This document shows, one piece after another, positions 1 through 64,000 of a stretch of DNA of 64,000 nt. The notes beneath the pieces are model-generated. The model saw only the letters and a program-made list of their open reading frames with translations. It made no database searches and was not told the origin of the DNA. This stretch comes from a virus, in IMG/VR virus record IMGVR_UViG_3300050821_002136, positions 44,278 through 108,277 of that record, one strand, 5' to 3'. Both the position numbers and the translations under genes were made by a program. The stretch's first letter is position 1. Every line of letters starts with the position of its first letter.

Positions 1-21
1 GCAGGGCGCTAGCCATAGGGT

Positions 22-41
22 GGGCAGGGTCAAACCTGCCC
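22..41 (+). promoter_or_regulatory. Hairpin GGGCAGG-GTCAAA-CCTGCCC (copy 1 of a repeated stem-loop)
   Basis: Perfect 7-bp inverted repeat; same loop as the copy at 632-651. Confidence 0.6.
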
Positions 42-91
42 TACCGATTTTAGATTCAGATGTACAAACCCAAACAGGAGAAACAACATCA

Positions 92-622
92 ATGAAGTAC
101 CTTAGCTCCATCTTAGCAATTCTCGTTCTTTCCATTGCGGCCTTTTCTCAGGATTACCCAGTAGGCCCGAACGTAGGCAAGGCAACCACGCCGTACGCAA
201 CCACCAACTTCTCGGCCACATTCGACGGCCCAGTGACTGCAATGTTGCCAACGAGGAATGGCGAGAACACCAGCACCGATTACAAGTACGTTTCTCAGAA
301 CGGCAAAGTTGCAGAAGCAGTCACGGTTCGCTTTATTGACCATGACATTGCTGTGGACTATACGTCCTCCGACTTCTACGCCAACGACGACCGCACGGGC
401 GGCACGGTAGACACGGCTAACACCAGTCATGATTCGTGGAATGGTGCGCCGTTCACTTATACGTACCGTACCTTTACGCTCGATGGTGTGATACTGACCA
501 AGCGTACTCGTTACATCATCGTGAATGCTCGTGAGGCCATCTTCATTCAGCAAATCACGGCTGTTGGATATGAAGATCGGCCGGAATGGCTGGACTTCGA
601 GTACTCGTTACGCATCAAGTGA
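92..622 (+). CDS. Exported hypothetical protein with N-terminal signal peptide
   Basis: AGGAG RBS before ATG 92; MKYLSSILAILVLSIAAFSQ is a typical Sec signal. Confidence 0.8.
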   Translation: MKYLSSILAILVLSIAAFSQDYPVGPNVGKATTPYATTNFSATFDGPVTAMLPTRNGENTSTDYKYVSQNGKVAEAVTVRFIDHDIAVDYTSSDFYANDDRTGGTVDTANTSHDSWNGAPFTYTYRTFTLDGVILTKRTRYIIVNAREAIFIQQITAVGYEDRPEWLDFEYSLRIK

Positions 623-631
623 ACGAACAAT

Positions 632-662
632 GGGGAGGGTCAAACCTCCCCTCTATTTTTCT
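632..662 (+). terminator. Hairpin GGGGAGG-GTCAAA-CCTCCCC with T-rich tail (copy 2); probable intrinsic terminator
   Basis: 7-bp stem followed by TCTATTTTTCT. Confidence 0.65.
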
Positions 663-678
663 GTTAAGGAGGAAAATA

Positions 679-855
679 ATGGAAGAACATGTCAAAAACA
701 TTCTGGCTTTAGCCTGGGCCTCGTTCGATACGCCGCTCTGGCACGCTCGTAAAGAGATGCAAGAATACCTTGAGAAACATTTTGAGCTAAAGAAAGTAGC
801 CACAGCTGCCGACGCTGCGGAAGGTTGGAACGGGCGCATGCCTAAGTACTTCTAA
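679..855 (+). CDS. Small hypothetical protein
   Basis: AAGGAGG RBS before ATG 679. Confidence 0.7.
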   Translation: MEEHVKNILALAWASFDTPLWHARKEMQEYLEKHFELKKVATAADAAEGWNGRMPKYF

Positions 856-863
856 GGAGAACC

Positions 864-1694
864 ATGGAGCCCATTGTAATCGTAGGAGAAGCCGTAGCAG
901 GCCGAGAAGCCAAGCTAGCCGCTCTGCGTAAACGCATACGAGCCTTGGCCAATGACATAGAGATAAACACCTTCGACTTGGCTGAGGCTTTTTTTCAAGC
1001 TCAGGAATCCCATTGCTATGTTGAGTGGGGCTTCGAATCTCTCGGTGAGTACGCGTCGTTGGAGCTAGGCATCAAGCATAGGAAGGCGCAGTACCTCGCT
1101 CGAATAGTTCGTGTCTGCCGTGCCTGTGGAGTAGCTAGGAAGGACTACGAGCCTGTAGGTGTATCCAAGCTTCGCGTCATTACAGGGTTGGACCCTGAAA
1201 GCTCCTTCTTCAACACAGAGACAAAGACCAACGAGCCCATGGTTGAGCATATCGTGCGCCTTATTGCTGAAGCTCCTGAACTAACCACAGTTGAAGTAGA
1301 GGACGAAGTGCAGCGGCTGATGGGCAACGTGGGCGAGAATGCCATGGTGACTAAGAGCTACCGAGTCACCAAGAGTGCCTATGAGAACACCGTGCAACGT
1401 TGCTTCGAGTCAGTACGGAAGCGACTAGGCAGCAAAGGCCGGGACGGCACAGGTGCAGCCGTGGAGTATACGGACGGCAATTGCTTGGAAGCTGTCTGCG
1501 CCGAGTACAATAGTGATCCAAGAAATTTCATGGAAGAGCTGGACGAAAGCAAAGAACAAATCGAAGTACCGGAGGAACCAAATGCACACATTAGAGATGT
1601 CACCGGAGCACCCGTTCATGTGGCTAGCGAGGAAGCAGCACAAGACTCACTTCCGAGAACGCACGTCCCGTTCATCGTACCTACCGAAGACTAA
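864..1694 (+). CDS. Hypothetical protein, possibly DNA-binding
   Basis: 276-aa ORF with AAGGAG RBS; no firm family. Confidence 0.75.
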   Translation: MEPIVIVGEAVAGREAKLAALRKRIRALANDIEINTFDLAEAFFQAQESHCYVEWGFESLGEYASLELGIKHRKAQYLARIVRVCRACGVARKDYEPVGVSKLRVITGLDPESSFFNTETKTNEPMVEHIVRLIAEAPELTTVEVEDEVQRLMGNVGENAMVTKSYRVTKSAYENTVQRCFESVRKRLGSKGRDGTGAAVEYTDGNCLEAVCAEYNSDPRNFMEELDESKEQIEVPEEPNAHIRDVTGAPVHVASEEAAQDSLPRTHVPFIVPTED

Positions 1695-1968
1695 TACCCT
1701 GGGTCTCTATGATGGAAGCGCAGAAGCCCGGGCTATCGTGAACAACGCTATGCAAGAAGTGGAAGCAAGAGAAGTGCTTGCTGCTTGTATACTTTTGCAT
1801 GTCCTGCACTATCTAAAAGGTATGGACACTGTGGAAGGCTCTTTTACTGCTGAGTTCTTTGAGGGTACTGATCCTTTCAAAGAGGAAGAAAAGGACTTTG
1901 AAGACTCCGTGGAAAAGAACAAAGAATTACTGGAGAAACTCTCTGATGAGTCTACGTCTGGAAGTTGA
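1582..1968 (+). CDS. Hypothetical protein overlapping the 3' end of the upstream gene
   Basis: GGAGG RBS before ATG 1582; fills the gap up to the HNH gene. Confidence 0.55.
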   Translation: MHTLEMSPEHPFMWLARKQHKTHFRERTSRSSYLPKTNTLGLYDGSAEARAIVNNAMQEVEAREVLAACILLHVLHYLKGMDTVEGSFTAEFFEGTDPFKEEEKDFEDSVEKNKELLEKLSDESTSGS

Positions 1969-2260
1969 GGAGTACCGTGCGCTCTGGATGAGCGTCCTTG
2001 AACGTGACGGATGGAGATGCCGTAATCCCAGGTGTGGTATGAGAAATAATCTTCATGTGCACCATGTAATTTATAGAAGTGAATTAGGGCCGGACGAAAG
2101 CTGGAACCTAGTCACTCTGTGCAGCGATTGTCATGATGCTGTACACAACTACAAGCTCTTCATCGGTGTTGGTCCTGACTGCACGATAGGGGTTGGTGGT
2201 GGGGCTGACGGACGTTTGATCTTCACAGGAGGCTATCTTGCTAATTATTCTGGCACATAA
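1946..2260 (+). CDS. HNH endonuclease (small, CxxxxC...HH...N...CxxCH)
   Basis: VLERDGWRCRNPRC..LHVHHV..WNLVTLCSDCHDAVH. Confidence 0.9.
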   Translation: MSLRLEVEEYRALWMSVLERDGWRCRNPRCGMRNNLHVHHVIYRSELGPDESWNLVTLCSDCHDAVHNYKLFIGVGPDCTIGVGGGADGRLIFTGGYLANYSGT

Positions 2261-2435
2261 CACAACTGGGACCAAAGAGGACGGCACCTCAGACTACAAT
2301 GTAGAAGCCAGAGTTAACGAGCGAGTGATTGCCAAGATGGTCGTCAAAGGCCACATCAGAAACGCAGGCGCGGCAGTACTGCTCAGGAAAATAGCCGACA
2401 CTTGGGAGAACGGAGCAGGTTATCGCGCTCCTTAA
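2238..2435 (+). CDS. Small hypothetical protein
   Basis: AGGAGG RBS with TTG start. Confidence 0.6.
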   Translation: MLIILAHNTTGTKEDGTSDYNVEARVNERVIAKMVVKGHIRNAGAAVLLRKIADTWENGAGYRAP

Positions 2436-2449
2436 GAAAAGAGAAAATA

Positions 2450-3223
2450 ATGAGAACACTTAATATGCTTCTGATTGCGCTGGCACTATGTTGTACACCC
2501 GCGCTCGCTAATAACTGTAAGGGCAACGACGCACGAGACCACGCCACGACCGAAGGCAAGGGAGACGACCACGGCAAGGGGGACGACAATTGCAAGACAC
2601 ATGAGCCCGAACGTCCCGAAAGACCCGAGCGTCCCGAACCTCCCAAACACATACGGCCCACTCCTCCCCCAGTCAACGTAACAAGCACTAATACGAACAC
2701 CAACACCGCGACATCTTCATCCAGCAGCACAGCGTCTGCTAATGGCAACGGCAACAACTCGAATAACACCACGGTAGAAGCCCCCAAGATTCCCGTGTCG
2801 TCCGCTATTACTCCTCCCATCATGCCTACCGTGCCTTGCTTCAAGGGTTTCGGTGGCAGTGCTCAGACCATGGCCTTCGGCGCATCCTTCGGTGGTGGTA
2901 AGATCGACAAGGGCTGCAACGCTAGAGAGCTGGCACGATCCTTCTCAGGACCACAGACGGTTGCATCATGTAAGATTCTGTTGGCAACCAAGGAAGCAAA
3001 GGCCGCAGGGATCACCATGGAAGACTGTCTTCCTCCTCTGGTACTTACTCCTGTAGCTGAACCTATCACCCCGGTAGTTGCTCCTATTCCCGTCACCGTG
3101 AACATTGTGTTGCCGAACGGTGACTTTCTTGAAAGTAAGCGAACGGTGACACCGAGTGTTACAAAGAAGGCTGTACAACGTCACAGACACATGACACCTA
3201 GCTGCCAGAACGTCGTGCAGTAG
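2450..3223 (+). CDS. Exported low-complexity protein (PER repeats, Ser/Thr/Asn-rich, Cys pairs)
   Basis: Signal peptide MRTLNMLLIALALCCTPALA; EPERPERPERPEPP; GKGDD x2. Confidence 0.8.
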   Translation: MRTLNMLLIALALCCTPALANNCKGNDARDHATTEGKGDDHGKGDDNCKTHEPERPERPERPEPPKHIRPTPPPVNVTSTNTNTNTATSSSSSTASANGNGNNSNNTTVEAPKIPVSSAITPPIMPTVPCFKGFGGSAQTMAFGASFGGGKIDKGCNARELARSFSGPQTVASCKILLATKEAKAAGITMEDCLPPLVLTPVAEPITPVVAPIPVTVNIVLPNGDFLESKRTVTPSVTKKAVQRHRHMTPSCQNVVQ

Positions 3224-3245
3224 GTTTGCAAAGGAGAAAAATAAC

Positions 3246-3476
3246 ATGAACAGAATTTCACCGAGCACTACCAGAAAACCTAATGGTAAAGTGAAAGACC
3301 TTAAGAACGGTTCCATAGTAAGATGGGGTGGTGGTTTTTACGTTGTCCTTCTTTACATGGCCAACGCTTCACAAATCGGAGCAGTTTCTCTGCAAGACGG
3401 TGGCTATCTGACCCCAGATACTGTCGTGGAAATTGTGCCTGCGGGAGATGTACTCACACTCACAGTCGGTGAATAG
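3246..3476 (+). CDS. Hypothetical protein
   Basis: AAGGAG RBS; 76 aa. Confidence 0.7.
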   Translation: MNRISPSTTRKPNGKVKDLKNGSIVRWGGGFYVVLLYMANASQIGAVSLQDGGYLTPDTVVEIVPAGDVLTLTVGE

Positions 3477-3486
3477 GAGAATTGAC

Positions 3487-4074
3487 ATGTTGAAATGGAC
3501 TCTGGTACTTTGCTTAGCCTTCCTCCTTGGCATTACAGCAAGTGCCAGGGTCCGTCCGCGAGGGCACAAAAATTTTCCGGCGACACACGATTCAGTGCAT
3601 TTGGAAAATGAAGTTGCGAATTCCATGGGGGCCTACAGGTATTTTACTCAGGCCCAAGTGGACACAGATGTGATTAACCGGCACCTTTCTGCCATTCATG
3701 AGTGCACAGTGTACGTAGTCGCACCAAAGCTGTCGATTGAACGCAGATATGCACTGCCTGCCACAACTGCTTTTCTGTACGAGCTGTCCAAGGAGTACTA
3801 CGAAGTATTCAAGCAGCCACTGATGGTAGACAGTGCAATTAGACCCGCTACAGTGCAACGCGGCTTGCACATGCGCAATGCTGCCCCTGCGTACGGAGAG
3901 AACGCAAGTAGCCATGAACGCGGCACTACTGTGGATCTCTCCCGCAAGATGAGCAAGACTGAGTACAAGTGGCTGATAGTAAAACTGCTGTACTACAGAG
4001 CGATAGGGAGAATCCTGGTGATCGAAGAACGACATTGCTTTCACATTTTCGTCATAGGAGACCTGTCGCAATGA
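3487..4074 (+). CDS. DUF5715-like / peptidase M15-fold Zn metallopeptidase with signal peptide (putative peptidoglycan peptidase)
   Basis: Signal peptide; DSAIR, SSHERGTTVDLS (HxxxxxxD) and CFHI motifs. Confidence 0.7.
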   Translation: MLKWTLVLCLAFLLGITASARVRPRGHKNFPATHDSVHLENEVANSMGAYRYFTQAQVDTDVINRHLSAIHECTVYVVAPKLSIERRYALPATTAFLYELSKEYYEVFKQPLMVDSAIRPATVQRGLHMRNAAPAYGENASSHERGTTVDLSRKMSKTEYKWLIVKLLYYRAIGRILVIEERHCFHIFVIGDLSQ

Positions 4075-4658
4075 CAGACTTTTGGACTACAGACAAGCGT
4101 TTGCGTAAGGCCCTAGACGACATTCATCGTCAACTGGTGTGTCACTGTGGTTGCTATAGACATCACGGACTCGATTGGATGCCAGAAGGTTCTGGTGAAG
4201 GACTAGCTGAGGCTATGGGAATTCTGCGGGACCTGTTAGACGAAGGCACAGGTACCACCTGCAAAACTACTAAGGGGTATCCTAGATGCACCTCAGGGCC
4301 TCTACGACACAAGTACATTCATCGCATCGTAGCAGCAGCTCTTATCGGCCGAGAGCTGGAACGCTCCGAGGAAGTCCACCACAAAGATGGGGACAGACGC
4401 AATTTCAACTGGGACAATCTGCTCGTGCTAGGCCAGAAAGATCATGGCTGGGTCTCAGCTAAGCAAGCATGGTACATGAAGGAAATAGACGTTAAGCTGA
4501 AGACTGAATGGGAAGACTTCATGAAGTCTGAGGAGAAGCGTTTCGACGCTGAAGTACGGGCCTGCAAAGCTGATGGCCGTGCATACGGAGTAGAAGACGG
4601 AACAATGAAAGAAAGATTCGAAGGAGGACGCCTTGGAATTCCCAGCACTAGCACGTAA
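4071..4658 (+). CDS. HNH endonuclease (HNH_3-like)
   Basis: YIHRIVA..EEVHHKDGDRRNFNWDNL. Confidence 0.85.
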   Translation: MTDFWTTDKRLRKALDDIHRQLVCHCGCYRHHGLDWMPEGSGEGLAEAMGILRDLLDEGTGTTCKTTKGYPRCTSGPLRHKYIHRIVAAALIGRELERSEEVHHKDGDRRNFNWDNLLVLGQKDHGWVSAKQAWYMKEIDVKLKTEWEDFMKSEEKRFDAEVRACKADGRAYGVEDGTMKERFEGGRLGIPSTST

Positions 4659-5403
4659 TATGTACGGCATGACCAAGCAGGAAGCTCTACTCAACGGTAT
4701 ATGCGTAAGATGCAAACTGCCGCCAACCTTCTACAGCATGGCAGGCCGCGCAGAGTACCCGATCACCGGCCTATGTGAACCATGCTTTGACCTTGTCACA
4801 GAAGCATTTGACCTTGTCACAGAAGCAGAAGAAGAGCCCATGGAAATTAAACAGAGCATCCCTATGACGGACGCTGAATACGACTTTGAAACCATAGCCA
4901 GCAGCCAAGCATACAAAGACGCAGAGAGGCTAGGACTCGAAGTGGTTCTGCCCCAGGACAATCAGCTGCAGATCGACATTGACGACGAGGCGTCCTACCA
5001 AGTATACTTAGGAAACCTTAAGCGCTACAAGCTGCACTTCGCAGACAACCCAGTCATCGGTGAAGAGATCCATCCCTCGAAAAGCAACGTGTTTGAAAAG
5101 AAGCACATCACGGTAACCTTGGCAGAGCCTATAATTTCTAAGGGAGGATGGCATCGTGATAACGAAAAACGTATTCTTCTCCAAGTTCTGCTAGGGTCAG
5201 ACCCCGTGCGTGAGATGCTGAGCTACATCAGACTGATTAACGATGACGAGCATCCTACGCTGTTCATGGAGAAACCTGCGCAGAAGCTGCTTGAGACGCC
5301 TCCTGATCACCTTATGCTAGGGCCGGGAGACTACGTAAAACCAAATAACGAAGACACCTGGATCAAAAAGCAAGCGACAGAAGAAGATGGAGCATACTTA
5401 TGA
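4633..5403 (+). CDS. Hypothetical protein with N-terminal CxxC...CxxC zinc finger
   Basis: AAGGAGG RBS; CVRC...CEPC. Confidence 0.7.
   Translation: MEFPALARNMYGMTKQEALLNGICVRCKLPPTFYSMAGRAEYPITGLCEPCFDLVTEAFDLVTEAEEEPMEIKQSIPMTDAEYDFETIASSQAYKDAERLGLEVVLPQDNQLQIDIDDEASYQVYLGNLKRYKLHFADNPVIGEEIHPSKSNVFEKKHITVTLAEPIISKGGWHRDNEKRILLQVLLGSDPVREMLSYIRLINDDEHPTLFMEKPAQKLLETPPDHLMLGPGDYVKPNNEDTWIKKQATEEDGAYL
4786..4827 (+). repeat. Perfect in-frame 21-bp tandem duplication (FDLVTEA x2)
   Basis: TTTGACCTTGTCACAGAAGCA twice. Confidence 0.95.
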
Positions 5404-5714
5404 GCGACATTCCTAGCATCACCGAAAGCCAAGTAGCACTGATGAAGCTGGTCTGTTTTGACCCGGAGATGTCCGTGTTCTCTCAGACCTCCCCCAAGCC
5501 GTCTGACCCACTGCAAAGCGCTATTGATATGCGACAAGCTGCGGACGACGCGGATCGCTTAGCTTCCCTAGGGTTCCTGAAGAACATCACAGCTGACCAT
5601 CAGGAGCGCATAGATCAAATGGGCGCGAACACAGGACGTATGTGGAGAGTCTTTGAAATTTCGGCAATGGGACGAGCGATGTTCCAAGCTACTACGAGCA
5701 CTACGGTTCACTAA
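5400..5714 (+). CDS. Hypothetical protein, winged-helix-like
   Basis: ATGA overlap with upstream stop; ends FEISAMGR like a wHTH wing. Confidence 0.65.
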   Translation: MSDIPSITESQVALMKLVCFDPEMSVFSQTSPKPSDPLQSAIDMRQAADDADRLASLGFLKNITADHQERIDQMGANTGRMWRVFEISAMGRAMFQATTSTTVH

Positions 5715-5723
5715 GGAGAAACC

Positions 5724-5966
5724 ATGAAAACAAAAGCCATCATTGAAGGTTTACAAGTCCTTCTTCCATTCTACAACGACCAAGACGGGTTCCATAACGG
5801 AGCTGAACATGATACCTTCTATGCTTACGCTACAGACACTGAGCTGCCAGAAGCAGCGGTAAAATGGTTGATAGAATTGGGATGGTTTCAACCGGATGTT
5901 GAGTATGAAGACGACTTCTTGCCAGAACATTACGATCCCTCTGAGGGGTGGGTAGCTTACTTATAG
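5724..5966 (+). CDS. Small acidic hypothetical protein
   Basis: AAGGAG RBS; AEHD motif. Confidence 0.75.
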   Translation: MKTKAIIEGLQVLLPFYNDQDGFHNGAEHDTFYAYATDTELPEAAVKWLIELGWFQPDVEYEDDFLPEHYDPSEGWVAYL

Positions 5967-5977
5967 AAAGGGTAACC

Positions 5978-8026
5978 ATGTCGAAAGCAATTCCCGAGAA
6001 CCTGCGAACCAGCAACGCTCTGAAATTCATAATCGAGCAAGGCTGGAACTGGCAGGGCGATGGCAGCGGTGGACAAATTCAAATAGAGACGTGCCCTTTC
6101 TGCAACAAAAAAGACTTCAAGCTCTATATGGCAGTCGGAGACCCAAGAGAGACCAGTAGAGATGGCCTTTGGTTCTGTCACCACGGTTCCTGCGCTAAGA
6201 CTGGGAACCTCCGTACGCTGGCCGAACATGTAGGCGTACGCATAGCCGGTGTGGACTCGCGCAAGGAGTGGGCCGGGAGTGGGGACAGCAAGCCGGACAC
6301 TCTGCCTGATGTTGAGCTGTGCCATGCAACCCTACTAGGTGACGCGGAAGCTATGGATTATTTGTTGAACGTCAGAGGCTTCTCAAAGGAGATCATTGAA
6401 AAACAAAAGCTTGGACTCAAAGAGAAAGTCTGGTTCCGTGAAGCGGGGGAATCGAAAGCCCTGGTCATACCCTATCTCGTTGGCGGAAATGTTGTCTTCG
6501 CAAAATTCAGAACGCTTCCTCCGAAACCAAAAGACTTTGTCACACCTTCTGGCTGGGAAGCTCCTCTCTATAATGGAGAAATTCTCCAAGAAGGACTCAA
6601 CGAAGTCATCTTCGTAGAGGGCGAAGCAGACGCCATAAGTATGATGTCTAATGGTGTAGAGAATGTTGTGGGCGTACCTGGGGCCAATGTTAAGAAGGCC
6701 GCATGGATCGACACTCTGGACAAGATCGCACCTAAGAAGATCTACATCCTCTACGACAACGACAAAGTAGGCAAGAAGGCCGCGCAGGAAATCGCATCAC
6801 GCATCGGCATAGACAAGTGCCTGAAGCTGGTGCTTCCGCCATTCAGCGTAACGCTAGAAGGCGTAACCCGAGACGGCAAGGACATCAATGAGTGGTTCCG
6901 CTACGGTGGGGGAACCTTAGAGGTGTTCAACAAACTGAAGGAGTCCGCAGTCCTGTTCGATGTGACTGGTGTGACCTCTTCAGTGGATGCCTTGACGCAG
7001 CTCGAAGACGAATTGAATGGCAAGGTTGATCTGGCCCCTAAGTACGTATTCCAATGGCCGGAACTCAACAAGCTGATCGGAATGGAAGACGGTGATGTGC
7101 TCGATATCGTTGCGCCGGAGAAGGTAGGGAAGACGACCTTCGGCCTCAACATACTTGACCACATGGTCGCCGCATACGGTGAGGACGGCCTGCTTGTGTG
7201 CCTTGAGATGACTCAGGCTAGACTGGCACGCAAGTGGGTTGCCCTCGTGACTGGCTTCGAAGACACTCTGACTGAACCTGGGACAGAGGAATCGAAGCTT
7301 AAGTTAGCTGAGCTGAAGGGGTGCGTAGTAAAGGCACGCTCGATTCAACAGAGTCGTGGCGCAGACCTGTACTTCGCATACCCTCAGCTTGTGAAGGAGC
7401 CAGAAGATGTTTACAAACTTGTCCGAGACTGCATTCGTCGTTACGGTGTCAAATGGGTCATGTTTGATAATCTGCAAAGATTGTGCGATGATACACTCAA
7501 AAACCAAGGCCACCGTACAGTGCAGCTTTCTCAAATCTCCAAAAACTTCGCAAAACTTGCCAAGGACTACCGTATCAAACTTATTCGCATCCTTCAGCCC
7601 AAACGAATAATGCCCGGGGCAACCATCAGCACCAACGACGTAGACGGAAGCTCACAGATTGCTAAGGACTGCGATGGCATGATAACGTTGTGGCGCAGTG
7701 TAGTAGGAGAGATGAAGAAGTCTGAATGGGAGACCCAACAACAAGGCTTCGAAGAAAGCAATGAATCCTTCGAGCCTGTCATGAAGGTCACCGTGGGGCT
7801 CTCTCGCTATTCAGCTGGAGGCTCTACTAAGCTCTTCTATGATGGAGCCCGATCCCAGGTGCGTTCACTGCCTGAAAGCCAAAAGGCACAGATGAATGCG
7901 AACCGAGACTACAACAAGCTGGTAGCCAATAACATCCCCATGGAAGGTGGAGGTGTTCTGCATGTCGTACCAGAGGAAAACCAAGCCGTAGCCGTCGTTG
8001 CAACAGAGTCAGACATCACAATCTAA
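5978..8026 (+). CDS. T7 gp4/Twinkle-type DNA primase-helicase
   Basis: Zn finger CPFC..CHHGSC, TOPRIM EGEAD and DNDKVG, Walker A APEKVGKTT, DNLQ, GSSQI. Confidence 0.95.
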   Translation: MSKAIPENLRTSNALKFIIEQGWNWQGDGSGGQIQIETCPFCNKKDFKLYMAVGDPRETSRDGLWFCHHGSCAKTGNLRTLAEHVGVRIAGVDSRKEWAGSGDSKPDTLPDVELCHATLLGDAEAMDYLLNVRGFSKEIIEKQKLGLKEKVWFREAGESKALVIPYLVGGNVVFAKFRTLPPKPKDFVTPSGWEAPLYNGEILQEGLNEVIFVEGEADAISMMSNGVENVVGVPGANVKKAAWIDTLDKIAPKKIYILYDNDKVGKKAAQEIASRIGIDKCLKLVLPPFSVTLEGVTRDGKDINEWFRYGGGTLEVFNKLKESAVLFDVTGVTSSVDALTQLEDELNGKVDLAPKYVFQWPELNKLIGMEDGDVLDIVAPEKVGKTTFGLNILDHMVAAYGEDGLLVCLEMTQARLARKWVALVTGFEDTLTEPGTEESKLKLAELKGCVVKARSIQQSRGADLYFAYPQLVKEPEDVYKLVRDCIRRYGVKWVMFDNLQRLCDDTLKNQGHRTVQLSQISKNFAKLAKDYRIKLIRILQPKRIMPGATISTNDVDGSSQIAKDCDGMITLWRSVVGEMKKSEWETQQQGFEESNESFEPVMKVTVGLSRYSAGGSTKLFYDGARSQVRSLPESQKAQMNANRDYNKLVANNIPMEGGGVLHVVPEENQAVAVVATESDITI

Positions 8027-8034
8027 GGAGGCAT

Positions 8035-8256
8035 ATGCCATTTGTCGAAGAGGTAATTGAGGAGCAGCAACCTATGTGGGGTGAATACCTACCAACCAGC
8101 AGCGCTAAGGGACTGAAAGACAGGAGCCGCAGTTGCGTCAAGGTCAGAGACGTAGGTTGTGTCTTCATCGGTACAGCGCAGGAGTGTCAAGAGTACATCC
8201 GAAACAACGAGTGGCGGTATGAAAAGAAAGACTCACAAAAACTGATAACAGCCTAA
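8035..8256 (+). CDS. Hypothetical protein
   Basis: AAGGAGG RBS. Confidence 0.7.
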   Translation: MPFVEEVIEEQQPMWGEYLPTSSAKGLKDRSRSCVKVRDVGCVFIGTAQECQEYIRNNEWRYEKKDSQKLITA

Positions 8257-8266
8257 GGAGAAAACA

Positions 8267-8647
8267 ATGAAACCGTTCAATCTGCAAGAAGCACTCGCAG
8301 GCAAGTCCGTGATTACCAGAGATGGTAAAGCAATAAAGCAGGTAGCTTTCTTTCCAGACGCTGAGTCATACCCTGTTCTGGCTTATTCTGAAGGTAAAGA
8401 AGTTGATACGTACACAGCAGCAGGAAGGCGTTTTTTCGGTACATCACCACTAAGCAGTGGCAAGGATCTCTTCATGGGTGCTCCCAAAGTCACGAAGTGG
8501 GTCAACCTCTACCGGAAGTCGAAATACCTGCAAACTTCTAATGCCGACGTAGCGGTTGGTATCTCAACCTTCGATACTGAAGAGGAAGCACGTCGCTCAG
8601 GCGGCGAAAATCGTGTCGGAACATTACAAGTAGAGTGGGAGGAATAA
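8267..8647 (+). CDS. Phage protein of the MKPFNL..ALAG..V.TRDG family, paralog 1
   Basis: Conserved N-terminus, DLFM, WVN.Y and terminal WEE. Confidence 0.85.
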   Translation: MKPFNLQEALAGKSVITRDGKAIKQVAFFPDAESYPVLAYSEGKEVDTYTAAGRRFFGTSPLSSGKDLFMGAPKVTKWVNLYRKSKYLQTSNADVAVGISTFDTEEEARRSGGENRVGTLQVEWEE

Positions 8648-9024
8648 TGAAACCGTTCAATCTGCAAGAAGCACTCGCAGGCAAGCCTGTGGTCACCCGA
8701 GATGGAAGAGAAGTCACAGATGTCACTTACTTCTCTACCTTGCGTAACTCCACTTCTTTCAAACTTCGTGGCGTCCTTGAGGGTTATCTGAGGAAATTCA
8801 ATGACGCCGGTATGTATTTAACCAACAAAAATTTAGATCTCTTCATGGCTTCTACCAAGAAGACTGGGTGGGTAAACATCTACCGAGAGAACATCACTAC
8901 GTGGCCTGCGCTAAAATTACTCCCAGGTGGAGCTGTCATCCACCCCAGCAAAGCTATAGCCGATAAACAGCAAGAGACTGCTAAGGAACGCATCGCTGTT
9001 GTTGAACTCACTTGGGAGGAGTAG
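8647..9024 (+). CDS. Same family, paralog 2 (tandem duplicate)
   Basis: First 39 nt identical to 8267-8305. Confidence 0.85.
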   Translation: MKPFNLQEALAGKPVVTRDGREVTDVTYFSTLRNSTSFKLRGVLEGYLRKFNDAGMYLTNKNLDLFMASTKKTGWVNIYRENITTWPALKLLPGGAVIHPSKAIADKQQETAKERIAVVELTWEE

Positions 9025-9390
9025 ATGCCTTGGCCTATAAAGCACGGACTTGCTTTCCATCCACTCTACCGTGTATGGATGTCCGTAAAGCAAAAGTGCA
9101 CTAACCCAAAAAGCCTTGTTTATAAAGACTACGGTGGGCGCGGCATTAAAATGCACAAACCTTGGGAAAGAGACGTACGTCGGTTTGTGCACTACGTTAT
9201 GGAAAACCTAGGAGAACGCCCTTCAAAACGGCACTCTTTGGATCGTAGAAATAACAATGGTCATTACGTGCCTGGAAACATAAGATGGGCAACATGGGAA
9301 GAACAAGCTAGAAATCGAAGACCCGTTCGTTGCTTGGGAAACTACTCTGATGCAGAGCTACTACAAGAAATAAAGAAACGAGGAATATGA
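9025..9390 (+). CDS. HNH homing endonuclease (free-standing)
   Basis: YKDYGGRGI..SLDRRNNNGHYVPGNIRWAT..EQARN. Confidence 0.9.
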   Translation: MPWPIKHGLAFHPLYRVWMSVKQKCTNPKSLVYKDYGGRGIKMHKPWERDVRRFVHYVMENLGERPSKRHSLDRRNNNGHYVPGNIRWATWEEQARNRRPVRCLGNYSDAELLQEIKKRGI

Positions 9391-10508
9391 AAAAGGCCAA
9401 TCACCAAGCAAACGTTGTAAGGATTGCGGAAGTATTACCACACTCTAATGCCGACAGCTTGGAAATCATACACATCGGCGCATTCCAAGTAGTGACCAAG
9501 AAGGGCAACTTCAAAACTGGGGATCTCGGTGTCTACATTCAGCCTGACAGCGTCGTACCTCAGACTGAGCCCTTCAAGTTCATTTGGGAAACCTATGTAG
9601 GCTTGGATGGTACTGTGCCTGAGAAACGCAGGCGCATCACCGTAAAGCGTTTGCGAAAGGAGTGGAGCGAAGGATTGCTCATGCCTCTCTCTGACTTCCC
9701 TGAGCTTTCTGTGTTCAATCTACCTGAAGGCGCAGATGTCTCAGAACTCCTGGGCATCACTCACTATGACCCAGACAAAGGCAAGGAACCTGCTGCGGAC
9801 AACGAGACCTTCAAGAAGAAGCGTAGCAAGTACCCAAGGAGTCTCAAGGGATGGTGGTATCTCATCCTGCACAAGCTGGGCATTTACACCAGCGGTGGGC
9901 AGAACCATGGGTTCGACAATGAGGAGGGAACAGACATGCCCGTGTTCGACGTAGATGCGTTCAAGCACTACAAGAACGCATTCGAACGTGAGGAGCTGGT
10001 AGAGGTAACTGAGAAGATCCATGGGAGCAATGCACGCTTCGTGTTCCGAGAGGGACACATGTACGCAGGGTCACGAACTCAGTGGAAAGCTGAGAACGCC
10101 AATTGTATCTGGCGCAATGTGCTCAGGGCTCAGCCATGGATTGAAGCATGGTGCCGTACGCATGAGGGCTATGGGCTCTACGGTGAGGTCACTCCCACCC
10201 AGGGTGAGAATTTTCAATATGGAAGCGCTGAACCTCAGTTCTTCCCATTTGACATTAGGACCCCTGAGGGAACTTGGCTGGAAGAAATAGAAACCGGACC
10301 AGCACAATGGGTACCCGTGCTATACCAAGGTCCGTTCTACTGGGAAGAAATCAGTAAGTTGGTTGACGGACAGACCGCTGTGCCAAATGCTAAGGGCATC
10401 CGAGAAGGCATAGTGATTCGTCCAGTGAAAGAACGGCATGTACGCGGCCTCGGCCGATTAATTCTCAAATGTGTCTCAAATTCGTACCTCGAAAAGGATG
10501 GAAAATAA
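9387..10508 (+). CDS. ATP-dependent RNA ligase with N-terminal OB fold (DRB0094/Rnl2-like)
   Basis: HSNADSLE N-terminal domain; motif I EKIHGSN; YGE, FDI, REGIVIRP, ILK. Confidence 0.9.
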   Translation: MKKANHQANVVRIAEVLPHSNADSLEIIHIGAFQVVTKKGNFKTGDLGVYIQPDSVVPQTEPFKFIWETYVGLDGTVPEKRRRITVKRLRKEWSEGLLMPLSDFPELSVFNLPEGADVSELLGITHYDPDKGKEPAADNETFKKKRSKYPRSLKGWWYLILHKLGIYTSGGQNHGFDNEEGTDMPVFDVDAFKHYKNAFEREELVEVTEKIHGSNARFVFREGHMYAGSRTQWKAENANCIWRNVLRAQPWIEAWCRTHEGYGLYGEVTPTQGENFQYGSAEPQFFPFDIRTPEGTWLEEIETGPAQWVPVLYQGPFYWEEISKLVDGQTAVPNAKGIREGIVIRPVKERHVRGLGRLILKCVSNSYLEKDGK

Positions 10509-10510
10509 CC

Positions 10511-10813
10511 ATGGCAACAAATACCATACAAACACAGCAGTTGAACCGAGTAGCAGCTACGACATCTGAGGCCATCTTGGAATTCATTCGGCAACGCTTG
10601 GCTGACACAGAAACCAAGGGAGCCTTCACAGCTGACCAGCTCCGCTTCTACGTTACCAACCATGTGAGCGGAGGAGTTTCACCATCCTCGGCTGACCGTG
10701 TACTGCGTATGCTGCGTCAAAAGGGCGCGTTGGATTACGTCGTGCTCAACCGTGGGAAGAGCCTGTACCGTGCTATGCCCATCACTGAAGTCAGGGCCAC
10801 TGTGGTTTCCTAG
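10511..10813 (+). CDS. Small winged-helix DNA-binding protein (putative)
   Basis: SPSSADRVLRMLRQKG..Y.V.NRGKSLY. Confidence 0.65.
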   Translation: MATNTIQTQQLNRVAATTSEAILEFIRQRLADTETKGAFTADQLRFYVTNHVSGGVSPSSADRVLRMLRQKGALDYVVLNRGKSLYRAMPITEVRATVVS

Positions 10814-10815
10814 CC

Positions 10816-11445
10816 ATGGGATATAAAGACCCAGAAAAGAGGCTCTCGGACGCCAAACGACGGAGCAAACTTAGGTACAAGGAAAAGAAGGACGAAATCT
10901 TGGCCAAAGCCAAAGAAGACTACGCCTCAAACCCTGAGTTTAAAGAGAAGGCCAAACAAAGAGCAGCTAAGTACTACAAAGAGAATCCAGACAAAGTCAA
11001 AGAATCCGCCATGAAAAGCCATGAAAATAACCGAGAGCAAAAGAAGATTGATGCGAGACGCAATCGTCTTTGGAGATTTTTTAGGCTTACTCCAGAGGAC
11101 TACGAAAGTATAAAAAAGTACCAAGAAGAGCACTTCTTGTTTAGGTGTCTTATAGGTAAAGACAAAAAAAGAAATGCCGTTGAACATCGACACAAAGACG
11201 GATTGGTACGAGGTTTAATGGCAGTAATACTGAACAGGGCTTATGGGATAATAGAAAGGCTGTATCCAAATAACACCTCAGAAGTGCTTAGAGCCCTTGC
11301 TGAATTCCATGACAACCCGCCTGCAACGTCAGCCTTGGGGTCTCCTAGGTACGGTATATTGGGAATATCAAGGTCCAAGAAAAAGATGATTTACGGCTCC
11401 CCAGATGGCCCAATCACAGCTCCGAAGAAAGTGAGAACAAAGTGA
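10816..11445 (+). CDS. Endonuclease VII-like protein lacking Zn-binding cysteines; basic N-terminal helical repeats
   Basis: LTPEDYE..AVEHRHKDGLVRGLM...NRAYG resembles the EndoVII motif VDHxHxTGxVRGLLCxxCN. Confidence 0.65.
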   Translation: MGYKDPEKRLSDAKRRSKLRYKEKKDEILAKAKEDYASNPEFKEKAKQRAAKYYKENPDKVKESAMKSHENNREQKKIDARRNRLWRFFRLTPEDYESIKKYQEEHFLFRCLIGKDKKRNAVEHRHKDGLVRGLMAVILNRAYGIIERLYPNNTSEVLRALAEFHDNPPATSALGSPRYGILGISRSKKKMIYGSPDGPITAPKKVRTK

Positions 11446-11846
11446 GCGAAAACAAAGTCGAAGCACAGCTCTACCAGGACACGTTCCTGAATGTCATGGC
11501 ACTTTACACGGCACTCAAGGGCCAGCCATCCCGAGGTGTACGCCGAGCTGAACTCAAGCAAGGTGAGGTGACCCCGGAAGCAATTGACTTCCTCGCGGAC
11601 GTAGAGATCAAAGCTAAGCGCACCCTGTCATCTTACGATTACACAAGGCTCATGAATCTTGCGGGTCTAGACAGATACCAAGAAGCCCCCATAGATCTGC
11701 AGAACGAACTTGGTCAGGTTTTCTTGGAACATTCCCTCAACTATGACGGGGACTACCGAGTACTCTACTACCGTGCCAAGAACGCTCGAATGCAAGACCG
11801 AGAAGAACCACAGCAGTTTCCCGAGGAGACAGAATACAATGACTGA
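11442..11846 (+). CDS. Hypothetical protein
   Basis: GTGA overlap with upstream gene. Confidence 0.7.
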   Translation: MSENKVEAQLYQDTFLNVMALYTALKGQPSRGVRRAELKQGEVTPEAIDFLADVEIKAKRTLSSYDYTRLMNLAGLDRYQEAPIDLQNELGQVFLEHSLNYDGDYRVLYYRAKNARMQDREEPQQFPEETEYND

Positions 11847-12417
11847 GGAGATTAACAATGGAAACGATATTCAATCATCCGATAACGTCCGTAGTGCTTC
11901 TAGTGATAGTGCTGACGTTCATTCTGAGAGTTCTAGAGTTGATGAACAAAAGCTTCGACTAGACTCAGCTCTGCCACACCCAGCAGACGTTCCTGCGGAG
12001 GCCGTAACGAGGACTATAGAAGACGCGGACCTGGGGGCATCTAAGCCAGTCCCTGTAGCCAAGCCAGAACCTAAGCACACTGTAGAGCACGCCATTGTCA
12101 AGGCATGCGGACACAGCATTGACCTGAGGCATCCACCTACGCAAGCGAACTGTGAAGATTGCTGGACTGCATTCTTTACACTGGCTGTGGATACTCCGAG
12201 CATCCATAAGATCCTCGTGGAGCAAGGACGGACGGGATTGGAACGTATGGTAGGGAAGAAGTTCGTGAAACACTTTGGCAAGTTCCTCCAAAACCGACTC
12301 AATGCTTTTACTCCTGAGGAAATAGCTAAAGTGGAACCAACCATAGAAGGCAGCATCATGAGCGTCAAGGAGGAAATAAATGCAGTATCCAATCTACAAA
12401 CTTCTCAAGAACGATAA
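11839..12417 (+). CDS. Hypothetical protein (CGH...CEDC metal motif)
   Basis: GAGGAG RBS before ATG 11839. Confidence 0.7.
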   Translation: MTEEINNGNDIQSSDNVRSASSDSADVHSESSRVDEQKLRLDSALPHPADVPAEAVTRTIEDADLGASKPVPVAKPEPKHTVEHAIVKACGHSIDLRHPPTQANCEDCWTAFFTLAVDTPSIHKILVEQGRTGLERMVGKKFVKHFGKFLQNRLNAFTPEEIAKVEPTIEGSIMSVKEEINAVSNLQTSQER

Positions 12418-12535
12418 CCTGAAACTATGGGACGGTCCTTCGCTCTCTAAGGAGCAAGCGGAGACGCTGTTGAAGCAGAGACAGGCAGAGAACCCTAAGG
12501 CAAAGTTTCTCATCATCAGAATGAAGGAGAGCTAA
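12380..12535 (+). CDS. 51-aa hypothetical protein (not in ORF track)
   Basis: AAGGAGG RBS; MQYPIYKLL...RMKES*; stop overlaps the recA start. Confidence 0.7.
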   Translation: MQYPIYKLLKNDNLKLWDGPSLSKEQAETLLKQRQAENPKAKFLIIRMKES

Positions 12536-13623
12536 TGGCGTTTGGAAAAAAGAAAGAGGAGCAGAAGGCTCCTAAGGTGGTGGTCACAGCTCCGACTAGC
12601 GATGTTGAGAAGTTCAAATCATTGTTTGCTGTGTCCAAAGCTCTGGATGCCAAGCATGAGACGAGCAATTCCTTGATGCGCTTGGGGGCCAAGAACATCA
12701 TACGCATCCCTAGCATCAGCACCAAGTTGCCCACTGTGGATTACGACATGCTAGGCTGCGGTGGTGTACCTAGAGGCAGAGTAGTTGAGATCTTCGGACC
12801 TGAATCCTCCGGGAAAACTACATGGTGCTTATGGCTTGCTGCACAGGCTCAGGCTCAGGGTGATGTAGTTGTTTATATTGACGCAGAACATGCACTAGAC
12901 ATAGGCTATGCTCAGCAGCTAGGCGTAAATGTGGACAACGTACTTATTAGCCAGCCCAACAGCGGAGAGCAAGCCTTGCAAGTTGCCGATGCAGTTGTGG
13001 AATCAAAATGTGCAGGACTAATTATCGTGGATTCAGTAGCAGCTCTCGTACCTGAGGCTGAGTTGGCAGGAGACATTGGAGATGCGCATGTTGGCCTACA
13101 AGCCCGTATGATGTCGCAAGCTCTGCGTATACTCACAGCCAAGGCAGACGTAAACAAAGTAACGGTAGTCTTCATCAATCAAATACGCGAGAAGATCGGT
13201 GTCATGTTTGGCAACCCTGAGACAACGACGGGAGGTAGGGCACTGAAGTTTTACTCTAGCATTCGAATTGACATACGCCGTAAGGAAGAGATCAAGCAAG
13301 GGACGGAACTGGTAGGCCACACGATTCGCCTAAAGGCAGTCAAGAATAAAGTGGGCACACCTCTCAGGGAGACCATGATTGACCTGTACTACCCTGGCAC
13401 TAGCTTTACCCCGGGCTTTGATCACATTGGAGACCTGATCACCTTTGCTTCTAAACGGGGCCTGTTCGAGATGTCTGGATCGTGGTATAATCTCAATGGT
13501 GAGAGACTAGCCAACGGCTTAGCGAATCTTAAGGAACGCCTGCGAGAGGACGACGCAATCCTCTTACATCTACGCAAGAAAATCGAGAAGTTATCCGAGG
13601 CAGATACTGAGGTGAAAATATGA
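12535..13623 (+). CDS. recA: RecA recombinase
   Basis: GPESSGKTT, YIDAEHALD, DSVAALVP, GLQARMMSQALR, GGRALKFYSS. Confidence 0.97.
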   Translation: MAFGKKKEEQKAPKVVVTAPTSDVEKFKSLFAVSKALDAKHETSNSLMRLGAKNIIRIPSISTKLPTVDYDMLGCGGVPRGRVVEIFGPESSGKTTWCLWLAAQAQAQGDVVVYIDAEHALDIGYAQQLGVNVDNVLISQPNSGEQALQVADAVVESKCAGLIIVDSVAALVPEAELAGDIGDAHVGLQARMMSQALRILTAKADVNKVTVVFINQIREKIGVMFGNPETTTGGRALKFYSSIRIDIRRKEEIKQGTELVGHTIRLKAVKNKVGTPLRETMIDLYYPGTSFTPGFDHIGDLITFASKRGLFEMSGSWYNLNGERLANGLANLKERLREDDAILLHLRKKIEKLSEADTEVKI

Positions 13624-13883
13624 AAAACATCTACGAAGGTGAGTACGAAGGGTACTCCGACAAAGCCAATGACATAGAGAATAGACTTCGTCCCATCATC
13701 GACCAAATGTTGAATGAATTATGGGACGAGGGATACTCACTGCGGCAGGCTTCTCACCTCATGCAGGAACTCATCTCCATCACAGCAGTTGAGAAGATCA
13801 TACGCAGAAACACAAAAAGGAGAACAGCGCCTTCCATCAAGAAGAATGAACATTTCTATGTTCCCGGGGAGCTAGAGTCGTGA
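13620..13883 (+). CDS. Hypothetical protein
   Basis: ATGA overlap; RBS GAGGTG. Confidence 0.7.
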   Translation: MKNIYEGEYEGYSDKANDIENRLRPIIDQMLNELWDEGYSLRQASHLMQELISITAVEKIIRRNTKRRTAPSIKKNEHFYVPGELES

Positions 13884-14413
13884 AGCCTATAGGCAGCGCC
13901 ATCAGGACATACACTGGAGTGCTATTTGACTTTGTATGTCCTGAGAAATCTCCTATCAGTATAGAAGATATTTCTCATTCATTAAGTCTTTTATGTAGAT
14001 TCGCTGGGCACTGCAAGAAGTTCTACAGCGTGGCTGAGCACTCCGTACGTGTCAGTGAAATAGTCCCTCCCGAGCACGCCTTATGGGGACTGATGCACGA
14101 TGCTGGAGAAGCCTACTGCGTTGATGTACCTCGGCCGCTCAAGCACATGGCCGGTATGGAGTCATATCGTGCCCATGAAAAGCGTGTAATGGCCGCGATA
14201 TGCGCATGGTTCCACATGGACCCAACTGAGCCCCCTGAGGTGAAGACTGCAGACACCATCATGCTAGTCACTGAGCAACGTGACTTGCTGAAAAACTCTC
14301 ATCCAGACTTTGCCAATATCACACCTCGGTGCGAGGTCATTGAACCGTGGACATCAAGGAAAGCTGAACAGAAGTTCCTTAACAGGTTCTACGAACTAAC
14401 CGAAGAAAAATAA
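13880..14413 (+). CDS. HD-domain phosphohydrolase (YfbR/YfdR-like deoxynucleotidase)
   Basis: RFAGH..FYSVAEHS..LMHDAGEAY..VKTAD. Confidence 0.9.
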   Translation: MKPIGSAIRTYTGVLFDFVCPEKSPISIEDISHSLSLLCRFAGHCKKFYSVAEHSVRVSEIVPPEHALWGLMHDAGEAYCVDVPRPLKHMAGMESYRAHEKRVMAAICAWFHMDPTEPPEVKTADTIMLVTEQRDLLKNSHPDFANITPRCEVIEPWTSRKAEQKFLNRFYELTEEK

Positions 14414-14432
14414 ATCCAAGGAGATCCGATGT

Positions 14433-14885
14433 ATGCCGAATACTACGCAGGAAACGCAAGTGAAGACTGGGAACTCTCAATCACCTTCTACCCCACAGAA
14501 GACTGGGCGTACACGGCCTACATCACAGGGCTCCCGGTTTTCTACTGGGACGAAAAAAGACAAGCGTGGGAGCAGCAAGTACGCCCAGAAGTCCCGAGGG
14601 AATAAATTCGTAAATTTAGTACGAAAGCCCCAGGGTCCCGTCAACACGTACACGAGTGTGTGCTGCTCTGTACCTGCTACTAAGACTCCATGCATTGCTG
14701 TCAGCAAGAAGGACGCACTGGTACAGGGCTTAGGGAAGTTCCGCTGCTCCGCGTGCAAGAAGAGGTGTAAGGTCACTGTGAGCAAGTTCAAGGCTCCCGA
14801 GTCATTAACGAAGGATGGCTGGAAGCCCAGTGACGAAGTAAAACCCGGAGAAGAAGTGATTGCGGAGGTCAACAGTGCTGGCTAA
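14433..14885 (+). CDS. Basic protein with CC...CxxC zinc ribbon
   Basis: AAGGAG RBS; SVCCSVP..FRCSACKKRC. Confidence 0.7.
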   Translation: MPNTTQETQVKTGNSQSPSTPQKTGRTRPTSQGSRFSTGTKKDKRGSSKYAQKSRGNKFVNLVRKPQGPVNTYTSVCCSVPATKTPCIAVSKKDALVQGLGKFRCSACKKRCKVTVSKFKAPESLTKDGWKPSDEVKPGEEVIAEVNSAG

Positions 14886-15108
14886 GATCCACCTGAAAAC
14901 TGCCTGCGGTTGTACTAGGGTGTTCTTCCAACCTGTAGACACTGTACCCAGGCAAGTGCATATACCGCTACGTGCCACAGATGTAACCTACCCTTTCGGT
15001 GGCCCTTTAAAATCGGTTTACGACAAACGTGCTTTCTCTGTGGTGGAAGGACTGTGGAAATCTACTCGTCGTATTGAACTATGGTGTGAGGAGATTGTCA
15101 ATGTCTAA
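14875..15108 (+). CDS. Hypothetical protein
   Basis: GGAGG RBS with GTG start. Confidence 0.6.
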   Translation: MLAKIHLKTACGCTRVFFQPVDTVPRQVHIPLRATDVTYPFGGPLKSVYDKRAFSVVEGLWKSTRRIELWCEEIVNV

Positions 15109-15247
15109 AAATGATAAGGAATATTGGGTAGGAGTACTGTGCATTGTCTTCTCCCTTGTGTTTGCAACGAGCAATTCTTGGCTGGCTTTAAGCTTTGCTG
15201 TTCTGGCTGTTGTAATTCTAGGAAATTTGCTGAGGAGGATTTTGTGA
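15101..15247 (+). CDS. Small two-TM membrane protein (holin candidate)
   Basis: Two hydrophobic stretches, basic C-terminus, GAGGAG RBS. Confidence 0.6.
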   Translation: MSKNDKEYWVGVLCIVFSLVFATSNSWLALSFAVLAVVILGNLLRRIL

Positions 15248-15639
15248 GAAGGACCGTAGAAAATCTCGTAATATGGCTCAGCATTCTCGTCCTAGCTTTA
15301 TTCCTAGCAGTTGCTTTCATGGTCTCTTTAGGGCATGCCTCGACTACTAAGGCACGACCAAACTCCCTAGGGGCTCCTCAGTTTTTTGACAACCCATACA
15401 CGTACCTCTTCGGACTCCCTATCGAAGGCAAGTACGTGGACGGCAACCTCAACCTCAGAGTGCAGCCCTATGCTACTGCTGAGTTGTTTGATGAGTCAGT
15501 GCTGTTTTGTGGGGACGTGTCCGTAGCGTTCGAAGGCAAGAAGGGTCCGCTCGTGATCACATACCGTACACAGGCAGGACGCATGGTCCAAGGTATTGGA
15601 TGCCATGAACTCCTGAGTGTCTTCGAGGTGAAACCATGA
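15244..15639 (+). CDS. Membrane-anchored or exported hypothetical protein
   Basis: N-terminal hydrophobic helix; two Cys. Confidence 0.7.
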   Translation: MRRTVENLVIWLSILVLALFLAVAFMVSLGHASTTKARPNSLGAPQFFDNPYTYLFGLPIEGKYVDGNLNLRVQPYATAELFDESVLFCGDVSVAFEGKKGPLVITYRTQAGRMVQGIGCHELLSVFEVKP

Positions 15640-15681
15640 GCCCGTCCGTGAGAAGGAAAAAAATTTTCGGAGGAGATTCAC

Positions 15682-16122
15682 ATGGCAATTGACAACATCA
15701 TCGACCAACTCAAAAGAGACGAAGGCCTACGCTTAGACGTTTACATGGACACCGTGGGCAAGCGCACCATCGGCTACGGCCACAACCTTGACGCCAACCC
15801 TATACCCGCATTGGTGACTCCTATCAACGAGACTCTAGCGAGTCAAATCCTAGGTGTAGACGTAGAGCGCATCTCTAGATTCCTCGTGTCTCAGCTGCCT
15901 TGGGTAGTAAGCCTAGACGATGCGCGTCTTGGCGTCATGCAGAATATGAGCTTCAACCTGGGAGTCCCGGGACTATTGCAGTTCCACCATGACTTGGCAG
16001 ATACGCAGGCCGGTAACTACGAGCAGGCCGCTGCTGATATGAAAGCATCCAAGTGGTATACTGAAGTTGGAGACCGAGCTGTACGCTTGGTTGAACAAAT
16101 GAGGAGCGGAATATGGCAGTAA
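15682..16122 (+). CDS. Endolysin, GH24/T4-lysozyme-like muramidase
   Basis: LKRDEGLRLDVYMDTVGKRTIGYGHNL (E-x8-D-x5-T); MSFNLG; SKWY..VGDRA. Confidence 0.92.
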   Translation: MAIDNIIDQLKRDEGLRLDVYMDTVGKRTIGYGHNLDANPIPALVTPINETLASQILGVDVERISRFLVSQLPWVVSLDDARLGVMQNMSFNLGVPGLLQFHHDLADTQAGNYEQAAADMKASKWYTEVGDRAVRLVEQMRSGIWQ

Positions 16123-16400
16123 GCACATGGTGGAAGGTAAACAAGTATGCGGTGGAAATCACTCCCGTAGGGGTAGTAAAAGAGACAGAAAAGTTTATCA
16201 CCCTTGCTCCTACAGTGTGGTTTAAAAGAGAAATGCGTGTTGCCAAGTCTAACGAGTATTTCCCTACATTTGCTGCAGCACGTACATATCTTTTGGAACA
16301 CTTTTCTAGGAACATGGAAAGTGCTAGACAGCAAATAACCACTTACAAGAAGTATTGGGACAAAGTCTTCCTGATGGAACCTCCTAAGGATACAAAATGA
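16113..16400 (+). CDS. Hypothetical protein
   Basis: V.KETEKF motif; overlapping start. Confidence 0.7.
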   Translation: MAVSTWWKVNKYAVEITPVGVVKETEKFITLAPTVWFKREMRVAKSNEYFPTFAAARTYLLEHFSRNMESARQQITTYKKYWDKVFLMEPPKDTK

Positions 16401-16543
16401 ACTGGGGGAAATTGGCAGCTATGGGAGGCCTTGGATGGGGCTTAGCAACGTCCTTGGGTTACCTTGTCTACGGAGATTGGCGCAAAGCTTTGTACTTTTT
16501 CCTAGGAGCTGCAATTACTGCGGTCGTTATATGGCTGCTGTGA
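16397..16543 (+). CDS. 48-aa two-TM membrane protein (not in ORF track)
   Basis: MNWGKLAAMGGLGWGLATSLGYLVYGDWRKALYFFLGAAITAVVIWLL*; AAGGA RBS. Confidence 0.7.
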   Translation: MNWGKLAAMGGLGWGLATSLGYLVYGDWRKALYFFLGAAITAVVIWLL

Positions 16544-16556
16544 GAAAGGAAAACCC

Positions 16557-16850
16557 ATGCTAGACGGAGAGAAGATCAATCACGCACTCAAGACGGGTAC
16601 CATGGATGACATGGGCACACGCATGGAGCACCTAACACAGCTCTATGAGCTTTGGAAGACTGGGCTGGATGTCATAGAACGCTTCGATAAGAACAGTCCT
16701 TTCTACGAAGAAAGGAAGCAAGAACTTGAAAGTGCCTTGAAGTTGCTGGCTTATCATTTTGAGAAGGACTACTCAGAAAATTCCTACAGGCAAGCGGTAG
16801 ATACCCTTCCTGCAAACGCAGAGGACTTCAAGGACCCGGAGAAATCATAA
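16557..16850 (+). CDS. Hypothetical protein
   Basis: AAAGGA RBS. Confidence 0.7.
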   Translation: MLDGEKINHALKTGTMDDMGTRMEHLTQLYELWKTGLDVIERFDKNSPFYEERKQELESALKLLAYHFEKDYSENSYRQAVDTLPANAEDFKDPEKS

Positions 16851-17872
16851 TGAGCACAGCTGGAACGCAGCGCAAACTCGACATCACGCAGAGCAGCAAG
16901 CTTTATGCACAACTAGCCAAGGACTTCTCAGCTAAGATCGTAGGCCAAGAGGAAGCTACTCAGGCCCTTCTGAATATTGTTGAGTCCCACCAAGCAGGCT
17001 TCTCGGATGCCAGCCACCCCGCTGGCGTAGCTCTGTTCCTCGGTCCAACAGGCACTGGCAAGACGCTAGTGGCTGAGACCCTGGCCGCATCCTTACTTGG
17101 TAGCAAGCTCGCCTGCCTGCGTATTGACTGCGCTGAGTACCAGCACGGACATGAGATCGCCAAATTAGTGGGATCTCCCCCGGGATACTTGGGCCATCGT
17201 GAGACGCACCCGCTGCTGACACAGGAAGCACTTAACCAGTGGCACACGGACAAGATGAAGCTTTCCATTCTTCTCTTCGACGAGATCGAGAAGGCCAGTG
17301 ATACGCTCTGGGCTTTGCTACTAGGCATCCTCGATAATGCTACGGTGACCTTAGGAGACAACCGCAAGGTTAACTTTAGCAATGTGATCATTGTCATGAC
17401 AAGCAACCTCGGCGCACGTAAGATGTCTAGTCGTGACATAGGATTCATGGACCCATCCGAAGAGACTGACAACGCTCGCATGGAGACGCAGGCCAGGAGC
17501 GCAGCAAAGAGCAAGTTCTCACCTGAGTTCATGAATCGTTTGCAGTCCATAGTGGTCTTCAAGACTTTGTCCGAGGAGCAAATTGAGAACATCCTTGAAC
17601 TTGAATTGAAGGCGCTAGAGTATCGCTTGTTCATGGTCAGCAAACCGTTCTTCACCATAGCCGTATCACCTAAAGCCAAACGTACGTTGCTGGCTGAGGG
17701 CTACGACAAGGCCTACGGTGCGCGGTATCTCAAACGCACTATCGAGAGACGCATACAGCAGCCGCTGGCAAGACTAGCAGCCAGTGGGCAAGTAGCAGAG
17801 CACGACAAAATCATCATTGATGACCTCGGAGACAAGAGCTTCGAGTTCTACGTACAGGGGAGAAACTTATGA
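16850..17872 (+). CDS. Stand-alone ClpA/ClpB D2-type AAA+ ATPase (AAA_2 plus small domain)
   Basis: IVGQEEA, GPTGTGKT, IDCAEY, LVGSPPGYLG, LFDEIEKA, MTSNLG, FSPEFMNR, YGARYLKR. Confidence 0.93.
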   Translation: MSTAGTQRKLDITQSSKLYAQLAKDFSAKIVGQEEATQALLNIVESHQAGFSDASHPAGVALFLGPTGTGKTLVAETLAASLLGSKLACLRIDCAEYQHGHEIAKLVGSPPGYLGHRETHPLLTQEALNQWHTDKMKLSILLFDEIEKASDTLWALLLGILDNATVTLGDNRKVNFSNVIIVMTSNLGARKMSSRDIGFMDPSEETDNARMETQARSAAKSKFSPEFMNRLQSIVVFKTLSEEQIENILELELKALEYRLFMVSKPFFTIAVSPKAKRTLLAEGYDKAYGARYLKRTIERRIQQPLARLAASGQVAEHDKIIIDDLGDKSFEFYVQGRNL

Positions 17873-18090
17873 CCAAAAAGAAAATTCTAGGGTACATCGT
17901 GTACAGCAGGTTTGGCGTTAAGATGCTGGGAGAGTTTAATGTTCTTTGGTTAGACGCCTCGGCTACTCTGTTTAAGAGCAGAGGGAGTGCAAAGGCCGCT
18001 ATAAAGCGTTCCGAGAAGTACGCAGCATCACGGTTCTACGGCACAGATGGACCGTGGTTCAACAACGAGATCATGCCAGTCACAAACTAG
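17869..18090 (+). CDS. Hypothetical protein, last + strand gene
   Basis: ATGA overlap. Confidence 0.65.
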   Translation: MTKKKILGYIVYSRFGVKMLGEFNVLWLDASATLFKSRGSAKAAIKRSEKYAASRFYGTDGPWFNNEIMPVTN

Positions 18091-18094
18091 GCAC

Positions 18095-18160
18095 AAAAAA
18101 ATAGCCCCAAGCATTCACTCAGGATCTTCTCTGGGTGGTGCTTGGGGCTATTCGTGTTTC
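18095..18160. terminator. Bidirectional intrinsic terminator between the convergent arms
   Basis: AATAGCCCCAAGCA...TGCTTGGGGCTATT stem; A-tract on the left, T-rich tail on the right. Confidence 0.9.
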
Positions 18161-18165
18161 TGGGG

Positions 18166-18885
18166 TTAGATCTTGTGTCCTACGTACGCTCCGGCCGCAA
18201 ACGCTGCGGCTGTCTTCATGCCGCCGAGGAACTTCTGCCACTTCGAACGCACGGCCAATTTCTTGAATCCGGCAATGTCGGCCTGGGCCTTTGTATTCAA
18301 TAGCTTGCATTGATTTAGATCATTAGAAAGGCTGAGATTGGTGCCGTTTAAGAGGGAAACCATGGATTTCTCATCAGCAAGATCGGCCGAGGCCTTGTCA
18401 AATCCTACCTTAGCTTCCACAGTAGCCTGTGCCTGGGGCACGCTGAGCGATACTTGTCCCCCCGGGGTAGCCGTGGCCTGCCCGAAGGCTGGGTTCTTGC
18501 TGTAGGCCGTCGTTACCGCTCTGGCAACCGTCTCAGCTGTGGCGTCTGGAAGCAATCCTGCCTGGACCTCCTTGGGAAGGGGCTCAGCATTCCTGTGGGC
18601 TATCTGAGCCTCCAAGGAAGCAATCTGAGTGGCCTGCGCGGCACGCTCTGCGTCATGTGCGCTCAGCTGATCCATGAAGACCTTGCGGTCCTGATTGTAC
18701 TGAGCATCCTTGACTTCCTGACGTGCAAGCTGAGCATCAAACGCTTTGACTCCGAGGTATCCACCGAAGCCCATGAGAACCAAGAGAAGAACTAGGGTCC
18801 CCACTAGCGCATAGGAAAAGCTAAGGTGCCTATGCGCGAGTACTGAGACCTCGCTCTGTACTGCTGTGGTAACACTGTCTGCCAT
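18166..18885 (-). CDS. Membrane-anchored coiled-coil protein (spanin-like candidate)
   Basis: N-terminal TM helix followed by Ala/Gln-rich coiled coil. Confidence 0.6.
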   Translation of the reverse strand: MADSVTTAVQSEVSVLAHRHLSFSYALVGTLVLLLVLMGFGGYLGVKAFDAQLARQEVKDAQYNQDRKVFMDQLSAHDAERAAQATQIASLEAQIAHRNAEPLPKEVQAGLLPDATAETVARAVTTAYSKNPAFGQATATPGGQVSLSVPQAQATVEAKVGFDKASADLADEKSMVSLLNGTNLSLSNDLNQCKLLNTKAQADIAGFKKLAVRSKWQKFLGGMKTAAAFAAGAYVGHKI

Positions 18886-18894
18886 GAGTCTCCT

Positions 18895-19587
18895 TTATTC
18901 TACAAGTTTTGGTACATACGTACGCGCTGCATCGAGGTGCTGAGCATCGAAGTTTAGAGAAAACCCAATGGCACTTGTATCTCCGTTGTCCTCTTCAGCA
19001 GAATACGTGACCAAGCCTACAATTTCCCCTTTGGTATTGAATATGGCTGAGCCACTATCGCCATGGTCTACTTTCAGAGAATAGCAAGCCTCTCCAGCTG
19101 CCACGTCCAATTCGCTGTAGTCGTCACACTCAAGCACTTTACCGTAACGAGGAATGGCTGGGTACTCTCCTCGGATGTCTCCATAGATGGTGACGGTCTC
19201 TCCAACCATTGCGGCTTTGGTCTTCACTGTTTCGATGTGAGTGAACGGAGACCCGTAAAACAAGTAGATCACATGATCTCGGTTGTCAGTTGCGGAAGCT
19301 ATGAGGATGTGCTTCTCTGTAGAGAGATCAAAGGATACCAACGTTCCTTCTCCAGATTCGTTACAATGTTCGGCCGTAAGAAAAGCGTTCGGCCCAATTG
19401 CTGTGCTTGTACAATCTCCTAGTTTCTTTCCCTTCTCATCAAAGAAGGTTACCATGTGGGAAGTACGTTGCTCTGTTGTGGGGGCTGAGTGTTTGTGAGT
19501 CTTGAAGTGAGGAACCTCGTGAGGTCCAAGGAGGAACAACGAGAGAAGTCCCACGGAAAGAAAATAGTAGAAGTCTAAGCGAGTCAT
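18895..19587 (-). CDS. Trypsin-like serine protease with N-terminal signal/anchor
   Basis: LTAEHC (His), RDHVI (Asp), GDSGS (Ser). Confidence 0.9.
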   Translation of the reverse strand: MTRLDFYYFLSVGLLSLFLLGPHEVPHFKTHKHSAPTTEQRTSHMVTFFDEKGKKLGDCTSTAIGPNAFLTAEHCNESGEGTLVSFDLSTEKHILIASATDNRDHVIYLFYGSPFTHIETVKTKAAMVGETVTIYGDIRGEYPAIPRYGKVLECDDYSELDVAAGEACYSLKVDHGDSGSAIFNTKGEIVGLVTYSAEEDNGDTSAIGFSLNFDAQHLDAARTYVPKLVE

Positions 19588-19667
19588 TTATTGGTGCTCC
19601 GAGTGAAATTTTACCGCCGAGGAGTTCCCAGCACTACTCCAGGAATACTACAGCGGCTGTCTTAGGA

Positions 19668-20369
19668 TTAAGCCAAAGCTGGGCGCTGCGTCGGAACCAT
19701 TGAGAGCACCATGTCAAAGACAAAGAGCACCTCGTTCCGAAAGTCTTCAAGACTGCCAGTGTTTTTGATCACTGCTACCCACTGGTCGTCTGGTACATTT
19801 GCTAAGGCCTCCTCAGAAATATGTGCATTAGGAGACTTAATACTGGGCCTATCGACGCGGACTGCTTCGCCAAATTTCTGAGCCCACCTAAGCTCATTAG
19901 GAAAACGACAGTCTGAAATAAGCGCAACGGTCGGCTGATCCTTAGCAATCTGAGCTTCTACTTTTTTCACCCAGTAGTCCTCGTCCTCTTGACGCCTGAA
20001 GACACCCCAAAACTGCAAAAAAGTCCTCGACTTGCCAAGGGAACAATCGGGATCTTCTACGGTTTCATCTACGTCCCACTGCACCCACTCGGGGAGGGCC
20101 ACGATAGTTCCATCAGTGTGAGCAAAGCCTGCATCAGGATAACGCAGACCGTCTGAGAACAAATTTCTCATTCCCCCGGACTTCAAAGCAAGTTCGGTTA
20201 CCTCGGCCTTGAGGGCTTTGGCAAAACTATAGTGCTTGATGTCGTAGAGGACTGAGGGGTCATCAGCCATGATGGGGGTACCATGGCGATGCTTAATGAT
20301 TGTTTGGCAAGCTTCATCCTTACCTGACCTTGCGCGATGTCCAAAGGCCAACACTATCGCTGGCATCAA
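19668..20369 (-). CDS. Deoxynucleoside monophosphate kinase
   Basis: GHRARSGKD, SFAKALK, RTFLQFWG, ISDCRFPNE, HISE. Confidence 0.9.
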   Translation of the reverse strand: MMPAIVLAFGHRARSGKDEACQTIIKHRHGTPIMADDPSVLYDIKHYSFAKALKAEVTELALKSGGMRNLFSDGLRYPDAGFAHTDGTIVALPEWVQWDVDETVEDPDCSLGKSRTFLQFWGVFRRQEDEDYWVKKVEAQIAKDQPTVALISDCRFPNELRWAQKFGEAVRVDRPSIKSPNAHISEEALANVPDDQWVAVIKNTGSLEDFRNEVLFVFDMVLSMVPTQRPALA

Positions 20370-20539
20370 TGAGCCTTCTTTGGTGTCGTGGCCTTGCTTA
20401 GTTTGGCCTGAGCCTCTTCCAGGGACAGATCATAATTCCCGTCGCGGAATAAAGTTACACCAGGAATAACAACTTCACCCAGGCCATAGCTATAAGCCCT
20501 ATCGCTCTGGGTACGGATTACATACTGAGTCGGTTCCAT
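20366..20539 (-). CDS. 57-aa hypothetical protein (not in ORF track)
   Basis: MEPTQYVIRTQ...KKAH*; fills the gap and its stop overlaps the kinase start. Confidence 0.6.
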   Translation of the reverse strand: MEPTQYVIRTQSDRAYSYGLGEVVIPGVTLFRDGNYDLSLEEAQAKLSKATTPKKAH

Positions 20540-20542
20540 TTC

Positions 20543-22150
20543 TTAGGCTCTCCATTTTGATGCGTAGATTGTAATTATTGATCTCATACCGTTCGGGTAC
20601 GTGACCGTATGACTGTGCGACCAACTCGAAGGTCCGGCGTTGTACGACCAGCGCAATTGTGTGCTGGTACCACAGACGTAAAGGCCGTTCCAAATGCCTG
20701 CCGAATGTGTGTGTGCCGTGTTTGCCCTGCGTCCGATCTTGTTCAAGTTCTGTGGTGTGCCGCGTGCTCCGTTGGGGCCAAGGTGTCCGTGGATTCCACA
20801 TTCTATCTTTTTGTTACAGATGGTATACGACTCATCGGTCCTCAAGAACTGGATCTCCTTAGACAGGCCATACTTCTGCAAAGACCACTCTAGCAAGTGA
20901 AAGCGTTCATTGCCTTCCACCATACCTTTGTAAACGGCCAATTGAGCCTCTAAGAAAAACATAGCGTTCTGTGGGTCATTGCGATAGTCGTGTTCTCTCA
21001 GCCAGCGCATGATCCAATTGTCATGGTTGGAATCCACAACAATGGTTTTGCACCATGGACGACTATAAGCTTTCACTTTATCCATAGTTTGATGAAGTTC
21101 TTCTTCAACTTTGCTCAGGCCTCTGAGGTACACTTTGAACTTCTCATGTGCATCTCCCGCCGTATGGTGGTTCGTGCTGGCCCCTTCCATCACATCGTGC
21201 AGGAACTGTGTCTTAGGCTTTAGGTAATCCAACATCTCCTGAGAGAGCTTCTCTACCACAGGGTCAATGATCGTTGCGTGGAGATCTCCCCAGGTCACCG
21301 ATTCAACTTTGTTGCCCGTAGTGATCTTGCCATTCTCAGCGATGACATCCAGGTCCTGCAGCTGACAAGCAGTGCCTGCCGCGCCGACTTGACGTACCCA
21401 CCAGTTGCCGTCTGCATTGACTTCCACAACCAAGCAGGAATAACTGTGATGATGCTCAGCTTTCAGTCCGGCTTTCTTTTGAATATAGTTCTGAAGCGTG
21501 ACAGCTCCCGTCGTGTAGTTCAGTTTGGTGCCTTCCCCTTGCATAGTCGCAATGGAGCGCATGGCCAACTTGGCGTGAGGGAAGATAGAGGACTTCCTGT
21601 GCGTGTACGTTTCCAGACCCGAGAGAGGATCGTCAGCCGTGGGCAGCACATTCATTTCTCCACACCAGACTAAGCCTTCCCCAAGTTCTACTCGGGTGTC
21701 GCAAATGTAGGGCTCTACGGCCGGATCAAACCACAGTTCTTTCTCACGGATCTTCTTCGTCCCTCGCTTTACTGCCAGTTCACCGAAGGCGTTCTGATTG
21801 TAAGAAAAAGTCCCCACGAGTATTTCAGCTTCGTAGTGCTTAGCCAGGGCCAGGAGGTTATTCCAGAACGCCTTATTGACAAATGTATTGTTCTGAGCCG
21901 AGGTGAGGATGTAGCGTTTGATTTTGTGCTTCGTCGGGAGTTTGGCTGGGGCTTCTACAATACCCTTCACAGACCCAGAGGCTATGGGCTTCTTAATGCC
22001 ACCCATCTTTTCAATGTGATCATGCACAGTGCCACGCGCTAGTCCCATCTCCCGGGCAATAGCCGTGACACTCCCGCCAGTTTGCTTATAGAGTTCCGCG
22101 ATTCGTTCTCTCTGCAGTTCTCCGTGCTGTTTGCGTGCTTGAGTTTCCAT
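20543..22150 (-). CDS. HTH fused to a calcineurin-like metallophosphoesterase
   Basis: N-terminal SVTAIAREMGLARGTVHDH; WGDLH, FLHD, SNHD, HGH, HTHS. Confidence 0.8.
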   Translation of the reverse strand: METQARKQHGELQRERIAELYKQTGGSVTAIAREMGLARGTVHDHIEKMGGIKKPIASGSVKGIVEAPAKLPTKHKIKRYILTSAQNNTFVNKAFWNNLLALAKHYEAEILVGTFSYNQNAFGELAVKRGTKKIREKELWFDPAVEPYICDTRVELGEGLVWCGEMNVLPTADDPLSGLETYTHRKSSIFPHAKLAMRSIATMQGEGTKLNYTTGAVTLQNYIQKKAGLKAEHHHSYSCLVVEVNADGNWWVRQVGAAGTACQLQDLDVIAENGKITTGNKVESVTWGDLHATIIDPVVEKLSQEMLDYLKPKTQFLHDVMEGASTNHHTAGDAHEKFKVYLRGLSKVEEELHQTMDKVKAYSRPWCKTIVVDSNHDNWIMRWLREHDYRNDPQNAMFFLEAQLAVYKGMVEGNERFHLLEWSLQKYGLSKEIQFLRTDESYTICNKKIECGIHGHLGPNGARGTPQNLNKIGRRANTAHTHSAGIWNGLYVCGTSTQLRWSYNAGPSSWSHSHTVTYPNGMRSIITIYASKWRA

Positions 22151-22833
22151 TAGCTCCTCTCCTTGGAACGTTTCAATTGTTCACGCAAAGTGGCCGCTGT
22201 ACATAATCTTAGCCTAGTCTCTTCGGATATGCGTGGCCGGTTTTTAGCAGCTTCCCTAAGACTTCGTTTGTGTTTGTCTGATAGAGGCTTACCTATTTTG
22301 GCTTCTCTCATTTTCTTTAAAGTCTCTTCTGCAAAACCGTGTCCCATATTGGATGCGCTGATCTTTTTACGTGTGATCTTTGAAACCTTATGCCCCTTAA
22401 GAGAAATGCTCAGCTTACGACAAGCCTCTTCGGACTTCTTTTTACCTAAATGGGCCTCTGAGTTTTTGCGTTTAGCTTCCTCAGAATGCTTTTTTCCTAG
22501 CATTCCATGGACGCGTCCTAAAGCAAAAGAAGCTCTTGTAGAGTCACTCATCTTCTTTCTGGTATTTTCAGAGAAACCCGCTGGACCTTCTCCTCCGTCA
22601 GTGAGGTTCCTCAAACATCCTGTGCCCAGGTCTTTTCTTCCGTAAAAAGCAATCCACCACTTTTCCATTTCAAACGCTTTTTCTTCAGACTCCCAATTCT
22701 GTACTAAAATCCTCGCTCTGTCTTTTGGTCTGTGTACTCCATGACCTTCGCTGATAAATGCCCGATCTCCTTTGCCTTTTCCTACGTAATAGGGTAGGGC
22801 ATTTTCCCTGAACCATAAATAAGTATAAAACAT
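22150..22833 (-). CDS. GIY-YIG homing endonuclease with NUMOD3 repeats
   Basis: FYTY..PYYVGKG..R; E..WI..YGR..L.NLTDGGEG; repeated (H)SEE(T)xxKxS. Confidence 0.9.
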   Translation of the reverse strand: MFYTYLWFRENALPYYVGKGKGDRAFISEGHGVHRPKDRARILVQNWESEEKAFEMEKWWIAFYGRKDLGTGCLRNLTDGGEGPAGFSENTRKKMSDSTRASFALGRVHGMLGKKHSEEAKRKNSEAHLGKKKSEEACRKLSISLKGHKVSKITRKKISASNMGHGFAEETLKKMREAKIGKPLSDKHKRSLREAAKNRPRISEETRLRLCTAATLREQLKRSKERS

Positions 22834-22855
22834 AGAGTTTTAGCTCCTGTATAAA

Positions 22856-22884
22856 ATGCTACCACAGTTCAAAGGATAAGGCAA
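22856..22884 (-). promoter_or_regulatory. Sigma70-type promoter with extended -10 upstream of the GIY-YIG gene
   Basis: TTGCCT-N17-TAGCAT with TGTGG directly before the -10. Confidence 0.65.
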
Positions 22885-22887
22885 GGT

Positions 22888-23223
22888 CTATTTTCTAGAA
22901 CGAGATCGAGGTTGTGGCAGAGAAGCAGCTCTTAAATACCCAGTCTGCTCTCGCAAATCAAGGCGCACTCCCTCTAAAGTCTCACATACTTTTCCTAACA
23001 GATCCACTTGGGTTTTACTATGGTCTTCAATGTGCACTAGATGGTTTTCGCGTTGCATTACGAGTTCTGCCTGGGTAGAATTGATGGCTTCCTTGAGAGA
23101 GGCCCATTCTTTCTTTGCTTTCTTAAATGGCCACACAATCAATCCTCCTAGCCCAGTGAGGGCCAAGCCGATAAGGGCCTTGGATACGAAGTGCCACAAC
23201 ACTGGTACGTCTTGTGCTTGCAT
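22888..23223 (-). CDS. Single-TM coiled-coil protein (holin candidate)
   Basis: N-terminal TM, coiled coil, basic tail. Confidence 0.6.
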   Translation of the reverse strand: MQAQDVPVLWHFVSKALIGLALTGLGGLIVWPFKKAKKEWASLKEAINSTQAELVMQRENHLVHIEDHSKTQVDLLGKVCETLEGVRLDLREQTGYLRAASLPQPRSRSRK

Positions 23224-23232
23224 TGGTTCTCC

Positions 23233-23877
23233 TTAGTTTGCGTAGTATGGTACTTTTACTTGCGTGCCTGCAACATTGACGATTAGGTAGCCAGCAACCG
23301 TGGCGGGAGGTGTTATGCCACCGACAGAAGCCGTGGCGCTGACCGTGCCACCAAAGCCCACTTGAGCAGCTGCTACGGTGGGTGCGGCAACGGTCAGTAC
23401 GATGTCCCCCAAAGTCAATTTGGCCGAGGCATTATTTCCTACTCCATTGCCCATTGTAAAAGACGCTGCACCTATGCTCGATATGTTGCCGTCTACTGGG
23501 GAACCAAATTGTATAGGTGCTCGTTGGACTGATTGAAGTCCTCCCCCACCAATACGCCATTGGGAACCACTACTGATATCGAAGACAAGAAAATTACCAC
23601 CCGAAGGAATAACCGTAGCGGTGGCAACTGTCCCATCTCCAAGAGTAGAGTCGTTAGTTCCTTTCATCGCAAATAGATTTGTGAGACTTGAACCGTTGAT
23701 GGTCAATGCGCCAGTCGTAGGATTCCCTACAACATTTCCTAGTGGCCCAGCACCGATAGCTGCATCTAAGATCTCAAAGTTGTTGCCTGAGGTAAGGCTC
23801 ATGTTGTTGAGCGCTAGTTTGAGGTTAGGAGTGACAGGTTGGTCACCTCCTGGGTAGAGCGTGATTGGGTTTGCCAT
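23233..23877 (-). CDS. Short fibre/virion accessory protein (paralog of 55198-56214)
   Basis: Shared N-terminus PITLYPGGD.PVTPNLKLAL and C-terminus GYLI.NVAGT.VKVPYY. Confidence 0.75.
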   Translation of the reverse strand: MANPITLYPGGDQPVTPNLKLALNNMSLTSGNNFEILDAAIGAGPLGNVVGNPTTGALTINGSSLTNLFAMKGTNDSTLGDGTVATATVIPSGGNFLVFDISSGSQWRIGGGGLQSVQRAPIQFGSPVDGNISSIGAASFTMGNGVGNNASAKLTLGDIVLTVAAPTVAAAQVGFGGTVSATASVGGITPPATVAGYLIVNVAGTQVKVPYYAN

Positions 23878-23881
23878 ATTT

Positions 23882-23932
23882 TTACCTATTTCCTACGACG
23901 ATGTCTGCTGCGGTGGTAAGTGTGCTTGACAT
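23882..23932 (-). other. 16-codon mini-ORF MSSTLTTAADIVVGNR*, echoing the upstream fibre gene end
   Basis: AGGAG RBS; ends like YVVIGNR* of 24503-26494; 4 nt from the next ATG. Confidence 0.5.
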
Positions 23933-23946
23933 ATTGCTCCTAGTTC

Positions 23947-24495
23947 CTAACAAGCATCTCTTCGTGCTTGGCTCCAAGGTTTCCCCTTATTTGCCACACG
24001 TAGTCTACGTCTTGTTTCTTCAGAAACTTTGCGGCCTAAATTTGCTTCACTTAATCTACGTCGGACTTCCGCTGAAACTTTGTGACCCAGAGCAGAAGTA
24101 TTACCCATCTTAGCTGCACTCTGCTTGCGATGATAATCTTCGGTGGGGACCCAATTTTTTCTGGTGCTGGGTTTTCCTAGTTTTGCAGCACTCATCTTTT
24201 GTCGAGTAGACGCAGAGAATACTTGCCCAGCAGGGCCATCACCGCCTTCTGTTAGGTTGCGAAGTATGCCCGTGCCCAAATCTTTGCGGCCATAGTACCA
24301 AATCAACGCAGTCTCTGTCTCAAACGCATCTGTTTCAGATTCTGCTAAGTAAATCACTATGCGCTCTTTAACAGGTGCTGAGTGCTTCCTTGTCCCAGTC
24401 CAGTGAGTTCTAAAGGCCCTTCTTCCAAGTCCCTTGCCGACGTAGTAAGGGGTTCCGTCTTCTCTCAGCCACATGTATGTGTAAAAAGTAGGCAT
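23947..24495 (-). CDS. GIY-YIG homing endonuclease with NUMOD3 repeats
   Basis: FYTYMWLREDGTPYYVGKG; YGRKDLGTGILRNLTEGG; paralog of 22150-22833. Confidence 0.9.
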   Translation of the reverse strand: MPTFYTYMWLREDGTPYYVGKGLGRRAFRTHWTGTRKHSAPVKERIVIYLAESETDAFETETALIWYYGRKDLGTGILRNLTEGGDGPAGQVFSASTRQKMSAAKLGKPSTRKNWVPTEDYHRKQSAAKMGNTSALGHKVSAEVRRRLSEANLGRKVSEETRRRLRVANKGKPWSQARRDAC

Positions 24496-24502
24496 AAGCT
24501 CC

Positions 24503-26494
24503 TTAACGGTTTCCGATAACCACATAATTAAATGTTACGTCCCCTGCTAGGGCCGTCTGGATGTTTACTGTCCAGCCTGTCCACGCCCCAGCACCTCCCG
24601 AGTACGTTACCCAGTACCCCACAGGAACACCGAGAGCAAGGGGATCACTCGTAGGTGTGATGACAATAACGGGTTGACCTGTGCCTGTATAATTAGCTGC
24701 AAAGGTCACCGCTTTGGTAGTGCCTCCAGCAGTAACCGTAGCCTGTCCTGCAAAGTCTGCACCTGATAGGCTGACACGGTTAAAGCTTAGGTTACCTGTG
24801 GTGTTCCCAGCAGTCCCGTTGCCTAACGCCAAGGAACCAGCGCCTAGCCGAGAGAACGCAATGTCTGTATTAGACACAACGTTGAGTGCGAAGCCGAGAA
24901 CGACGGAATTACTTATTATCTGTAAGCCGAACCCAGGTGCACCGGAAATGGCTTGCCAGATAGCTGTACCACCCGTAGCGCATAGTACGCCATTGTTGCC
25001 TCCAGCACCGTAGAATCCACTATTAATCGCGTTGCCCACGGCAAACGTACAATTACTGGCACTACCTGTGATAGTGGCCTTGAATCCCGGAGAAGACATG
25101 TAAGCAAGCCCGGTACTGCCGGTGTGCACAAACGCCAGCGTGCTTGCACCGTTCGCACCTGCAGTAAGTGACGAACCGATGGTCCAAGTATCCTGAGCTG
25201 ATGCCGCACCCGTCCAATAGTTAGCGGCAAATTGATGCGTAGGACTTGCGTTCGTTGTAAGAGCAGTCGCAATGGTCGTGTTGGCCCAAAGCCAAGCAAT
25301 TGCCGAGGTCTGATTGAACGTAGATGTGAACCCAGCATTGGCTAATGTTAGGTTTCCCGAGGCATTGCCGATCTGATTCCAAAGCACGGTACCTGTTGGA
25401 ATGTCGGCCGTTACTAAGGCTCTAAACGTGGGAGCCGTGGCCCCACCTGAGGTTGGCCCAGCAAATACAGTGTTAGCTGTTTGGGTACTCAAAGAGAACG
25501 TTAGTGCTGGGGTAGTCGTAACTGTCGCTACCGATGTCGTGAATAGTGGGCTAAGGTTCCCTGCGCTGAAGGACGTGACTGTGCCTGCCTGCGGCGTGAT
25601 CCATGCAACCTGCGTACCCGTGGAACTGAGCACCATCCCGCTAGTCCCTAGAGATCCTGTGTGATCTTGTATTCCCGCAAGGGGAAGATTTAGGTTACCT
25701 GTGGCATCAATGCTAACGGCAAGCACACTGCCGTTCGTATACCATCGTGAAAGATCACCCGTGTTAGACCCAACAATAGTCAAGGCTATTCCACTAGTAG
25801 AACCGTTGTAGGCTCCACTGGCAGGCTGCATGAATATGCTGGACCCTAAGAATGTAGAGGTGTTGCCTTTAATCTGGACGGAGCCAGTAATGTTCCTTAC
25901 AAACAATCCGTTGTTTACAGAAAGATCTGCTAGGTTCGCGCCCGAACTTAGCTGCAACCCATCGGAGGCTCCTGAGTCTAAAGTAGCAGTATTCCCAGAC
26001 GAGTCCACCATCGACAACTGCACTCCGATGGCATCACCGTACGGCACTGCTGACATACCCCAGCTTGAGCCGGATTGTCCGTTCACATACCAGTTCTGAA
26101 TGTTGCTGCTAGAAGAGTCCCCAGTTACACTAAGGGCTACGCCAAATCCAACTGTAGCCAGAGCCAGCAGACCATTGGTAAAATCTATGACACTACCAGG
26201 GAGACCACCGAATACTCCCGCATTGTTCCCTTGAACGTTTCCAGAAGAACCTCCAGGAGTACTTGTAGCAGCTGTTAAAGAAATGTTGCTTCCTACTACA
26301 GAAAGTGTAACAGACGCACTGTTGACAAAGTTGGGATTGTTGACGACTGAGCCATTGACCATGAGGATACCGACACTACCAAAGGCTGTGTCGAGCAAAA
26401 TAAAGTTCTCGTCAACAACTTCGTTAGTGCCCCACAATCCGAGTCCTAGATTGGGCGTGACTTGGTGGTCCCCGCTTGGATAAATTAGAGCCAT
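24503..26494 (-). CDS. Tail/head fibre protein (Gly/Ser/Thr-rich beta repeats)
   Basis: VTPNLGL..ENFILLD anchor; LGTSGMVLSSTGTQVAW fibre motif; C-terminal VTF..Y...P.IVIT domain. Confidence 0.8.
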   Translation of the reverse strand: MALIYPSGDHQVTPNLGLGLWGTNEVVDENFILLDTAFGSVGILMVNGSVVNNPNFVNSASVTLSVVGSNISLTAATSTPGGSSGNVQGNNAGVFGGLPGSVIDFTNGLLALATVGFGVALSVTGDSSSSNIQNWYVNGQSGSSWGMSAVPYGDAIGVQLSMVDSSGNTATLDSGASDGLQLSSGANLADLSVNNGLFVRNITGSVQIKGNTSTFLGSSIFMQPASGAYNGSTSGIALTIVGSNTGDLSRWYTNGSVLAVSIDATGNLNLPLAGIQDHTGSLGTSGMVLSSTGTQVAWITPQAGTVTSFSAGNLSPLFTTSVATVTTTPALTFSLSTQTANTVFAGPTSGGATAPTFRALVTADIPTGTVLWNQIGNASGNLTLANAGFTSTFNQTSAIAWLWANTTIATALTTNASPTHQFAANYWTGAASAQDTWTIGSSLTAGANGASTLAFVHTGSTGLAYMSSPGFKATITGSASNCTFAVGNAINSGFYGAGGNNGVLCATGGTAIWQAISGAPGFGLQIISNSVVLGFALNVVSNTDIAFSRLGAGSLALGNGTAGNTTGNLSFNRVSLSGADFAGQATVTAGGTTKAVTFAANYTGTGQPVIVITPTSDPLALGVPVGYWVTYSGGAGAWTGWTVNIQTALAGDVTFNYVVIGNR

Positions 26495-26502
26495 GGTCCC
26501 TC

Positions 26503-27039
26503 CTAGGAACGCTGTGCTTGCCGCAATATTTGGCGAAGATGACTTGACATTGTAGAGAAGCTCTCTGCTCCACCTGTTTCTGCTACAGCTTCTCCCTTAT
26601 TATCTGGGGCTACAGGATGCTCGACATTTATGTCTTCAACCAGAGCAGATGCTTCCATAACCCGATTGAATGAGGACTCCTTCTGATGTTGTTCCTCAGA
26701 AAATTCTGCATCTGAAATGGCTTTCTCTAGCCATTCCAATTTTTCTCTCTGGAGTCGCAGAGTCTCATCTAAGGCGTGCTGCTTCTGTTCCGCAGAAACT
26801 CGCTCGGCTACGTCGCGTATACGCTGTGCTTCTGCCTCGTCCTTCTCAGCTTTTTTCTTGCGCTCATGCTCAGCAACTTTGGCTGTGTATTCATCAGTTC
26901 TTGCTTTTCTTTCCATCTCTACTTCAAGCAGCATTTCTTCGCGTTCTTTGGCATGCTTAGCAGCGTTCGCACGACGTTCCTCATCGAGTTTGGCAATTTT
27001 AGCCGCCAACTGGGCTTGCAGTTCTTCAATGCTTGGCAT
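26503..27039 (-). CDS. Coiled-coil protein
   Basis: E/K/A-rich heptads. Confidence 0.75.
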   Translation of the reverse strand: MPSIEELQAQLAAKIAKLDEERRANAAKHAKEREEMLLEVEMERKARTDEYTAKVAEHERKKKAEKDEAEAQRIRDVAERVSAEQKQHALDETLRLQREKLEWLEKAISDAEFSEEQHQKESSFNRVMEASALVEDINVEHPVAPDNKGEAVAETGGAESFSTMSSHLRQILRQAQRS

Positions 27040-27096
27040 ATTCTGAGATCTCCTGAGTCAAATGTGTAGGGCTCTTGGGAGAGCCCATGGGTATTA

Positions 27097-27699
27097 CTAA
27101 GCGTACGACGCGATGTTGTTCTGCGCCATGACATACCACGCACCTTGCCAAGCCATGAGTTCGATGCTCGAACCCCGGAAAGAGGCAAAGTTGACTGTGG
27201 TGACCGCAGCTGTTCCGGGGCGAAGAGTTCCGCCCGTGAATGTGATCGTGTGGGCCGCGTTGGTATTGGTCGTGACCTTGATTACGATTCCATCATCTGT
27301 GGTGACGGTCGGAGCGGCTATTGTCATAGCATCGACACCAGCAGTCGTGACCATGTATGTTCCCGGTGTGTGTGCAGGGATGGCATCTGCTCCACCCGAG
27401 AGCAGAACAATTGGAGCGAGTTTAAGAGAGGTAGCTGTGATCACTCCGGTCCCAGTAGCTGAAAGCACGCCACCCGTTCCGATAGTTAGAGCCGAGGTGT
27501 TAGTGCCCGAGGTGATCGCACCGAAAGCAGGCGCACCTCCTCCTAAGAGATCCACTCCAGCACTGTCAATTACGTGGAAAGTGTCATTGTCAGAACGGTA
27601 GAACATACGCGCCTGATTTGCTGGAGGGTTAGCAGGCGTTGCTGGCTGACCGAAAAAGTCGGTGACAGAGGTCTTACTAAACACTGATACTTGTGACAT
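27097..27699 (-). CDS. Virion structural/decoration protein
   Basis: T/G/A-rich beta protein in the structural operon; DDG..I.V..T..AHTIT; G.W.V. Confidence 0.65.
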   Translation of the reverse strand: MSQVSVFSKTSVTDFFGQPATPANPPANQARMFYRSDNDTFHVIDSAGVDLLGGGAPAFGAITSGTNTSALTIGTGGVLSATGTGVITATSLKLAPIVLLSGGADAIPAHTPGTYMVTTAGVDAMTIAAPTVTTDDGIVIKVTTNTNAAHTITFTGGTLRPGTAAVTTVNFASFRGSSIELMAWQGAWYVMAQNNIASYA

Positions 27700-27720
27700 C
27701 GTGTTAACTCCTTAAACTAC

Positions 27721-28422
27721 TTATGCTGCCAATTTTGCTACGATTGTTCCTGCTCCGGTTACGCCGGTTGTGTTGAACCTATAAAAGCGTGCGTCTAGTG
27801 TCCCTATGCTTACTTGTCCACCCGTCACCACGCCTCCGGTCACGCTGACAACTGTAGCTACGTCTGCGTATTCGCTGTCTAGATCAATGTTAGCAGATTG
27901 CAAAGTGACCACAGCCGTAGTAGGAATGGTTGGGAAACTAACAACTGCACTTAGAGTTTTGCCTTGGTTTAGAGTTGCAGTGTTGAATGAAACAGCTACA
28001 GGTACTGAAGCACTTGCGACCAATACCTCGGCAACTTCAGGTTGAGGTACAGCAAATTGTCCACCATCGGCAGCTGCAGCGCTGTTTCCAGCGCCCAGGA
28101 AACTAAACGTATAAATCCCACTGTCAGGATTCATAGCGGCGGAAACTGCGGTGAGAGCAGCGTTAGTAACGTTGTAAGCTCCGGCAGCATTAGCGCTTCC
28201 GACTATGGTGATCAGAGGTTTGGATAGCGCACTCACAATGGGCACATTGCCGGATAGAATTTGAACCGTGACATTTGAAGTTGTGCCGTTACCTGAGTCT
28301 GACAAAACATTTCCTAGGGTCGGTGAAGTTTTGTCGTTGAATTTTCCCCACAGATACGTCAAGTAACCGCTCATGAGTACAGAGGGCATAGGTTTAAACG
28401 GCGTCTTTAAATATGCTGACAT
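27721..28422 (-). CDS. Virion structural protein
   Basis: Beta-rich; LQSANID..Y, RFYRFN C-terminal motif. Confidence 0.65.
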   Translation of the reverse strand: MSAYLKTPFKPMPSVLMSGYLTYLWGKFNDKTSPTLGNVLSDSGNGTTSNVTVQILSGNVPIVSALSKPLITIVGSANAAGAYNVTNAALTAVSAAMNPDSGIYTFSFLGAGNSAAAADGGQFAVPQPEVAEVLVASASVPVAVSFNTATLNQGKTLSAVVSFPTIPTTAVVTLQSANIDLDSEYADVATVVSVTGGVVTGGQVSIGTLDARFYRFNTTGVTGAGTIVAKLAA

Positions 28423-28491
28423 TTTTAATTCCTTCCGATGCTTTTAGCATCTCCTTCAGGTTGGCGAGGGCCGTGATCAGTGGCCCTTGGT

Positions 28492-31400
28492 TTATCTTGC
28501 TTTACCTAGCGGTGTTATTTTGATCTTGTACCGCTTACTGGCATTGTCCCAGGTAGCATCCCCGTCGCGCACCAACGATTGCCATACGTTCTCGGCTTTG
28601 ATGGACACTTGGTTATCGGAATAGAGTGTTCGTACACCCTTGCTTCTGGCGTAGTCTATAGCCTGCTTGTACATTTCTGTACCATGGCCTTTGCTACGGA
28701 ATGCGGGGTTGAGTTGAGAGGTACTGATCTCCATCGCATCCTTGCCTAGTTCAGGCACAGGCGTCATGGACATCTGCCCAGCTTTCTCCCCGTCCACCTT
28801 AACTGACAAGATGGTTTTCTGAGGACGTTCGCTGAGCGGTGTGACCTTTACGCTGGGAGACTCTTCAGTCTGTGTCCTGAATTGGTCTGGGTTGAATTCA
28901 GTGGTCTCATCTTCTGCTGGCTCGACTCCGCTGAAGAGGTTGCCTGTTTTTGCGGCTGGGATGGTGCCTTTGCCGCGTGCTGCTTCGACACGTTTAAAAG
29001 CCCTCCGAGCACTGTCTTCAGAAGTAGGGCTAGCTCCGCTGGTGTCTTTTGGTTTTGGCTTTGGCTCGACTTCTTTTGCGAGTCGTTCGACAAGTTTTCC
29101 ATGGTCTATTCCCATATCCTTTAGAAGATTTATTGTGTCAGGGTCGTGCTGTATGATGTCCGAGAAATCCTCAGAGTACCTGCGCATTTCGTACGGGTCC
29201 TCAGAAGCTTCTACACCCTTTTCGGTGAGCGTCTTGATGAACGCCCAGACTGCGGCTTGCGCTTCGGCCGGTTCCCATCCAAGCTCCTCAGCCGCTGCCC
29301 TAGTCATTACTGAGATAGGGTGGTAGCTGTGTGCGCTCTGAATATCCCCAGCTTTCATGTCAGAAAAGAGGGCCATCCATCCATCGTTGGTCACTCGATT
29401 AAGAACGCCTTTGAGGTTGTCAGCAAAGCTTGGCACTTTGAAAGCGCTGTTCTTGCTGATGTCCGGCCACATGGGCTCTCCTGCGAGAGCTTTCATAGCG
29501 TTGGGTACCTTGGCACCGGGAAGAGTGAATCCTCCCTTGTCCGAAGGTTGCCTTAGCAATTTCTCCAGAGCTGCGCCTTCAGGGCGTCCCTTGTCTACGT
29601 AGTTGGTCCAGACTCTCAAGGCCTCACGCATGTTCATAGCGACTGATTGCTGGGGTGAGCCAGAAGCCAGAAGCCCTACGAACTTGTCCCTGTCTCCTGG
29701 CTGATCAAAGTACTCAGGAGATTCCTTAGCCATTGCATCGAATGCTTGGCCGCTGCGTTGGTACCACTTGCGTTCTCCTGCGCCCTTCTTAGCTGCATCT
29801 ACGAACTCTTGGACTTCTGGGATCTTCTCCATGTTGTCCATGAATCTTTTAGTGCTAGCTTCGGACTTAGTGACGCCTTCGCGCTCCTCGGGAGTGAGGT
29901 GCTTCTCAGCAGTCTCCCCCAGGTTTACTTCCTTAGCAGGAGCTGCAGCAGTCGCTGGAGCCCCACCAGAAACAGTGGGGTTGCCGAACTCATCCGTAGG
30001 TGAGCCCTTAGCGTTCTTGATAGGTGCGATGTCACGAATGGCTTTCTCAAGGGCTTCAGGAGTGGCATTACCGTACGCGATGTTGCGCACCTGATCCATG
30101 CTCTTTGGGTCAGCTACTTCTACGTAGACTTGACCAGTCCTCATCTGTGGAGACATCTTTTGCAAGTGCTCCAGCTGCTCAGTAGTTATACCATCCTTCG
30201 GTATAGACATGTTGAACGAACGATCCCCATACGCTCCATAGGAACGCATGCGGATAGCGCCTTGCTCATTAATAAAGCGCTCACGAGGTGGGTTCGCATC
30301 CGTAGTTTTACCTCCAAGCATTTGATCATGGATGTTGCCGCCTGTTTGTGCAACTCCACGACCGTCTGCAAGAATGAACGCAGTGTGAGCGGGATCTCCG
30401 TCCGACTCTCCGTACTTCTTGATCAGCTCGTCGCCTGTAGGCAACTTAGTGGCCCTACCTGGGGCTCCTCCACCTTGGCCTTTCTTAGCAAGTTCCTCTT
30501 GTACCTTGGCACGTTCTTCTGCGTCCATGGTTTTTTGGTTTCCTGTAAGGTCGGTCTTCTCAGGAACATCAGCGCCACGACGGGCCATCTCTACGTCGGA
30601 CTCAGGTTCTCCTGGGGTATACACTCCTTCAGGTTGAGTTTCTTTGAAAGGCACTGCGAAAGGTTCTCCATCGACAATGGAATAATAGGGCTGTTCCTTA
30701 GCCTTGTCTCCTGTGATCAATCCTTTATTGTCCGAGGGATCAATCTTGCCGCTTTCTAAGTGATGCAAACCCTCCTGCGTTAGAATAGACTCTTGGCCGT
30801 GCTTCTTGCCAAGTTCGGCAGCGTCTTCGGGTGTTATGTCTGGGACGAAGTAAGAGTGTTCGGTTTTACCCTCAACATCTTTATTCACTCCACCGACTGC
30901 TTTAGGATTATAGCCTTTGTCTTTTAAGTCCTGTAGCAGCTCGTGATTTCTCTGTATGTTCTCAGCGTCTGATAGACGTTCATTGCCGGGATTCTCAGCC
31001 GTCAATACAGCGAAGGGTTTTTTATCACCTTTGATGTGATCAAAGACTTCCTTGGGCTTCACTGCGTCTCGTTCCATTGCGAAGTCAGGAAGTACTCCGG
31101 CTTTTTGGTCTGCAAATTGTCCAGCAGTCTTGCCGCCACGTACACCTTCGTTGTTAAAGAACCAAGAAGTCTGCCCACGAGTTTCTGTGGTCATAGCAGG
31201 GCGAGCTACTGGGTCCATCATTTGCATGTGGGCGTTCCAAGCGCTCTCTTCTCCAGACTCGCTAAAGTCATGGCCTTGAGCAACGTGTCCAAACAAATCA
31301 TGTATGGCTCTAAACATTGTATTGTAGGTTTCTCCAGTTTTTGGATCAACCTCAGCCAACGGGTGTCCTTCTTGCAGAGGATTTCCTCCTCGGAACACAC

Positions 31401-34044
31401 CCAGATGCTTGTTGTTTTTCACGTCGTCAAAGAGCTGCTTCTCAGCAGGCTTATCGCCTTTAGTGAAGCCATACGGATCTTCATCTGTAGGTTCAATCTT
31501 GATTCCCAATGTCTTGGTGGCGTAATCCCACTGCTTATTGATGTCCTTCTTCAGTGCATCATAGCTTGCTTTGACCGCAGGATCGTTAGGATCGTGTTTC
31601 ATTTTGTCAAATGCATCAGCTATGTCTGCCGCTCGTTTGTCTGTGCCTTTTATTTTCTCTGGCTGTACAGGATGAAGACTTTCGGCCTTGTTGTAATCGT
31701 CTGCAGCCTTAGCCATATCCACAGGCTTCTTAGCTGCCTCCTTGAGACGCTGAGCTTCCAGAACCTGCTCAGAAAGTGTGCCTTCAGGCTTGTTGGCCTT
31801 AGCTTGCGCCATGAAGTCCGTGTCTTTCTCAGCGCCTTCTTTGGTGCCCACGGTCTCTGCCTCAGATGTTCCTCCGGCTACGCTCTTAGGCCCACCTTCG
31901 TGCTCCTGCATAATTGCACGGGAGCGCTGAGCTTTAGACAGAGCATTACGCTCAGCTTCAGACCAGATAGTAGTGTCCTTCTTCCTGAACTCATCAGACA
32001 GCCTAGAAATGTTGTCAATGTCTTCCTTAGGCATCTTTGAAAGCACATCATTCACGAAGTCATCACGCTCAACACGGTGACGATTGTCGTCGCGCTTTGC
32101 AAAGTCATATTCTGATTCGTCTACGCCATACTTCTTGCCCAGACGAGCCAGTTCTTGGTCCGTGTGATCCTTGAGAACTTCTTCTACCTTGGATACATCC
32201 TCAGGAGATCCTTCTACATCTTCATGCTTTGGAAGTGCTTCCTCGAACTTCTTAGGGACAACCTTAGCTTCTTCAGGTGTGTAGACCTTCTCACGCGTGC
32301 CAGCACCCTTTAGATCCAGATCTTCTGGAGCAATAAGCGGTGCCTCTTGAATATTGGTAGTAGCTTTGCCAAGCGGTGCCTTTTCTGCAGGTCCAGGTGG
32401 TTTCAATGCAACGGGCTTCGCTTTGCCCTGTAATCCTTCTTCAATCTTCTGCTGCAGATCGGATTCGGTGTCAACAATCTTTCCACCCTCAGCCTTGAGT
32501 GCACTTATTCTTCCAGGCTTAGCAGGCTTCACAGGGGGCAGGATATCGCCCTTAGGAGCAGCTGGAGCGGCTGGGACCTCCGGCGCACCTTCGGTTAACT
32601 GGTAACGCTCAGGAAGGGCTGGGAGCTGCGGAGTAACGCCTTGACGCACTGTGCCCCCAGGCATCTGCATCCTGGTGTTCATTGGAGGAACCTCAGGCCT
32701 TGCTGTGGGTTCCTGCGGGAATGTCTCGGGCTGTACTTGGCCGGGAGTCTTAACGTTCTGCTCTACAGGCTTAGGCTGCTCTATGCCTACTTTGCCTTCT
32801 AGGTCAGACATCAGCTTCTCTTGACGAGTTTTCAACTCGGCGTCCGTAGGAGGAACAGCAGGTGCTTCCGGCGCGGGTGCAGGCGCAGCTTGCGCTGGGG
32901 CCTTTACTTTGGCCCTAATGGCTTCCTGAGCAGCGTCACGATGAAAGTGTGCTTCAGCTTGTGCTGCCTGCGCTTTGTCAAACGCTTTGATTGTGGCTTC
33001 TGGGGCTGGTACTCCCTGCTCTTCTGATCTTGCGTACACAGCACGGGCCTTGCGTGCGGCTTCAAATGCTTTGTCTGCTTTCTTGGTCTCACCTTCTAAT
33101 TTTTCAAGGTTAATTGCATCTTCTTCCATACCAGCAAAGCGTATTGGGTCAACAGTCGAGCTATCAATGCCAAGCTTTTCCAATACACGACCGATTTTAG
33201 AGGCCACGTAAATAGAGTTCATGCCGTGACCTGCAGCAGCTCCGATTAGAGTGCCAGTCACTTCTGGGTTGTCTAAAGCTTTGGCTGCGATTTTCCCAGC
33301 TCCACGTAGGCCTGCATTTACAACTGCACTTGTTGCGGGAAAAGGCTTCGCGCCTGCCTCAGCAGCTCCGGGGAGTGATCCTCCCGGCATAGCTTCCTCA
33401 GCAATTGGGCCTGCAAGACCATAGCCTGCGGCCTCTGTCAGGGCTCCAGAGTAGTCGCCTTTACCGAAGCGCTCTCCAAGTCCTACGGCCAGGGGTCCAA
33501 CAAAAGGAACACTGGAAACAACATTCCCAAGAGATTCGTAATTTCTATTTCTACGGAGTTGGTCGTCAACGCTTTCTGTTCCGAACTTATCCGTTTTTGG
33601 ACCGGCAGCACGTATTTTTGCTTCATTGGCGCGTGCCTCATCACTGATGTGTTGAGAAGCGGCCGTACTTGGATCAACCAGAAGTCTCTTGGTTGCTAAG
33701 TCTACTCGTCCTAGCAATCCTGACTCTGATTTCTTCTCTTCATCGGTTTTTGGCTCATCTGCAAAGGCGTGATAAGTCTGCTTTGCTATGTTTGGTAGAG
33801 CTACTCCTAGACGGCCTAAAGCACTGCCCACTCCCGGCCCTTCATAGGCTTTATTTGCTACATCCAGAGCACCTTCTGTTTCTCCTCCAGTGGGTTGTTT
33901 AGTAACATGAGCCAAGTATGCCGCCTGATCATCTGGATGCGCGGCCTTGAAGTCAGGGTCAGTGGATGAAAGGTAATGGATCTGATCAGCTGGTGTAGCT
34001 GAAAGAAATCCCTGATCCGACTGCAGTTCTTCTGATGTAGGCAT
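28492..34044 (-). CDS. 1850-aa polyvalent internal-virion (ejected) protein with several enzyme-like domains and a C-terminal GNAT domain
   Basis: FRAIHDLFGH; FAVLTAENP..N..RN..L..DL (DUF3293-like); WY..SPQ..N..K..F..N...VTND.WM; FRSKGHGTEMY (GNAT motif A). Confidence 0.8.
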   Translation of the reverse strand: MPTSEELQSDQGFLSATPADQIHYLSSTDPDFKAAHPDDQAAYLAHVTKQPTGGETEGALDVANKAYEGPGVGSALGRLGVALPNIAKQTYHAFADEPKTDEEKKSESGLLGRVDLATKRLLVDPSTAASQHISDEARANEAKIRAAGPKTDKFGTESVDDQLRRNRNYESLGNVVSSVPFVGPLAVGLGERFGKGDYSGALTEAAGYGLAGPIAEEAMPGGSLPGAAEAGAKPFPATSAVVNAGLRGAGKIAAKALDNPEVTGTLIGAAAGHGMNSIYVASKIGRVLEKLGIDSSTVDPIRFAGMEEDAINLEKLEGETKKADKAFEAARKARAVYARSEEQGVPAPEATIKAFDKAQAAQAEAHFHRDAAQEAIRAKVKAPAQAAPAPAPEAPAVPPTDAELKTRQEKLMSDLEGKVGIEQPKPVEQNVKTPGQVQPETFPQEPTARPEVPPMNTRMQMPGGTVRQGVTPQLPALPERYQLTEGAPEVPAAPAAPKGDILPPVKPAKPGRISALKAEGGKIVDTESDLQQKIEEGLQGKAKPVALKPPGPAEKAPLGKATTNIQEAPLIAPEDLDLKGAGTREKVYTPEEAKVVPKKFEEALPKHEDVEGSPEDVSKVEEVLKDHTDQELARLGKKYGVDESEYDFAKRDDNRHRVERDDFVNDVLSKMPKEDIDNISRLSDEFRKKDTTIWSEAERNALSKAQRSRAIMQEHEGGPKSVAGGTSEAETVGTKEGAEKDTDFMAQAKANKPEGTLSEQVLEAQRLKEAAKKPVDMAKAADDYNKAESLHPVQPEKIKGTDKRAADIADAFDKMKHDPNDPAVKASYDALKKDINKQWDYATKTLGIKIEPTDEDPYGFTKGDKPAEKQLFDDVKNNKHLGVFRGGNPLQEGHPLAEVDPKTGETYNTMFRAIHDLFGHVAQGHDFSESGEESAWNAHMQMMDPVARPAMTTETRGQTSWFFNNEGVRGGKTAGQFADQKAGVLPDFAMERDAVKPKEVFDHIKGDKKPFAVLTAENPGNERLSDAENIQRNHELLQDLKDKGYNPKAVGGVNKDVEGKTEHSYFVPDITPEDAAELGKKHGQESILTQEGLHHLESGKIDPSDNKGLITGDKAKEQPYYSIVDGEPFAVPFKETQPEGVYTPGEPESDVEMARRGADVPEKTDLTGNQKTMDAEERAKVQEELAKKGQGGGAPGRATKLPTGDELIKKYGESDGDPAHTAFILADGRGVAQTGGNIHDQMLGGKTTDANPPRERFINEQGAIRMRSYGAYGDRSFNMSIPKDGITTEQLEHLQKMSPQMRTGQVYVEVADPKSMDQVRNIAYGNATPEALEKAIRDIAPIKNAKGSPTDEFGNPTVSGGAPATAAAPAKEVNLGETAEKHLTPEEREGVTKSEASTKRFMDNMEKIPEVQEFVDAAKKGAGERKWYQRSGQAFDAMAKESPEYFDQPGDRDKFVGLLASGSPQQSVAMNMREALRVWTNYVDKGRPEGAALEKLLRQPSDKGGFTLPGAKVPNAMKALAGEPMWPDISKNSAFKVPSFADNLKGVLNRVTNDGWMALFSDMKAGDIQSAHSYHPISVMTRAAAEELGWEPAEAQAAVWAFIKTLTEKGVEASEDPYEMRRYSEDFSDIIQHDPDTINLLKDMGIDHGKLVERLAKEVEPKPKPKDTSGASPTSEDSARRAFKRVEAARGKGTIPAAKTGNLFSGVEPAEDETTEFNPDQFRTQTEESPSVKVTPLSERPQKTILSVKVDGEKAGQMSMTPVPELGKDAMEISTSQLNPAFRSKGHGTEMYKQAIDYARSKGVRTLYSDNQVSIKAENVWQSLVRDGDATWDNASKRYKIKITPLGKAR

Positions 34045-34058
34045 TCTTGGCTCCTATG

Positions 34059-36779
34059 TTATCTTAGTTTGGTCTCTTGTTTCTTTTTCCAGTCCGCAAA
34101 CCCACTTGTTGTAGCTGCTGGGGCAGTTGCGGCAGGTGTTTGTGGTTTAGACGGTTCTGGCTTTGGTGAGGCACCACCACCTTCAGGCTTCTGTACAGGT
34201 TGCTGTGCCCCTTGACGTACAGTGTCATCAATGCTCTTAGTGTTAGAGGTATGCTCAGCATTAAAGGACTTCCCTAGTTTGTCTAGGAACTTGCCAACCT
34301 CTTCTTTGTACTCGGTCGGAATCTCACCGGCCATCCACTTGTCGGCGTGAGCAGACGCCCAGCGACCAAGACTTCCCTCGGCAGGCAAGAATCTATCCAG
34401 CTCCTGCTTATTGATACGCTTCACACCTTCCGCAGATGTAGTAGTCAAAGTCGTAATGACCGGAACAACGTTGGCTGCAAACTGAGATGTGTCTGAATCT
34501 GCCAGAGCATCTTTGGCCAGTTGTATCTGGTTAATGACCTTATCGTAGCGAGCGTTCTCTGTGTTTTGAAGTTCGTCCGCTTTGAGACCTCTCTGATTTG
34601 CATCAGCATTCTGCTGCACCAACAAAGCTCGTGTGGTGGCAAGGTCGCTACCAAACTTAGTCTTCTGTTCAGCGTATGGCAATGCTGCTATAGCCTTAGC
34701 GTTGGTGTCTGCTGTCTCAAGAGCAATCCTTGCTGTTTCACGGTTTGCTGGTGTATCTTCCATGTTGTGCGCGTGGACATAGTCAGCAACCCGTTTCTGG
34801 CGCTCATTCATTTTAGCATTCGACGCATCAAAACTGGCTTTAGCAAAGGCTTCCTCAGGGTTATACTTCTTTCCTGTGTCTGGGTTGATTTGCTTCTGCA
34901 ACTCATTCATGGCCTGTTGAAGCGGGGCCTTACCTGCGCCCGTAGAAAGTTGAAGAGCTTCCGCATCTGTGTAAGGTTTCTGTGTGTCTGGGTTGATCTG
35001 CGGTCCTCCATCAGGTCCACCACGCATAGCGTGCATATACACCTGTTCGGACGGGGTCTTAGCACCTGCTACTCGTGTTTGTGCTTTCTCCAACTCTTCT
35101 TTGGTAGCTTCTCCTATCTGAGTACGAGCACGGTCTTCTTGCGCTCGCTTGTTCAGTTCGGTGCCGGGGATAAGGGACATAGTAGCAGGAGCTACGATGT
35201 TTCCTGCAATGTTTCCTGCCTTAGCCAGTCCGTGCTCTATTTTCCCCAATACGCCGGGATGATTGGCTTCAGAACCATAAGGATTCATCTTGTCAAAATG
35301 CTGTGCAGCAAGTGTCAAACTAGCGGCCTCCTCACGTCCTTCAGGGGTACCTTTATCGAGTGCAGCCTGTATACGCGTCTGGTAGTCTTGACGTTTCGAC
35401 AACAGTTCTTGATGCGCCGTATCTGCTGTAGGTGCGAGCGGTGTTGGTAGAGCAGGCTCTTCTCCTTGTCCTGCCTTGAGCATACGTTCATTGATCTTCG
35501 ACATGCCCAAGCCAACAAGGTCACCCTTTCTCATGGCTTCTTCTTGGTCTTTCTTAACTACGGCCATTTTAGCATCTTCGGCATTACCGACAGGATAGCC
35601 TGCGGCTGGATCACCCGCGTTTACAATTTTGTTACCTGACTGCGGTGCATTAGGGTGATCCGTAGTTCCACTATCCACTGGGGTTTCTATGGAGGGCAGA
35701 GGTTTCATCTTTGAAGAAAAAGGAGAAGCTGTACCAAGAGGCGCTTTGGTAGATGCTAGGGATATCACAGGGCTGGCTTGGCCATCCTCAGATGGACGCA
35801 TAGGACCACCACCGTTAAACTTTATTTCTGGTTCTGGTTCTGCGTCAGCGTTGCTTATGTCCGTGTGCTGTTTACCCAACGGAGCATTCTCTATGCTCAT
35901 CTTTGCTCCCTGTAATTTGTAATCAGGGGGAGCATGCTCAGTGTCCAGCATTGGTTTGATGTTTTTAGGGTTAGAAATAACTCGTCCACCGAAATCTACA
36001 GGTGCCCCGTGTTCTTGGTTTGCCTCAGCTTCGGCTTGACGATATGCTTCAGCTTTTTCTGGGTCGAGAACATGTTCTCCTTTGTCAAGGTTTGCTACTT
36101 GGTCCTCCGGCACAGTGCCTCCCTCTTGGTAGGACGGTAACCTGCCGAGGGCTGTAGGTACTGGCATCTTAGGTCCGACTGCCCCTACTCCTTCAGGTGT
36201 GCTTGGATTAATTTCGTTACCCTGAGGGTCTAGTCTCTTTTCTCCTGGACGGTTTCCGTATTCACCATAAGGGTGCAGCTTATCTACACCAGCAGGAGAG
36301 AATGGTCTCATTTGTGTTGCTGGGTCTCGCGGATTTTCTCCTTGGGCTTTCAGGTCGTCAACAAGTTGCATCTTATTGCCAATGGCCTGCACTTCTTCAT
36401 TGGGAGATGTCGTAGGAAACTTAGTTCCTTCGTTGTAGATCTCATGTGCACGATCAGCTATACGTCCTAATGCTGTAGGAGGAGCATTGCCTAGTGCTGC
36501 CGACTTATATGCGTGGGTCTCTTCGGGATTTAGTACGCGTTCTCCCTGGTCAACCTTAGCAACTTGGTCCTTAGGAACATCCCCACCTTCGGCATAGGAG
36601 GGCATGGCCCCTAGGTTTGAGCCTCCAATTACCTTAGGAGATGCTTGTCCCAATAGGGACGCTGGGTGAGAAACATCCAACATGGGGTCGTCTTGTTGGT
36701 TCAGAGTTTGAAAAGGCAGAGGTTTAACCTGAGGCTTCTCCTTCTTTACGTCTTCTAGTTGTGAACCGATTCCTGGCAT
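34059..36779 (-). CDS. Internal virion/ejection protein
   Basis: Position after tail tubular and GNAT genes; duplicated SYxEGGxVP..GExVLxPE motifs; helical C-half. Confidence 0.7.
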   Translation of the reverse strand: MPGIGSQLEDVKKEKPQVKPLPFQTLNQQDDPMLDVSHPASLLGQASPKVIGGSNLGAMPSYAEGGDVPKDQVAKVDQGERVLNPEETHAYKSAALGNAPPTALGRIADRAHEIYNEGTKFPTTSPNEEVQAIGNKMQLVDDLKAQGENPRDPATQMRPFSPAGVDKLHPYGEYGNRPGEKRLDPQGNEINPSTPEGVGAVGPKMPVPTALGRLPSYQEGGTVPEDQVANLDKGEHVLDPEKAEAYRQAEAEANQEHGAPVDFGGRVISNPKNIKPMLDTEHAPPDYKLQGAKMSIENAPLGKQHTDISNADAEPEPEIKFNGGGPMRPSEDGQASPVISLASTKAPLGTASPFSSKMKPLPSIETPVDSGTTDHPNAPQSGNKIVNAGDPAAGYPVGNAEDAKMAVVKKDQEEAMRKGDLVGLGMSKINERMLKAGQGEEPALPTPLAPTADTAHQELLSKRQDYQTRIQAALDKGTPEGREEAASLTLAAQHFDKMNPYGSEANHPGVLGKIEHGLAKAGNIAGNIVAPATMSLIPGTELNKRAQEDRARTQIGEATKEELEKAQTRVAGAKTPSEQVYMHAMRGGPDGGPQINPDTQKPYTDAEALQLSTGAGKAPLQQAMNELQKQINPDTGKKYNPEEAFAKASFDASNAKMNERQKRVADYVHAHNMEDTPANRETARIALETADTNAKAIAALPYAEQKTKFGSDLATTRALLVQQNADANQRGLKADELQNTENARYDKVINQIQLAKDALADSDTSQFAANVVPVITTLTTTSAEGVKRINKQELDRFLPAEGSLGRWASAHADKWMAGEIPTEYKEEVGKFLDKLGKSFNAEHTSNTKSIDDTVRQGAQQPVQKPEGGGASPKPEPSKPQTPAATAPAATTSGFADWKKKQETKLR

Positions 36780-36789
36780 GTTTTCTCCT

Positions 36790-37404
36790 TTATGACGACT
36801 TAAAGCCTTTATAGGCAGTTGCTATGTCTGCTCCAGTTTTAGCTAGTCCTTCTGCGTTCTGAAGCCAGCCGGACTTGCTTGCATTGGTAGCTGCATTGAT
36901 GTCGCCTGAGACTTGTCCCATGGCATCGAGCTGGCCTTTGAGATTCTCTCCGTACAGACCGGCTTCTCCTGCTAGTCCTTGCTGGTTCAATTGCTTTGCG
37001 CCCATCACATCCTGAGCAGCTACGCCTTCAGATACTCCGGCTCCAGCCTTCATACGATCCCTGGCCATTTGCTGTTCTGACTTAACTATGCCTGCAGCGT
37101 TGCCTGTGGAAGCAGCTGTGCGCTCTAGGTCGCCCTGGGCAGCGCCTTCTCCAGCTCCTATGCCTGCTCCAGCGCTTGTGAGTAGCTCGTTGATGTTTGT
37201 TGGATCATAGAGATGCTCAGCAGTCGCCTCTCTTCGGTATGTGGGATCTAAGAACGAGCGCTCACTGGTCGCAGCCGTTCCAAGGCCTGCACCTACGTTA
37301 GCTGCCGTGCCTGCGGCTGTTTTGGCTGCACCTTCTTCGGCACGCAGGAACATTCCAAGTGCTGGTTGAATAAATACCTTGAACATTAAGCTATAAATCG
37401 TCAT
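36790..37404 (-). CDS. Internal virion/ejection protein (Ala/Gly-rich)
   Basis: AGGAG RBS, ATGA overlap; position typical of the first podophage ejection protein. Confidence 0.7.
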   Translation of the reverse strand: MTIYSLMFKVFIQPALGMFLRAEEGAAKTAAGTAANVGAGLGTAATSERSFLDPTYRREATAEHLYDPTNINELLTSAGAGIGAGEGAAQGDLERTAASTGNAAGIVKSEQQMARDRMKAGAGVSEGVAAQDVMGAKQLNQQGLAGEAGLYGENLKGQLDAMGQVSGDINAATNASKSGWLQNAEGLAKTGADIATAYKGFKSS

Positions 37405-37808
37405 TGCTTGTCTCCTGCGTGCTTTGTGTACACTGCCCAATCTGGGCGGATCTTGGTAAACTGTAAATCTTTGAGTCGTCTTCCGAATCTCTCATAGCCA
37501 GGAGGCACGCAGCAAAGCACGCTGTCGTATCCGAGACTGGCTGCTGCTTCGTTGGCTTCTTTGTCAAGAGCCTTGATGGTTAACCATTTGGACTCTGCAT
37601 CGGCCCAAGAAGTCTTGTCCATCCAAAGATGACACTCCAGAGCGTGTTGCATTCCATATGCCGCCCTGACGCTCCCATCTACTTCCAGGACCTTGGTCAC
37701 CGGGAATCTCCCAAGGTTGGGCAGACGATAGTCTATGCCGTTTGCTTCGTGAATTCTTTGTATTGCCAAGAGGTCACTTGGGAGGTAGCTACGAATTTCT
37801 GCGCCCAT
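37401..37808 (-). CDS. GNAT-fold protein (T7 gp13/P22 gp14-like position)
   Basis: IRSYLPSDL..I; LKDLQF; located between tail and ejection genes. Confidence 0.6.
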   Translation of the reverse strand: MGAEIRSYLPSDLLAIQRIHEANGIDYRLPNLGRFPVTKVLEVDGSVRAAYGMQHALECHLWMDKTSWADAESKWLTIKALDKEANEAAASLGYDSVLCCVPPGYERFGRRLKDLQFTKIRPDWAVYTKHAGDKQ

Positions 37809-38470
37809 TACGCTAGACTCCGTTTCGGCCCCGGGGCAGGACGATTGAGCACAGTCCCTAGACCGCGCCCTCCCTGCTGAGGAGACGCTGTGCCGGAACC
37901 TGTGGAGGTAAGCAAAGAAGCAGCTGTGGTCCCAGTCAGGACGATCTGTGTCGGGTTTGCTAATCCTCCCAGCACGGTAGGTTTCTGGGGGTCACTACCA
38001 TGGTACTGAGGGTACGCTCTGTGGTAATAGATTTGAGGTGTCACACCATCACTTTGTATTGATGGAAGGTGCAAGAATAACGAGCGACTACTCCCCGCGT
38101 CCACAACGTGAGGGTTTGAAAAATTGGGATCTGTACTGATCTCGTGTATGTATTGCACACCTTTTTGCAATTCTGAGTTGTGTGTCAGAGTAAGGTGTAG
38201 GAGTTCGTTGGACACTTTTATAACGTTGCCGGTTTGCGTGCCAGCTACCTGAATAGAGTCTATAGGGGCTGGAGGAGGAAGTTTTCCTACCGCAGATGCG
38301 CCTACGTTCAGTGCAAGACTGTTTACAGCGTCTATGATGCGTTTTAGGAGGGAGCCATGATTGAAATCTTTCTGCGCTATGGTAGAGAGTTCTTGTCCAC
38401 CTTCTAGCACTGCGTTTTTACTCTGCATTAAGAAGCTCCCTTCTAAAGTTTGAGGAGGTGTGCTTAGCAC
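37808..38470 (-). CDS. Virion protein with FN3-like motif
   Basis: Y..EISTDPNFSN; YYHRA. Confidence 0.6.
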   Translation of the reverse strand: MLSTPPQTLEGSFLMQSKNAVLEGGQELSTIAQKDFNHGSLLKRIIDAVNSLALNVGASAVGKLPPPAPIDSIQVAGTQTGNVIKVSNELLHLTLTHNSELQKGVQYIHEISTDPNFSNPHVVDAGSSRSLFLHLPSIQSDGVTPQIYYHRAYPQYHGSDPQKPTVLGGLANPTQIVLTGTTAASLLTSTGSGTASPQQGGRGLGTVLNRPAPGPKRSLA

Positions 38471-38482
38471 CTCCCCTGGGTT

Positions 38483-41400
38483 TTACACTATGCCAGCGTT
38501 GCCGCCGCCAGTCGGAGAAATAGAAGACCAAGCGTCTTGCTTTCCCGTGAGCAGTATTTTATGCAGTTCGAACCATGAACCCACCGCATTAGTACTGACT
38601 TCAATGAATGCTCGGTTTCCTTTCACATTAATGCTCCGCATGTAGTCGTCTTGAACTGGGTTGTTCAAGTTGATTCCAATGGGCACAGTATAGGGATACC
38701 GCGCATCCAAGGTGTTGGGGTACATCTTTGTGAGCAATGCCCCATTGCCTTCGGCCGTCAATTGCAGCACTGTGTAGCGCTTTTGGTGCATGCCAAAGAT
38801 CGGCATTGTGACAGACTTGGCTGCGTTCACAAATCCGTACGTAGTGTACAGACTGTAGATTGCAACTCCGTCATCGCTTCTTTGCATAGGATCGAGTTGG
38901 TAGATCTTGGAACTATCTATCCCATTGCAAATGAAAAGAGGGACATCATTCAAGTTCTGCCTTGTAACGAAGCCCATATACGGTGTTGGAATCTGCCAAA
39001 TAGACCACTTCCTACGCATGTCGGGACTGGCTAACGTGCCGAACATCGTGGCGTGTACTTGTATTGCGCTCATCAACTCCTCGAAGGACCCTAGAGCCTC
39101 ATAGTTCAACATTAGGATTACGTTGGGAGTAGTAGGCTTTGGGTTGAACGGTGCGTGGGGCAACCATTGTACTGTCTTAGTAGCTTGACCAGTGACTGGG
39201 TCGGTGCCAGTGGGCAATGGAACAGCGCAGAGAATCCTGCGATTTATGATGTCATTTCTCAGAACGATGGTATTCCCAGCGTCCCAGTTTATGGCATTGT
39301 ATAGCTGTTCGATTTCCAAACTAAAGAGCTTAGGCTGGCCTCCGTCCGTCGCCCAGATGCCATTACGGCAAGCCATGATGGCCCACTCCTCACCTGTGTC
39401 ATAGGAAGCGATGCCTATGGCTCCTACACGATTGCTGACCTCATTTATGGACCAGCCTCCAGGTTCAGAGTTTGGATTGTCCTTAGTTATGTACAGACTG
39501 CTTGTTTTAGTCAAGTAGAGACTGTCTCGTAAAATGAAAGCCCCTGTGCATGTCTGTGCGTTTTGAATGGATGTGTCTAGGATTCCTCCGTCACCAGATG
39601 TGTCAATGGACTCTGGCTTGCCTATGTAGGACCCGTAGACCTGTGCTCTAATAAACGGAAACTTTGTGGGAAATACTTCTATTCTGTCTACTAGAACGTC
39701 TGCGCCTATGCCCATGTTTATCACACGGAGACGCAATACCAATGTAGCTGGCAAAGACTTCAGGTTTGCGAACGGAGCTATCAGTAGGGTTCCGCTGAAC
39801 ACTGAACTAATCGTAGTCATACTAGTCAAGGGGACTGAGAATGATCCGTATGTGTTCCCGAAAATGCCGCCGCTCAAGTCCACAAGGTCAATCACCAGTG
39901 TTCCTAATCTAATGCCCGAAAGGCACGCGCACGCTACACGTACAGAGTAAAGCGTATTAGGCCTGATGATTTGGACTTTATATGGGTCTTGAAAAGCGGT
40001 CTGAGTGATTGTTCCCATGACTGGCTGAATGCTGCCGGTCGTGTTGGAAATGTACAACGCTTGTCCCGTTACAGGGCTAGTAAGCAGTGTAATTTCATTG
40101 TTCGTAGCATGGATTCCCCAACCAAGCGGGAGAATTGTGCCAGTAGGGTTCGGTAGGTACCCACCATCAAAGCTAAGGTTGTTAAAGTTGTCTACCTTAT
40201 TCAACATCATGCCATAGAACATGCGGCTTGAGTACGCAACTGACCAAGCGGGACTTCCTAGCTCTATAAGATTGAACAAGTTTCTTCCTTGAATGTCAAT
40301 CTCTGTAGAATTCAAAAGTACTGCGTCGGTAAAGCTAAAAGCTGCTGTAGTGTCTATGTTGTTTCTGATGATGGTAGACGTGTATGTGGTAGTTACCGTT
40401 CCAATCGTAATGACGACGGGATTCTCTATCACATAAAAGTTCGCTCCAGGCACTCCATTTTGTCCTGCCTCAGTAATCGCTATGCCTCGCGCAACTACAT
40501 CAGGTGGGCCTATGGGAATGCTAGAAACGTTAAGCAGGTTTGCGTTCGATGAGACAGTGAACGTGATAGGAGGGGAAGCTGGTGTCCAATTACCGCTCTC
40601 TGTAATGAAGAAAACGATAGCCTGACGAGTGCCTGCTCCGATAGGTACAATGGAGCTGCCTTGGGAGCCTCCAATTATAGCGACGTTCCCACCGCTGCCA
40701 TTTCCGAAAATTACGTTCGTAGTCGTCCCTTGGAATTTTTCCCCAGGATCAAACGTAAACTCCGTTCCAAACTCTGTAGCTTGTCCTTGGGTCTCCACCG
40801 TTTGCCCAGGTAAAATTCCTGGAGGTGCAGCAATGCCCGTAACTGTGAAAAACGAGCCTGAAACTGTAGCAATCACGAACGTGCCATTAAACACTGCATT
40901 ATTCGTGCAGTTAATGATTGTCACAATGTTGCCAACAGTAGGAGGTGTGGTAGTAGTGCCTGCAAAATTCCAGCCGTACGTAGCTGTGTTCGTGGAATAG
41001 TTAAAGCCTGTGCTGGTGATGTTATAAGCTCCACCGTTCAAGGCTTCGACAATCGTCCATGTATTGTTCCACCCTGAAGGTGTCACTCCCGTGATCGTTA
41101 TGGGAGAACCAGCAGTTAAGCCGGGGATAGGTGTGCTAGTTGTCAGTGTGGCTAAAGTTTGTCGGTACTGAGATCCCACAATGCCAACACCAGGATAGTG
41201 CCCAGTAGTGGTAAATGTGAACGTGAAGAATGCTAGGGTCTCTGAGGTACCAGGGTAAAACCCTTGCCCCATACTAGTAACTTGCCAAATTCCGTTGAAA
41301 TTAAATCCGCCTTGCACAGCTCCAGTGATTTCTACAAATACCGCATTGCCTGAGGCCATAGCTGCCGCAAGGTTGGCATCCGTAGGATTGGGGTCTGAGT

Positions 41401-43456
41401 GTACGCTGTAGTACACGGTGACGTTATTTCCAGGAGTTTGGCTTCCCGGTGCAGAGCTTAGCAAAAATCCTAAACCTGCAGGAGTTGGGTGAGTAGACGA
41501 ATACGGAGGAAATTGCGTTATAGATACGATCCCATAGCTGAAGGAAGGAGTAGCTGTTCCTGTTATGGGTGTGCTGACCACGTCTGGGTGTTGGAATGCT
41601 GCTTCGAATTGCGTAGGGGTCAAACCAGAACTCAACACGATAACCGCTTGTCCGTTCAAATACGCTATGCTCGGAATGTTGAGTACATAAACAGCGTCTG
41701 CGGAAGGTTGAGGGCCTGTGTATTGGAAGGTGATCACGTTGCTGGTGATAGCAAAGCTAGTCAGCTGTATGATTCCTCCTACCGAGCCTATTGCAGCTTG
41801 GAAGGCCGGAGGTGCTCCAGGACCTACTTGGGTTACAGGGTAGAAGTTTCCATCTGTGTCCAAAAGCCTGGGGCGATCTGTGCCGATAGTCAAATCAGAG
41901 AACATCAAGAATTCCTTGTTGTTCATTGTTTCACCGTGGGCAAAGGTGTCAGGAAGAAGTCCCGTCAACGCTAAAGACAACACCCCAGGAGTATTGGTTA
42001 CGTCTTCTTTCCACAAGTTTCCGTTTTCATCCAAAGCCAGGGTCTGAAGGAACAGATTATTCTGCTCATAGCTTCCTATGTAGTTGAAGTTTGCCAAGGC
42101 TGGAGTGATATACGTAATCACATCTAGGTCACCAATGAAAGTTGTACCTGTACCTAGAGCTTCTATTTGCACCCCAAACAACGTGCTGTTGACGTTGGCC
42201 GCAGACCACAGACTTCCCCAGAGATCCATAGGACCACCGAGAGAATACACAGTTCCAGGGGTAGTAGTAAGTTGCACTATTTTAGGAGTGCCTACTGGGA
42301 CTCCTGCCTGAAGGAGCTGTAGTGATGCCGAGGTAGTTGTGCTGGAATACGCTAAGAAGCTGACCCCAAAGCCTGAGATTCCCGAAGTCAATGCTAAGGA
42401 AAATGAGAAAGCTTGGTCAAGCAATACTCCGCTTGTGGTAGAAGTAGCGTAGTATACAGTGACCACCAACGAATTGGCTGAAAATGTACCATTGGCACCT
42501 GAGCCAACAGCTCCCGCAGTTACTGTTACTCCAAAATTTGGTCCGTTCACTAATGCGGGAGTTAAGACAGTTCCCCATTGGTACGTGGAACTTCCCTTAA
42601 TGTACGTGGTCATAGTGCTGGTGACTGGAAAGGACAACGTCGTGCTTATAGGAGACCCGCTACTCGTTAGTCCTAAGATCACATTGCCAGTGCCTGAGCC
42701 AGAATACTGGGCTGCTAAGGAAATAGAGATGCCCTTTACTATGACATTCGAAGGAATGTTGAGGTTAATAGCGCTGGTCTGAATATTGTCGGGATGAGGA
42801 GCATTAAAGAACGAACTTGAAAAAACCGTAGCTACTGATGCTCCCGTTGCTGTGATGTTCCCAGGAGTAGTCCAAGGAGTTCCTGTTCCAGAATTAACAG
42901 CAGATCCAGGTATTACTGAGACAACACTAGGTACTCCCGTAGCTACTGAGGCATACCCCGTGCTGCTGAAGATGTTGTTGGGAGAATTCCAAGACGGACC
43001 TGTGGCAAGGCTTCCTATGTTTGGTCCTACAAAGATTCCAGAGAGGGACACGGCATTTCCAAAGATCCCTGAGACGATTGTTATGTCTGAGCCTATGACA
43101 TTGGCCGTGAATGTCGTCGGAGTAACACTCAGTACAAACACTGTTTGTCCGTTCAGGAAGCTGAGGCCGTCTGTAAACCCACTGAGTATAAATTCCTCAT
43201 TAACCGTGGGAGTGATCCCAGTGTAAGTAAACACTGCTAGTCCGTAATGCAAAGAAAAGCCTGTGATGATCAGGGTAGAGGTAAAGGAGTACACACTTGT
43301 TAAACCGGGTCTCGTAAAAACTGCTCCTACGGCATAGTCTACGTCCCAATTCCGTGGACTCGCACCTTCTGGTAAGTCCTTAGGGTCTGCAAACGTAATA
43401 AGCCCACCCATGTTGGATAGGTCTGCGCTGCCCAAAGCTTGTAGATTGTGACCCAA
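38483..43456 (-). CDS. Tail tubular protein B / nozzle, greatly expanded with inserted beta domains
   Basis: N-terminal GGL....DPKDLP..AS...N....G....RPG; C-terminal propeller with G.I.......; 1657 aa. Confidence 0.75.
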   Translation of the reverse strand: MGHNLQALGSADLSNMGGLITFADPKDLPEGASPRNWDVDYAVGAVFTRPGLTSVYSFTSTLIITGFSLHYGLAVFTYTGITPTVNEEFILSGFTDGLSFLNGQTVFVLSVTPTTFTANVIGSDITIVSGIFGNAVSLSGIFVGPNIGSLATGPSWNSPNNIFSSTGYASVATGVPSVVSVIPGSAVNSGTGTPWTTPGNITATGASVATVFSSSFFNAPHPDNIQTSAINLNIPSNVIVKGISISLAAQYSGSGTGNVILGLTSSGSPISTTLSFPVTSTMTTYIKGSSTYQWGTVLTPALVNGPNFGVTVTAGAVGSGANGTFSANSLVVTVYYATSTTSGVLLDQAFSFSLALTSGISGFGVSFLAYSSTTTSASLQLLQAGVPVGTPKIVQLTTTPGTVYSLGGPMDLWGSLWSAANVNSTLFGVQIEALGTGTTFIGDLDVITYITPALANFNYIGSYEQNNLFLQTLALDENGNLWKEDVTNTPGVLSLALTGLLPDTFAHGETMNNKEFLMFSDLTIGTDRPRLLDTDGNFYPVTQVGPGAPPAFQAAIGSVGGIIQLTSFAITSNVITFQYTGPQPSADAVYVLNIPSIAYLNGQAVIVLSSGLTPTQFEAAFQHPDVVSTPITGTATPSFSYGIVSITQFPPYSSTHPTPAGLGFLLSSAPGSQTPGNNVTVYYSVHSDPNPTDANLAAAMASGNAVFVEITGAVQGGFNFNGIWQVTSMGQGFYPGTSETLAFFTFTFTTTGHYPGVGIVGSQYRQTLATLTTSTPIPGLTAGSPITITGVTPSGWNNTWTIVEALNGGAYNITSTGFNYSTNTATYGWNFAGTTTTPPTVGNIVTIINCTNNAVFNGTFVIATVSGSFFTVTGIAAPPGILPGQTVETQGQATEFGTEFTFDPGEKFQGTTTNVIFGNGSGGNVAIIGGSQGSSIVPIGAGTRQAIVFFITESGNWTPASPPITFTVSSNANLLNVSSIPIGPPDVVARGIAITEAGQNGVPGANFYVIENPVVITIGTVTTTYTSTIIRNNIDTTAAFSFTDAVLLNSTEIDIQGRNLFNLIELGSPAWSVAYSSRMFYGMMLNKVDNFNNLSFDGGYLPNPTGTILPLGWGIHATNNEITLLTSPVTGQALYISNTTGSIQPVMGTITQTAFQDPYKVQIIRPNTLYSVRVACACLSGIRLGTLVIDLVDLSGGIFGNTYGSFSVPLTSMTTISSVFSGTLLIAPFANLKSLPATLVLRLRVINMGIGADVLVDRIEVFPTKFPFIRAQVYGSYIGKPESIDTSGDGGILDTSIQNAQTCTGAFILRDSLYLTKTSSLYITKDNPNSEPGGWSINEVSNRVGAIGIASYDTGEEWAIMACRNGIWATDGGQPKLFSLEIEQLYNAINWDAGNTIVLRNDIINRRILCAVPLPTGTDPVTGQATKTVQWLPHAPFNPKPTTPNVILMLNYEALGSFEELMSAIQVHATMFGTLASPDMRRKWSIWQIPTPYMGFVTRQNLNDVPLFICNGIDSSKIYQLDPMQRSDDGVAIYSLYTTYGFVNAAKSVTMPIFGMHQKRYTVLQLTAEGNGALLTKMYPNTLDARYPYTVPIGINLNNPVQDDYMRSINVKGNRAFIEVSTNAVGSWFELHKILLTGKQDAWSSISPTGGGNAGIV

Positions 43457-43484
43457 AGTTGTACCCTCTCATTCTTCTTAGCTT

Positions 43485-43865
43485 TTACCCGTGTGAATCT
43501 ACGCTGCCCGAGCTGACTACTATTGATGTGCCTGAGAAATCCGTGAGCACCGTTAGTTGTCCTGTGATGCCCCACGGGCCGTTAACAATTCCAGTAACGA
43601 CGCCATCAATCACGGCTTCGTCCACTGCTTGGTAGGCTTTGCCTGCGTCTGTAGTACGGCCGTAGTACGGTGGGATAGGTTGATGGTCCCTGGTACGAAG
43701 GTCTCCAGACTGCACAGTGACAACGTCTCCCAAAGGTGTAGTGAAGGTTACTGTTTCCTTCACGCTAGGAGATGTACCGGAGATTGATGTGCACGATCCG
43801 TGCACAGTAACTTGGTCATACAACTGTACTAGACCGCCGTTCATATTTACTGCTGCGTTGCTCAT
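43485..43865 (-). CDS. Small beta (SH3-like) virion-module protein
   Basis: Internal duplication; resembles 48174-48440 and 58172-58432. Confidence 0.65.
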   Translation of the reverse strand: MSNAAVNMNGGLVQLYDQVTVHGSCTSISGTSPSVKETVTFTTPLGDVVTVQSGDLRTRDHQPIPPYYGRTTDAGKAYQAVDEAVIDGVVTGIVNGPWGITGQLTVLTDFSGTSIVVSSGSVDSHG

Positions 43866-43887
43866 TGTTTTCTCCTAGGTGTCCGTG

Positions 43888-45864
43888 TTATTTCTCGTAG
43901 CCACCAAAATTAGCGACCCACTGCGTAGACGTAACAGCATCAGGGGTGCATACCACTCTGATTACGGTCCCTGCTGCGATTGGAATAGGCTCGGGGAACG
44001 TGATCGTGTCGTGCTCAACCTGCGGTCCCACGTAGTTCATGGTTATGAGCTTGGTTCCAGCAGGTGACTCAAGGCTTACGAAGCCAATATTTATTGGGTT
44101 AGTTGCAGTGCCTCCTGTTGGTGCGGCCGTCAGCCGAGGCGTGATGTTCAGGTACTCAACGTAAAACGTCTTCGCTGCGGTTACCGTGTAGGTCAATACT
44201 ACCTGATCCGCAGTGACGGCAGTCGAAGTCAGAGTGCTTGTCTTCATGACGTTCGTCTTGCCTGTGGATTGACCCAGGGAGACTGATCCTATGGTCGAGG
44301 AAGACGCTGCGGCTGCTGGGTCATTGATTACGTGCCCGATGACGTTGGTACCTGCAGGCAGAGCATTTGTGATTGCTGTGACCGCAGTTAATGTTCCGCT
44401 GTCCACTACTGTGTGGAGATTCGTGCCTGTTGGTTGTACGACTGTGACGTTGCCTGTGATCGTCGTTGAAGCAAGCGACACAACCCATGGTGACGTTCCT
44501 TGATTGACAGTGCCTATAACCTTCGTAGTCTCAGCTGACAATGTAGCATTAGTGACTGAGGTAGCATCGGTGATGACATGGCCAATGACTGCGGCCGAGG
44601 CGTCGTTTATGACATGTTGAGGAGCAGTGAAGCTGATTGCTCCGCTAATGGGCTGGGTAACTCCTGATCCGTCCACTCTCAATGCACCCGCGAGGGTAAG
44701 TGAAAAAGGAGAAGTCTGAGCAGTCGTGTATGCAGGAGCGGCCGTAGTGACCGCACCCATTACCAGCCCTCCCTTTTCACCAGACGTGGTAGAACCTTGT
44801 GCAACCTGTAACGAGGATACAGTGGCATCCAAAGCTAGGCCGTTTGTGGTTCCTATGTTCGCTGTGACTGTGCCTGAGACAACCCAAGGTGAAGTGGACT
44901 GAGTGACAGCCACTGTTCCCGTAATGGTCGTTGAAGACAATGAAACAACCCAAGGGGAAGTTCCCTGATTAGCAGTGACAGTGCCACTGACAGGCTGAAC
45001 GGCCTGGAAAAAAGTACCAGTGACAGCTACCGAACCAGTGACAACAGTTGTTGAGCCGGAATCGGTTATAACATGTCCAATTACGTTGCTTCCTGCGTTA
45101 AGGCCGACGTTCCATGTGCCACTCTGGGCTGCGGAGACTGCTCCTACTATGACCCAAGGAGAAGTTGATTGGGTGACTGCCACAGTGCCTGTGATAGTTG
45201 TAGATGCTAGCGTGACAGGTACAGTATTGGTTATGAATGCGTTGACACCGATGACTGTAACTGCACCTGGGGAAGTTCCGTAATTCGACGGAGACCCGAG
45301 GGTCACCCCAGCCCATTCCGTGATGTCATTAGACGCAACTACCGATCCCACATTGACACGCAATGCGCCTGTCAAGTCTGTAGACAGGAAAACCTGATTA
45401 CCTTCGATGAGAGTTGGGGCTACTGCTGATGCGACAGCAGGAAGCACACCTATGTTGTTTCCAAGCGGTGCTGCACTGTTTGTGAACAGACTTCCCGTAA
45501 CAGGAACGGTTCCGCTAGCTTCAGGGAATACGATACGAACAGGTTGCGCTAATTGCAGAGGAGAAGTAGAGACCGCATCTCCGCTGTCATATACCAAGAC
45601 TAGGTCAAACCTCTGTGGTATTCCTGGTTCTGGTGGGTTGTCAAATGTTATGGTGACATTTCCATTAGCATCAACTGTTGCCGTAATGATAGCACCTAGG
45701 GTGTTAGCTATAAAAGCCGACGAAGGAATGACGCCTAGAGGCAAAAATGGAATAGAACCGCTGTCTCCTATTTGGTACACGCTGGAAAGGGAAAGAACAA
45801 AGACGGTAGAAGATCCATCACCCTGCAAGTTGATAACAATAGGAACTAATTGTTGTAGAGCCAT
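43888..45864 (-). CDS. Thr/Val/Ser-rich repeat fibre protein
   Basis: Repeats STTITG.V.V.Q, Q(G/S)TSPWV, VIGHVI.D. Confidence 0.75.
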   Translation of the reverse strand: MALQQLVPIVINLQGDGSSTVFVLSLSSVYQIGDSGSIPFLPLGVIPSSAFIANTLGAIITATVDANGNVTITFDNPPEPGIPQRFDLVLVYDSGDAVSTSPLQLAQPVRIVFPEASGTVPVTGSLFTNSAAPLGNNIGVLPAVASAVAPTLIEGNQVFLSTDLTGALRVNVGSVVASNDITEWAGVTLGSPSNYGTSPGAVTVIGVNAFITNTVPVTLASTTITGTVAVTQSTSPWVIVGAVSAAQSGTWNVGLNAGSNVIGHVITDSGSTTVVTGSVAVTGTFFQAVQPVSGTVTANQGTSPWVVSLSSTTITGTVAVTQSTSPWVVSGTVTANIGTTNGLALDATVSSLQVAQGSTTSGEKGGLVMGAVTTAAPAYTTAQTSPFSLTLAGALRVDGSGVTQPISGAISFTAPQHVINDASAAVIGHVITDATSVTNATLSAETTKVIGTVNQGTSPWVVSLASTTITGNVTVVQPTGTNLHTVVDSGTLTAVTAITNALPAGTNVIGHVINDPAAAASSSTIGSVSLGQSTGKTNVMKTSTLTSTAVTADQVVLTYTVTAAKTFYVEYLNITPRLTAAPTGGTATNPINIGFVSLESPAGTKLITMNYVGPQVEHDTITFPEPIPIAAGTVIRVVCTPDAVTSTQWVANFGGYEK

Positions 45865-45865
45865 T

Positions 45866-48106
45866 TTATCTGACCTCCGACCAAGAGAGAACACCGAGAG
45901 ATGGGGCCGTACCACCTACACCAGTGACACACAAAGTCCACGTATCTTCGGCCGCGTTACCAGCAAAGTTCAATGTGAACGCTTTTTCCGGTGCAATATT
46001 AATACCTCCTGTACCAGATTTAGAGGAACCTGCCCCGCCGCCAGCGTATCCCGAGGCTATGACTATGCCTCCTGTGCACCCCGTAGCTGCTATATCAAAG
46101 TTTACTCCAGAGTTGGCATCCACTGAATTGAACGAGGGTGATCCTGTAAGGGTGCCGTTATAAACAAGCTCCCAATACACAGGATTAGCCCCTGTGACGA
46201 AAACTTCTGTGGTCTCCAACTGGATAAAGGTGCGATTAGTGATGGAATTGAAAGTGACCTTAGGTTGAAGAGAAACCAGAGGCGTGCGCGTCCCCGAAGC
46301 AGCCGTTATAGAAGTACCCTTGTTTCCTGTAGTAAATTTGTACGGAAAGGGAAATTCCACGCTACCTTCTGACATGATAGACATGCAGATTTGCTTCATT
46401 GTTGTAGTGGTAGCAGCGATGCCTGTGTTGGTAATTTCCGCACGACATGGTAGATTGGCAGTGTTCGTGTAGGGAGAAGTAGAATTGTTGGAGTTCACTA
46501 TTTCGTGCACAACAACAAGAGAGTCATCCACGAACAGAGACCAACGTACTCTTCCTACTCCGAGCCACTGCATATCCATGGCGAAAATCTGGGTCTTTGA
46601 CCAGTCGATGGTGATGCCGGAAGGACCCGTGCCATTCATGGGGTCTTTATTCCAGTTTGCTTGCAATATGGAAGTTGTGACGGGACTGCCAGAGGCTGAA
46701 GAGCGTTGATTTACGCTCACCCCAAGCGTACCATCCATCTCGAAGTAGACACCATCGTTAGCATCAAAGTAGCCAATACGACTGCGGACATTCGTCTTCT
46801 GCGCTCCCAAAAACCCTGTCATGATGATGAGTGCCGATTTGCCAGGACAATATCTGAAGTAGGACTTTGTCTGGTTGATTGCCGACGCACCAGAGGCTGT
46901 TCCTCCCGTAGAAAGAGTAATCGAGGATTCATTAGCCGTTTTAGTGACAGTACCAGTACCAACTAAAGACGTATTGAACAGCAACGGTTGGGTGTCGTAT
47001 TGAAACTGAGCTGCAAATGCCGTGAACGGTTGAGAGGTACGGGCGCGATTAAATGCATCGCTCGCTTCTCCACCGAAACCTACCTGCAGATTTCCAAATG
47101 CATCGGTTGCTATGTCCGTATAGAGGGACGGATTGATGAAACTCTTTCCCGTAAGCACAGCTCGGGTAATGCCAGCGGCATCCGTAGTTGCAACCACGGT
47201 GTCCAAAGACTTCGTTGTCTGAACAGCGGGGAGAGAAGACAGGAGCGTCTGCAAACGGAAAATCCCTTGGTTCCCGGTTCCGTTCGTGTACACAAGGCGG
47301 AAGAATCGGGCATGGACACCAGCCACGACCACCACGGGCAGGCTGGCTAGAAGAATAGCCCTGATAACATAGTCCCAACTTGTGCCGTCAGTGCTGAACT
47401 GAAGTTGCAATCCGTTAGGAGCGCTGCCCTGATCAGAGAATGCCTCAACCGAAATCTTAGTAACGGCAGTGGCAGTCAGGTCTACAGCTGTTCCCGTAAA
47501 AACTGCGTTTGCAGACAAAAGGGATGTCGTAGAATTTGCACTATTAACCACGTCAGCTTGTCCTATGACTGTGGTAGTTCCTCCGACAAGTAGATGGCCA
47601 GTGTTATCTACCGCGATATCATACTGATTGCCGTCCAGACCTTTACCAGATACGAGTACAGGATTAAGACCAGTTGCAGTGTGCCCCTCAGGAAACAGTC
47701 CTTGTACCAAGGGGTCCCCAGGGACATATTCGTTCAACACGGAGTCGTAAATAAGCAGTTCCCCGTTGTGGCCGGGAGGTGCAGCTGCAACAGGTATGCC
47801 TTGTATAGACGTGGCGTTAGAAGACCCACCAGCTGCCACAGTAATATCTACAATTCCTCCAGGCTCAGCAGTTATGGCTATGGAACCGTCGGTAGATACG
47901 AGGCCTGTGTTTGGAGAAAAACTTTGACCGCTTGCTGAGGATGGTATAGGATCAAAGGGCCTACGAAGAGGTTCCTCTTGTTGGTTATTAAGAAACCAGT
48001 AGACATCAGAATACGACAGGCCCAAACGGTTAGCTATATCAATTGGTCCAGAGCCTACCTTGAATGCTGCAAGGATTTCGGCTTGTTGCGTTGGAGTTAA
48101 GGCCAT
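45866..48106 (-). CDS. Virion protein with N-terminal HTH-like segment and C-terminal lectin-like beta domain
   Basis: DAFNRARTSQP; YFRYCPGK; DMQWLGVGRVR; ANLPCRAEI. Confidence 0.7.
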   Translation of the reverse strand: MALTPTQQAEILAAFKVGSGPIDIANRLGLSYSDVYWFLNNQQEEPLRRPFDPIPSSASGQSFSPNTGLVSTDGSIAITAEPGGIVDITVAAGGSSNATSIQGIPVAAAPPGHNGELLIYDSVLNEYVPGDPLVQGLFPEGHTATGLNPVLVSGKGLDGNQYDIAVDNTGHLLVGGTTTVIGQADVVNSANSTTSLLSANAVFTGTAVDLTATAVTKISVEAFSDQGSAPNGLQLQFSTDGTSWDYVIRAILLASLPVVVVAGVHARFFRLVYTNGTGNQGIFRLQTLLSSLPAVQTTKSLDTVVATTDAAGITRAVLTGKSFINPSLYTDIATDAFGNLQVGFGGEASDAFNRARTSQPFTAFAAQFQYDTQPLLFNTSLVGTGTVTKTANESSITLSTGGTASGASAINQTKSYFRYCPGKSALIIMTGFLGAQKTNVRSRIGYFDANDGVYFEMDGTLGVSVNQRSSASGSPVTTSILQANWNKDPMNGTGPSGITIDWSKTQIFAMDMQWLGVGRVRWSLFVDDSLVVVHEIVNSNNSTSPYTNTANLPCRAEITNTGIAATTTTMKQICMSIMSEGSVEFPFPYKFTTGNKGTSITAASGTRTPLVSLQPKVTFNSITNRTFIQLETTEVFVTGANPVYWELVYNGTLTGSPSFNSVDANSGVNFDIAATGCTGGIVIASGYAGGGAGSSKSGTGGINIAPEKAFTLNFAGNAAEDTWTLCVTGVGGTAPSLGVLSWSEVR

Positions 48107-48173
48107 TTGGGGCTCCTTAAAATGTGTGGGCCAATTTCCATGGCCCTTCCTATCGGCAGGATAGGTACTTATC

Positions 48174-48440
48174 TTAGCCTTGCTCTGTACTGCCTGCGGC
48201 CCTGCACTGCACAGGGCTTACTTGGAAGATCGGACCCGGGGAAACCTCCCCAGCATTGCCGTTAACTTCCACTTGGCAGGTTACGAGATCACCTGACCCA
48301 CCAAAGTATGTAGACGCAGTGTTATACCCCGGAGGTGCTGGGGCAATAGCAATGACTTTACATTTCACATTAACAAATGTACCTACGGTAAAGTCCTTGC
48401 TGAAGATGTCTTTCTCAATTGTATTAACTGCTACTGACAT
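48174..48440 (-). CDS. Small beta protein (paralog of 58172-58432)
   Basis: VGTFVNVKCKVIAI vs VGNMVTVRCKIKAI. Confidence 0.65.
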   Translation of the reverse strand: MSVAVNTIEKDIFSKDFTVGTFVNVKCKVIAIAPAPPGYNTASTYFGGSGDLVTCQVEVNGNAGEVSPGPIFQVSPVQCRAAGSTEQG

Positions 48441-48449
48441 GGGTTCTCC

Positions 48450-49499
48450 TTAGCCTAGCACAGTCGTTCTATTCCAAGTTGCCTCGAACAGCACAAGGTC
48501 AGAAAGTACCTGTACAGGCATGATCTGACTAGCTGTCAGCTCCACTCCTGCTGGAGTGAAGATCTGCAGCGCGTCATTAACTGGACTATAGTGGTACTGG
48601 TACCCACCGACAAGTAGAGGAACAACAACGTCTTCTCCGAAGACCTCACAACGCAAGAAGCCGTTGAAATCTACCGTACGCTGGTCTGCAAACAACATCA
48701 GTCCCATAGGAATACCTCCTACAGTGTAACCACCGGGGGAGAAGGTAACGATTCCCCAAGCTTTGATAGTTTTCCCCGTGATATCCGGGAAACACAATTC
48801 AGACAGGGTAATCGTAGAGGCTGTCGAGGATGTTGTGGCAGCTGCTGCGGGTGAAGTGGCAGTGTTGCCAGTTGTTCCCGAGAAAGTGACCGCTCCATTC
48901 AAAGCGAGCAAGCGTCCTGTAACGTTCGCATTGTCATTTACCGTGATAGAGGTATTAGCGATAGTGTCGCCCTTCACTACAGCAGTGGTACCATACGTAG
49001 ACGAAGAGCCAACCAGCCAAATGACGTTTCTCGCCAGTGCTCCACCTGTAAGAAGAACAGTAGATCCGTTGTTAAGGGTCAATGTGCTTCCAATTTGGAA
49101 GATAAACTGAGCATTAGGATTGCCCTGAGCGTTCAAGGTTACCGTTCCTCCCACTGACAAGTCCAAAGAAGTAGCAGCTTTGTAAACTCCGGGAGTAAAT
49201 GTCTGTCCAGCAAGGTTTCCTACGATGGGAACACCACCGGGGAGAGCTTGGTAGAAGTTATAAGCAGCAGTGGCGTCAGTCTGTGCTTGCTGTGATGCAC
49301 TGTCAGGTCCGTGGATTGTAAACGGCGCTGCCACTGTGGATGGCGGAAAGTTGGTAACAGCGGACACGGCTGTTGGGTAAATACCAACGTTTCCACCGAC
49401 AACTGATGTTCCAGTTCCGGCTTGTCCTGTTACTGCGGTTGCGGCTAAGACTTCAAAATTTGCCGCTGTTGCTAGTTCTTGATCAATGGGTATTGCCAT
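48450..49499 (-). CDS. DUF3494 ice-binding (IBP-1 fold) domain fused to a putative virion-decoration domain
   Basis: FEVLAATAVT, GNVGIYP, QAQTDATAAYN, LAGQTFTPGVY, LNAQGNPNAQFIFQIGSTL, NVIWLVGSS, GRLLALNGAVT; no signal peptide. Confidence 0.9.
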   Translation of the reverse strand: MAIPIDQELATAANFEVLAATAVTGQAGTGTSVVGGNVGIYPTAVSAVTNFPPSTVAAPFTIHGPDSASQQAQTDATAAYNFYQALPGGVPIVGNLAGQTFTPGVYKAATSLDLSVGGTVTLNAQGNPNAQFIFQIGSTLTLNNGSTVLLTGGALARNVIWLVGSSSTYGTTAVVKGDTIANTSITVNDNANVTGRLLALNGAVTFSGTTGNTATSPAAAATTSSTASTITLSELCFPDITGKTIKAWGIVTFSPGGYTVGGIPMGLMLFADQRTVDFNGFLRCEVFGEDVVVPLLVGGYQYHYSPVNDALQIFTPAGVELTASQIMPVQVLSDLVLFEATWNRTTVLG

Positions 49500-49543
49500 A
49501 AAAATTTCTCATTTCCCCGTCAAAACGGATACAATTAGTTTTG

Positions 49544-49831
49544 CTACAATGCCGACACTAAGGTGCCGTCAAACTTTTTAAACTTCCTACGAGTGTTCGC
49601 CTTAAAGCCCATGCTGAGCCTTTCTCGTTCGGCAGCAGTCGTTACTCGTATCTGCCCTGCTTGTCCAACTCTGCGTTTCTTGAACTCTGCTGCATTTATA
49701 TTGCTCAGAGTTTCTCGGTATATGTTGCGAAATGACAACACCTGATAATTGCTTCGCAAGTAGTGCCATTGAGCAAACACAAGTTTTTGTTGGCGTTTGT
49801 TTAGTAGTTTTTTCTCCTCTTCCTGAGTCAT
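49544..49831 (-). CDS. Basic hypothetical protein
   Basis: Start overlaps the upstream stop; AAGGAAGG RBS. Confidence 0.6.
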   Translation of the reverse strand: MTQEEEKKLLNKRQQKLVFAQWHYLRSNYQVLSFRNIYRETLSNINAAEFKKRRVGQAGQIRVTTAAERERLSMGFKANTRRKFKKFDGTLVSAL

Positions 49832-50553
49832 TACAAACCTTCCTTGAATACTTTGTGAAATTCTCTCAGAATCACGTCTGTACCCGTGGCGTGGAAGCCT
49901 GACCAATTAAGATAGATGCACGCTGCAAAGTAGTTTTCTACAGGTCTCCTTACGGGTGGTGAGGGCCTGATCGGTGCCCTTAAGGGACGCCTTGGAGGAG
50001 GTGGTTTTTCTCCCAGATGCAGAAAGTACCTAGGATCACTAGTCAAAAATATGTTTTGATAGTGAAGCACACTAGATACCCATGCCTCATCGTTACCGTG
50101 CTCATGACTGTGCAGGGCTCCTGCTCGTCCTGGTAAAGGCGCGTTTATGATCAACTCCATAGCACGCCTGCTGAGTACGTAAAAGAATCCCCAAGGTGTT
50201 TTTATTTCGCCAACTTTACAGCCGGGGTCTTGCCAGCCCGAAAAGTCTGCTCGATGGAATCCTGCGTACCACTGACTGGGCTTGCAAATGACATCGTCGT
50301 CTACTTTTGCGGCATAGTCATAGCCGTTTTCATACGCCCACCTCATTACTGCTTGAACCTTCTCGGGCAACTCTAGATAAGCGTCTCCGCAATCCAAGAA
50401 CACTTCATCTGGTAAGGGGTCACGGGTGGCACCTCTTCCTCGGAAGAACCTTAAGTCTACCTCAGCAGGAACCAAAGGTGCCCATGTGCTACGTATGGCG
50501 TCTGAAAACTCTTCCCGGCTGTGGCAATTGATAACTGCTAATAGCACTTTCAC
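49831..50553 (-). CDS. GT-A glycosyltransferase, GT31/Fringe-galactosyltransferase-like
   Basis: IRSTW, DAYLELPEKV, KVDDD, GFFYVLS, NDEAWV. Confidence 0.85.
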   Translation of the reverse strand: MKVLLAVINCHSREEFSDAIRSTWAPLVPAEVDLRFFRGRGATRDPLPDEVFLDCGDAYLELPEKVQAVMRWAYENGYDYAAKVDDDVICKPSQWYAGFHRADFSGWQDPGCKVGEIKTPWGFFYVLSRRAMELIINAPLPGRAGALHSHEHGNDEAWVSSVLHYQNIFLTSDPRYFLHLGEKPPPPRRPLRAPIRPSPPVRRPVENYFAACIYLNWSGFHATGTDVILREFHKVFKEGL

Positions 50554-51613
50554 GTCCTGGTCTCCTGAGGGCTCTGCGTTCTACGGGTAGATTCTTGGCC
50601 ATTTCCTCGTTGTATTTTTTGTACTCCTCCAAGAGGTTTGCATCCTCCTTTAAGATTGTACGGTATTTAAATTCAAACAAAGACTTAATGTCCCAATCAC
50701 GATCATATCCATGCACGATTGAGAACACTTTGCCCTTAGGTTTGTCTACACACTCTATTCCTTGTAGAGGGTGGGATAGAGACTCTATCCTTAGACGACG
50801 GTTCTTCCCCCAAATAGGGTTGAACACAATCATGGAGTTGGTTATCTCTGGCACAGTACCTGCATGCAGTGTGCATGTGTTTATGTCCAACACAGGATGA
50901 GTGTCTCTCATGTAAGGCCAACACGGTACACGCCAGGGGCTCCAACAAGGGTGCAAACAAGCTGCAAAGCCTTCAGACCACCTAGGAATGCGCAATACAT
51001 CTTTTAGCATACTGTGCATCACATAGTTAATCCAAATTTGACAGGGAGGGTGTCCCCCTGTGTACGTTTTACAACCGAGGTGGACTTGGTGAAAAACCTC
51101 AGTCATAGACTCTGCTTCTCCTGCCCAGGTACCTCCATTGATTACTTCACAGTCCTTTATTTCTTGATACTTCTTTGCTCCCAAAATGCTAATAGCCCAC
51201 AATTGGTTAGTTTCTTCTTGCTCTATGGTAACGCACTCGGTTGATCCTATGAGCTTAGCATTACCTATACTATTCTCCATCCAATCGCTGGGGTTACTTT
51301 GTAGAATCAAGTCCTTAACGTCAAGCCAAAATATGTACCTGAATTCTTTGTAGTGATCCCTTAGGTATTCCCAACACACCCTCATGCGAGCGTGAAAAAA
51401 AGGCTCTTTAGGAGTAGGCAAATCTATTAGTTCAAAACCGTGTAAAAGAAGTGCAGACCTAGTTGTTGGATGAATACCCCACACTAGCATAACTTTCCTG
51501 CCGGTAAATCCAGCACGCTTTATGCTCTCTAGGTAAGATTCTACGCCTCCCGGTCGGCTGCGTTCCCACTGACTTCCTAAAACACCTAAAACCAAATCAT
51601 GCGTCTTGTCCAC
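50489..51613 (-). CDS. GT-A glycosyltransferase (DxxD, NGG, HGYDR)
   Basis: FFHARM, WLDVKDLILQSNP, VINGGTWAG, IVHGYDR. Confidence 0.8.
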   Translation of the reverse strand: MDKTHDLVLGVLGSQWERSRPGGVESYLESIKRAGFTGRKVMLVWGIHPTTRSALLLHGFELIDLPTPKEPFFHARMRVCWEYLRDHYKEFRYIFWLDVKDLILQSNPSDWMENSIGNAKLIGSTECVTIEQEETNQLWAISILGAKKYQEIKDCEVINGGTWAGEAESMTEVFHQVHLGCKTYTGGHPPCQIWINYVMHSMLKDVLRIPRWSEGFAACLHPCWSPWRVPCWPYMRDTHPVLDINTCTLHAGTVPEITNSMIVFNPIWGKNRRLRIESLSHPLQGIECVDKPKGKVFSIVHGYDRDWDIKSLFEFKYRTILKEDANLLEEYKKYNEEMAKNLPVERRALRRPGRESAISSYQLPQPGRVFRRHT

Positions 51614-52478
51614 TGAGTCTTCTTTCTGGCAATAAAGAGTCATACAGCTTCCAGCCCTCGTACTGCGGTGTAAAGCTCAACTCTTTCAACTTTGTCACAT
51701 CCATGTAAAACGAAGCTACAGGCACCTTTTTCTGAAATTCAGTTGGCTCCTTGTAAGTGATGTTCCCTGAGGAGTTCATACGATATTTGGCATGCTCTAA
51801 AATCTCTTTGTAGTACCAAGTCTTTCCACAACCGATGTTGTAGATCTCATTGACTGCTCCTTTGCACATCACGGTCTCTACGGCTCGCACGCAATCCTCA
51901 ACATGCATGAAATCTCGGTAAAACCGACCGTCTCCGAACAACTCTACGTCTTTGCCCTCGGCCAACAAGTTGATCGAATGCTGTAGGACGTTCTTCTTGG
52001 GAGAAACCTTGGTGTCCCCAGGCCCTACGATGTTAGCAAATCTAAGAACTCTATAGTTAAGCCCGAAGGTCTCACAGTAAGAAATAAGGAGCTGTTCCGC
52101 GCAGCGTTTGGTGATGATGTAGAATCCCTTAGGATCACATGGGGCGTCTTCGGAAACCGGGAGGTCCTTTTGGTTCCCATAAACTGACCACGAACTGATG
52201 AGGTTGAACACGCCCTTCTTCCCAGTTCTTTCTTGATACCTTTTCCAGTTCTCCAAAACTTTTACAAGCAGGCTCAAGTTTGTGTCAATGTCAAGGTGAG
52301 GGTTGTCGAATACGCTGTAGTTGTGAACAGTGCTTATTAAATGAAGCACGTCTGGGCTATAGACTTCGTAGTCCAGGCGCTCGTTGATGCTTGAGATGTT
52401 TCCTATGGCATGATGATAGTACGCAAGCACATACGCGCTGCCCACAAAACCGTGCCCTCCCAAAATAGTTAAGCTCAC
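51597..52478 (-). CDS. NAD-dependent nucleotide-sugar epimerase/dehydratase (extended SDR)
   Basis: GGHGFVG, SSWSVYG, YIITK (YxxxK), RDFMHVED. Confidence 0.93.
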   Translation of the reverse strand: MSLTILGGHGFVGSAYVLAYYHHAIGNISSINERLDYEVYSPDVLHLISTVHNYSVFDNPHLDIDTNLSLLVKVLENWKRYQERTGKKGVFNLISSWSVYGNQKDLPVSEDAPCDPKGFYIITKRCAEQLLISYCETFGLNYRVLRFANIVGPGDTKVSPKKNVLQHSINLLAEGKDVELFGDGRFYRDFMHVEDCVRAVETVMCKGAVNEIYNIGCGKTWYYKEILEHAKYRMNSSGNITYKEPTEFQKKVPVASFYMDVTKLKELSFTPQYEGWKLYDSLLPERRLSGQDA

Positions 52479-53149
52479 CTGAGTCTCCTAAACGTTCTCT
52501 TCTCTGCAGAGTTTTGGGCCTTGTAGGCTTTGTACTTTCTGTTCTTCTGGTCTGCCCATGTCTCAACCATCATTTCCGGCCGATATCCTTTGAAGTACCA
52601 TGCTCGGACGCTGGACAAATGAAAGGTGATAGTGTGGTCGTCCATCACATCCCCAGGACAGAATTTGAATCTTGGGTCTGCGTGGAGTTCTATGCCCTTC
52701 CCTAGAAGTATACGAGCAATATGTACGTCTTCCTCAAACCCCGGGGCTCCCCCAGCATCTACTACGTACTGCATGGCTTTTCTAGAGAGGATATAGCCAG
52801 CTCCTCCTGAGGCGAAGAAGGAATTGGCTCCTCCGACCCAATCGTAGGCTTCGAAACCACTCGCTAGGAGTAGCCTAGGGCGTACCAGGGTGTCCAGGTC
52901 GCACTTGAAGACGAATTCGTAGCCCTGTTCCAATGCCCATGCGTAGAGGGCAACGGTTTTATTCGTGAGGCTATCAAATCCGTCTTCAACCTTGAGAAAT
53001 ACTTCATCGTGCGCTAAGTTGACCTCAGGGTTACCAAGGAAAAACCTGAGGTCAACCTCAGGGGGAATGTCCTTCCCCCACGTAGACTGGATCACCTCCT
53101 CGTACTGCTTAAGAGAATGGCAACTAGGTACGGCTATTAAGACTTTCAT
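52475..53149 (-). CDS. GT31/Fringe-like glycosyltransferase (paralog of 49831-50553)
   Basis: IQSTW, KCDLDT, SGGAGYILS, EEDVHI. Confidence 0.85.
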   Translation of the reverse strand: MKVLIAVPSCHSLKQYEEVIQSTWGKDIPPEVDLRFFLGNPEVNLAHDEVFLKVEDGFDSLTNKTVALYAWALEQGYEFVFKCDLDTLVRPRLLLASGFEAYDWVGGANSFFASGGAGYILSRKAMQYVVDAGGAPGFEEDVHIARILLGKGIELHADPRFKFCPGDVMDDHTITFHLSSVRAWYFKGYRPEMMVETWADQKNRKYKAYKAQNSAEKRTFRRLR

Positions 53150-53334
53150 TTTTCGTCTTCTTTATTGCAATTTCTAGCGTGATAGTCGTCGGCCACAGCT
53201 CTTCCTACGACCCACCCCTGCAACGCTGTAGCCATGGCCACGTACTGTCCAGTCAACAACCCTTTGAGGGCCAAGACGAAGCTGGTGATTGTAAAAAATG
53301 CTGCGAATGCTGTGGATCTACTGAGCCATTTCAT
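53146..53334 (-). CDS. Small two-TM protein (holin-like)
   Basis: SRSTAF-type start, two hydrophobic segments, charged tail. Confidence 0.6.
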   Translation of the reverse strand: MKWLSRSTAFAAFFTITSFVLALKGLLTGQYVAMATALQGWVVGRAVADDYHARNCNKEDEK

Positions 53335-53343
53335 GGTTTCCTC

Positions 53344-54738
53344 TTAAGGGGTAGCGTTTTCAAGGTAATTGTATTCAAATGTCCCTTTTACTAATGACGC
53401 TACGCCGTCTGATATGGATACGGCATGAGATGCTCCACGCGATGCATTAGCAGGAAGATCCGAATCCGTAGTTCCTCCACCTCCTCCTGCGTTATTATTC
53501 AACCACCAAACCAAATCACAATTAGCAACAGGAAGATGGGTGTTAGAAGAGCAAACGGAGACACCATTGATGAACAAAGTTGCAACGCCGTTATCGAGAA
53601 TGATCTCAAACTGATATCTTTGTGCGGTAACGATAGGTACCCCGGAATCTACCGACGTAACTACGCCTGCCAGAGAAGTGAACAAAAACCAATTCCCTGG
53701 GGATATATTGGCAACTTTGTGGACACCAATGCAGCATGAATCAAGTGTACGAGGGTCTACTGTACCACTCCCAAGGGAGTTAGAGAAACCTACAATGTAG
53801 TCACCAGCAGCCGTGTTAGCATTTTGGTCATAGTTAACAGTACCTTTACAAACGGTCCTTCTACCTGGAAAAGCAAAAGTCCTGTTTCCATAATAAATTC
53901 TACCCGTAGAAGTTGACCCGATAGTCAATGCGTCTAATATGGCTAAGTGGTGAGTAGGATCAGACGAGAATGCTTGCCATAAAACGAAACTTGCTTTGTC
54001 AGGTTGCGGAATAGTGTCAGAAGCAATTGTCACATTACCAGAACCATCTTGTACAATGGTTACGTTGTCTCCATTTGCCAAATTAAGCAATGTTTGGCTT
54101 CCATTGAGAATTCCGTTGGTCTTAAGAGTAATGCCTGGACTTGAGTTTATTGTTACTCCACCAACTCCGTCATCTACAATTGTTATGGCCGTTCCGTTTT
54201 TCAAGTTCAGAAGTGCTTGGCTTCCATTGGCAATTCCATTGGTCTTCAAAACCAAACTGGGAGGAGGAGCAGGAGCTGTTGCACTTATGGTGACATTTCC
54301 AAAGTTATCTGGAGTCAGTATAACGTTAGGTCCTTGTTGTAAATTGAACAACATCTGGTTGAACAAGGGAGATCCGTTAACTTCGAGAAGCAAGGTAGTA
54401 CCTAAGGTAGACCCTACGTTTCCTATGGATTGATCAATGTAGAACTGTTGAAGTTTTCCGCCAAAGAAGATGGCCACGGTGTACAACCCAGGAAGGACAT
54501 AAAAATCGTAGTGACCGAAGCCGTCTGTAATGACTGGCTGAGCAAGTGTAGTAAATCCCGCATCCGAGTACACCTGGACCTGTGGGTTAGGTGTGAATGG
54601 GACAGGGAGTGTCCTAGGAGGCGTCATCGGAGGAGTCACATTTGCAGGTTGATTTAGCACGTATACTTGTGCTCCAGATACAGCTTGGCCGCTCACAAGT
54701 TTCACCCAGCCATCTGACCTATAAAAATTCAATGCCAT
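53344..54738 (-). CDS. Tail fibre/spike with carboxypeptidase-regulatory-like anchor, internal repeats and a C-terminal lectin-like domain
   Basis: RSDGWVK..GQA..GAQ.YV..TDGFGHYDFY; three LxxNG....Q.L.NL..G..V repeats. Confidence 0.8.
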   Translation of the reverse strand: MALNFYRSDGWVKLVSGQAVSGAQVYVLNQPANVTPPMTPPRTLPVPFTPNPQVQVYSDAGFTTLAQPVITDGFGHYDFYVLPGLYTVAIFFGGKLQQFYIDQSIGNVGSTLGTTLLLEVNGSPLFNQMLFNLQQGPNVILTPDNFGNVTISATAPAPPPSLVLKTNGIANGSQALLNLKNGTAITIVDDGVGGVTINSSPGITLKTNGILNGSQTLLNLANGDNVTIVQDGSGNVTIASDTIPQPDKASFVLWQAFSSDPTHHLAILDALTIGSTSTGRIYYGNRTFAFPGRRTVCKGTVNYDQNANTAAGDYIVGFSNSLGSGTVDPRTLDSCCIGVHKVANISPGNWFLFTSLAGVVTSVDSGVPIVTAQRYQFEIILDNGVATLFINGVSVCSSNTHLPVANCDLVWWLNNNAGGGGGTTDSDLPANASRGASHAVSISDGVASLVKGTFEYNYLENATP

Positions 54739-54748
54739 GACTTCTCCT

Positions 54749-55189
54749 TTACCAAGTAGCTATGCCTACGCGCTTCCATGTATTAGGTGCTATGCAGATG
54801 TAGATGAAATTGGAATCCCAAGTCACGGTTCCAGCATCGCCTGTGTCGCTTGAAGTCGATGGGGCATCACTAGGCACGATCAGAGCCTCACCAGTAGCTC
54901 CCATAGGGATTTGGTCTGCATAGAGCTGCTGAAGTTTTCCTTGGTTAACAACTACGATGGTATAGGGAATTCCCGAGGCTGCATAGAAGTCATAGTGCCC
55001 AAAGCCGTCTGTGCTTATAGGTTGTGTTATTGGGAACATTCCTGCTGGATCAGAGAATACCGTAGCTAATGGGATAGGCGGGAGAAAAGTCGCATCGGCA
55101 GGTTGTAGACACACGTAAATCTGAGCCCCAGCTATGGCTTGGCCTAGGACGCTTTTGACCCATCCATCACTTCTAAAAAATGTAGCCAT
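54749..55189 (-). CDS. Short virion protein sharing the anchor domain of 53344-54738
   Basis: Same N-terminal domain; C-terminal WDSNFIYICIAPNTWKR fibre motif. Confidence 0.75.
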   Translation of the reverse strand: MATFFRSDGWVKSVLGQAIAGAQIYVCLQPADATFLPPIPLATVFSDPAGMFPITQPISTDGFGHYDFYAASGIPYTIVVVNQGKLQQLYADQIPMGATGEALIVPSDAPSTSSDTGDAGTVTWDSNFIYICIAPNTWKRVGIATW

Positions 55190-55197
55190 GCGTTCTC

Positions 55198-56214
55198 CTA
55201 TGAATTGTAGTACGGTACCTTCACGGCTGTGCCTGCGACATTTATGATGAGATACCCAACAGGTGTCGCAGGAGGAGCCGAGGCCCCACCAGCCGCTCCA
55301 ACTGTTGCTGATGTCGTCGATCCTAGGCCCACCTGAGCAACTGCTACGGTGGGTGCTGCTGTAGACAATGTCGTGTTGCCGAGTTTCAAAGAACCAGAAA
55401 TGTCACCAGCAGTTCCATTGCCCAGTAACAATACTCCCGCGCTAGGATTTTGAAATGCCACTTGAGCGACGTTACCGACTCCGTCTCCTGATATAAACCC
55501 TAAGTATTGAATGGCTGTGGTATCTTTGTTAATATTGTTTACCCACATGCTCAGACGGGAAACATTTCCATTTATGTCATTGTTGTCGGTACTTGAGTTC
55601 CACCTAAAAACTTCATTAAGATTAGTAGTGCCTGCGGCACACGCAAAAAGGGCCACTGTACAATTGTGATTAGTAGGCGTCCACGCCGTTCCAATTTGTG
55701 TCCACAGCTGAGACCCGACAGCGTAAGTACTGCTATCATATCCCTCGAAAGAAAGATATCCAAGTTGACCACCTTGGGGAACCCCAAGTGGAGTGGTCTG
55801 TGTGCCGCCCGACCGATTTAAAGAGACTGTGGGTGCTCTAAAATTTGTATTAGAGTGCGTAAACACCTCAATGCCTTGGGCAAAGTTGTTGTGAATTTCT
55901 AGCTCTGCCGCCCCTCCCGAACGGGCTGTCAGCATCAAACCTCCACCGCTTATGGGATTACCGAGCGGCGTTCCTATGGCTAGTGTCGGACCTGTACCCG
56001 AGTTGGTGTTGTCAAGAATCAATTCTTCTGTTGTCCCTGCTACCGTCTGGGTTGCGGTTGGATTAGAAGAAATGAATGGGCCTGGAGTACTACCAATGGC
56101 TGCATCTATAATCTCAAAGTTATTCCCCGTTGTGAGGCTCATATTTTTAAGAGCCAACTTGAGATTAGGAGTGACGGGATCGTCCCCTCCTGGGTAAAGT
56201 GTAATCGGTGCCAT
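55198..56214 (-). CDS. Fibre/virion accessory protein (paralog of 23233-23877)
   Basis: Shared termini; central RSGGT..TP......G.LG.L.F.GYD motif. Confidence 0.75.
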   Translation of the reverse strand: MAPITLYPGGDDPVTPNLKLALKNMSLTTGNNFEIIDAAIGSTPGPFISSNPTATQTVAGTTEELILDNTNSGTGPTLAIGTPLGNPISGGGLMLTARSGGAAELEIHNNFAQGIEVFTHSNTNFRAPTVSLNRSGGTQTTPLGVPQGGQLGYLSFEGYDSSTYAVGSQLWTQIGTAWTPTNHNCTVALFACAAGTTNLNEVFRWNSSTDNNDINGNVSRLSMWVNNINKDTTAIQYLGFISGDGVGNVAQVAFQNPSAGVLLLGNGTAGDISGSLKLGNTTLSTAAPTVAVAQVGLGSTTSATVGAAGGASAPPATPVGYLIINVAGTAVKVPYYNS

Positions 56215-56223
56215 GTGTTCTCC

Positions 56224-57078
56224 TTATTGCCATCCAAGGAACCAGTTGTTGGTGTCTGTGTTCCCGTAGCTTCCGTAGGGTTGTCTAGTGTACGTTATGC
56301 TTTGTGCTCGTCTTGTTGTAGCATTCTTGAGCTGGAACATCTGATTATTTGCTTCCGTGATGAGATCGGGTAACCCAGGGGACCCCAGCATGCGGGCGTA
56401 CATCACCGCAACTTTGTACGCTACGGCATCGGTGCAGTCAATGATCGGCACGAAGGTAGATGTGAAGTCCAATGTAGGACTGAAAAATGTTGGGAGAGAC
56501 CCGTAGTGTCGCAATCTGATGTCTCTGGTCTGTGTGCTGCCCACCATGTTCAGGTTGTAGTTTCTCCACTCCCAATCAACTAACGTGGGTTGCTGAGGAC
56601 GAGATGGTAGACCGAATTGCGACTGTGTCATTGGCGTGAAGCTGTTGTTGGTGCCGTTCTGCCTCTCCCACACGCGCTCCAGGTACAGCATATTGCTAGG
56701 GAGGGCCAGGAGAGAGTTGATAGTCTGTCCATCGAAGTATCCGCCCTGGGAAACAAACACCTGAGTAGCGGGATCTGGATTACCTAGGCCGTTAGCGCCG
56801 TTAATTGGGGTCAATCCAAAGATGTTCACATTGTCAAAAATAAGGGCTGGGTCTCCAACGTTGCGAAGCTCTCTATAGAGGGCTCGGATAGCTGAGTTCA
56901 AGAACGGCAGTGTAAATGGGGAGACCGCAGGATTATCTGTGATGATCTGTCCCTCTCCCGGGGTTCCTGTAAGCCCTGCTTGGGTATCGTTCACGAGACT
57001 TCTTACGAGATCCATGATGACGGAAAAGGAGGTATCAGTGCCTGACGTTGGGTTCAGATTAATGGTAGGTGACGACAT
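56224..57078 (-). CDS. Tail tubular protein A / head-tail adaptor (putative)
   Basis: VRSLVND..FLNSAIRAL..LPSNML; position between head and tail genes. Confidence 0.65.
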   Translation of the reverse strand: MSSPTINLNPTSGTDTSFSVIMDLVRSLVNDTQAGLTGTPGEGQIITDNPAVSPFTLPFLNSAIRALYRELRNVGDPALIFDNVNIFGLTPINGANGLGNPDPATQVFVSQGGYFDGQTINSLLALPSNMLYLERVWERQNGTNNSFTPMTQSQFGLPSRPQQPTLVDWEWRNYNLNMVGSTQTRDIRLRHYGSLPTFFSPTLDFTSTFVPIIDCTDAVAYKVAVMYARMLGSPGLPDLITEANNQMFQLKNATTRRAQSITYTRQPYGSYGNTDTNNWFLGWQ

Positions 57079-57091
57079 GAAACTCTCCTAT

Positions 57092-57130
57092 AAACACGAA
57101 TAGGCCCCTACGCTGTTCACGTAGGGACCT
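57092..57130 (-). terminator. Intrinsic terminator-like hairpin
   Basis: AGGTCCCTACG-loop-CGTAGGGGCCT followed by ATTCGTGTTT. Confidence 0.65.
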
Positions 57131-57141
57131 TAGATATTACA

Positions 57142-57255
57142 TGCCACCCTCAAAGTCTCAGCTTTTCACTGGGACTCAGGACCAATTACACGGCGGACCT
57201 TTTGGATGGCAAGATTGTGGTGCTGAAATTTGCGTGGGCTCTGAGTTAGCCCACG
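57142..57255 (-). ncRNA. Candidate structured intergenic RNA
   Basis: CGUGGGCU-AACUCAG-AGCCCACG hairpin plus nested UGCCAUCC/GGGUGGCA, AAGGUC/GACUUU and AUUGG/CCAGU helices. Confidence 0.45.
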
Positions 57256-57260
57256 ACTTT

Positions 57261-58142
57261 TTAGACTACGTCTAGATCGTCTTCGGTAGGAATGCTTGTT
57301 TTGGGTTGAACCTTAACAACTTCCTTAATAGGTGCGCCTGGGACTTTGGGGGCAAATTGTTCATCCCCAGTAGCCTCGTATGCCTGTGCTCTGGTTCTTA
57401 CTCCAGCAGACACCGTGCGCTTCCAATCTAGGACGCAGATTGCACCTTCTTCTGTGCGATGGAAAGCGATACCTGCCTTGACACGTTCTCCGCATGAAGG
57501 GCAATCCATGGGGCGGCTGCGCTTACCATGCCAGCTCGTCTCGATGCCGAAGTAATCAGCTGCGGTATGTGCTTCCGGCCCGAGGTTCTCAAGCAAACTC
57601 TTAGGATCAGAAGTTTCCAGCGCTTTCATCTTCTCCAACACTTTGTTGAAGTAGGTTTCCATACGTCGAACTGCTGCCTTCACCTCGTCTTCATGGGGTG
57701 GGTTGTTGATGGACCAAAAAACTCCCTTGGCTCCCAGGTTGTTGCCGATGTTGCTAGGCTTTGCAATGACTGCATCCTGATCCAGGGTTAGGTTGTCTGG
57801 ATTAATCATATCCATGACCACTCTGCGCGTGTCCATGAGGTTCGTAGACAATTCGTCAGAGTCTACGCTGCCCTGAGGAGCTAGCAACGGGCTAGGGAGC
57901 CTCGCCGCCGTCGCGTACTCTTCCCCACGCTTACGGCCCGGGATGTGTACGTTGGCAAAGAGGGGTGGACGGAACACGTCAAAAGCCTGCTCAGAGACGT
58001 TGTACAGATAAACCCAATAATCAGGCTTACGGCCGTACAGATAATCCTGCAAGCTAAAATTGAAGGACCTGTTGTTGGCCTTCGTCATGCTCTCACTAAG
58101 GTGCGCGTTGTGAGTTGGTGCTGTTGCGTTTACTTCGGGCAT
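57261..58142 (-). CDS. Hypothetical protein with C-terminal CxxC (paralog of 60635-61447)
   Basis: KGVFWSINNPP..EV.AA; H.AA.YF.....WH. Confidence 0.8.
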   Translation of the reverse strand: MPEVNATAPTHNAHLSESMTKANNRSFNFSLQDYLYGRKPDYWVYLYNVSEQAFDVFRPPLFANVHIPGRKRGEEYATAARLPSPLLAPQGSVDSDELSTNLMDTRRVVMDMINPDNLTLDQDAVIAKPSNIGNNLGAKGVFWSINNPPHEDEVKAAVRRMETYFNKVLEKMKALETSDPKSLLENLGPEAHTAADYFGIETSWHGKRSRPMDCPSCGERVKAGIAFHRTEEGAICVLDWKRTVSAGVRTRAQAYEATGDEQFAPKVPGAPIKEVVKVQPKTSIPTEDDLDVV

Positions 58143-58171
58143 TATTTATCTCCTTGAGTCGTTCTGAGTTC

Positions 58172-58432
58172 CTAGCTTCTTCCGCTAGTGTGTTTCCAAG
58201 CTTCTTCGTCATACTTGATAGGCTCTGGGTCATCTTCAGAGGAAGGTCCCAACTTTTCTACCTGCTTCGCATTCAGAGACAGTCCTGTGCGGCTGTCTAA
58301 AGGGTACATTGGAGTTTCGGTCTCTAGGTTAAGGTTGCAGTACTCTTCAGAGATCTGAATTGCTTTGATCTTACAGCGTACAGTCACCATGTTTCCGACT
58401 TCCAATAGTCTTCCATTCTTATCATGTGGCAT
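58172..58432 (-). CDS. Small SH3-like protein
   Basis: DKNGRLLEVGNMV. Confidence 0.7.
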   Translation of the reverse strand: MPHDKNGRLLEVGNMVTVRCKIKAIQISEEYCNLNLETETPMYPLDSRTGLSLNAKQVEKLGPSSEDDPEPIKYDEEAWKHTSGRS

Positions 58433-58436
58433 TGTG

Positions 58437-59204
58437 TTATTTCCTGAGCTTTCTGCGTAGGAATTGCTGAGTGAGGTTTGAGTCTTCTGCTTGTGTACTC
58501 ATGCCTTTTCCTAGAACCTGTGCATTTGCCACCATGGTGTTGATATGACGCTGCATCTGCTCCATCTTTCGGTCAATGATGCTTGTACGACATCCCTGAC
58601 GAGCGTAAGACACTGGGCCTTTGAAAGCCAGCTTAGAGTCGCGCATGACATCCTCTATCATATCGCAATCTGCTTTGTCTTCTACTTCCTTCAGGCCTTT
58701 CATCGCGGCCATGGTTTTTTCGTAGGAAATGTCTTTCGCTTCCAGGATAATGGGGACCACCGTATCAAGTACGAAAGAGTTTAAAGGCATAGCCTCTATT
58801 TTCATTTTCCCTTGAACCATGGAGCGATAGCACATGTTGTACAACATCACGTACTTTCCAGAGTACGGGTACTCTCCTAAGATTTGCAGGTTGGTCTCTT
58901 CATCCAGGTTGCCCACATAGTACGACTCAGGAGTCCCAAAGTGTATTGCTGGGTGCCATTGTAGTAAACACCAACTTGGGGTCCCTCCCCCGATTAGAAG
59001 GTCGCGGTACCCATGAAAAGAAGGTTGACCATCTACGTTCCAAGATCCGCCTGCTCTGTACAGGCCTTCAGGTTGTCCCCCTTGGCCCCACACGCACCGA
59101 AAATTAGGTTCGTCATAGATGTTCACTCCACCAATCTCTGTGAGTCGTTCTTGGAACCATGCCGGACACTCATAAAGTTCGTACGAGTCTGTTGGGTTCG
59201 GCAT
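58437..59204 (-). CDS. Hypothetical head-module protein
   Basis: 255-aa ORF in the late operon. Confidence 0.75.
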   Translation of the reverse strand: MPNPTDSYELYECPAWFQERLTEIGGVNIYDEPNFRCVWGQGGQPEGLYRAGGSWNVDGQPSFHGYRDLLIGGGTPSWCLLQWHPAIHFGTPESYYVGNLDEETNLQILGEYPYSGKYVMLYNMCYRSMVQGKMKIEAMPLNSFVLDTVVPIILEAKDISYEKTMAAMKGLKEVEDKADCDMIEDVMRDSKLAFKGPVSYARQGCRTSIIDRKMEQMQRHINTMVANAQVLGKGMSTQAEDSNLTQQFLRRKLRK

Positions 59205-59500
59205 TATTTTACCCCGTCAGCTTGGGTATCCTGCGCGGCCTTCTCAGCCTCTTCCTTCATCCTGGCACGAGCTTCTTCCAATTGGAGTTTCTTAGCCGCT
59301 ACGTAGATGTCGATCTCTTCTCTGTCTTTGAAGCCAAACTTAACTTCTAAGATGTAGTTGATCAAAAGAGCCGCTGTGTCTGCCATGCCCATAAGCTCTG
59401 AATCGTTGGCCGATAGCTTATTGATCATGCGCTGAGCTTCACGTCGTGTTAAGGGACCATCCCAATACTTAGCGTAGGGCTGATCAACGAGGCTAGACAT
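59204..59500 (-). CDS. Hypothetical protein
   Basis: GGAGG RBS. Confidence 0.7.
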   Translation of the reverse strand: MSSLVDQPYAKYWDGPLTRREAQRMINKLSANDSELMGMADTAALLINYILEVKFGFKDREEIDIYVAAKKLQLEEARARMKEEAEKAAQDTQADGVK

Positions 59501-60227
59501 TGGTCACCTCTTCCACTCGGCGTTCCACTGTGCGTACATCCTGCACACGAACAATACGTATGCCTTGCTCAGTCTTGTCGTAGTTGATCCCAAGGGATTC
59601 GCAGATTGCCTCGGCCTTCTTGTCAAAGCTGTCAGGCATTTTTTCTGAGCCGTAATCTCCGTAGATGACCTTGTCTCCAGGGTTCACTATTTCTGTCATG
59701 GGGGTTTTCACGCCGCTGACGACGACCCATTGCCCTGCCAGCAATACGATGCCAACATTGGAGTGCTGACGGTACTTGCTCGTGCTGATAAGTCCTGTCT
59801 TGGTGTTCCTAGAAGACCCGTCTTCCATTAGCTCCACATCAGGGTCGTCTGATATGACCATGACTAGTATGCGATCCATAAGAGTCTGCATAGGCATAAA
59901 TTCGGGCTCTGGAAACTTCTTAGGTGCTTCTTTTTTTACTTCTGGAGCTTTGTATTCTCTAGACAGGTAGTTCTTGCGGCTGTCTGTGATTGAAAAGCCC
60001 ACATCCAGGGTTTCCTGAAGTGCTACCGGGGTCAAGTCCGGGAGGTGCTGTCCGTCAACCCTTAGTGCCGCGTACGCGTCGTATTCGTGTTGGGATAGTC
60101 CGTACTTTTCTTCGACTTCCTCTACGGTCATATAGATGAAATCATTTTCAAATTCTGTGATGCTAGTTGCTCCACCGAACTGGGCCGAAGCCGCACCCCT
60201 AGCGAGGACATCTCCCCCGTTGTTCAT
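59493..60227 (-). CDS. GroES/Cpn10-like co-chaperonin with long N-terminal extension
   Basis: TLMDRILV..TKTGLI..GIVLLAG..VNPGDKVIYGDYG..IVRVQDV; start re-called at ATG 60227 from its RBS. Confidence 0.8.
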   Translation of the reverse strand: MNNGGDVLARGAASAQFGGATSITEFENDFIYMTVEEVEEKYGLSQHEYDAYAALRVDGQHLPDLTPVALQETLDVGFSITDSRKNYLSREYKAPEVKKEAPKKFPEPEFMPMQTLMDRILVMVISDDPDVELMEDGSSRNTKTGLISTSKYRQHSNVGIVLLAGQWVVVSGVKTPMTEIVNPGDKVIYGDYGSEKMPDSFDKKAEAICESLGINYDKTEQGIRIVRVQDVRTVERRVEEVTNV

Positions 60228-60613
60228 TGCTGAGTCTCCTGAGTAAAGAATCTTCCAGTCTTTGTATTTCTTGACGCCGATGAAGAGGCTGGTCTGGAGT
60301 TCAGTCTCTGCTCCTTCTTGGTGGCCCACCTAACATTGTTTAGCCTGTAATGGTCTGAGTTGTCCATACGGTCTAAAGAATGGTCTTTAGATGGTTTTGT
60401 TCCTATTTTTTCTACTAAAGCTTTGACGCTAGGTATGAGAAACTTTATGCCTCTTCCTCCCCAATCCTCAAATCTGGAATTGTTGGGGTTGTTGCATCTC
60501 TGCTTAGCATTATGAAAAGCTTTGTACTCCGCAGTGTGACGCAAACCATGCCTAAAATTTCCGTTAGTATCGCCAGGGTGAGAAGCATAGCTATTTCCCA
60601 CAACAAATGTCAT
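60224..60613 (-). mobile_element. HNH homing endonuclease flanked by a 21-bp direct repeat
   Basis: KQRCNNPN..WGGRGI..HSLDRMDNSDHY...NVRWAT; TCATTGCTGAGTCTCCTGAGT at 60224-60244 and 60610-60630. Confidence 0.9.
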
Positions 60614-60634
60614 TGCTGAGTCTCCTGAGTCGTT

Positions 60635-61447
60635 CTAGTTCAATACTGGGTGCCACGGGGTGGTTACTTTGAAGTAGTTGGCTGCTGCATGGTGCTCTGG
60701 GGTGATGTACTCCTTAACGTTCTCTACTTGTAAACGAGCAATTGCTGTTTCCATAGAGCACTCATACTTAACCATGTAGTCTTTTACTCTGACTGTGGAA
60801 ATGGTATTAGCCTCTTGGAGGACCGCTGCCTGCTCCAGGAGGTCTGTGTATCGCTTCTTCATGAGCGTCACTGCTGCTAGCACTTCGGATACCAAGGGAG
60901 GATTATGCAGAGAATAGAACACCCCTTTGACAGATAGGTCCCTTCCGTTACTTAGAGACTTATTGTAGAGGTTGTCGGGGCTGATCAGGTCCTTAACAAA
61001 CTTCTCACCATTCATAAAAGTTGTGGTGATGGTATATATGTCCGAGCCTTGCTGAGGCAGCTTCATGAGATTAGGAAAGCTCGTGTACAACGAGTATCTT
61101 TTCTTGGTGGTGTTGGCAGGAATTCTCACCTGTCTTAGAATTGGGTGATCTACGACATGCTCCATGCGGCTGGCGTTGTATACCCAAACACGATAAGTGG
61201 GTTGGAAATCTGGGCATAACGAATCAAAGTCTAATGTGGTTATAGGAAAGGCCATGGCCCTGCCCACAGGAGAGTTGTAGTTTGTGATCTCGGCATTTGC
61301 TACGAGGGGAGCATGAAGTGTGCGCTTCAAATCAAACGGCCCCATGCCATTCGTAGGAGGGCCAACATGATACCACATCCAAAATTCATGCCACAACGTA
61401 CGTAGGTGCGTGAAAATTTTCATCTGAGTCATCCTGAGTCTCGCCAT
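60635..61447 (-). CDS. Hypothetical protein (paralog of 57261-58142; start may be 61423)
   Basis: KGVFYSLHNPP..EVLAA; PEHHAAANYF...WH. Confidence 0.75.
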   Translation of the reverse strand: MARLRMTQMKIFTHLRTLWHEFWMWYHVGPPTNGMGPFDLKRTLHAPLVANAEITNYNSPVGRAMAFPITTLDFDSLCPDFQPTYRVWVYNASRMEHVVDHPILRQVRIPANTTKKRYSLYTSFPNLMKLPQQGSDIYTITTTFMNGEKFVKDLISPDNLYNKSLSNGRDLSVKGVFYSLHNPPLVSEVLAAVTLMKKRYTDLLEQAAVLQEANTISTVRVKDYMVKYECSMETAIARLQVENVKEYITPEHHAAANYFKVTTPWHPVLN

Positions 61448-61810
61448 CTAGGCGGATTGCTTTGTCACACATTCATCTAGCGTCTTGCCGTAAGGAACTG
61501 CCACCGGGACAATTGAGACCTTGACGTTGCTTGCTGTGAAGCTTCTGAAGAGGCTGTGTGCATCTACGGCGTCTGCATTTACAAACAGGGTGTCTCCATC
61601 TTTTATCGTCAGTGCCTTTATGTTGTTTACCTGGGAGGAAAGCTCTGCCCACATCTCAACCAGACTGCGTTGTTCCTTGTTCACGTTGCGTATGTAGATC
61701 TCTCCGTCTTCCTGGAGCTGCCTGAGAAATTGTTCCAGGACTGCCAAGTTTATGCTGCCGCCGTTCATGTCGAGGGTGTATTTCCCTGCTACTGTGTAAT
61801 CAAATGGCAT
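61448..61810 (-). CDS. Hypothetical protein
   Basis: 120 aa; overlaps the upstream gene end. Confidence 0.65.
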   Translation of the reverse strand: MPFDYTVAGKYTLDMNGGSINLAVLEQFLRQLQEDGEIYIRNVNKEQRSLVEMWAELSSQVNNIKALTIKDGDTLFVNADAVDAHSLFRSFTASNVKVSIVPVAVPYGKTLDECVTKQSA

Positions 61811-62087
61811 TGGTGCCTTCTACGTTGCGCTTCTCACGGTCCAGCTTGCGCTTTACCAGCCAAAGCAACGCTTCGTCCAGCTTGGTAATGACCATGGCAT
61901 TCTCACGGCAAGGAAATTGCTTGTTGAGTCCTTCGATCTTCTCCTTGGCCCATTCAATGACATCGTCAATCTGCCCACCGTTCACTCCGAATTCTTTAAT
62001 GGGGCCGCTCTGCGTTGTAAAGGTTACTGTGGAGGTCTCTCCGTGTACCTGAGGCCATCCTTCTTCTGCGATGTAAAAGTGATTCAT
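61800..62087 (-). CDS. tad1: Tad1-family cyclic-nucleotide sponge (anti-Thoeris/anti-CBASS)
   Basis: QSGPIKE.GVNG...DVI.....I......FPCRENAMVITKLDEALLWL.KR..DR..RNVEGT matches the recalled Tad1 signature. Confidence 0.8.
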   Translation of the reverse strand: MNHFYIAEEGWPQVHGETSTVTFTTQSGPIKEFGVNGGQIDDVIEWAKEKIEGLNKQFPCRENAMVITKLDEALLWLVKRKLDREKRNVEGTNAI

Positions 62088-62674
62088 TCTGAGTTCTCCT
62101 GAGTCTTAAGTGTGTACTTCTTTTCGTAACTTTTGAGGTACCTGAGTGCTCTCTTGGTCCAGCTGCCTTCCACCGAGGTGTTCCTTAGGTAGATCTCGGC
62201 ATAGTCGTTAGGGAAGTCCCTAAGGAGGGCTTCGAGAGGGGCTAGCCTACGATTACAAGGACCACACAGTACGCCACGATTGCATTTTCCACAGGTTCTT
62301 GGTTTTCCGTCGCAGCATGCGTGGTCGTGATCTATGTGCATCCTTCGGCCTGCATCTCCGTCTGTGCTTTCACAGATAGCACAATGCCCACCTTGCTCTT
62401 CGAGCTTTGCTGAGTACTGCTCGGGAGTCCAGTGGTACTTTCCAGTGCTAGCTGAGCGTATGACTTTCTCTCTAAACTCTGGATTCTCATCGTACGATTT
62501 CTTGAAGTTCTCTTGTTGCTTAACGGCAATCTTTGGGTTGCTGTGATAAAGCTTCTTTGCCCTGTCAGCGTTGTACTTCTTAAACGCCTCGGGGTTTTCT
62601 TTCTGTTGCTTCTTCCTCCAAGCTTTTGCTCGGATATTGCTTTCTTGCTTTTGCTGTTCTGTTAACGTCCTCAT
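62084..62674 (-). CDS. Endonuclease VII-type (His-Me finger) free-standing homing endonuclease
   Basis: QGGHCAIC...IDHDHACC....TCGKCNRGVLCGPCN; basic N-terminal helices; GAGGAG RBS at ATG 62674. Confidence 0.88.
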   Translation of the reverse strand: MRTLTEQQKQESNIRAKAWRKKQQKENPEAFKKYNADRAKKLYHSNPKIAVKQQENFKKSYDENPEFREKVIRSASTGKYHWTPEQYSAKLEEQGGHCAICESTDGDAGRRMHIDHDHACCDGKPRTCGKCNRGVLCGPCNRRLAPLEALLRDFPNDYAEIYLRNTSVEGSWTKRALRYLKSYEKKYTLKTQENSE

Positions 62675-62729
62675 TTTATCTCCTCGAAAGACAGAGTAGG
62701 GAAATGTTCGAGGCATTTCCCCACTCCTA

Positions 62730-62758
62730 AATGTACCACAGCCGTCGCCGTGACACAA
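62730..62758 (-). promoter_or_regulatory. Sigma70-type promoter with extended -10 for the EndoVII gene, followed by a 13-bp hairpin before the RBS
   Basis: TTGTGT-N17-TACATT with TGTGG; hairpin GAGTGGGGAAATG/CATTTCCCTACTC. Confidence 0.65.
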
Positions 62759-62793
62759 GACTTTAAAATACCATCTAAGTGCTTTAGAATCAA

Positions 62794-62860
62794 TTAGATA
62801 GTAGGAACCGCTGCGTTCTGGATGTACAGGCCAGCTCGCGGAGCTGCGTTCGCCAAATTG
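62794..62860 (-). CDS. Major capsid protein, exon 2 (F-NLANAAPRAGLYIQNAAVPTI*)
   Basis: Restores the frame after splicing (TT|C = Phe); NL...P.....I.N resembles capsid C-termini. Confidence 0.88.
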
Positions 62861-63054
62861 CGTGTTGTTACACTCATCAGAGTGGGTCAGTCATTTCTGC
62901 TGACCTCTCATGGTTTCGTTTCCCATGAGAGCAGACTATTGCATCACCTTTCGGTGTTCTCTCGCTTAGTCGTTCAGCGTGCTTTCGCTTCGCCCTCGTT
63001 GGCATTTCAGCGTTCGAGTCAATCAGAGAGAATTTTACTTGCTCCAATTTCTAA
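62861..63054 (-). ncRNA. Group I self-splicing intron, 194 nt, ORF-less
   Basis: P1 ACUUGCUU/GAGCAAGU with U-G at the 5' splice site; P10 AAAUUG/CAAUUU; P3 UUCUCUC/GAGAGAA; P7 GACUA/UAGUC; P8 CACC-GAAA-GGUG; P9 hairpins; terminal G. Confidence 0.92.
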
Positions 63055-64000
63055 AAGCAAGTGTTGTAGGCAAACATGTGCGAGGTCAAATAACTCGCGG
63101 TACCAGTTGTAGAACTGATGTCGGGCACGGGAGCGACCACGTTGCCTCCACCGAAGTCATACAACTCAAGGGGGCTCAATTCCCCGATGTACCAGTTATC
63201 GAGCACAAGCAAATCCATTCGGTTATTGATTGCCGTCCAAGATTTGTGATATTTTCTCCCGCCGAATGTGTCGGAAAAATATTTCTTGGCCATGTCCATG
63301 GTCTTGTCGCCCTTCAACTCCTGAGCGTTCACGATCTGGACATTGTACTGGAGGTTCGACTGAGCGAAAGCCTGCTCAGGGGGACCGTACCAGATCCCGG
63401 ACTTGATGCTGTCTGCATCAGGACCGAGCGCACGGCCGAGCAGAACCTCTGCACGCTGTGCGATGCCCGGGGTGATGGCCGCGCCAGCCAAGTTAATGGT
63501 CGGAGTAGACAAGCGTCCAGGGTACGTTGCGCGGTTCAATCCCGCGATGGTGCCGGAGTTCGAGTTCACATCCCAAGCCTTGATACCAAGGATGGATGCG
63601 CCCGTTCCGTAGGTTGCGCCAGCGACCACGATGTAGTCAGTGATGACCACGTCGGTAGGCAACGAGGTGCTGAAGAACAGAGTGTTGCTAGGACCATCAA
63701 CATACGAGATGGTGGCCGAAGATGTGCCACCAACGCGCTTCACGCCGCCCGTGCTGAAAAACGAAACGACTTGCTGATCCGAGAACGCCACTGCAACGTT
63801 CATACCCACGATGCTTGCGACCTGTGCGCCGGTTCCACCTGTTAGGGTGACCACAGCGGTAGCAGGAATCTGGTCGATCATGCCAGAGCCGTCAGAGTTG
63901 ATGAGCCCTTCGATGCCCTGCATTGCGGCGTCGAGAGAGTTCTTCATTTCCTGAGCTTTGACTGCGAACAGCCCCTTCTGCTTGCTGTCGGTGGAAGCCT
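63055..64000 (-). CDS. Major capsid protein, exon 1 (5'-truncated by the window)
   Basis: Frame open to the window edge; GI..W......GT.AGLNR.TYP motif; first gene of the structural arm in this window. Confidence 0.8.

Follow-up and report, generated by a model that had tools for sequence, protein, structure and literature searches.

Among the ice-binding folds of microbes, DUF3494 is the commonest, and what it does away from icy habitats is not settled. Accessory display domains of another kind are known on phage structural proteins; T4 Hoc and lambda gpV, with their Ig-like domains, are examples. Such domains are added through linkers, are non-essential, are gained and lost between relatives, and are thought to be weakly adhesive to surfaces. 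The solved DUF3494 proteins closest to the one described here, EfcIBP (PDB 6EIO) and AnpIBP (PDB 7BWX/7BWY), are secreted cellular single-domain (type-1 microbial) ice-binding proteins with measured ice activity. In the case of AnpIBP, the ice-binding site has been listed residue by residue; the protein lacks a repeat motif, no motif is common to the active ice-binding proteins, and activity is not predictable from sequence (PMC7277481). DUF3494 domains occur in substrate-binding and adhesion proteins as well as in ice-binding proteins, across environments that include non-icy ones (PMC12337378). From viruses, three PF11999 genes of Arctic vOTUs were described as possible auxiliary genes for host cryoprotection (Rahlff et al. 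2024, PMC11515562). The initial annotation of the present locus stated that no virion-displayed ice-binding protein had been characterised, and this agrees with our literature searches, in which none was found.

Here, we analysed a window of 64,000 nucleotides, which is the whole stretch of DNA at positions 44,278 to 108,277 of the IMG/VR record IMGVR_UViG_3300050821_002136. The source record is 108,277 bp long and 98% complete, and the phage is uncultured and without a cultured relative. One gene of the window codes for a protein of 349 amino acids, which consists of a DUF3494 domain, a linker, and a second domain at the C-terminus. The start codon of this ORF is ATG, and a six-frame search showed that DUF3494 is present in the genome in a single copy (159.3 bits). 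The gene and its parts are as follows:

48450..49499, minus strand, whole gene: DUF3494 domain, linker and predicted trimer module, 349 aa and stop (ORF list, translation)
48870..49475, minus strand, DUF3494 (PF11999) beta-solenoid with a long helix, residues 9-210 (Pfam, phmmer, Foldseek)
48813..48869, minus strand, low-complexity G/T/S/A/P linker, residues 211-229 (translation)
48453..48812, minus strand, C-terminal beta-sandwich module of ~120 aa, residues 230-349 (stand-alone relatives, model, Atlas)

The DUF3494 assignment had been made from sequence motifs, with an HMM search against PF11999 proposed as a check. This search matched residues 17-210 to PF11999 (Ice_binding) with an E-value of 6.1e-46 and 157.1 bits (cut-off 28.7), over positions 1-206 of the 208 in the profile. 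An AlphaFold2 model of the full protein, built with 54 homologues, had a pLDDT of 87.6, which exceeded 90 over the DUF3494 domain. In the model, a helix (residues 67-84) and stacked short strands form a triangular, discontinuous beta-solenoid with the long helix as its brace. The Foldseek search against the PDB gave 31 matches at E ≤ 0.001, and the best 30 were all DUF3494 ice-binding or antifreeze proteins. The top match was EfcIBP (E 2.4e-17, 43% identity, rmsd 1.6 Å; phmmer E 2e-35), while the identity to AnpIBP was 34-35%; the target-normalised TM-scores against 6EIO and 7BWX/7BWY were 0.87-0.90 at an rmsd of 1.6-1.8 Å. These results establish the identity and the fold of the domain, both of which are shared with EfcIBP and AnpIBP. 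The phage protein differs from them in that it is phage-encoded, lacks a signal peptide, and is tethered to a phage module that is predicted to trimerise. The absence of a signal peptide, noted earlier, was borne out: the domain begins at residue 9, compared with residue 30 in EfcIBP, and the N-terminus MA..ID..L is kept in the 54 homologues. The close cellular relatives that we inspected open with signal or lipoprotein leaders, and without such a leader the phage protein cannot reach the cell surface as its cellular homologues do. In species genomes, the closest cellular DUF3494 relatives are 35-49% identical and are scattered across many phyla.

The 54 full-length homologues are 52-73% identical to the 349-aa protein. 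The same two-domain architecture was found in about 60 protein clusters (340-360 aa, 49-76% identical), several of which sit on contigs of 80-105 kb, and the full fusion is present on 6 IMG/VR contigs. The mean frequency of the top residue across the homologues was 0.75 in the N-terminal domain, 0.77 in the C-terminal domain, and 0.57 in the linker, which is thus the least conserved part of the protein. Counted as 22 residues (~208-229), the linker reads GTTGNTATSPAAAATTSSTAST and is composed solely of G/T/N/A/S/P; the pLDDT falls to 76-80 in it, and in homologues it is P-rich. All motifs quoted in the initial annotation were located in the translation: F15.VLA..AVT, G36.VG..P, Q70AQ.D...AY, L96AG.T.TPGVY, L122.A.GNPNA.FIFQI, N158V.W.VGSS, and G195RLLA..GAVT in the N-terminal domain, and G249.VTF....Y..GG and Y300.Y.Y......L.IF....E in the C-terminal one. 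The claim that a linker leads to a separate C-terminal domain of ~120 aa was also upheld, and this domain folds by itself in a model with a pLDDT of 89.4, as a beta-sandwich according to DSSP. The observation of a DUF3494 domain joined to a C-terminal module is thereby confirmed, far beyond chance.

The family of the C-terminal domain (C-domain) was searched exhaustively with phmmer, using residues 222-349 against 1.84 billion representatives. This search returned 31 proteins, most of them free-standing and 116-137 aa long; 20 stand-alone relatives of this length begin at the start of the domain itself. The longer carriers are all DUF3494 fusions, except for P0153 and its fragment P0125, in which a different N-terminal domain of ~100 aa precedes the same C-domain and makes a third architecture. 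The match to a PAS histidine kinase (P0149) proved to be spurious, and the scan of P0132 gave no match. The C-domain was absent from the 185,579 prokaryote species genomes searched, it had no match in Pfam, and its profile matched no PDB sequence; neither the 349-aa protein nor any of the 23 members of the C-domain family matched PHROGs. The nearest ESM Atlas clusters contain hypothetical proteins of 127-129 aa and are 89-95% viral. The C-domain is a phage-only family and the constant part of the fusion protein. The initial annotation had treated the C-terminal part as a separate fused module, and relatives encode it as a protein of its own at the corresponding locus.

The features around the gene that bear on its role are the following:

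49831..53149, minus strand, four-gene cassette upstream: two Galactosyl_T-like genes, an NAD epimerase gene and a gene for a 384-aa protein (Pfam)
53344..55189, minus strand, fibre-like pair of 146-aa and 464-aa proteins with a common N-terminal domain of ~105 aa
45866..48106, minus strand, 746-aa protein with a virion-structural C-terminal half (PHROG 1645, E 7e-97)
38483..43456, minus strand, giant T/G/S-rich protein of 1,657 aa (46-56% identity in L003-L006 and L086)

In two IMG/VR relatives, L089 (a 109-kb contig) and L086 (an 18-kb fragment), a stand-alone C-domain gene sits at the locus that the fusion gene occupies in the window. The order in both is glycosyltransferase and epimerase genes, then the stand-alone C-domain gene, then a giant gene for a protein of ~1,685 aa that is homologous to 38483-43456 of the window. 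The upstream four-gene cassette is syntenic with the gene in L003, L006, and L086, and in every relative examined, L089 included, the gene of the giant protein comes after that of the C-domain. These comparisons establish the structure of the family and the synteny of the locus. The gene had been placed among fibre genes, and this placement holds: it lies on the late strand with the 146/464-aa pair and with the 746-aa protein, whose PHROG is described as 'virion structural protein' and whose tblastn matches were structural proteins of cyanomyophages and of phage HMO-2011. With these proteins and the 1,657-aa protein nearby, "fibre region" is a fair description.

At least 124 IMG/VR viral contigs encode a relative of the DUF3494 part. 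The carrying ORFs were reconstructed for 79 loci, and an obvious signal peptide was found at the start of only three. Many of the carrying ORFs are 1,200-2,600 aa long; among these, virion families were checked with Pfam for one, a Baseplate_J protein of 2,386 aa in which DUF3494 spans residues 1612-1795 (L053). A tail sheath protein (PF04984, PF17482) carries the domain at residues 76-255 (L071). Several other small phage proteins combine an N-terminal DUF3494 domain and a P/A-rich linker with an unrelated tail of ~120 aa, and the C-domain profile gave no match in the C-terminal domains of four such proteins (L008, L020, L022, and L028). In a FastTree analysis of 158 DUF3494 domains, the fusion family formed one clade, whose successive sisters were phage DUF3494 domains of other architectures (SH-like support 95-98), and cellular domains joined only after these phage sisters. 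This tree is only suggestive, because the 158 domains were sampled by their similarity to the query. Among 50,697 GenBank phage records, no match was obtained by megablast with 12 kb around the gene, by tblastn with the 349-aa protein, or with a second DUF3494 query (L030), and no cultured phage with a DUF3494 domain was found. That no record matched the two DUF3494 queries may explain why the literature is sparse.

The oligomeric state of the C-domain was assessed by co-folding. Three copies, folded together with an alignment that we supplied, reached an ipSAE of 0.94 in three of three runs, and the highest-scoring of the three controls gave 0.00; this score is a measure of model confidence and not a measurement of the protein. 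In the calibration, which was made on two copies and not on three, 20 of 30 proteins solved as pairs of one chain scored this high, as did one of 23 proteins solved as single chains. The three runs agreed in at least 92% of contacts, with a pLDDT of 93-94. Nine of the 17 invariant residues of the C-domain (P238, D239, W248, G262, L282, E289, P306, Q312, and E320) belong to the predicted interface. About 31% of the module is interface, and the enrichment is modest. The C-domain is thus predicted to form a tight homotrimer.

The reading that we favour, with moderate confidence, is that the protein is a homotrimeric accessory adhesin, probably virion-borne, made of an old phage trimer module and an acquired DUF3494 cassette. 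The C-terminal ~120 residues would be the old and constant part, which sister phages possess as a free-standing protein. One sub-lineage would have gained the N-terminal beta-solenoid through a flexible linker of ~22 residues, and the tree suggests that the cassette was drawn from a pool circulating among phage structural proteins. As the DUF3494 domain is linker-tethered to the trimer module, each trimer would present three flat faces, lined with Thr/Ser/Ala/Gly, on flexible tethers. Judged from gene order, the trimer module most probably docks on the particle near the fibre/giant-protein apparatus, and the giant 1,657-aa protein is a candidate docking partner. The DUF3494 domains may then act as low-affinity, multivalent accessory adhesins for an ordered surface, such as host exopolysaccharide, a cell-surface glycan, or ice. 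We infer both the attachment to virions and the adhesin role. The proposed polarity, with docking at the C-terminus and binding at the N-terminus, is the reverse of that in usual fibres, which anchor by the N-terminus and bind by the C-terminus. The arrangement is similar to that of T4 Hoc and lambda gpV in that a binding domain is linked to a structural scaffold and is gained or lost between relatives. It differs from them in its fold, which is a beta-solenoid and not Ig, and in its scaffold, which here is a small predicted trimer.

Ice deserves separate consideration among the candidate surfaces. When the AnpIBP face was transferred to the phage protein by a phmmer sequence alignment, and not from coordinates, 21 of the 24 outward positions aligned to it were A/G/S/T, and column 4 of the putative face was a threonine ladder (T141, T168, T186, and T205). 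These positions, which correspond to the flat B-face that is the ice-binding site of solved members, are thus small or hydroxyl-bearing. Across the 54 homologues, the A/G/S/T fraction was 0.84 on face positions and 0.44 elsewhere, and conservation was 0.84 on the face and 0.74 elsewhere. A degenerate face had been named beforehand as an observation that would speak against ice binding; the face that we found is small, hydroxyl-rich, and conserved in the homologues, and it is therefore not degenerate. An intact flat face is, however, a general feature of DUF3494 and does not identify the ligand. Judged from its sequence, ice binding by the phage protein is possible and is not indicated.

Genuine ice binding on the particle, with three working faces by which virions stick to ice or inhibit its recrystallisation during freeze-thaw in soil, is in our opinion unlikely. 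It is favoured by the activity of the closest solved relatives, by the intact face with its ladder, and by the PF11999 genes on Arctic viral contigs (PMC11515562). Against it, DUF3494 serves substrate binding and adhesion in non-icy environments too (PMC12337378), activity cannot be predicted from sequence, and AnpIBP lacks any repeat motif. Where EfcIBP has its T-x-T/D motif, the phage protein has T-x-N, and the consensus of the family reads S-L-G or T-L-L. The sole habitat verified among the fusion-bearing relatives is that of one from IMG dataset 3300050821, which is described as a large soil metagenome. We also consider it unlikely that, in a soil phage lineage, a small trimer bound to the virion became an ice adhesin with three heads, or an inhibitor of recrystallisation, by which virions are protected or positioned during freeze-thaw.

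The initial annotation had likened the C-domain to phage head-decoration modules, and this likeness was not supported. The Foldseek search of the C-domain against the PDB gave no match at E ≤ 0.001, and the single BFVD match was an uncharacterised haloarchaeal virus protein (E 7.6e-4). A VIA-align comparison covered 48,161 representative chains and the best 1,000 of Foldseek; all C-domain matches scored below Z 6, while Z 8 is the level for meaningful kinship. The top match was the AP22 tail fibre gp53 (4MTM; Z 5.9, rmsd 3.4 Å, 86 residues aligned) and the second was the Det7 tailspike (6F7K; Z 5.1, rmsd 3.7 Å, 100 aligned), both weak. The R2 pyocin fibre (6CL6) gave Z 4.1, an rmsd of 3.2 Å, and 80 aligned residues, and the Z-scores of the feet of pyocin fibres and the heads of adenovirus fibres were 3.6-4.2. 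The C-terminal domains of AP22 gp53, the Det7 tailspike, and the R2 fibre are trimeric beta-sandwiches of a size similar to the C-domain, but they share no sequence similarity with it, and their Z-scores are too low to tell kinship from a common arrangement. Fibre and tailspike tips also have an N-terminal anchor and a shaft, whereas the phage protein has neither and starts directly with DUF3494, and the C-domain, unlike these tips, also occurs as a free protein of ~120 aa. No decoration protein appeared in the VIA-align lists.

The small size, the predicted trimer, and the free-standing form in relatives would nevertheless suit a decoration protein that binds three-fold positions of the capsid, as gpD, Dec, and the head fibres of crassviruses do, and holds DUF3494 above the head. 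We regard this role as quite unlikely. The best fold matches, weak as they are, are tail-fibre and tailspike ends, and no family search confirmed a capsid gene: Pfam and PHROG searches of the capsid-, portal-, and tail-sized ORFs gave nothing informative. The gene belongs to a long minus-strand block whose first genes, at the far end of the contig, are that of the large terminase and one of portal size; it adjoins the giant gene of ~1,650 aa and not the terminase and portal-sized genes, and in all relatives it travels with the giant gene and the glycosylation cassette.

The strict pairing of the C-domain gene with the giant gene in every relative examined, together with the predicted trimer and the weak likeness to fibre-tip domains, could also point to an assembly factor. 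In that case, the C-domain trimer would cap or chaperone the giant trimeric protein, might then leave, and would carry DUF3494 as a secondary addition. The gene of a fibre chaperone usually comes after that of the fibre and not before it, whereas here the C-domain gene precedes the giant gene. Moreover, a transient chaperone would have no reason to carry a surface domain of 200 aa under purifying selection across 50-76% identity, and we judge this role very unlikely. The giant protein had also been tried as a tape measure, which would have made the C-domain a tail-tube protein; this was rejected because the giant protein is T/G/S-rich in composition and beta-like. A possible kinship of the giant protein with crAss_MUZ_C was rejected as well, since the Atlas lead scored only 0.83.

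A soluble auxiliary protein outside the virion, made late and either released at lysis or kept inside the cell to cryoprotect the host or the progeny, would agree with the published cryoprotective reading of viral PF11999 genes (PMC11515562), but it is very improbable for a protein that lacks a signal peptide, is encoded among fibre-like genes, and is fused to a phage-only, predicted trimer module that exists without DUF3494, the more so as DUF3494 lies inside sheath (L071) and baseplate (L053) proteins of other phages. The Arctic genes are likewise phage-borne PF11999 genes from metagenomes, but they were read as cryoprotective without structural context; unlike them, DUF3494 is fused here to a phage-only module in a fibre region.

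Under the accessory-adhesin reading, DUF3494 tethered to a phage module would be to beta-solenoids what the display domains of T4 Hoc and lambda gpV are to the Ig-like fold. The repeated occurrence of DUF3494 in phage proteins suggests a general surface-adhesion cassette for phages, and the C-domain is a new, compact candidate trimerisation module. With its small size, its probable solubility, and no signal peptide, the 349-aa protein is a convenient test object; one recombinant protein could tell whether a phage DUF3494 domain binds ice, polysaccharide, or cells. If ice binding on the particle were true, this would be the first ice-binding protein found on a virus particle, and a general adaptation of viruses to ice could be seen in the DUF3494 inserts that many uncultured phages have in sheath, baseplate, and fibre proteins.

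Some further observations concern the neighbouring genes. One small ORF lies directly downstream of the gene:

48174..48440, minus strand, 88-aa ORF, kept beside the gene in L004-L006 (tblastn, 37-60% identity)

It had no family match, and no similarity was seen between any two of this ORF, a 126-aa small ORF, and the C-domain. The searches of the 746-, 675-, 1,657-, and 464-aa neighbours against PDB sequences gave no match, and the giant proteins with a DUF3494 domain on other contigs showed no similarity to the 1,657-aa protein. Neither sheath families nor crAss muzzle families matched in the genome; the muzzle search was silent in control genomes too. The 746-aa gene is absent from the relatives and is an insert specific to the source phage. 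The 146-aa and 464-aa proteins share 50% identity over 112 aa (blastp), and in relatives their N-termini head ORFs of other lengths. The TerL protein is ~25% identical to those of the nearest cultured phages.

A glycosyltransferase cassette was found immediately upstream of the gene encoding the DUF3494 fusion protein, with a small reading frame between them:
49831-53149 (-), glycosyltransferase, epimerase, 384-aa protein and glycosyltransferase
49544-49906 (-), basic ORF of 95-120 aa, between the last glycosyltransferase and the fusion gene

The synteny of the cassette with the C-domain gene is kept in the related phage contigs L003, L006 and L086, and L089 carries a longer series of ORFs of sizes similar to those of the cassette genes. 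The Ser/Thr-rich linker of the fusion protein could be a putative glycosylation substrate. No homologue of the basic ORF was detectable in the syntenic relatives, and it may not be a real gene.

Three genes are inserted between the 88-aa gene, which lies downstream of the fusion gene, and the giant 1,657-aa gene:
45866-48106 (-), 746-aa gene
43888-45915 (-), 675-aa gene
43485-43865 (-), 126-aa gene

This insertion was observed only in this phage, whereas in relatives such as L004 the homologue of the 88-aa gene is followed directly by the giant gene.

The following genes were noted as well, L081 being a locus of an IMG/VR viral contig:
53344-55189 (-), 146-aa and 464-aa fibre-like proteins with a common N-terminal domain of ~105 aa (50% identity)
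28492-34044 (-), 1,850-aa protein of the late block, in which DUF3293 and DUF7178 are joined by a GNAT acetyltransferase domain at the C-terminus
20543-22150 (-), 535-aa homologue of the T5 A1-type 'DNA transfer protein' (PHROG 1745, E 2e-172)
62084-62758 (-) and L081:1211-1741 (-), endonuclease VII-like and homing-endonuclease-like genes, embedded within the structural block

The shared domain of the fibre-like pair resembles an anchor that exchangeable fibres would have in common. The same N-terminus begins two ORFs of 1,223 aa and 443 aa in L003. The 1,850-aa product looks like a multi-enzyme 'polyvalent' protein. The best cultured matches of the A1-type homologue were mostly Rhodobacter and Dinoroseobacter phages, at 41-52% identity.

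The collection search also returned P0153 (246 aa) and P0125 (211 aa, a fragment), in which a different N-terminal domain of ~100 aa is followed by a P/E-rich linker and the C-terminal module of the fusion protein, predicted to be a trimer. This arrangement is a third architecture of the C-terminal-module family.

On other viral contigs, DUF3494 was located inside structural proteins. A tail sheath protein of 775 aa (L071:9803-12127, also L078; PF04984 and PF17482; IMGVR_UViG_3300028654_000012) carries the complete domain at residues 76-255, and the same 117-kb contig encodes a second DUF3494 protein (L065). In a Baseplate_J-family protein of 2,386 aa (L053:5192-12349; IMGVR_UViG_3300042090_002301), the domain occupies residues 1612-1795.

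Follow-up and report, generated by a model that had tools for sequence, protein, structure and literature searches.

To our knowledge, glycosylation of the virus particle has been proven only for a few mycobacteriophages and for giant algal viruses. The chlorovirus PBCV-1, a eukaryotic giant virus with capsid glycosylation machinery, encodes a GDP-mannose dehydratase and an epimerase/reductase and, like the gene cassette described here, combines sugar-nucleotide enzymes with cytoplasmic GT-A transferases; its genes, however, are scattered over the genome and have no close homology to the cassette. In the mycobacteriophages Che8, Corndog and Myrna, virion proteins are O-glycosylated (Freeman et al. 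2023, Cell Host Microbe 31:1216, as reported in PMC12619734 and PMC11256854). According to these reports, phage-encoded soluble transferases act on the virion proteins in the cytoplasm, a process shown there and proposed here. The mycobacteriophage enzymes have no sequence similarity to those of the cassette, which belong to different families (GT31-type and GT6/LH3-like). Furthermore, the cassette lies inside a fibre module as a swappable island, and its host is probably a Gram-negative member of the Acidobacteriota. The “LPS gene” clusters of cyanomyoviruses are likewise polymorphic sugar-gene islands beside the tail-fibre genes of lytic phages, but they contain other enzyme families and belong to another phage lineage. 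Finally, the DNA-glycosylation clusters of phages resemble the cassette in combining a GT-A enzyme with a partner epimerase and in using successive transferases that yield di- or trisaccharides (bioRxiv 10.1101/2023.12.21.572611). Those clusters, however, adjoin a C5-methyltransferase and a 5mYOX enzyme or a thymidylate-synthase homologue, none of which was found in this phage.

The cassette is located in a window of 64,000 nucleotides, the whole stretch of DNA that was analysed, from an uncultured soil phage of 108 kb. An earlier note on this window had described four overlapping genes at 49831–53149, encoding two GT31-like transferases, another GT-A transferase and an epimerase without transmembrane segments, and all of this was borne out. 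The four co-oriented ORFs on the minus strand have exactly these limits (Table 1) and overlap, from GT31b to GT31a, by 4, 47 and 65 nt; motifs and fold support the two GT31-like assignments, and fold supports that of the other GT-A enzyme. The 47-nt overlap is reduced to 17 nt if translation of the 384-aa gene begins at codon 11, a GTG (51613), which is the probable true start judging from the starts of its relatives. No membrane segment was found in the four enzymes (no 19-residue window with a Kyte-Doolittle mean >1.4). The starts are preceded by AGGAG-like sites, gaps of 9–44 nt separate the cassette from the flanking structural genes, and there is no excess of promoter- or terminator-like sites over shuffled sequence. 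The cassette is packed into a same-strand array of structural genes, which gene order suggests to be late. Because the identical gene order recurs in related phage contigs, the arrangement is not a product of chance. Two small coupled ORFs at its borders had been overlooked in the earlier note. The 62-aa ORF reaches a Kyte-Doolittle 19-mer maximum of 1.88 and has no homologue in the loci of relatives at 1e-4. The 95-aa ORF, which also has no homologue in these loci, occupies the position where relatives hold a free-standing module of ~125 aa.

Table 1. Genes of the cassette and its flanks, in window coordinates.
Feature	Coordinates	Strand	Remarks
Two probable tail-fibre genes, upstream flank	53344..55189	-	146 aa and 464 aa; common N-terminal anchor
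Small hydrophobic ORF, real gene uncertain	53146..53334	-	62 aa; ATGA overlap with GT31b start
GT31b, GT31-type GT-A glycosyltransferase	52475..53149	-	224 aa; DxD = D-L-D
Extended-SDR sugar-nucleotide enzyme, 4-epimerase-like, compact NAD-binding N-terminus	51597..52478	-	293 aa
GT-A fold glycosyltransferase, phage-specific family	50489..51643	-	384 aa; nearest retaining GT6 / LH3-PLOD / GT8
GT31a, GT31-type GT-A glycosyltransferase	49831..50553	-	240 aa; DxD = D-D-D
Small basic ORF, unique to this phage	49544..49831	-	95 aa; TAATG overlap with GT31a stop
Ice-binding (DUF3494) domain, Ser/Thr/Ala linker and conserved C-terminal module; then 88-aa protein	48174..49499	-	

GT31a and GT31b, which are paralogous (36% identity), were confirmed as GT31-type enzymes by their motifs and by a fold search with the GT31a model. 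The HMM classification that the earlier note had proposed as a check placed both proteins just above the cut-off of Pfam Galactosyl_T (PF01762; 24.7 bits for GT31b and 23.7 bits for GT31a, cut-off 23), with a match that spans only ~50 residues in each; GT31-like proteins of relatives scored from 17 to 30.8 bits. In the PDB, GT31b had weak sequence similarity to B3GalT6 and C1GalT1, and its Atlas neighbours are viral clusters with Galactosyl_T or Fringe. The AF2 model of GT31a (pLDDT 93.3) was used in an unbiased VIA search of 48,161 chains, in which the top six matches were all GT31 (Z from 19.8 for B3GalT6 to 16.9 for B3GNT2, 196–207 residues aligned) and the seventh match had a Z of only 14.4; Foldseek gave the same result. 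The PBCV-1 capsid transferase A064R (PDB 2p6w) appeared in the VIA search with a Z of 13.8. The GT31 family is characterized by a DxD metal/donor motif, R-x-x-W and an acidic (E/D)D. In alignment A2, the corresponding motifs of the phage proteins read K-V-D-D-D or K-C-D-L-D, I-R-S-T-W, and N-D-E or E-E-D, and D83 and D85 are invariant. The eukaryotic GT31 enzymes (B3GalT5/6, C1GalT1, B3GNT2, Fringe and the N-domains of chondroitin synthase) share with the phage proteins the DxD, I-R-x-T-W and the acidic pair, as well as the fold (Z 16.9–19.8), at 13–21% identity. However, the phage proteins are minimal (224–240 aa) and soluble: the type II membrane anchor and the stem are missing, and the first strand of the fold stands at the very N-terminus. 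Known GT31 enzymes act by inversion, form beta-1,3 linkages and lengthen a pre-existing sugar; they do not initiate on protein. No recognised protein-initiating transferase is present among the cassette enzymes, an observation that counts against glycosylation of virion proteins.

For the 384-aa protein, we found no family in Pfam (E up to 0.1), no sequence match in the PDB (E up to 1) and no match in PHROG or NCBIfam. Its AF2 model (pLDDT 88.5) gave VIA Z values of 17–18 to GT6 and of 17 to the LH3 transferase domain, Foldseek concurred, and one Atlas neighbour cluster is 58% GT_PLOD. The predicted structure confirms the protein as a GT-A transferase with a fold nearest to the retaining families, namely GT6 (ABO, alpha-3-GalT), the LH3/PLOD collagen glucosyltransferase domain and GT8 (glycogenin, LgtC). 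An invariant acidic motif ends the fourth strand and distal histidines are invariant (D108-x-K110-D111, His231 and His311 among 30 homologues); these residues may be counterparts of the metal-binding motif and distal His of retaining GT-A enzymes. On the other hand, D-x-K-D stands in place of DxD, ~90 residues are extra, and the identity to these families is only 8–16%.

The 293-aa SDR matches Pfam Epimerase (PF01370) at 8e-33 and phrog_540, and its best PDB match is the UDP-hexose 4-epimerase 4zrm. It contains the NAD motif GxxGxxG as G-G-H-G-F-V-G at residues 7–13, and the catalytic set of Ser/Thr and YxxxK in an S-S-W-S-V-Y-G region and Y-I-I-T-K; its N-terminal Rossmann part is ~24 residues shorter than the Pfam profile. 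Every match to an NCBIfam equivalog was far under its cut-off. A dTDP-glucose 4,6-dehydratase (TIGR01181) was rejected at 99 bits against a cut-off of 365, with the Asp-Glu pair of the dehydratase (S-T-D-E-V-Y-G) replaced by the aligned Trp-Ser of the SDR, and a GalE UDP-glucose 4-epimerase (TIGR01179) was rejected at 59 bits against 262. Judged by its sequence, the enzyme is epimerase-like and not a 4,6-dehydratase. The “self-contained pathway” of the earlier note, which was to make its own nucleotide sugar, was an overstatement: the lone SDR can do no more than convert a sugar nucleotide supplied by the host, and neither a nucleotidyltransferase nor any other sugar gene was found elsewhere in the phage genome.

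Comparison with relatives shows the cassette to be one version of a hypervariable island of sugar genes, which lies in the tail-fibre region of a clade of ~100-kb soil phages and is described here for the first time. The order around the slot is p293, p284, fibre genes, island, C-terminal module, 88-aa protein and 1657-aa protein, and the island always follows the tail-fibre genes in this clade. Sugar genes occupy the slot in at least 20 related contigs, and their identity changes: the contents include SDRs (RmlD-like or, as in PBCV-1, GDP-mannose dehydratase-like), DegT aminotransferases, GT2, GT10-like, GT11 and GT17 transferases, and homing endonucleases. Among 55 island proteins, Pfam counted 11 GDP_Man_Dehyd/Epimerase, 10 RmlD_sub_bind, 4 GT11, 3 DegT, 2 GT2, 2 GT10 and 1 GT17 matches. 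GT31 is the leading family of the islands, with 25 of 94 proteins. In one relative, the GT-A domain of the 384-aa protein is fused to a GT2 domain and a methyltransferase, a domain order that resembles that of A064R. In more distant phages (36–38% identity), the pair of GT-A and GT31 enzymes persists, with either terminase and portal genes or the C-terminal module and a collagen-repeat protein as neighbours. Almost all members of both transferase families come from viruses, with 226 viral contigs as opposed to 8 matches in 185,579 species genomes, and the Atlas neighbours of both are viral. Searches of 50,697 phage records with two of the transferases (tblastn) and with the cassette (blastn) detected no homologue in cultured phages. 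In addition, a basic R-x-L-R motif in disordered segments is common to the transferases and missing from the other island enzymes.

The earlier note had tied the cassette to the ice-binding protein and proposed synteny of the two as a check. The DUF3494 domain does lie next to the cassette here (Pfam Ice_binding, 6e-46, followed by a linker with a window of 53% Ser+Thr), and the island slot does recur, but the domain is present in some relatives only, and the constant downstream neighbours are the C-terminal module, as a free-standing protein of ~125 aa, and the 88-aa protein. Moreover, the relative L119 has DUF3494 in place with no transferase detected in the slot. The link between the island and the ice-binding domain is loose and not obligatory. 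The two upstream tail-fibre genes gave no family match except a weak one to CarboxypepD_reg; their homologues in relatives grow to 400–1223 aa and always stand ahead of the island. The Ser/Thr richness of the neighbouring structural proteins, on which the earlier note had also relied, is real (20–25% Ser+Thr; the median for the genome is 11.8%), but such values are usual in fibre proteins.

We give an even chance to the reading that the island serves to coat the virus particle with variable sugars. Virion proteins are the likeliest acceptor, because the genes are apparently late and tightly packed, the products are soluble, membrane machinery is lacking, and no tyrosine integrase was found in the phage genome. 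In such a pathway, the SDR would act on a nucleotide sugar of the host, perhaps turning UDP-Glc or UDP-GlcNAc into the 4-epimer; the 384-aa retaining-type enzyme would add the first or a branching alpha-linked sugar, which the two GT31 enzymes would extend. The product, a short oligosaccharide, would arise in the cytoplasm during virion assembly. Candidate acceptors are the fibres, the large Ser/Thr-rich proteins, and the small trimeric module, whose linker is rich in Ser/Thr. Through the exchange of genes in the slot, related phages would come to differ in their sugar coats. A more elaborate scenario is rather unlikely as a whole: fucosylated, blood-group-like oligosaccharides on the phage's own tail fibres, made by families known from animal glycobiology (GT31, GT6/LH3-like, GT10-like, GT11, GT17), with cassette swapping aided by homing endonucleases and with each of the transferases docked through R-x-L-R to a single shared partner on the particle during assembly.

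Host envelope glycans rank second as acceptor, and DNA is an unlikely one. That the island remodels an O-antigen, lipo-oligosaccharide or exopolysaccharide through lipid-linked intermediates at the inner membrane face is a serious but less likely reading; such a change could mask receptors, block superinfection or keep progeny off debris. The island families (GT31-like, GT6-like, GT10-like, GT11, GT2, DegT, GDP-mannose dehydratase and RmlD) are typical of O-antigen and capsule loci, the adjacent receptor-binding genes would suit receptor modification, and the basic R-x-L-R tails could bind acidic membranes. Soluble GT-A enzymes of these families build bacterial O-antigens on lipid carriers, and the transferases of O-antigen and capsule loci are likewise soluble (PMC4202792), so that solubility does not exclude a lipid-linked acceptor. 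Papers on Acidobacteriota phages also class such genes as “moron/host takeover” (PMC11924767). However, no flippase, polymerase, Gtr-type or polyprenyl-phosphate transferase (families Wzx, Wzy, Gtr and polyprenyl-phosphate transferase) was found among the 55 island proteins, and a position in the late structural array leaves little time for a change of the cell surface. Nor are these borrowed host O-antigen genes, since the GT31-like profile matched only 1 of 301 genomes searched of the probable host phylum, Acidobacteriota. Classical lysogenic conversion is unlikely because no integrase was found, and serotype conversion of the Gtr type was rejected, with no GT2 in the phage's own genome, no integrase and no Gtr families in the 55 island proteins.

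It appears very improbable that the transferases attach sugars to hydroxymethylated pyrimidines in the phage DNA and that the SDR serves as their epimerase, as in the “subclass II” clusters of DNA hypermodification. Glycosylation of 5hmC by phage GT-A enzymes that are paired with an epimerase does occur, GT8-like enzymes can attach a second sugar, and some of these clusters lie near structural genes (bioRxiv 10.1101/2023.12.21.572611); the basic transferase tails could bind DNA. Some thymine dioxygenases of phages depend on a ParB partner (PMC13229309), and a ParB_N protein is encoded in this genome, but the ORFs adjoining the ParB gene are all <130 aa. A thymidylate-synthase homologue (PF00303) was found in 0 of 6 genomes (this phage and five near-complete relatives) with working controls, and ThyX (PF02511) and C5-methyltransferase (PF00145) are missing from the phage genome; Tet_JBP (PF12851) was not found there either, a weak result as that search had no positive control. 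A DNA target is unlikely because no route to a hydroxymethyl-pyrimidine was found. Furthermore, the many branching-type transferases in the islands (GT10-like, GT11, GT17) fit oligosaccharides better than DNA adducts, and the described DNA enzymes resemble TarP/JGT rather than GT31, TarP not being among the best 50 VIA matches. We consider it improbable as well that the enzymes have an auxiliary metabolic or takeover role, with a storage glycan, a small molecule or a non-structural protein of the phage or host as their target. The closest folds do include glycogenin, UGGT and Skp1 transferases, which have very different acceptors, and metagenome papers routinely class phage transferases as auxiliary metabolic genes (PMC11924767). 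A housekeeping metabolic role is nevertheless hard to reconcile with a position that is fixed among fibre genes in diverged phages and a content that turns over rapidly, as in surface-glycan loci.

Provided that the islands do coat the virion, sugar coats would be widespread among soil phages and would change fast, with consequences for adsorption, for adhesion to slime or the soil matrix and for evasion of recognition by the host. The small, soluble, phage-specific enzymes of the GT31 and GT6/LH3 types could become simple models or tools for the study of families whose other members sit in membranes and are difficult to work with. That unrelated transferases have one basic R-x-L-R motif in common hints at a shared mode of recruitment, an idea that is directly testable.

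The virus record is 108,277 bp long, with a CheckV completeness of 98%, and its right-hand 64 kb form the window. The plus strand carries the replication genes (primase-helicase, RecA, DNA polymerase A and ribonucleotide reductase) in window 1-17,900 and further upstream, and nearly all genes between window ~18,000 and 63,900 are structural and on the minus strand. We confirmed the four-gene cassette described in the earlier note: four minus-strand open reading frames, from window 53149 to 49831, overlap by 4, 47 (or 17) and 65 nt, and gaps of 9 and 44 nt separate them from the flanking structural genes. The Shine-Dalgarno-like sites of the cassette genes sit within the preceding genes. In a signal scan, promoter- and terminator-like sites were no more frequent in the cassette region than in shuffled sequence. 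The sole coding-strand hairpin in the terminator scan, a GC-rich stem of 7 bp with a T-run after it, lies on the minus strand at window 53045-53062, where the first transferase gene encodes the conserved P-E-V-D-L-R-F-F; coding constraint, not termination, probably explains it. The G+C content of the cassette is mildly low (47.3% vs 49.8%; 7th percentile), which is a weak sign of recent acquisition. Because the two small flanking ORFs (table) have no homologues at the relatives' loci, they were not counted as parts of the system.

Coordinates of minor features of the cassette and of the corresponding loci in related phages (L-numbers)
Feature	Coordinates	Remark
Small hydrophobic ORF, 62 aa		flanking and coupled to the cassette
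Small basic ORF, 95 aa		flanking and coupled to the cassette
R-x-L-R motif	window 52475-52486	protein tail or loop
R-x-L-R motif	window 50489-50580	protein tail or loop
R-x-L-R motif	window 49960-50000	protein tail or loop
GIY-YIG/NUMOD3 gene	L104:14206-14745	between sugar genes
GIY-YIG/NUMOD3 gene	L104:20091-20636	between sugar genes
GIY-YIG/NUMOD3 gene	L101:14669-15142	between sugar genes
GIY-YIG/NUMOD3 gene	L101:15908-16414	between sugar genes
GIY-YIG/NUMOD3 gene	L118:11398-11934	between sugar genes
Free-standing ~125-aa module	L004:10139-10516	directly 3' of island
Free-standing ~125-aa module	L011:10936-11358	directly 3' of island
Free-standing ~125-aa module	L015:7424-7786	directly 3' of island
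Free-standing ~125-aa module	L028:10852-11226	directly 3' of island

The enzyme classes proposed in the earlier note were upheld for all four genes, and no hydrophobic segment was found in any of the four proteins. In the HMM classification named there as a check, the two GT31-like proteins (224 and 240 aa; paralogues with 36% identity) passed Pfam Galactosyl_T, both only just above the cut-off, and the 384-aa GT-A protein matched no family in Pfam, PHROGs, PDB sequences or NCBIfam; PHROGs and NCBIfam gave no match for any of the three transferases. In an alignment of 31 GT31-like family members, the D-x-D (D-D-D or D-L-D) is invariant and an acidic pair is conserved; the motif I-R-x-T-W is also present. 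When the model of the 240-aa protein (pLDDT 93) was compared with 48,161 PDB representatives in a Foldseek-independent search, the best six structures were all GT31 enzymes (B3GalT6, B3GalT5, chondroitin synthase, Manic Fringe, C1GalT1 and B3GNT2), with Z scores of 19.8-16.9 and the next at 14.4. Characterised GT31 members lengthen sugars already present (PMC4202792). In the literature library that we searched, no paper dealt with phage GT31 enzymes, and papers on Acidobacteriota phages mention "galactosyl transferases" in lists only.

The 384-aa protein belongs to a family of at least 116 clusters at 90% identity; D108-x-K110-D111 and two histidines are invariant across 30 homologues. Its confident model (pLDDT 88.5) has the GT-A fold and comes nearest to retaining enzymes, namely GT6 (Z 17-18), the collagen glucosyltransferase domain of LH3 (Z 17, at 15-16% identity) and GT8/GT24. 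One cluster of the family's language-model neighbours is 58% GT_PLOD. The 293-aa SDR carries the NAD motif and the YxxxK set. Its best match is a UDP-hexose 4-epimerase, it has Trp-Ser at the position of the catalytic Asp-Glu of 4,6-dehydratases, and it reached no cut-off of the NCBIfam equivalogs; for these reasons we call it, from its sequence, epimerase-like only. A 4,6-dehydratase identity was rejected on the Trp-Ser pair.

Few members of either transferase family lie outside viruses: 226 viral contigs carry the GT-A family, against 8 matches in 185,579 species genomes, mostly on MAG contigs; of 301 Acidobacteriota genomes searched with the GT31-like profile, one gave a match, and Atlas neighbours of both families are 94-100% viral. 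Neither family was found in a cultured phage at the thresholds applied: among 50,697 phage records, neither the cassette (blastn) nor the 384-aa and 240-aa proteins (tblastn) found a match, and the sole record matched by a distant family member was Virus Rctr41k, whose context was uninformative. The best cellular match of the 384-aa protein lies on a 631-kb contig of an Acidobacteriota MAG (L089:6795-10905), in keeping with a possible Acidobacteriota host. It covers the N-terminal portion of a fusion protein of 691 aa, which is followed by a 695-aa ORF, and may belong to a prophage or to the cell itself.

In all contigs sharing the two genes upstream of the fibre genes, p293 and p284, a sugar-gene block lies directly 3' of the fibre genes and varies in content from contig to contig, reaching about 12 genes. 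The SDR slot holds an epimerase-like protein in this phage and several relatives, and an RmlD-like reductase in L003, L021 and L028. Clustering of 94 island-region proteins gave 25 GT31-like proteins and 16 SDRs; a Pfam tally (55 of the 94) and scans of representatives added GDP-mannose dehydratase-like SDRs, DegT aminotransferases, a cytidylyltransferase, GT2, GT10-like, GT11 and GT17 families, a GT32-like pair and GIY-YIG/NUMOD3 homing endonucleases. The latter may drive the swapping of island cassettes. None of the 55 tallied proteins belonged to flippase, polymerase, Gtr or polyprenyl-phosphate transferase families. Distant phages (36-38% identity) retain the GT-A and GT31 pair together with GT2 and RmlD-like genes, adjoining either terminase and portal genes or the ~125-aa module (table) and a collagen-repeat protein. 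New here is that a clade of soil phages has a hypervariable island linked to its fibre genes, in which phage-specific GT31-type and GT6/LH3-like enzymes predominate and the transferases share an R-x-L-R motif.

The constant downstream neighbours in the relatives are the ~125-aa module and an 88-aa protein. The module is of the same kind as the C-terminal part of this phage's ice-binding fusion (window 48450-49499), a part that a Ser/Thr/Ala linker connects to the DUF3494 domain, and the last residues of the module are conserved as W-(N/D)-R-T-T-V-(L/R)-G. Of the synteny between the transferase cluster and DUF3494 that the earlier note had suggested examining, the C-terminal module stands as the constant 3' neighbour, but the DUF3494 domain is present only in some relatives. 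In one contig, L119, the ice-binding protein is present and a transferase was not detected in the slot.

In the mechanism we propose, the SDR would epimerise a sugar nucleotide supplied by the host, the retaining-type GT-A enzyme would attach an alpha-linked sugar, either as the first on Ser/Thr or as a branch, and the two GT31 enzymes would add beta-1,3-linked sugars. What is observed of it is the order of the genes and the identities given by folds and motifs. Such a pathway would be analogous to mucin core-1 synthesis and to the way serine-rich adhesins are glycosylated step by step in the cytoplasm, without membership in either. Virus-encoded glycosylation of virions has precedents in mycobacteriophages and chloroviruses. 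A 731-aa fusion of the phage GT-A with GT2 and methyltransferase domains (L012:9001-11196, also in L013 and L014) resembles the three-domain, capsid-glycosylating A064R of chlorovirus PBCV-1.

The earlier note's interpretation, glycosylation of the virion, is partly supported, and we give about even chances to virion proteins as the acceptor. We favour them because the position of the cassette is fixed within the late structural array, because its genes are tightly coupled and its enzymes soluble, because membrane machinery and an integrase are lacking (own-genome searches for a tyrosine integrase and GT2 were negative), because island content turns over like that of surface-glycan loci, and because of the mycobacteriophage and chlorovirus precedents. 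The neighbouring structural proteins are Ser/Thr-rich (20-25% Ser+Thr vs a genome median of 11.8%), as is common in fibre proteins. Host envelope glycans are a less probable acceptor, but one with some claim: the same enzyme families make bacterial O-antigens on lipid carriers (PMC4202792), and a site beside receptor-binding genes would also fit receptor masking. Some other acceptor is improbable.

That the sugars go onto DNA is very improbable. Phage GT-A enzymes with partner epimerases do glycosylate 5hmC (bioRxiv 10.1101/2023.12.21.572611), and the genome encodes a ParB_N protein, a kind that can activate phage thymine dioxygenases (PMC13229309). However, a thymidylate-synthase homologue is absent from this genome and five near-complete relatives; C5-methyltransferase, ThyX and Tet_JBP were not found in this genome, the Tet_JBP search having no positive control; and neither a suitably sized ORF nor a dioxygenase was seen beside the ParB gene. 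In the five relatives, Tet_JBP gave a single sub-threshold match. The ParB_N-domain protein (415 aa; genome 38499-39746, L006:18499-19746) is encoded in the early region among small ORFs, and a 315-aa protein near it has no PDB relative.

A complete 110-kb relative encodes a 533-aa protein with collagen triple-helix repeats a few genes 3' of its island (L028:13476-15077), notable because the 384-aa enzyme resembles the collagen glucosyltransferase domain of LH3. A collagen-type acceptor in this phage was rejected, as the longest Gly-X-Y run in its genome is not above 5.

The basic R-x-L-R motif occurs in all three cassette transferases, within Pro/Arg-rich segments modelled as disordered, and in 19 of the 157 ORFs of this genome, these three included. 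In the relatives' islands (L100-L118) it recurs across several unrelated transferase families (GT31, the 384-aa family, GT10-like and GT32-like) and is absent from DegT, homing endonuclease and unknown proteins; in the SDRs of this phage and one relative it lies inside the folded core only. The motif may be a common docking peptide of the transferases. Two other proteins of this phage end in R-x-L-R, one of 885 aa (genome 5089-7746) and one of 255 aa (window 58437-59204).
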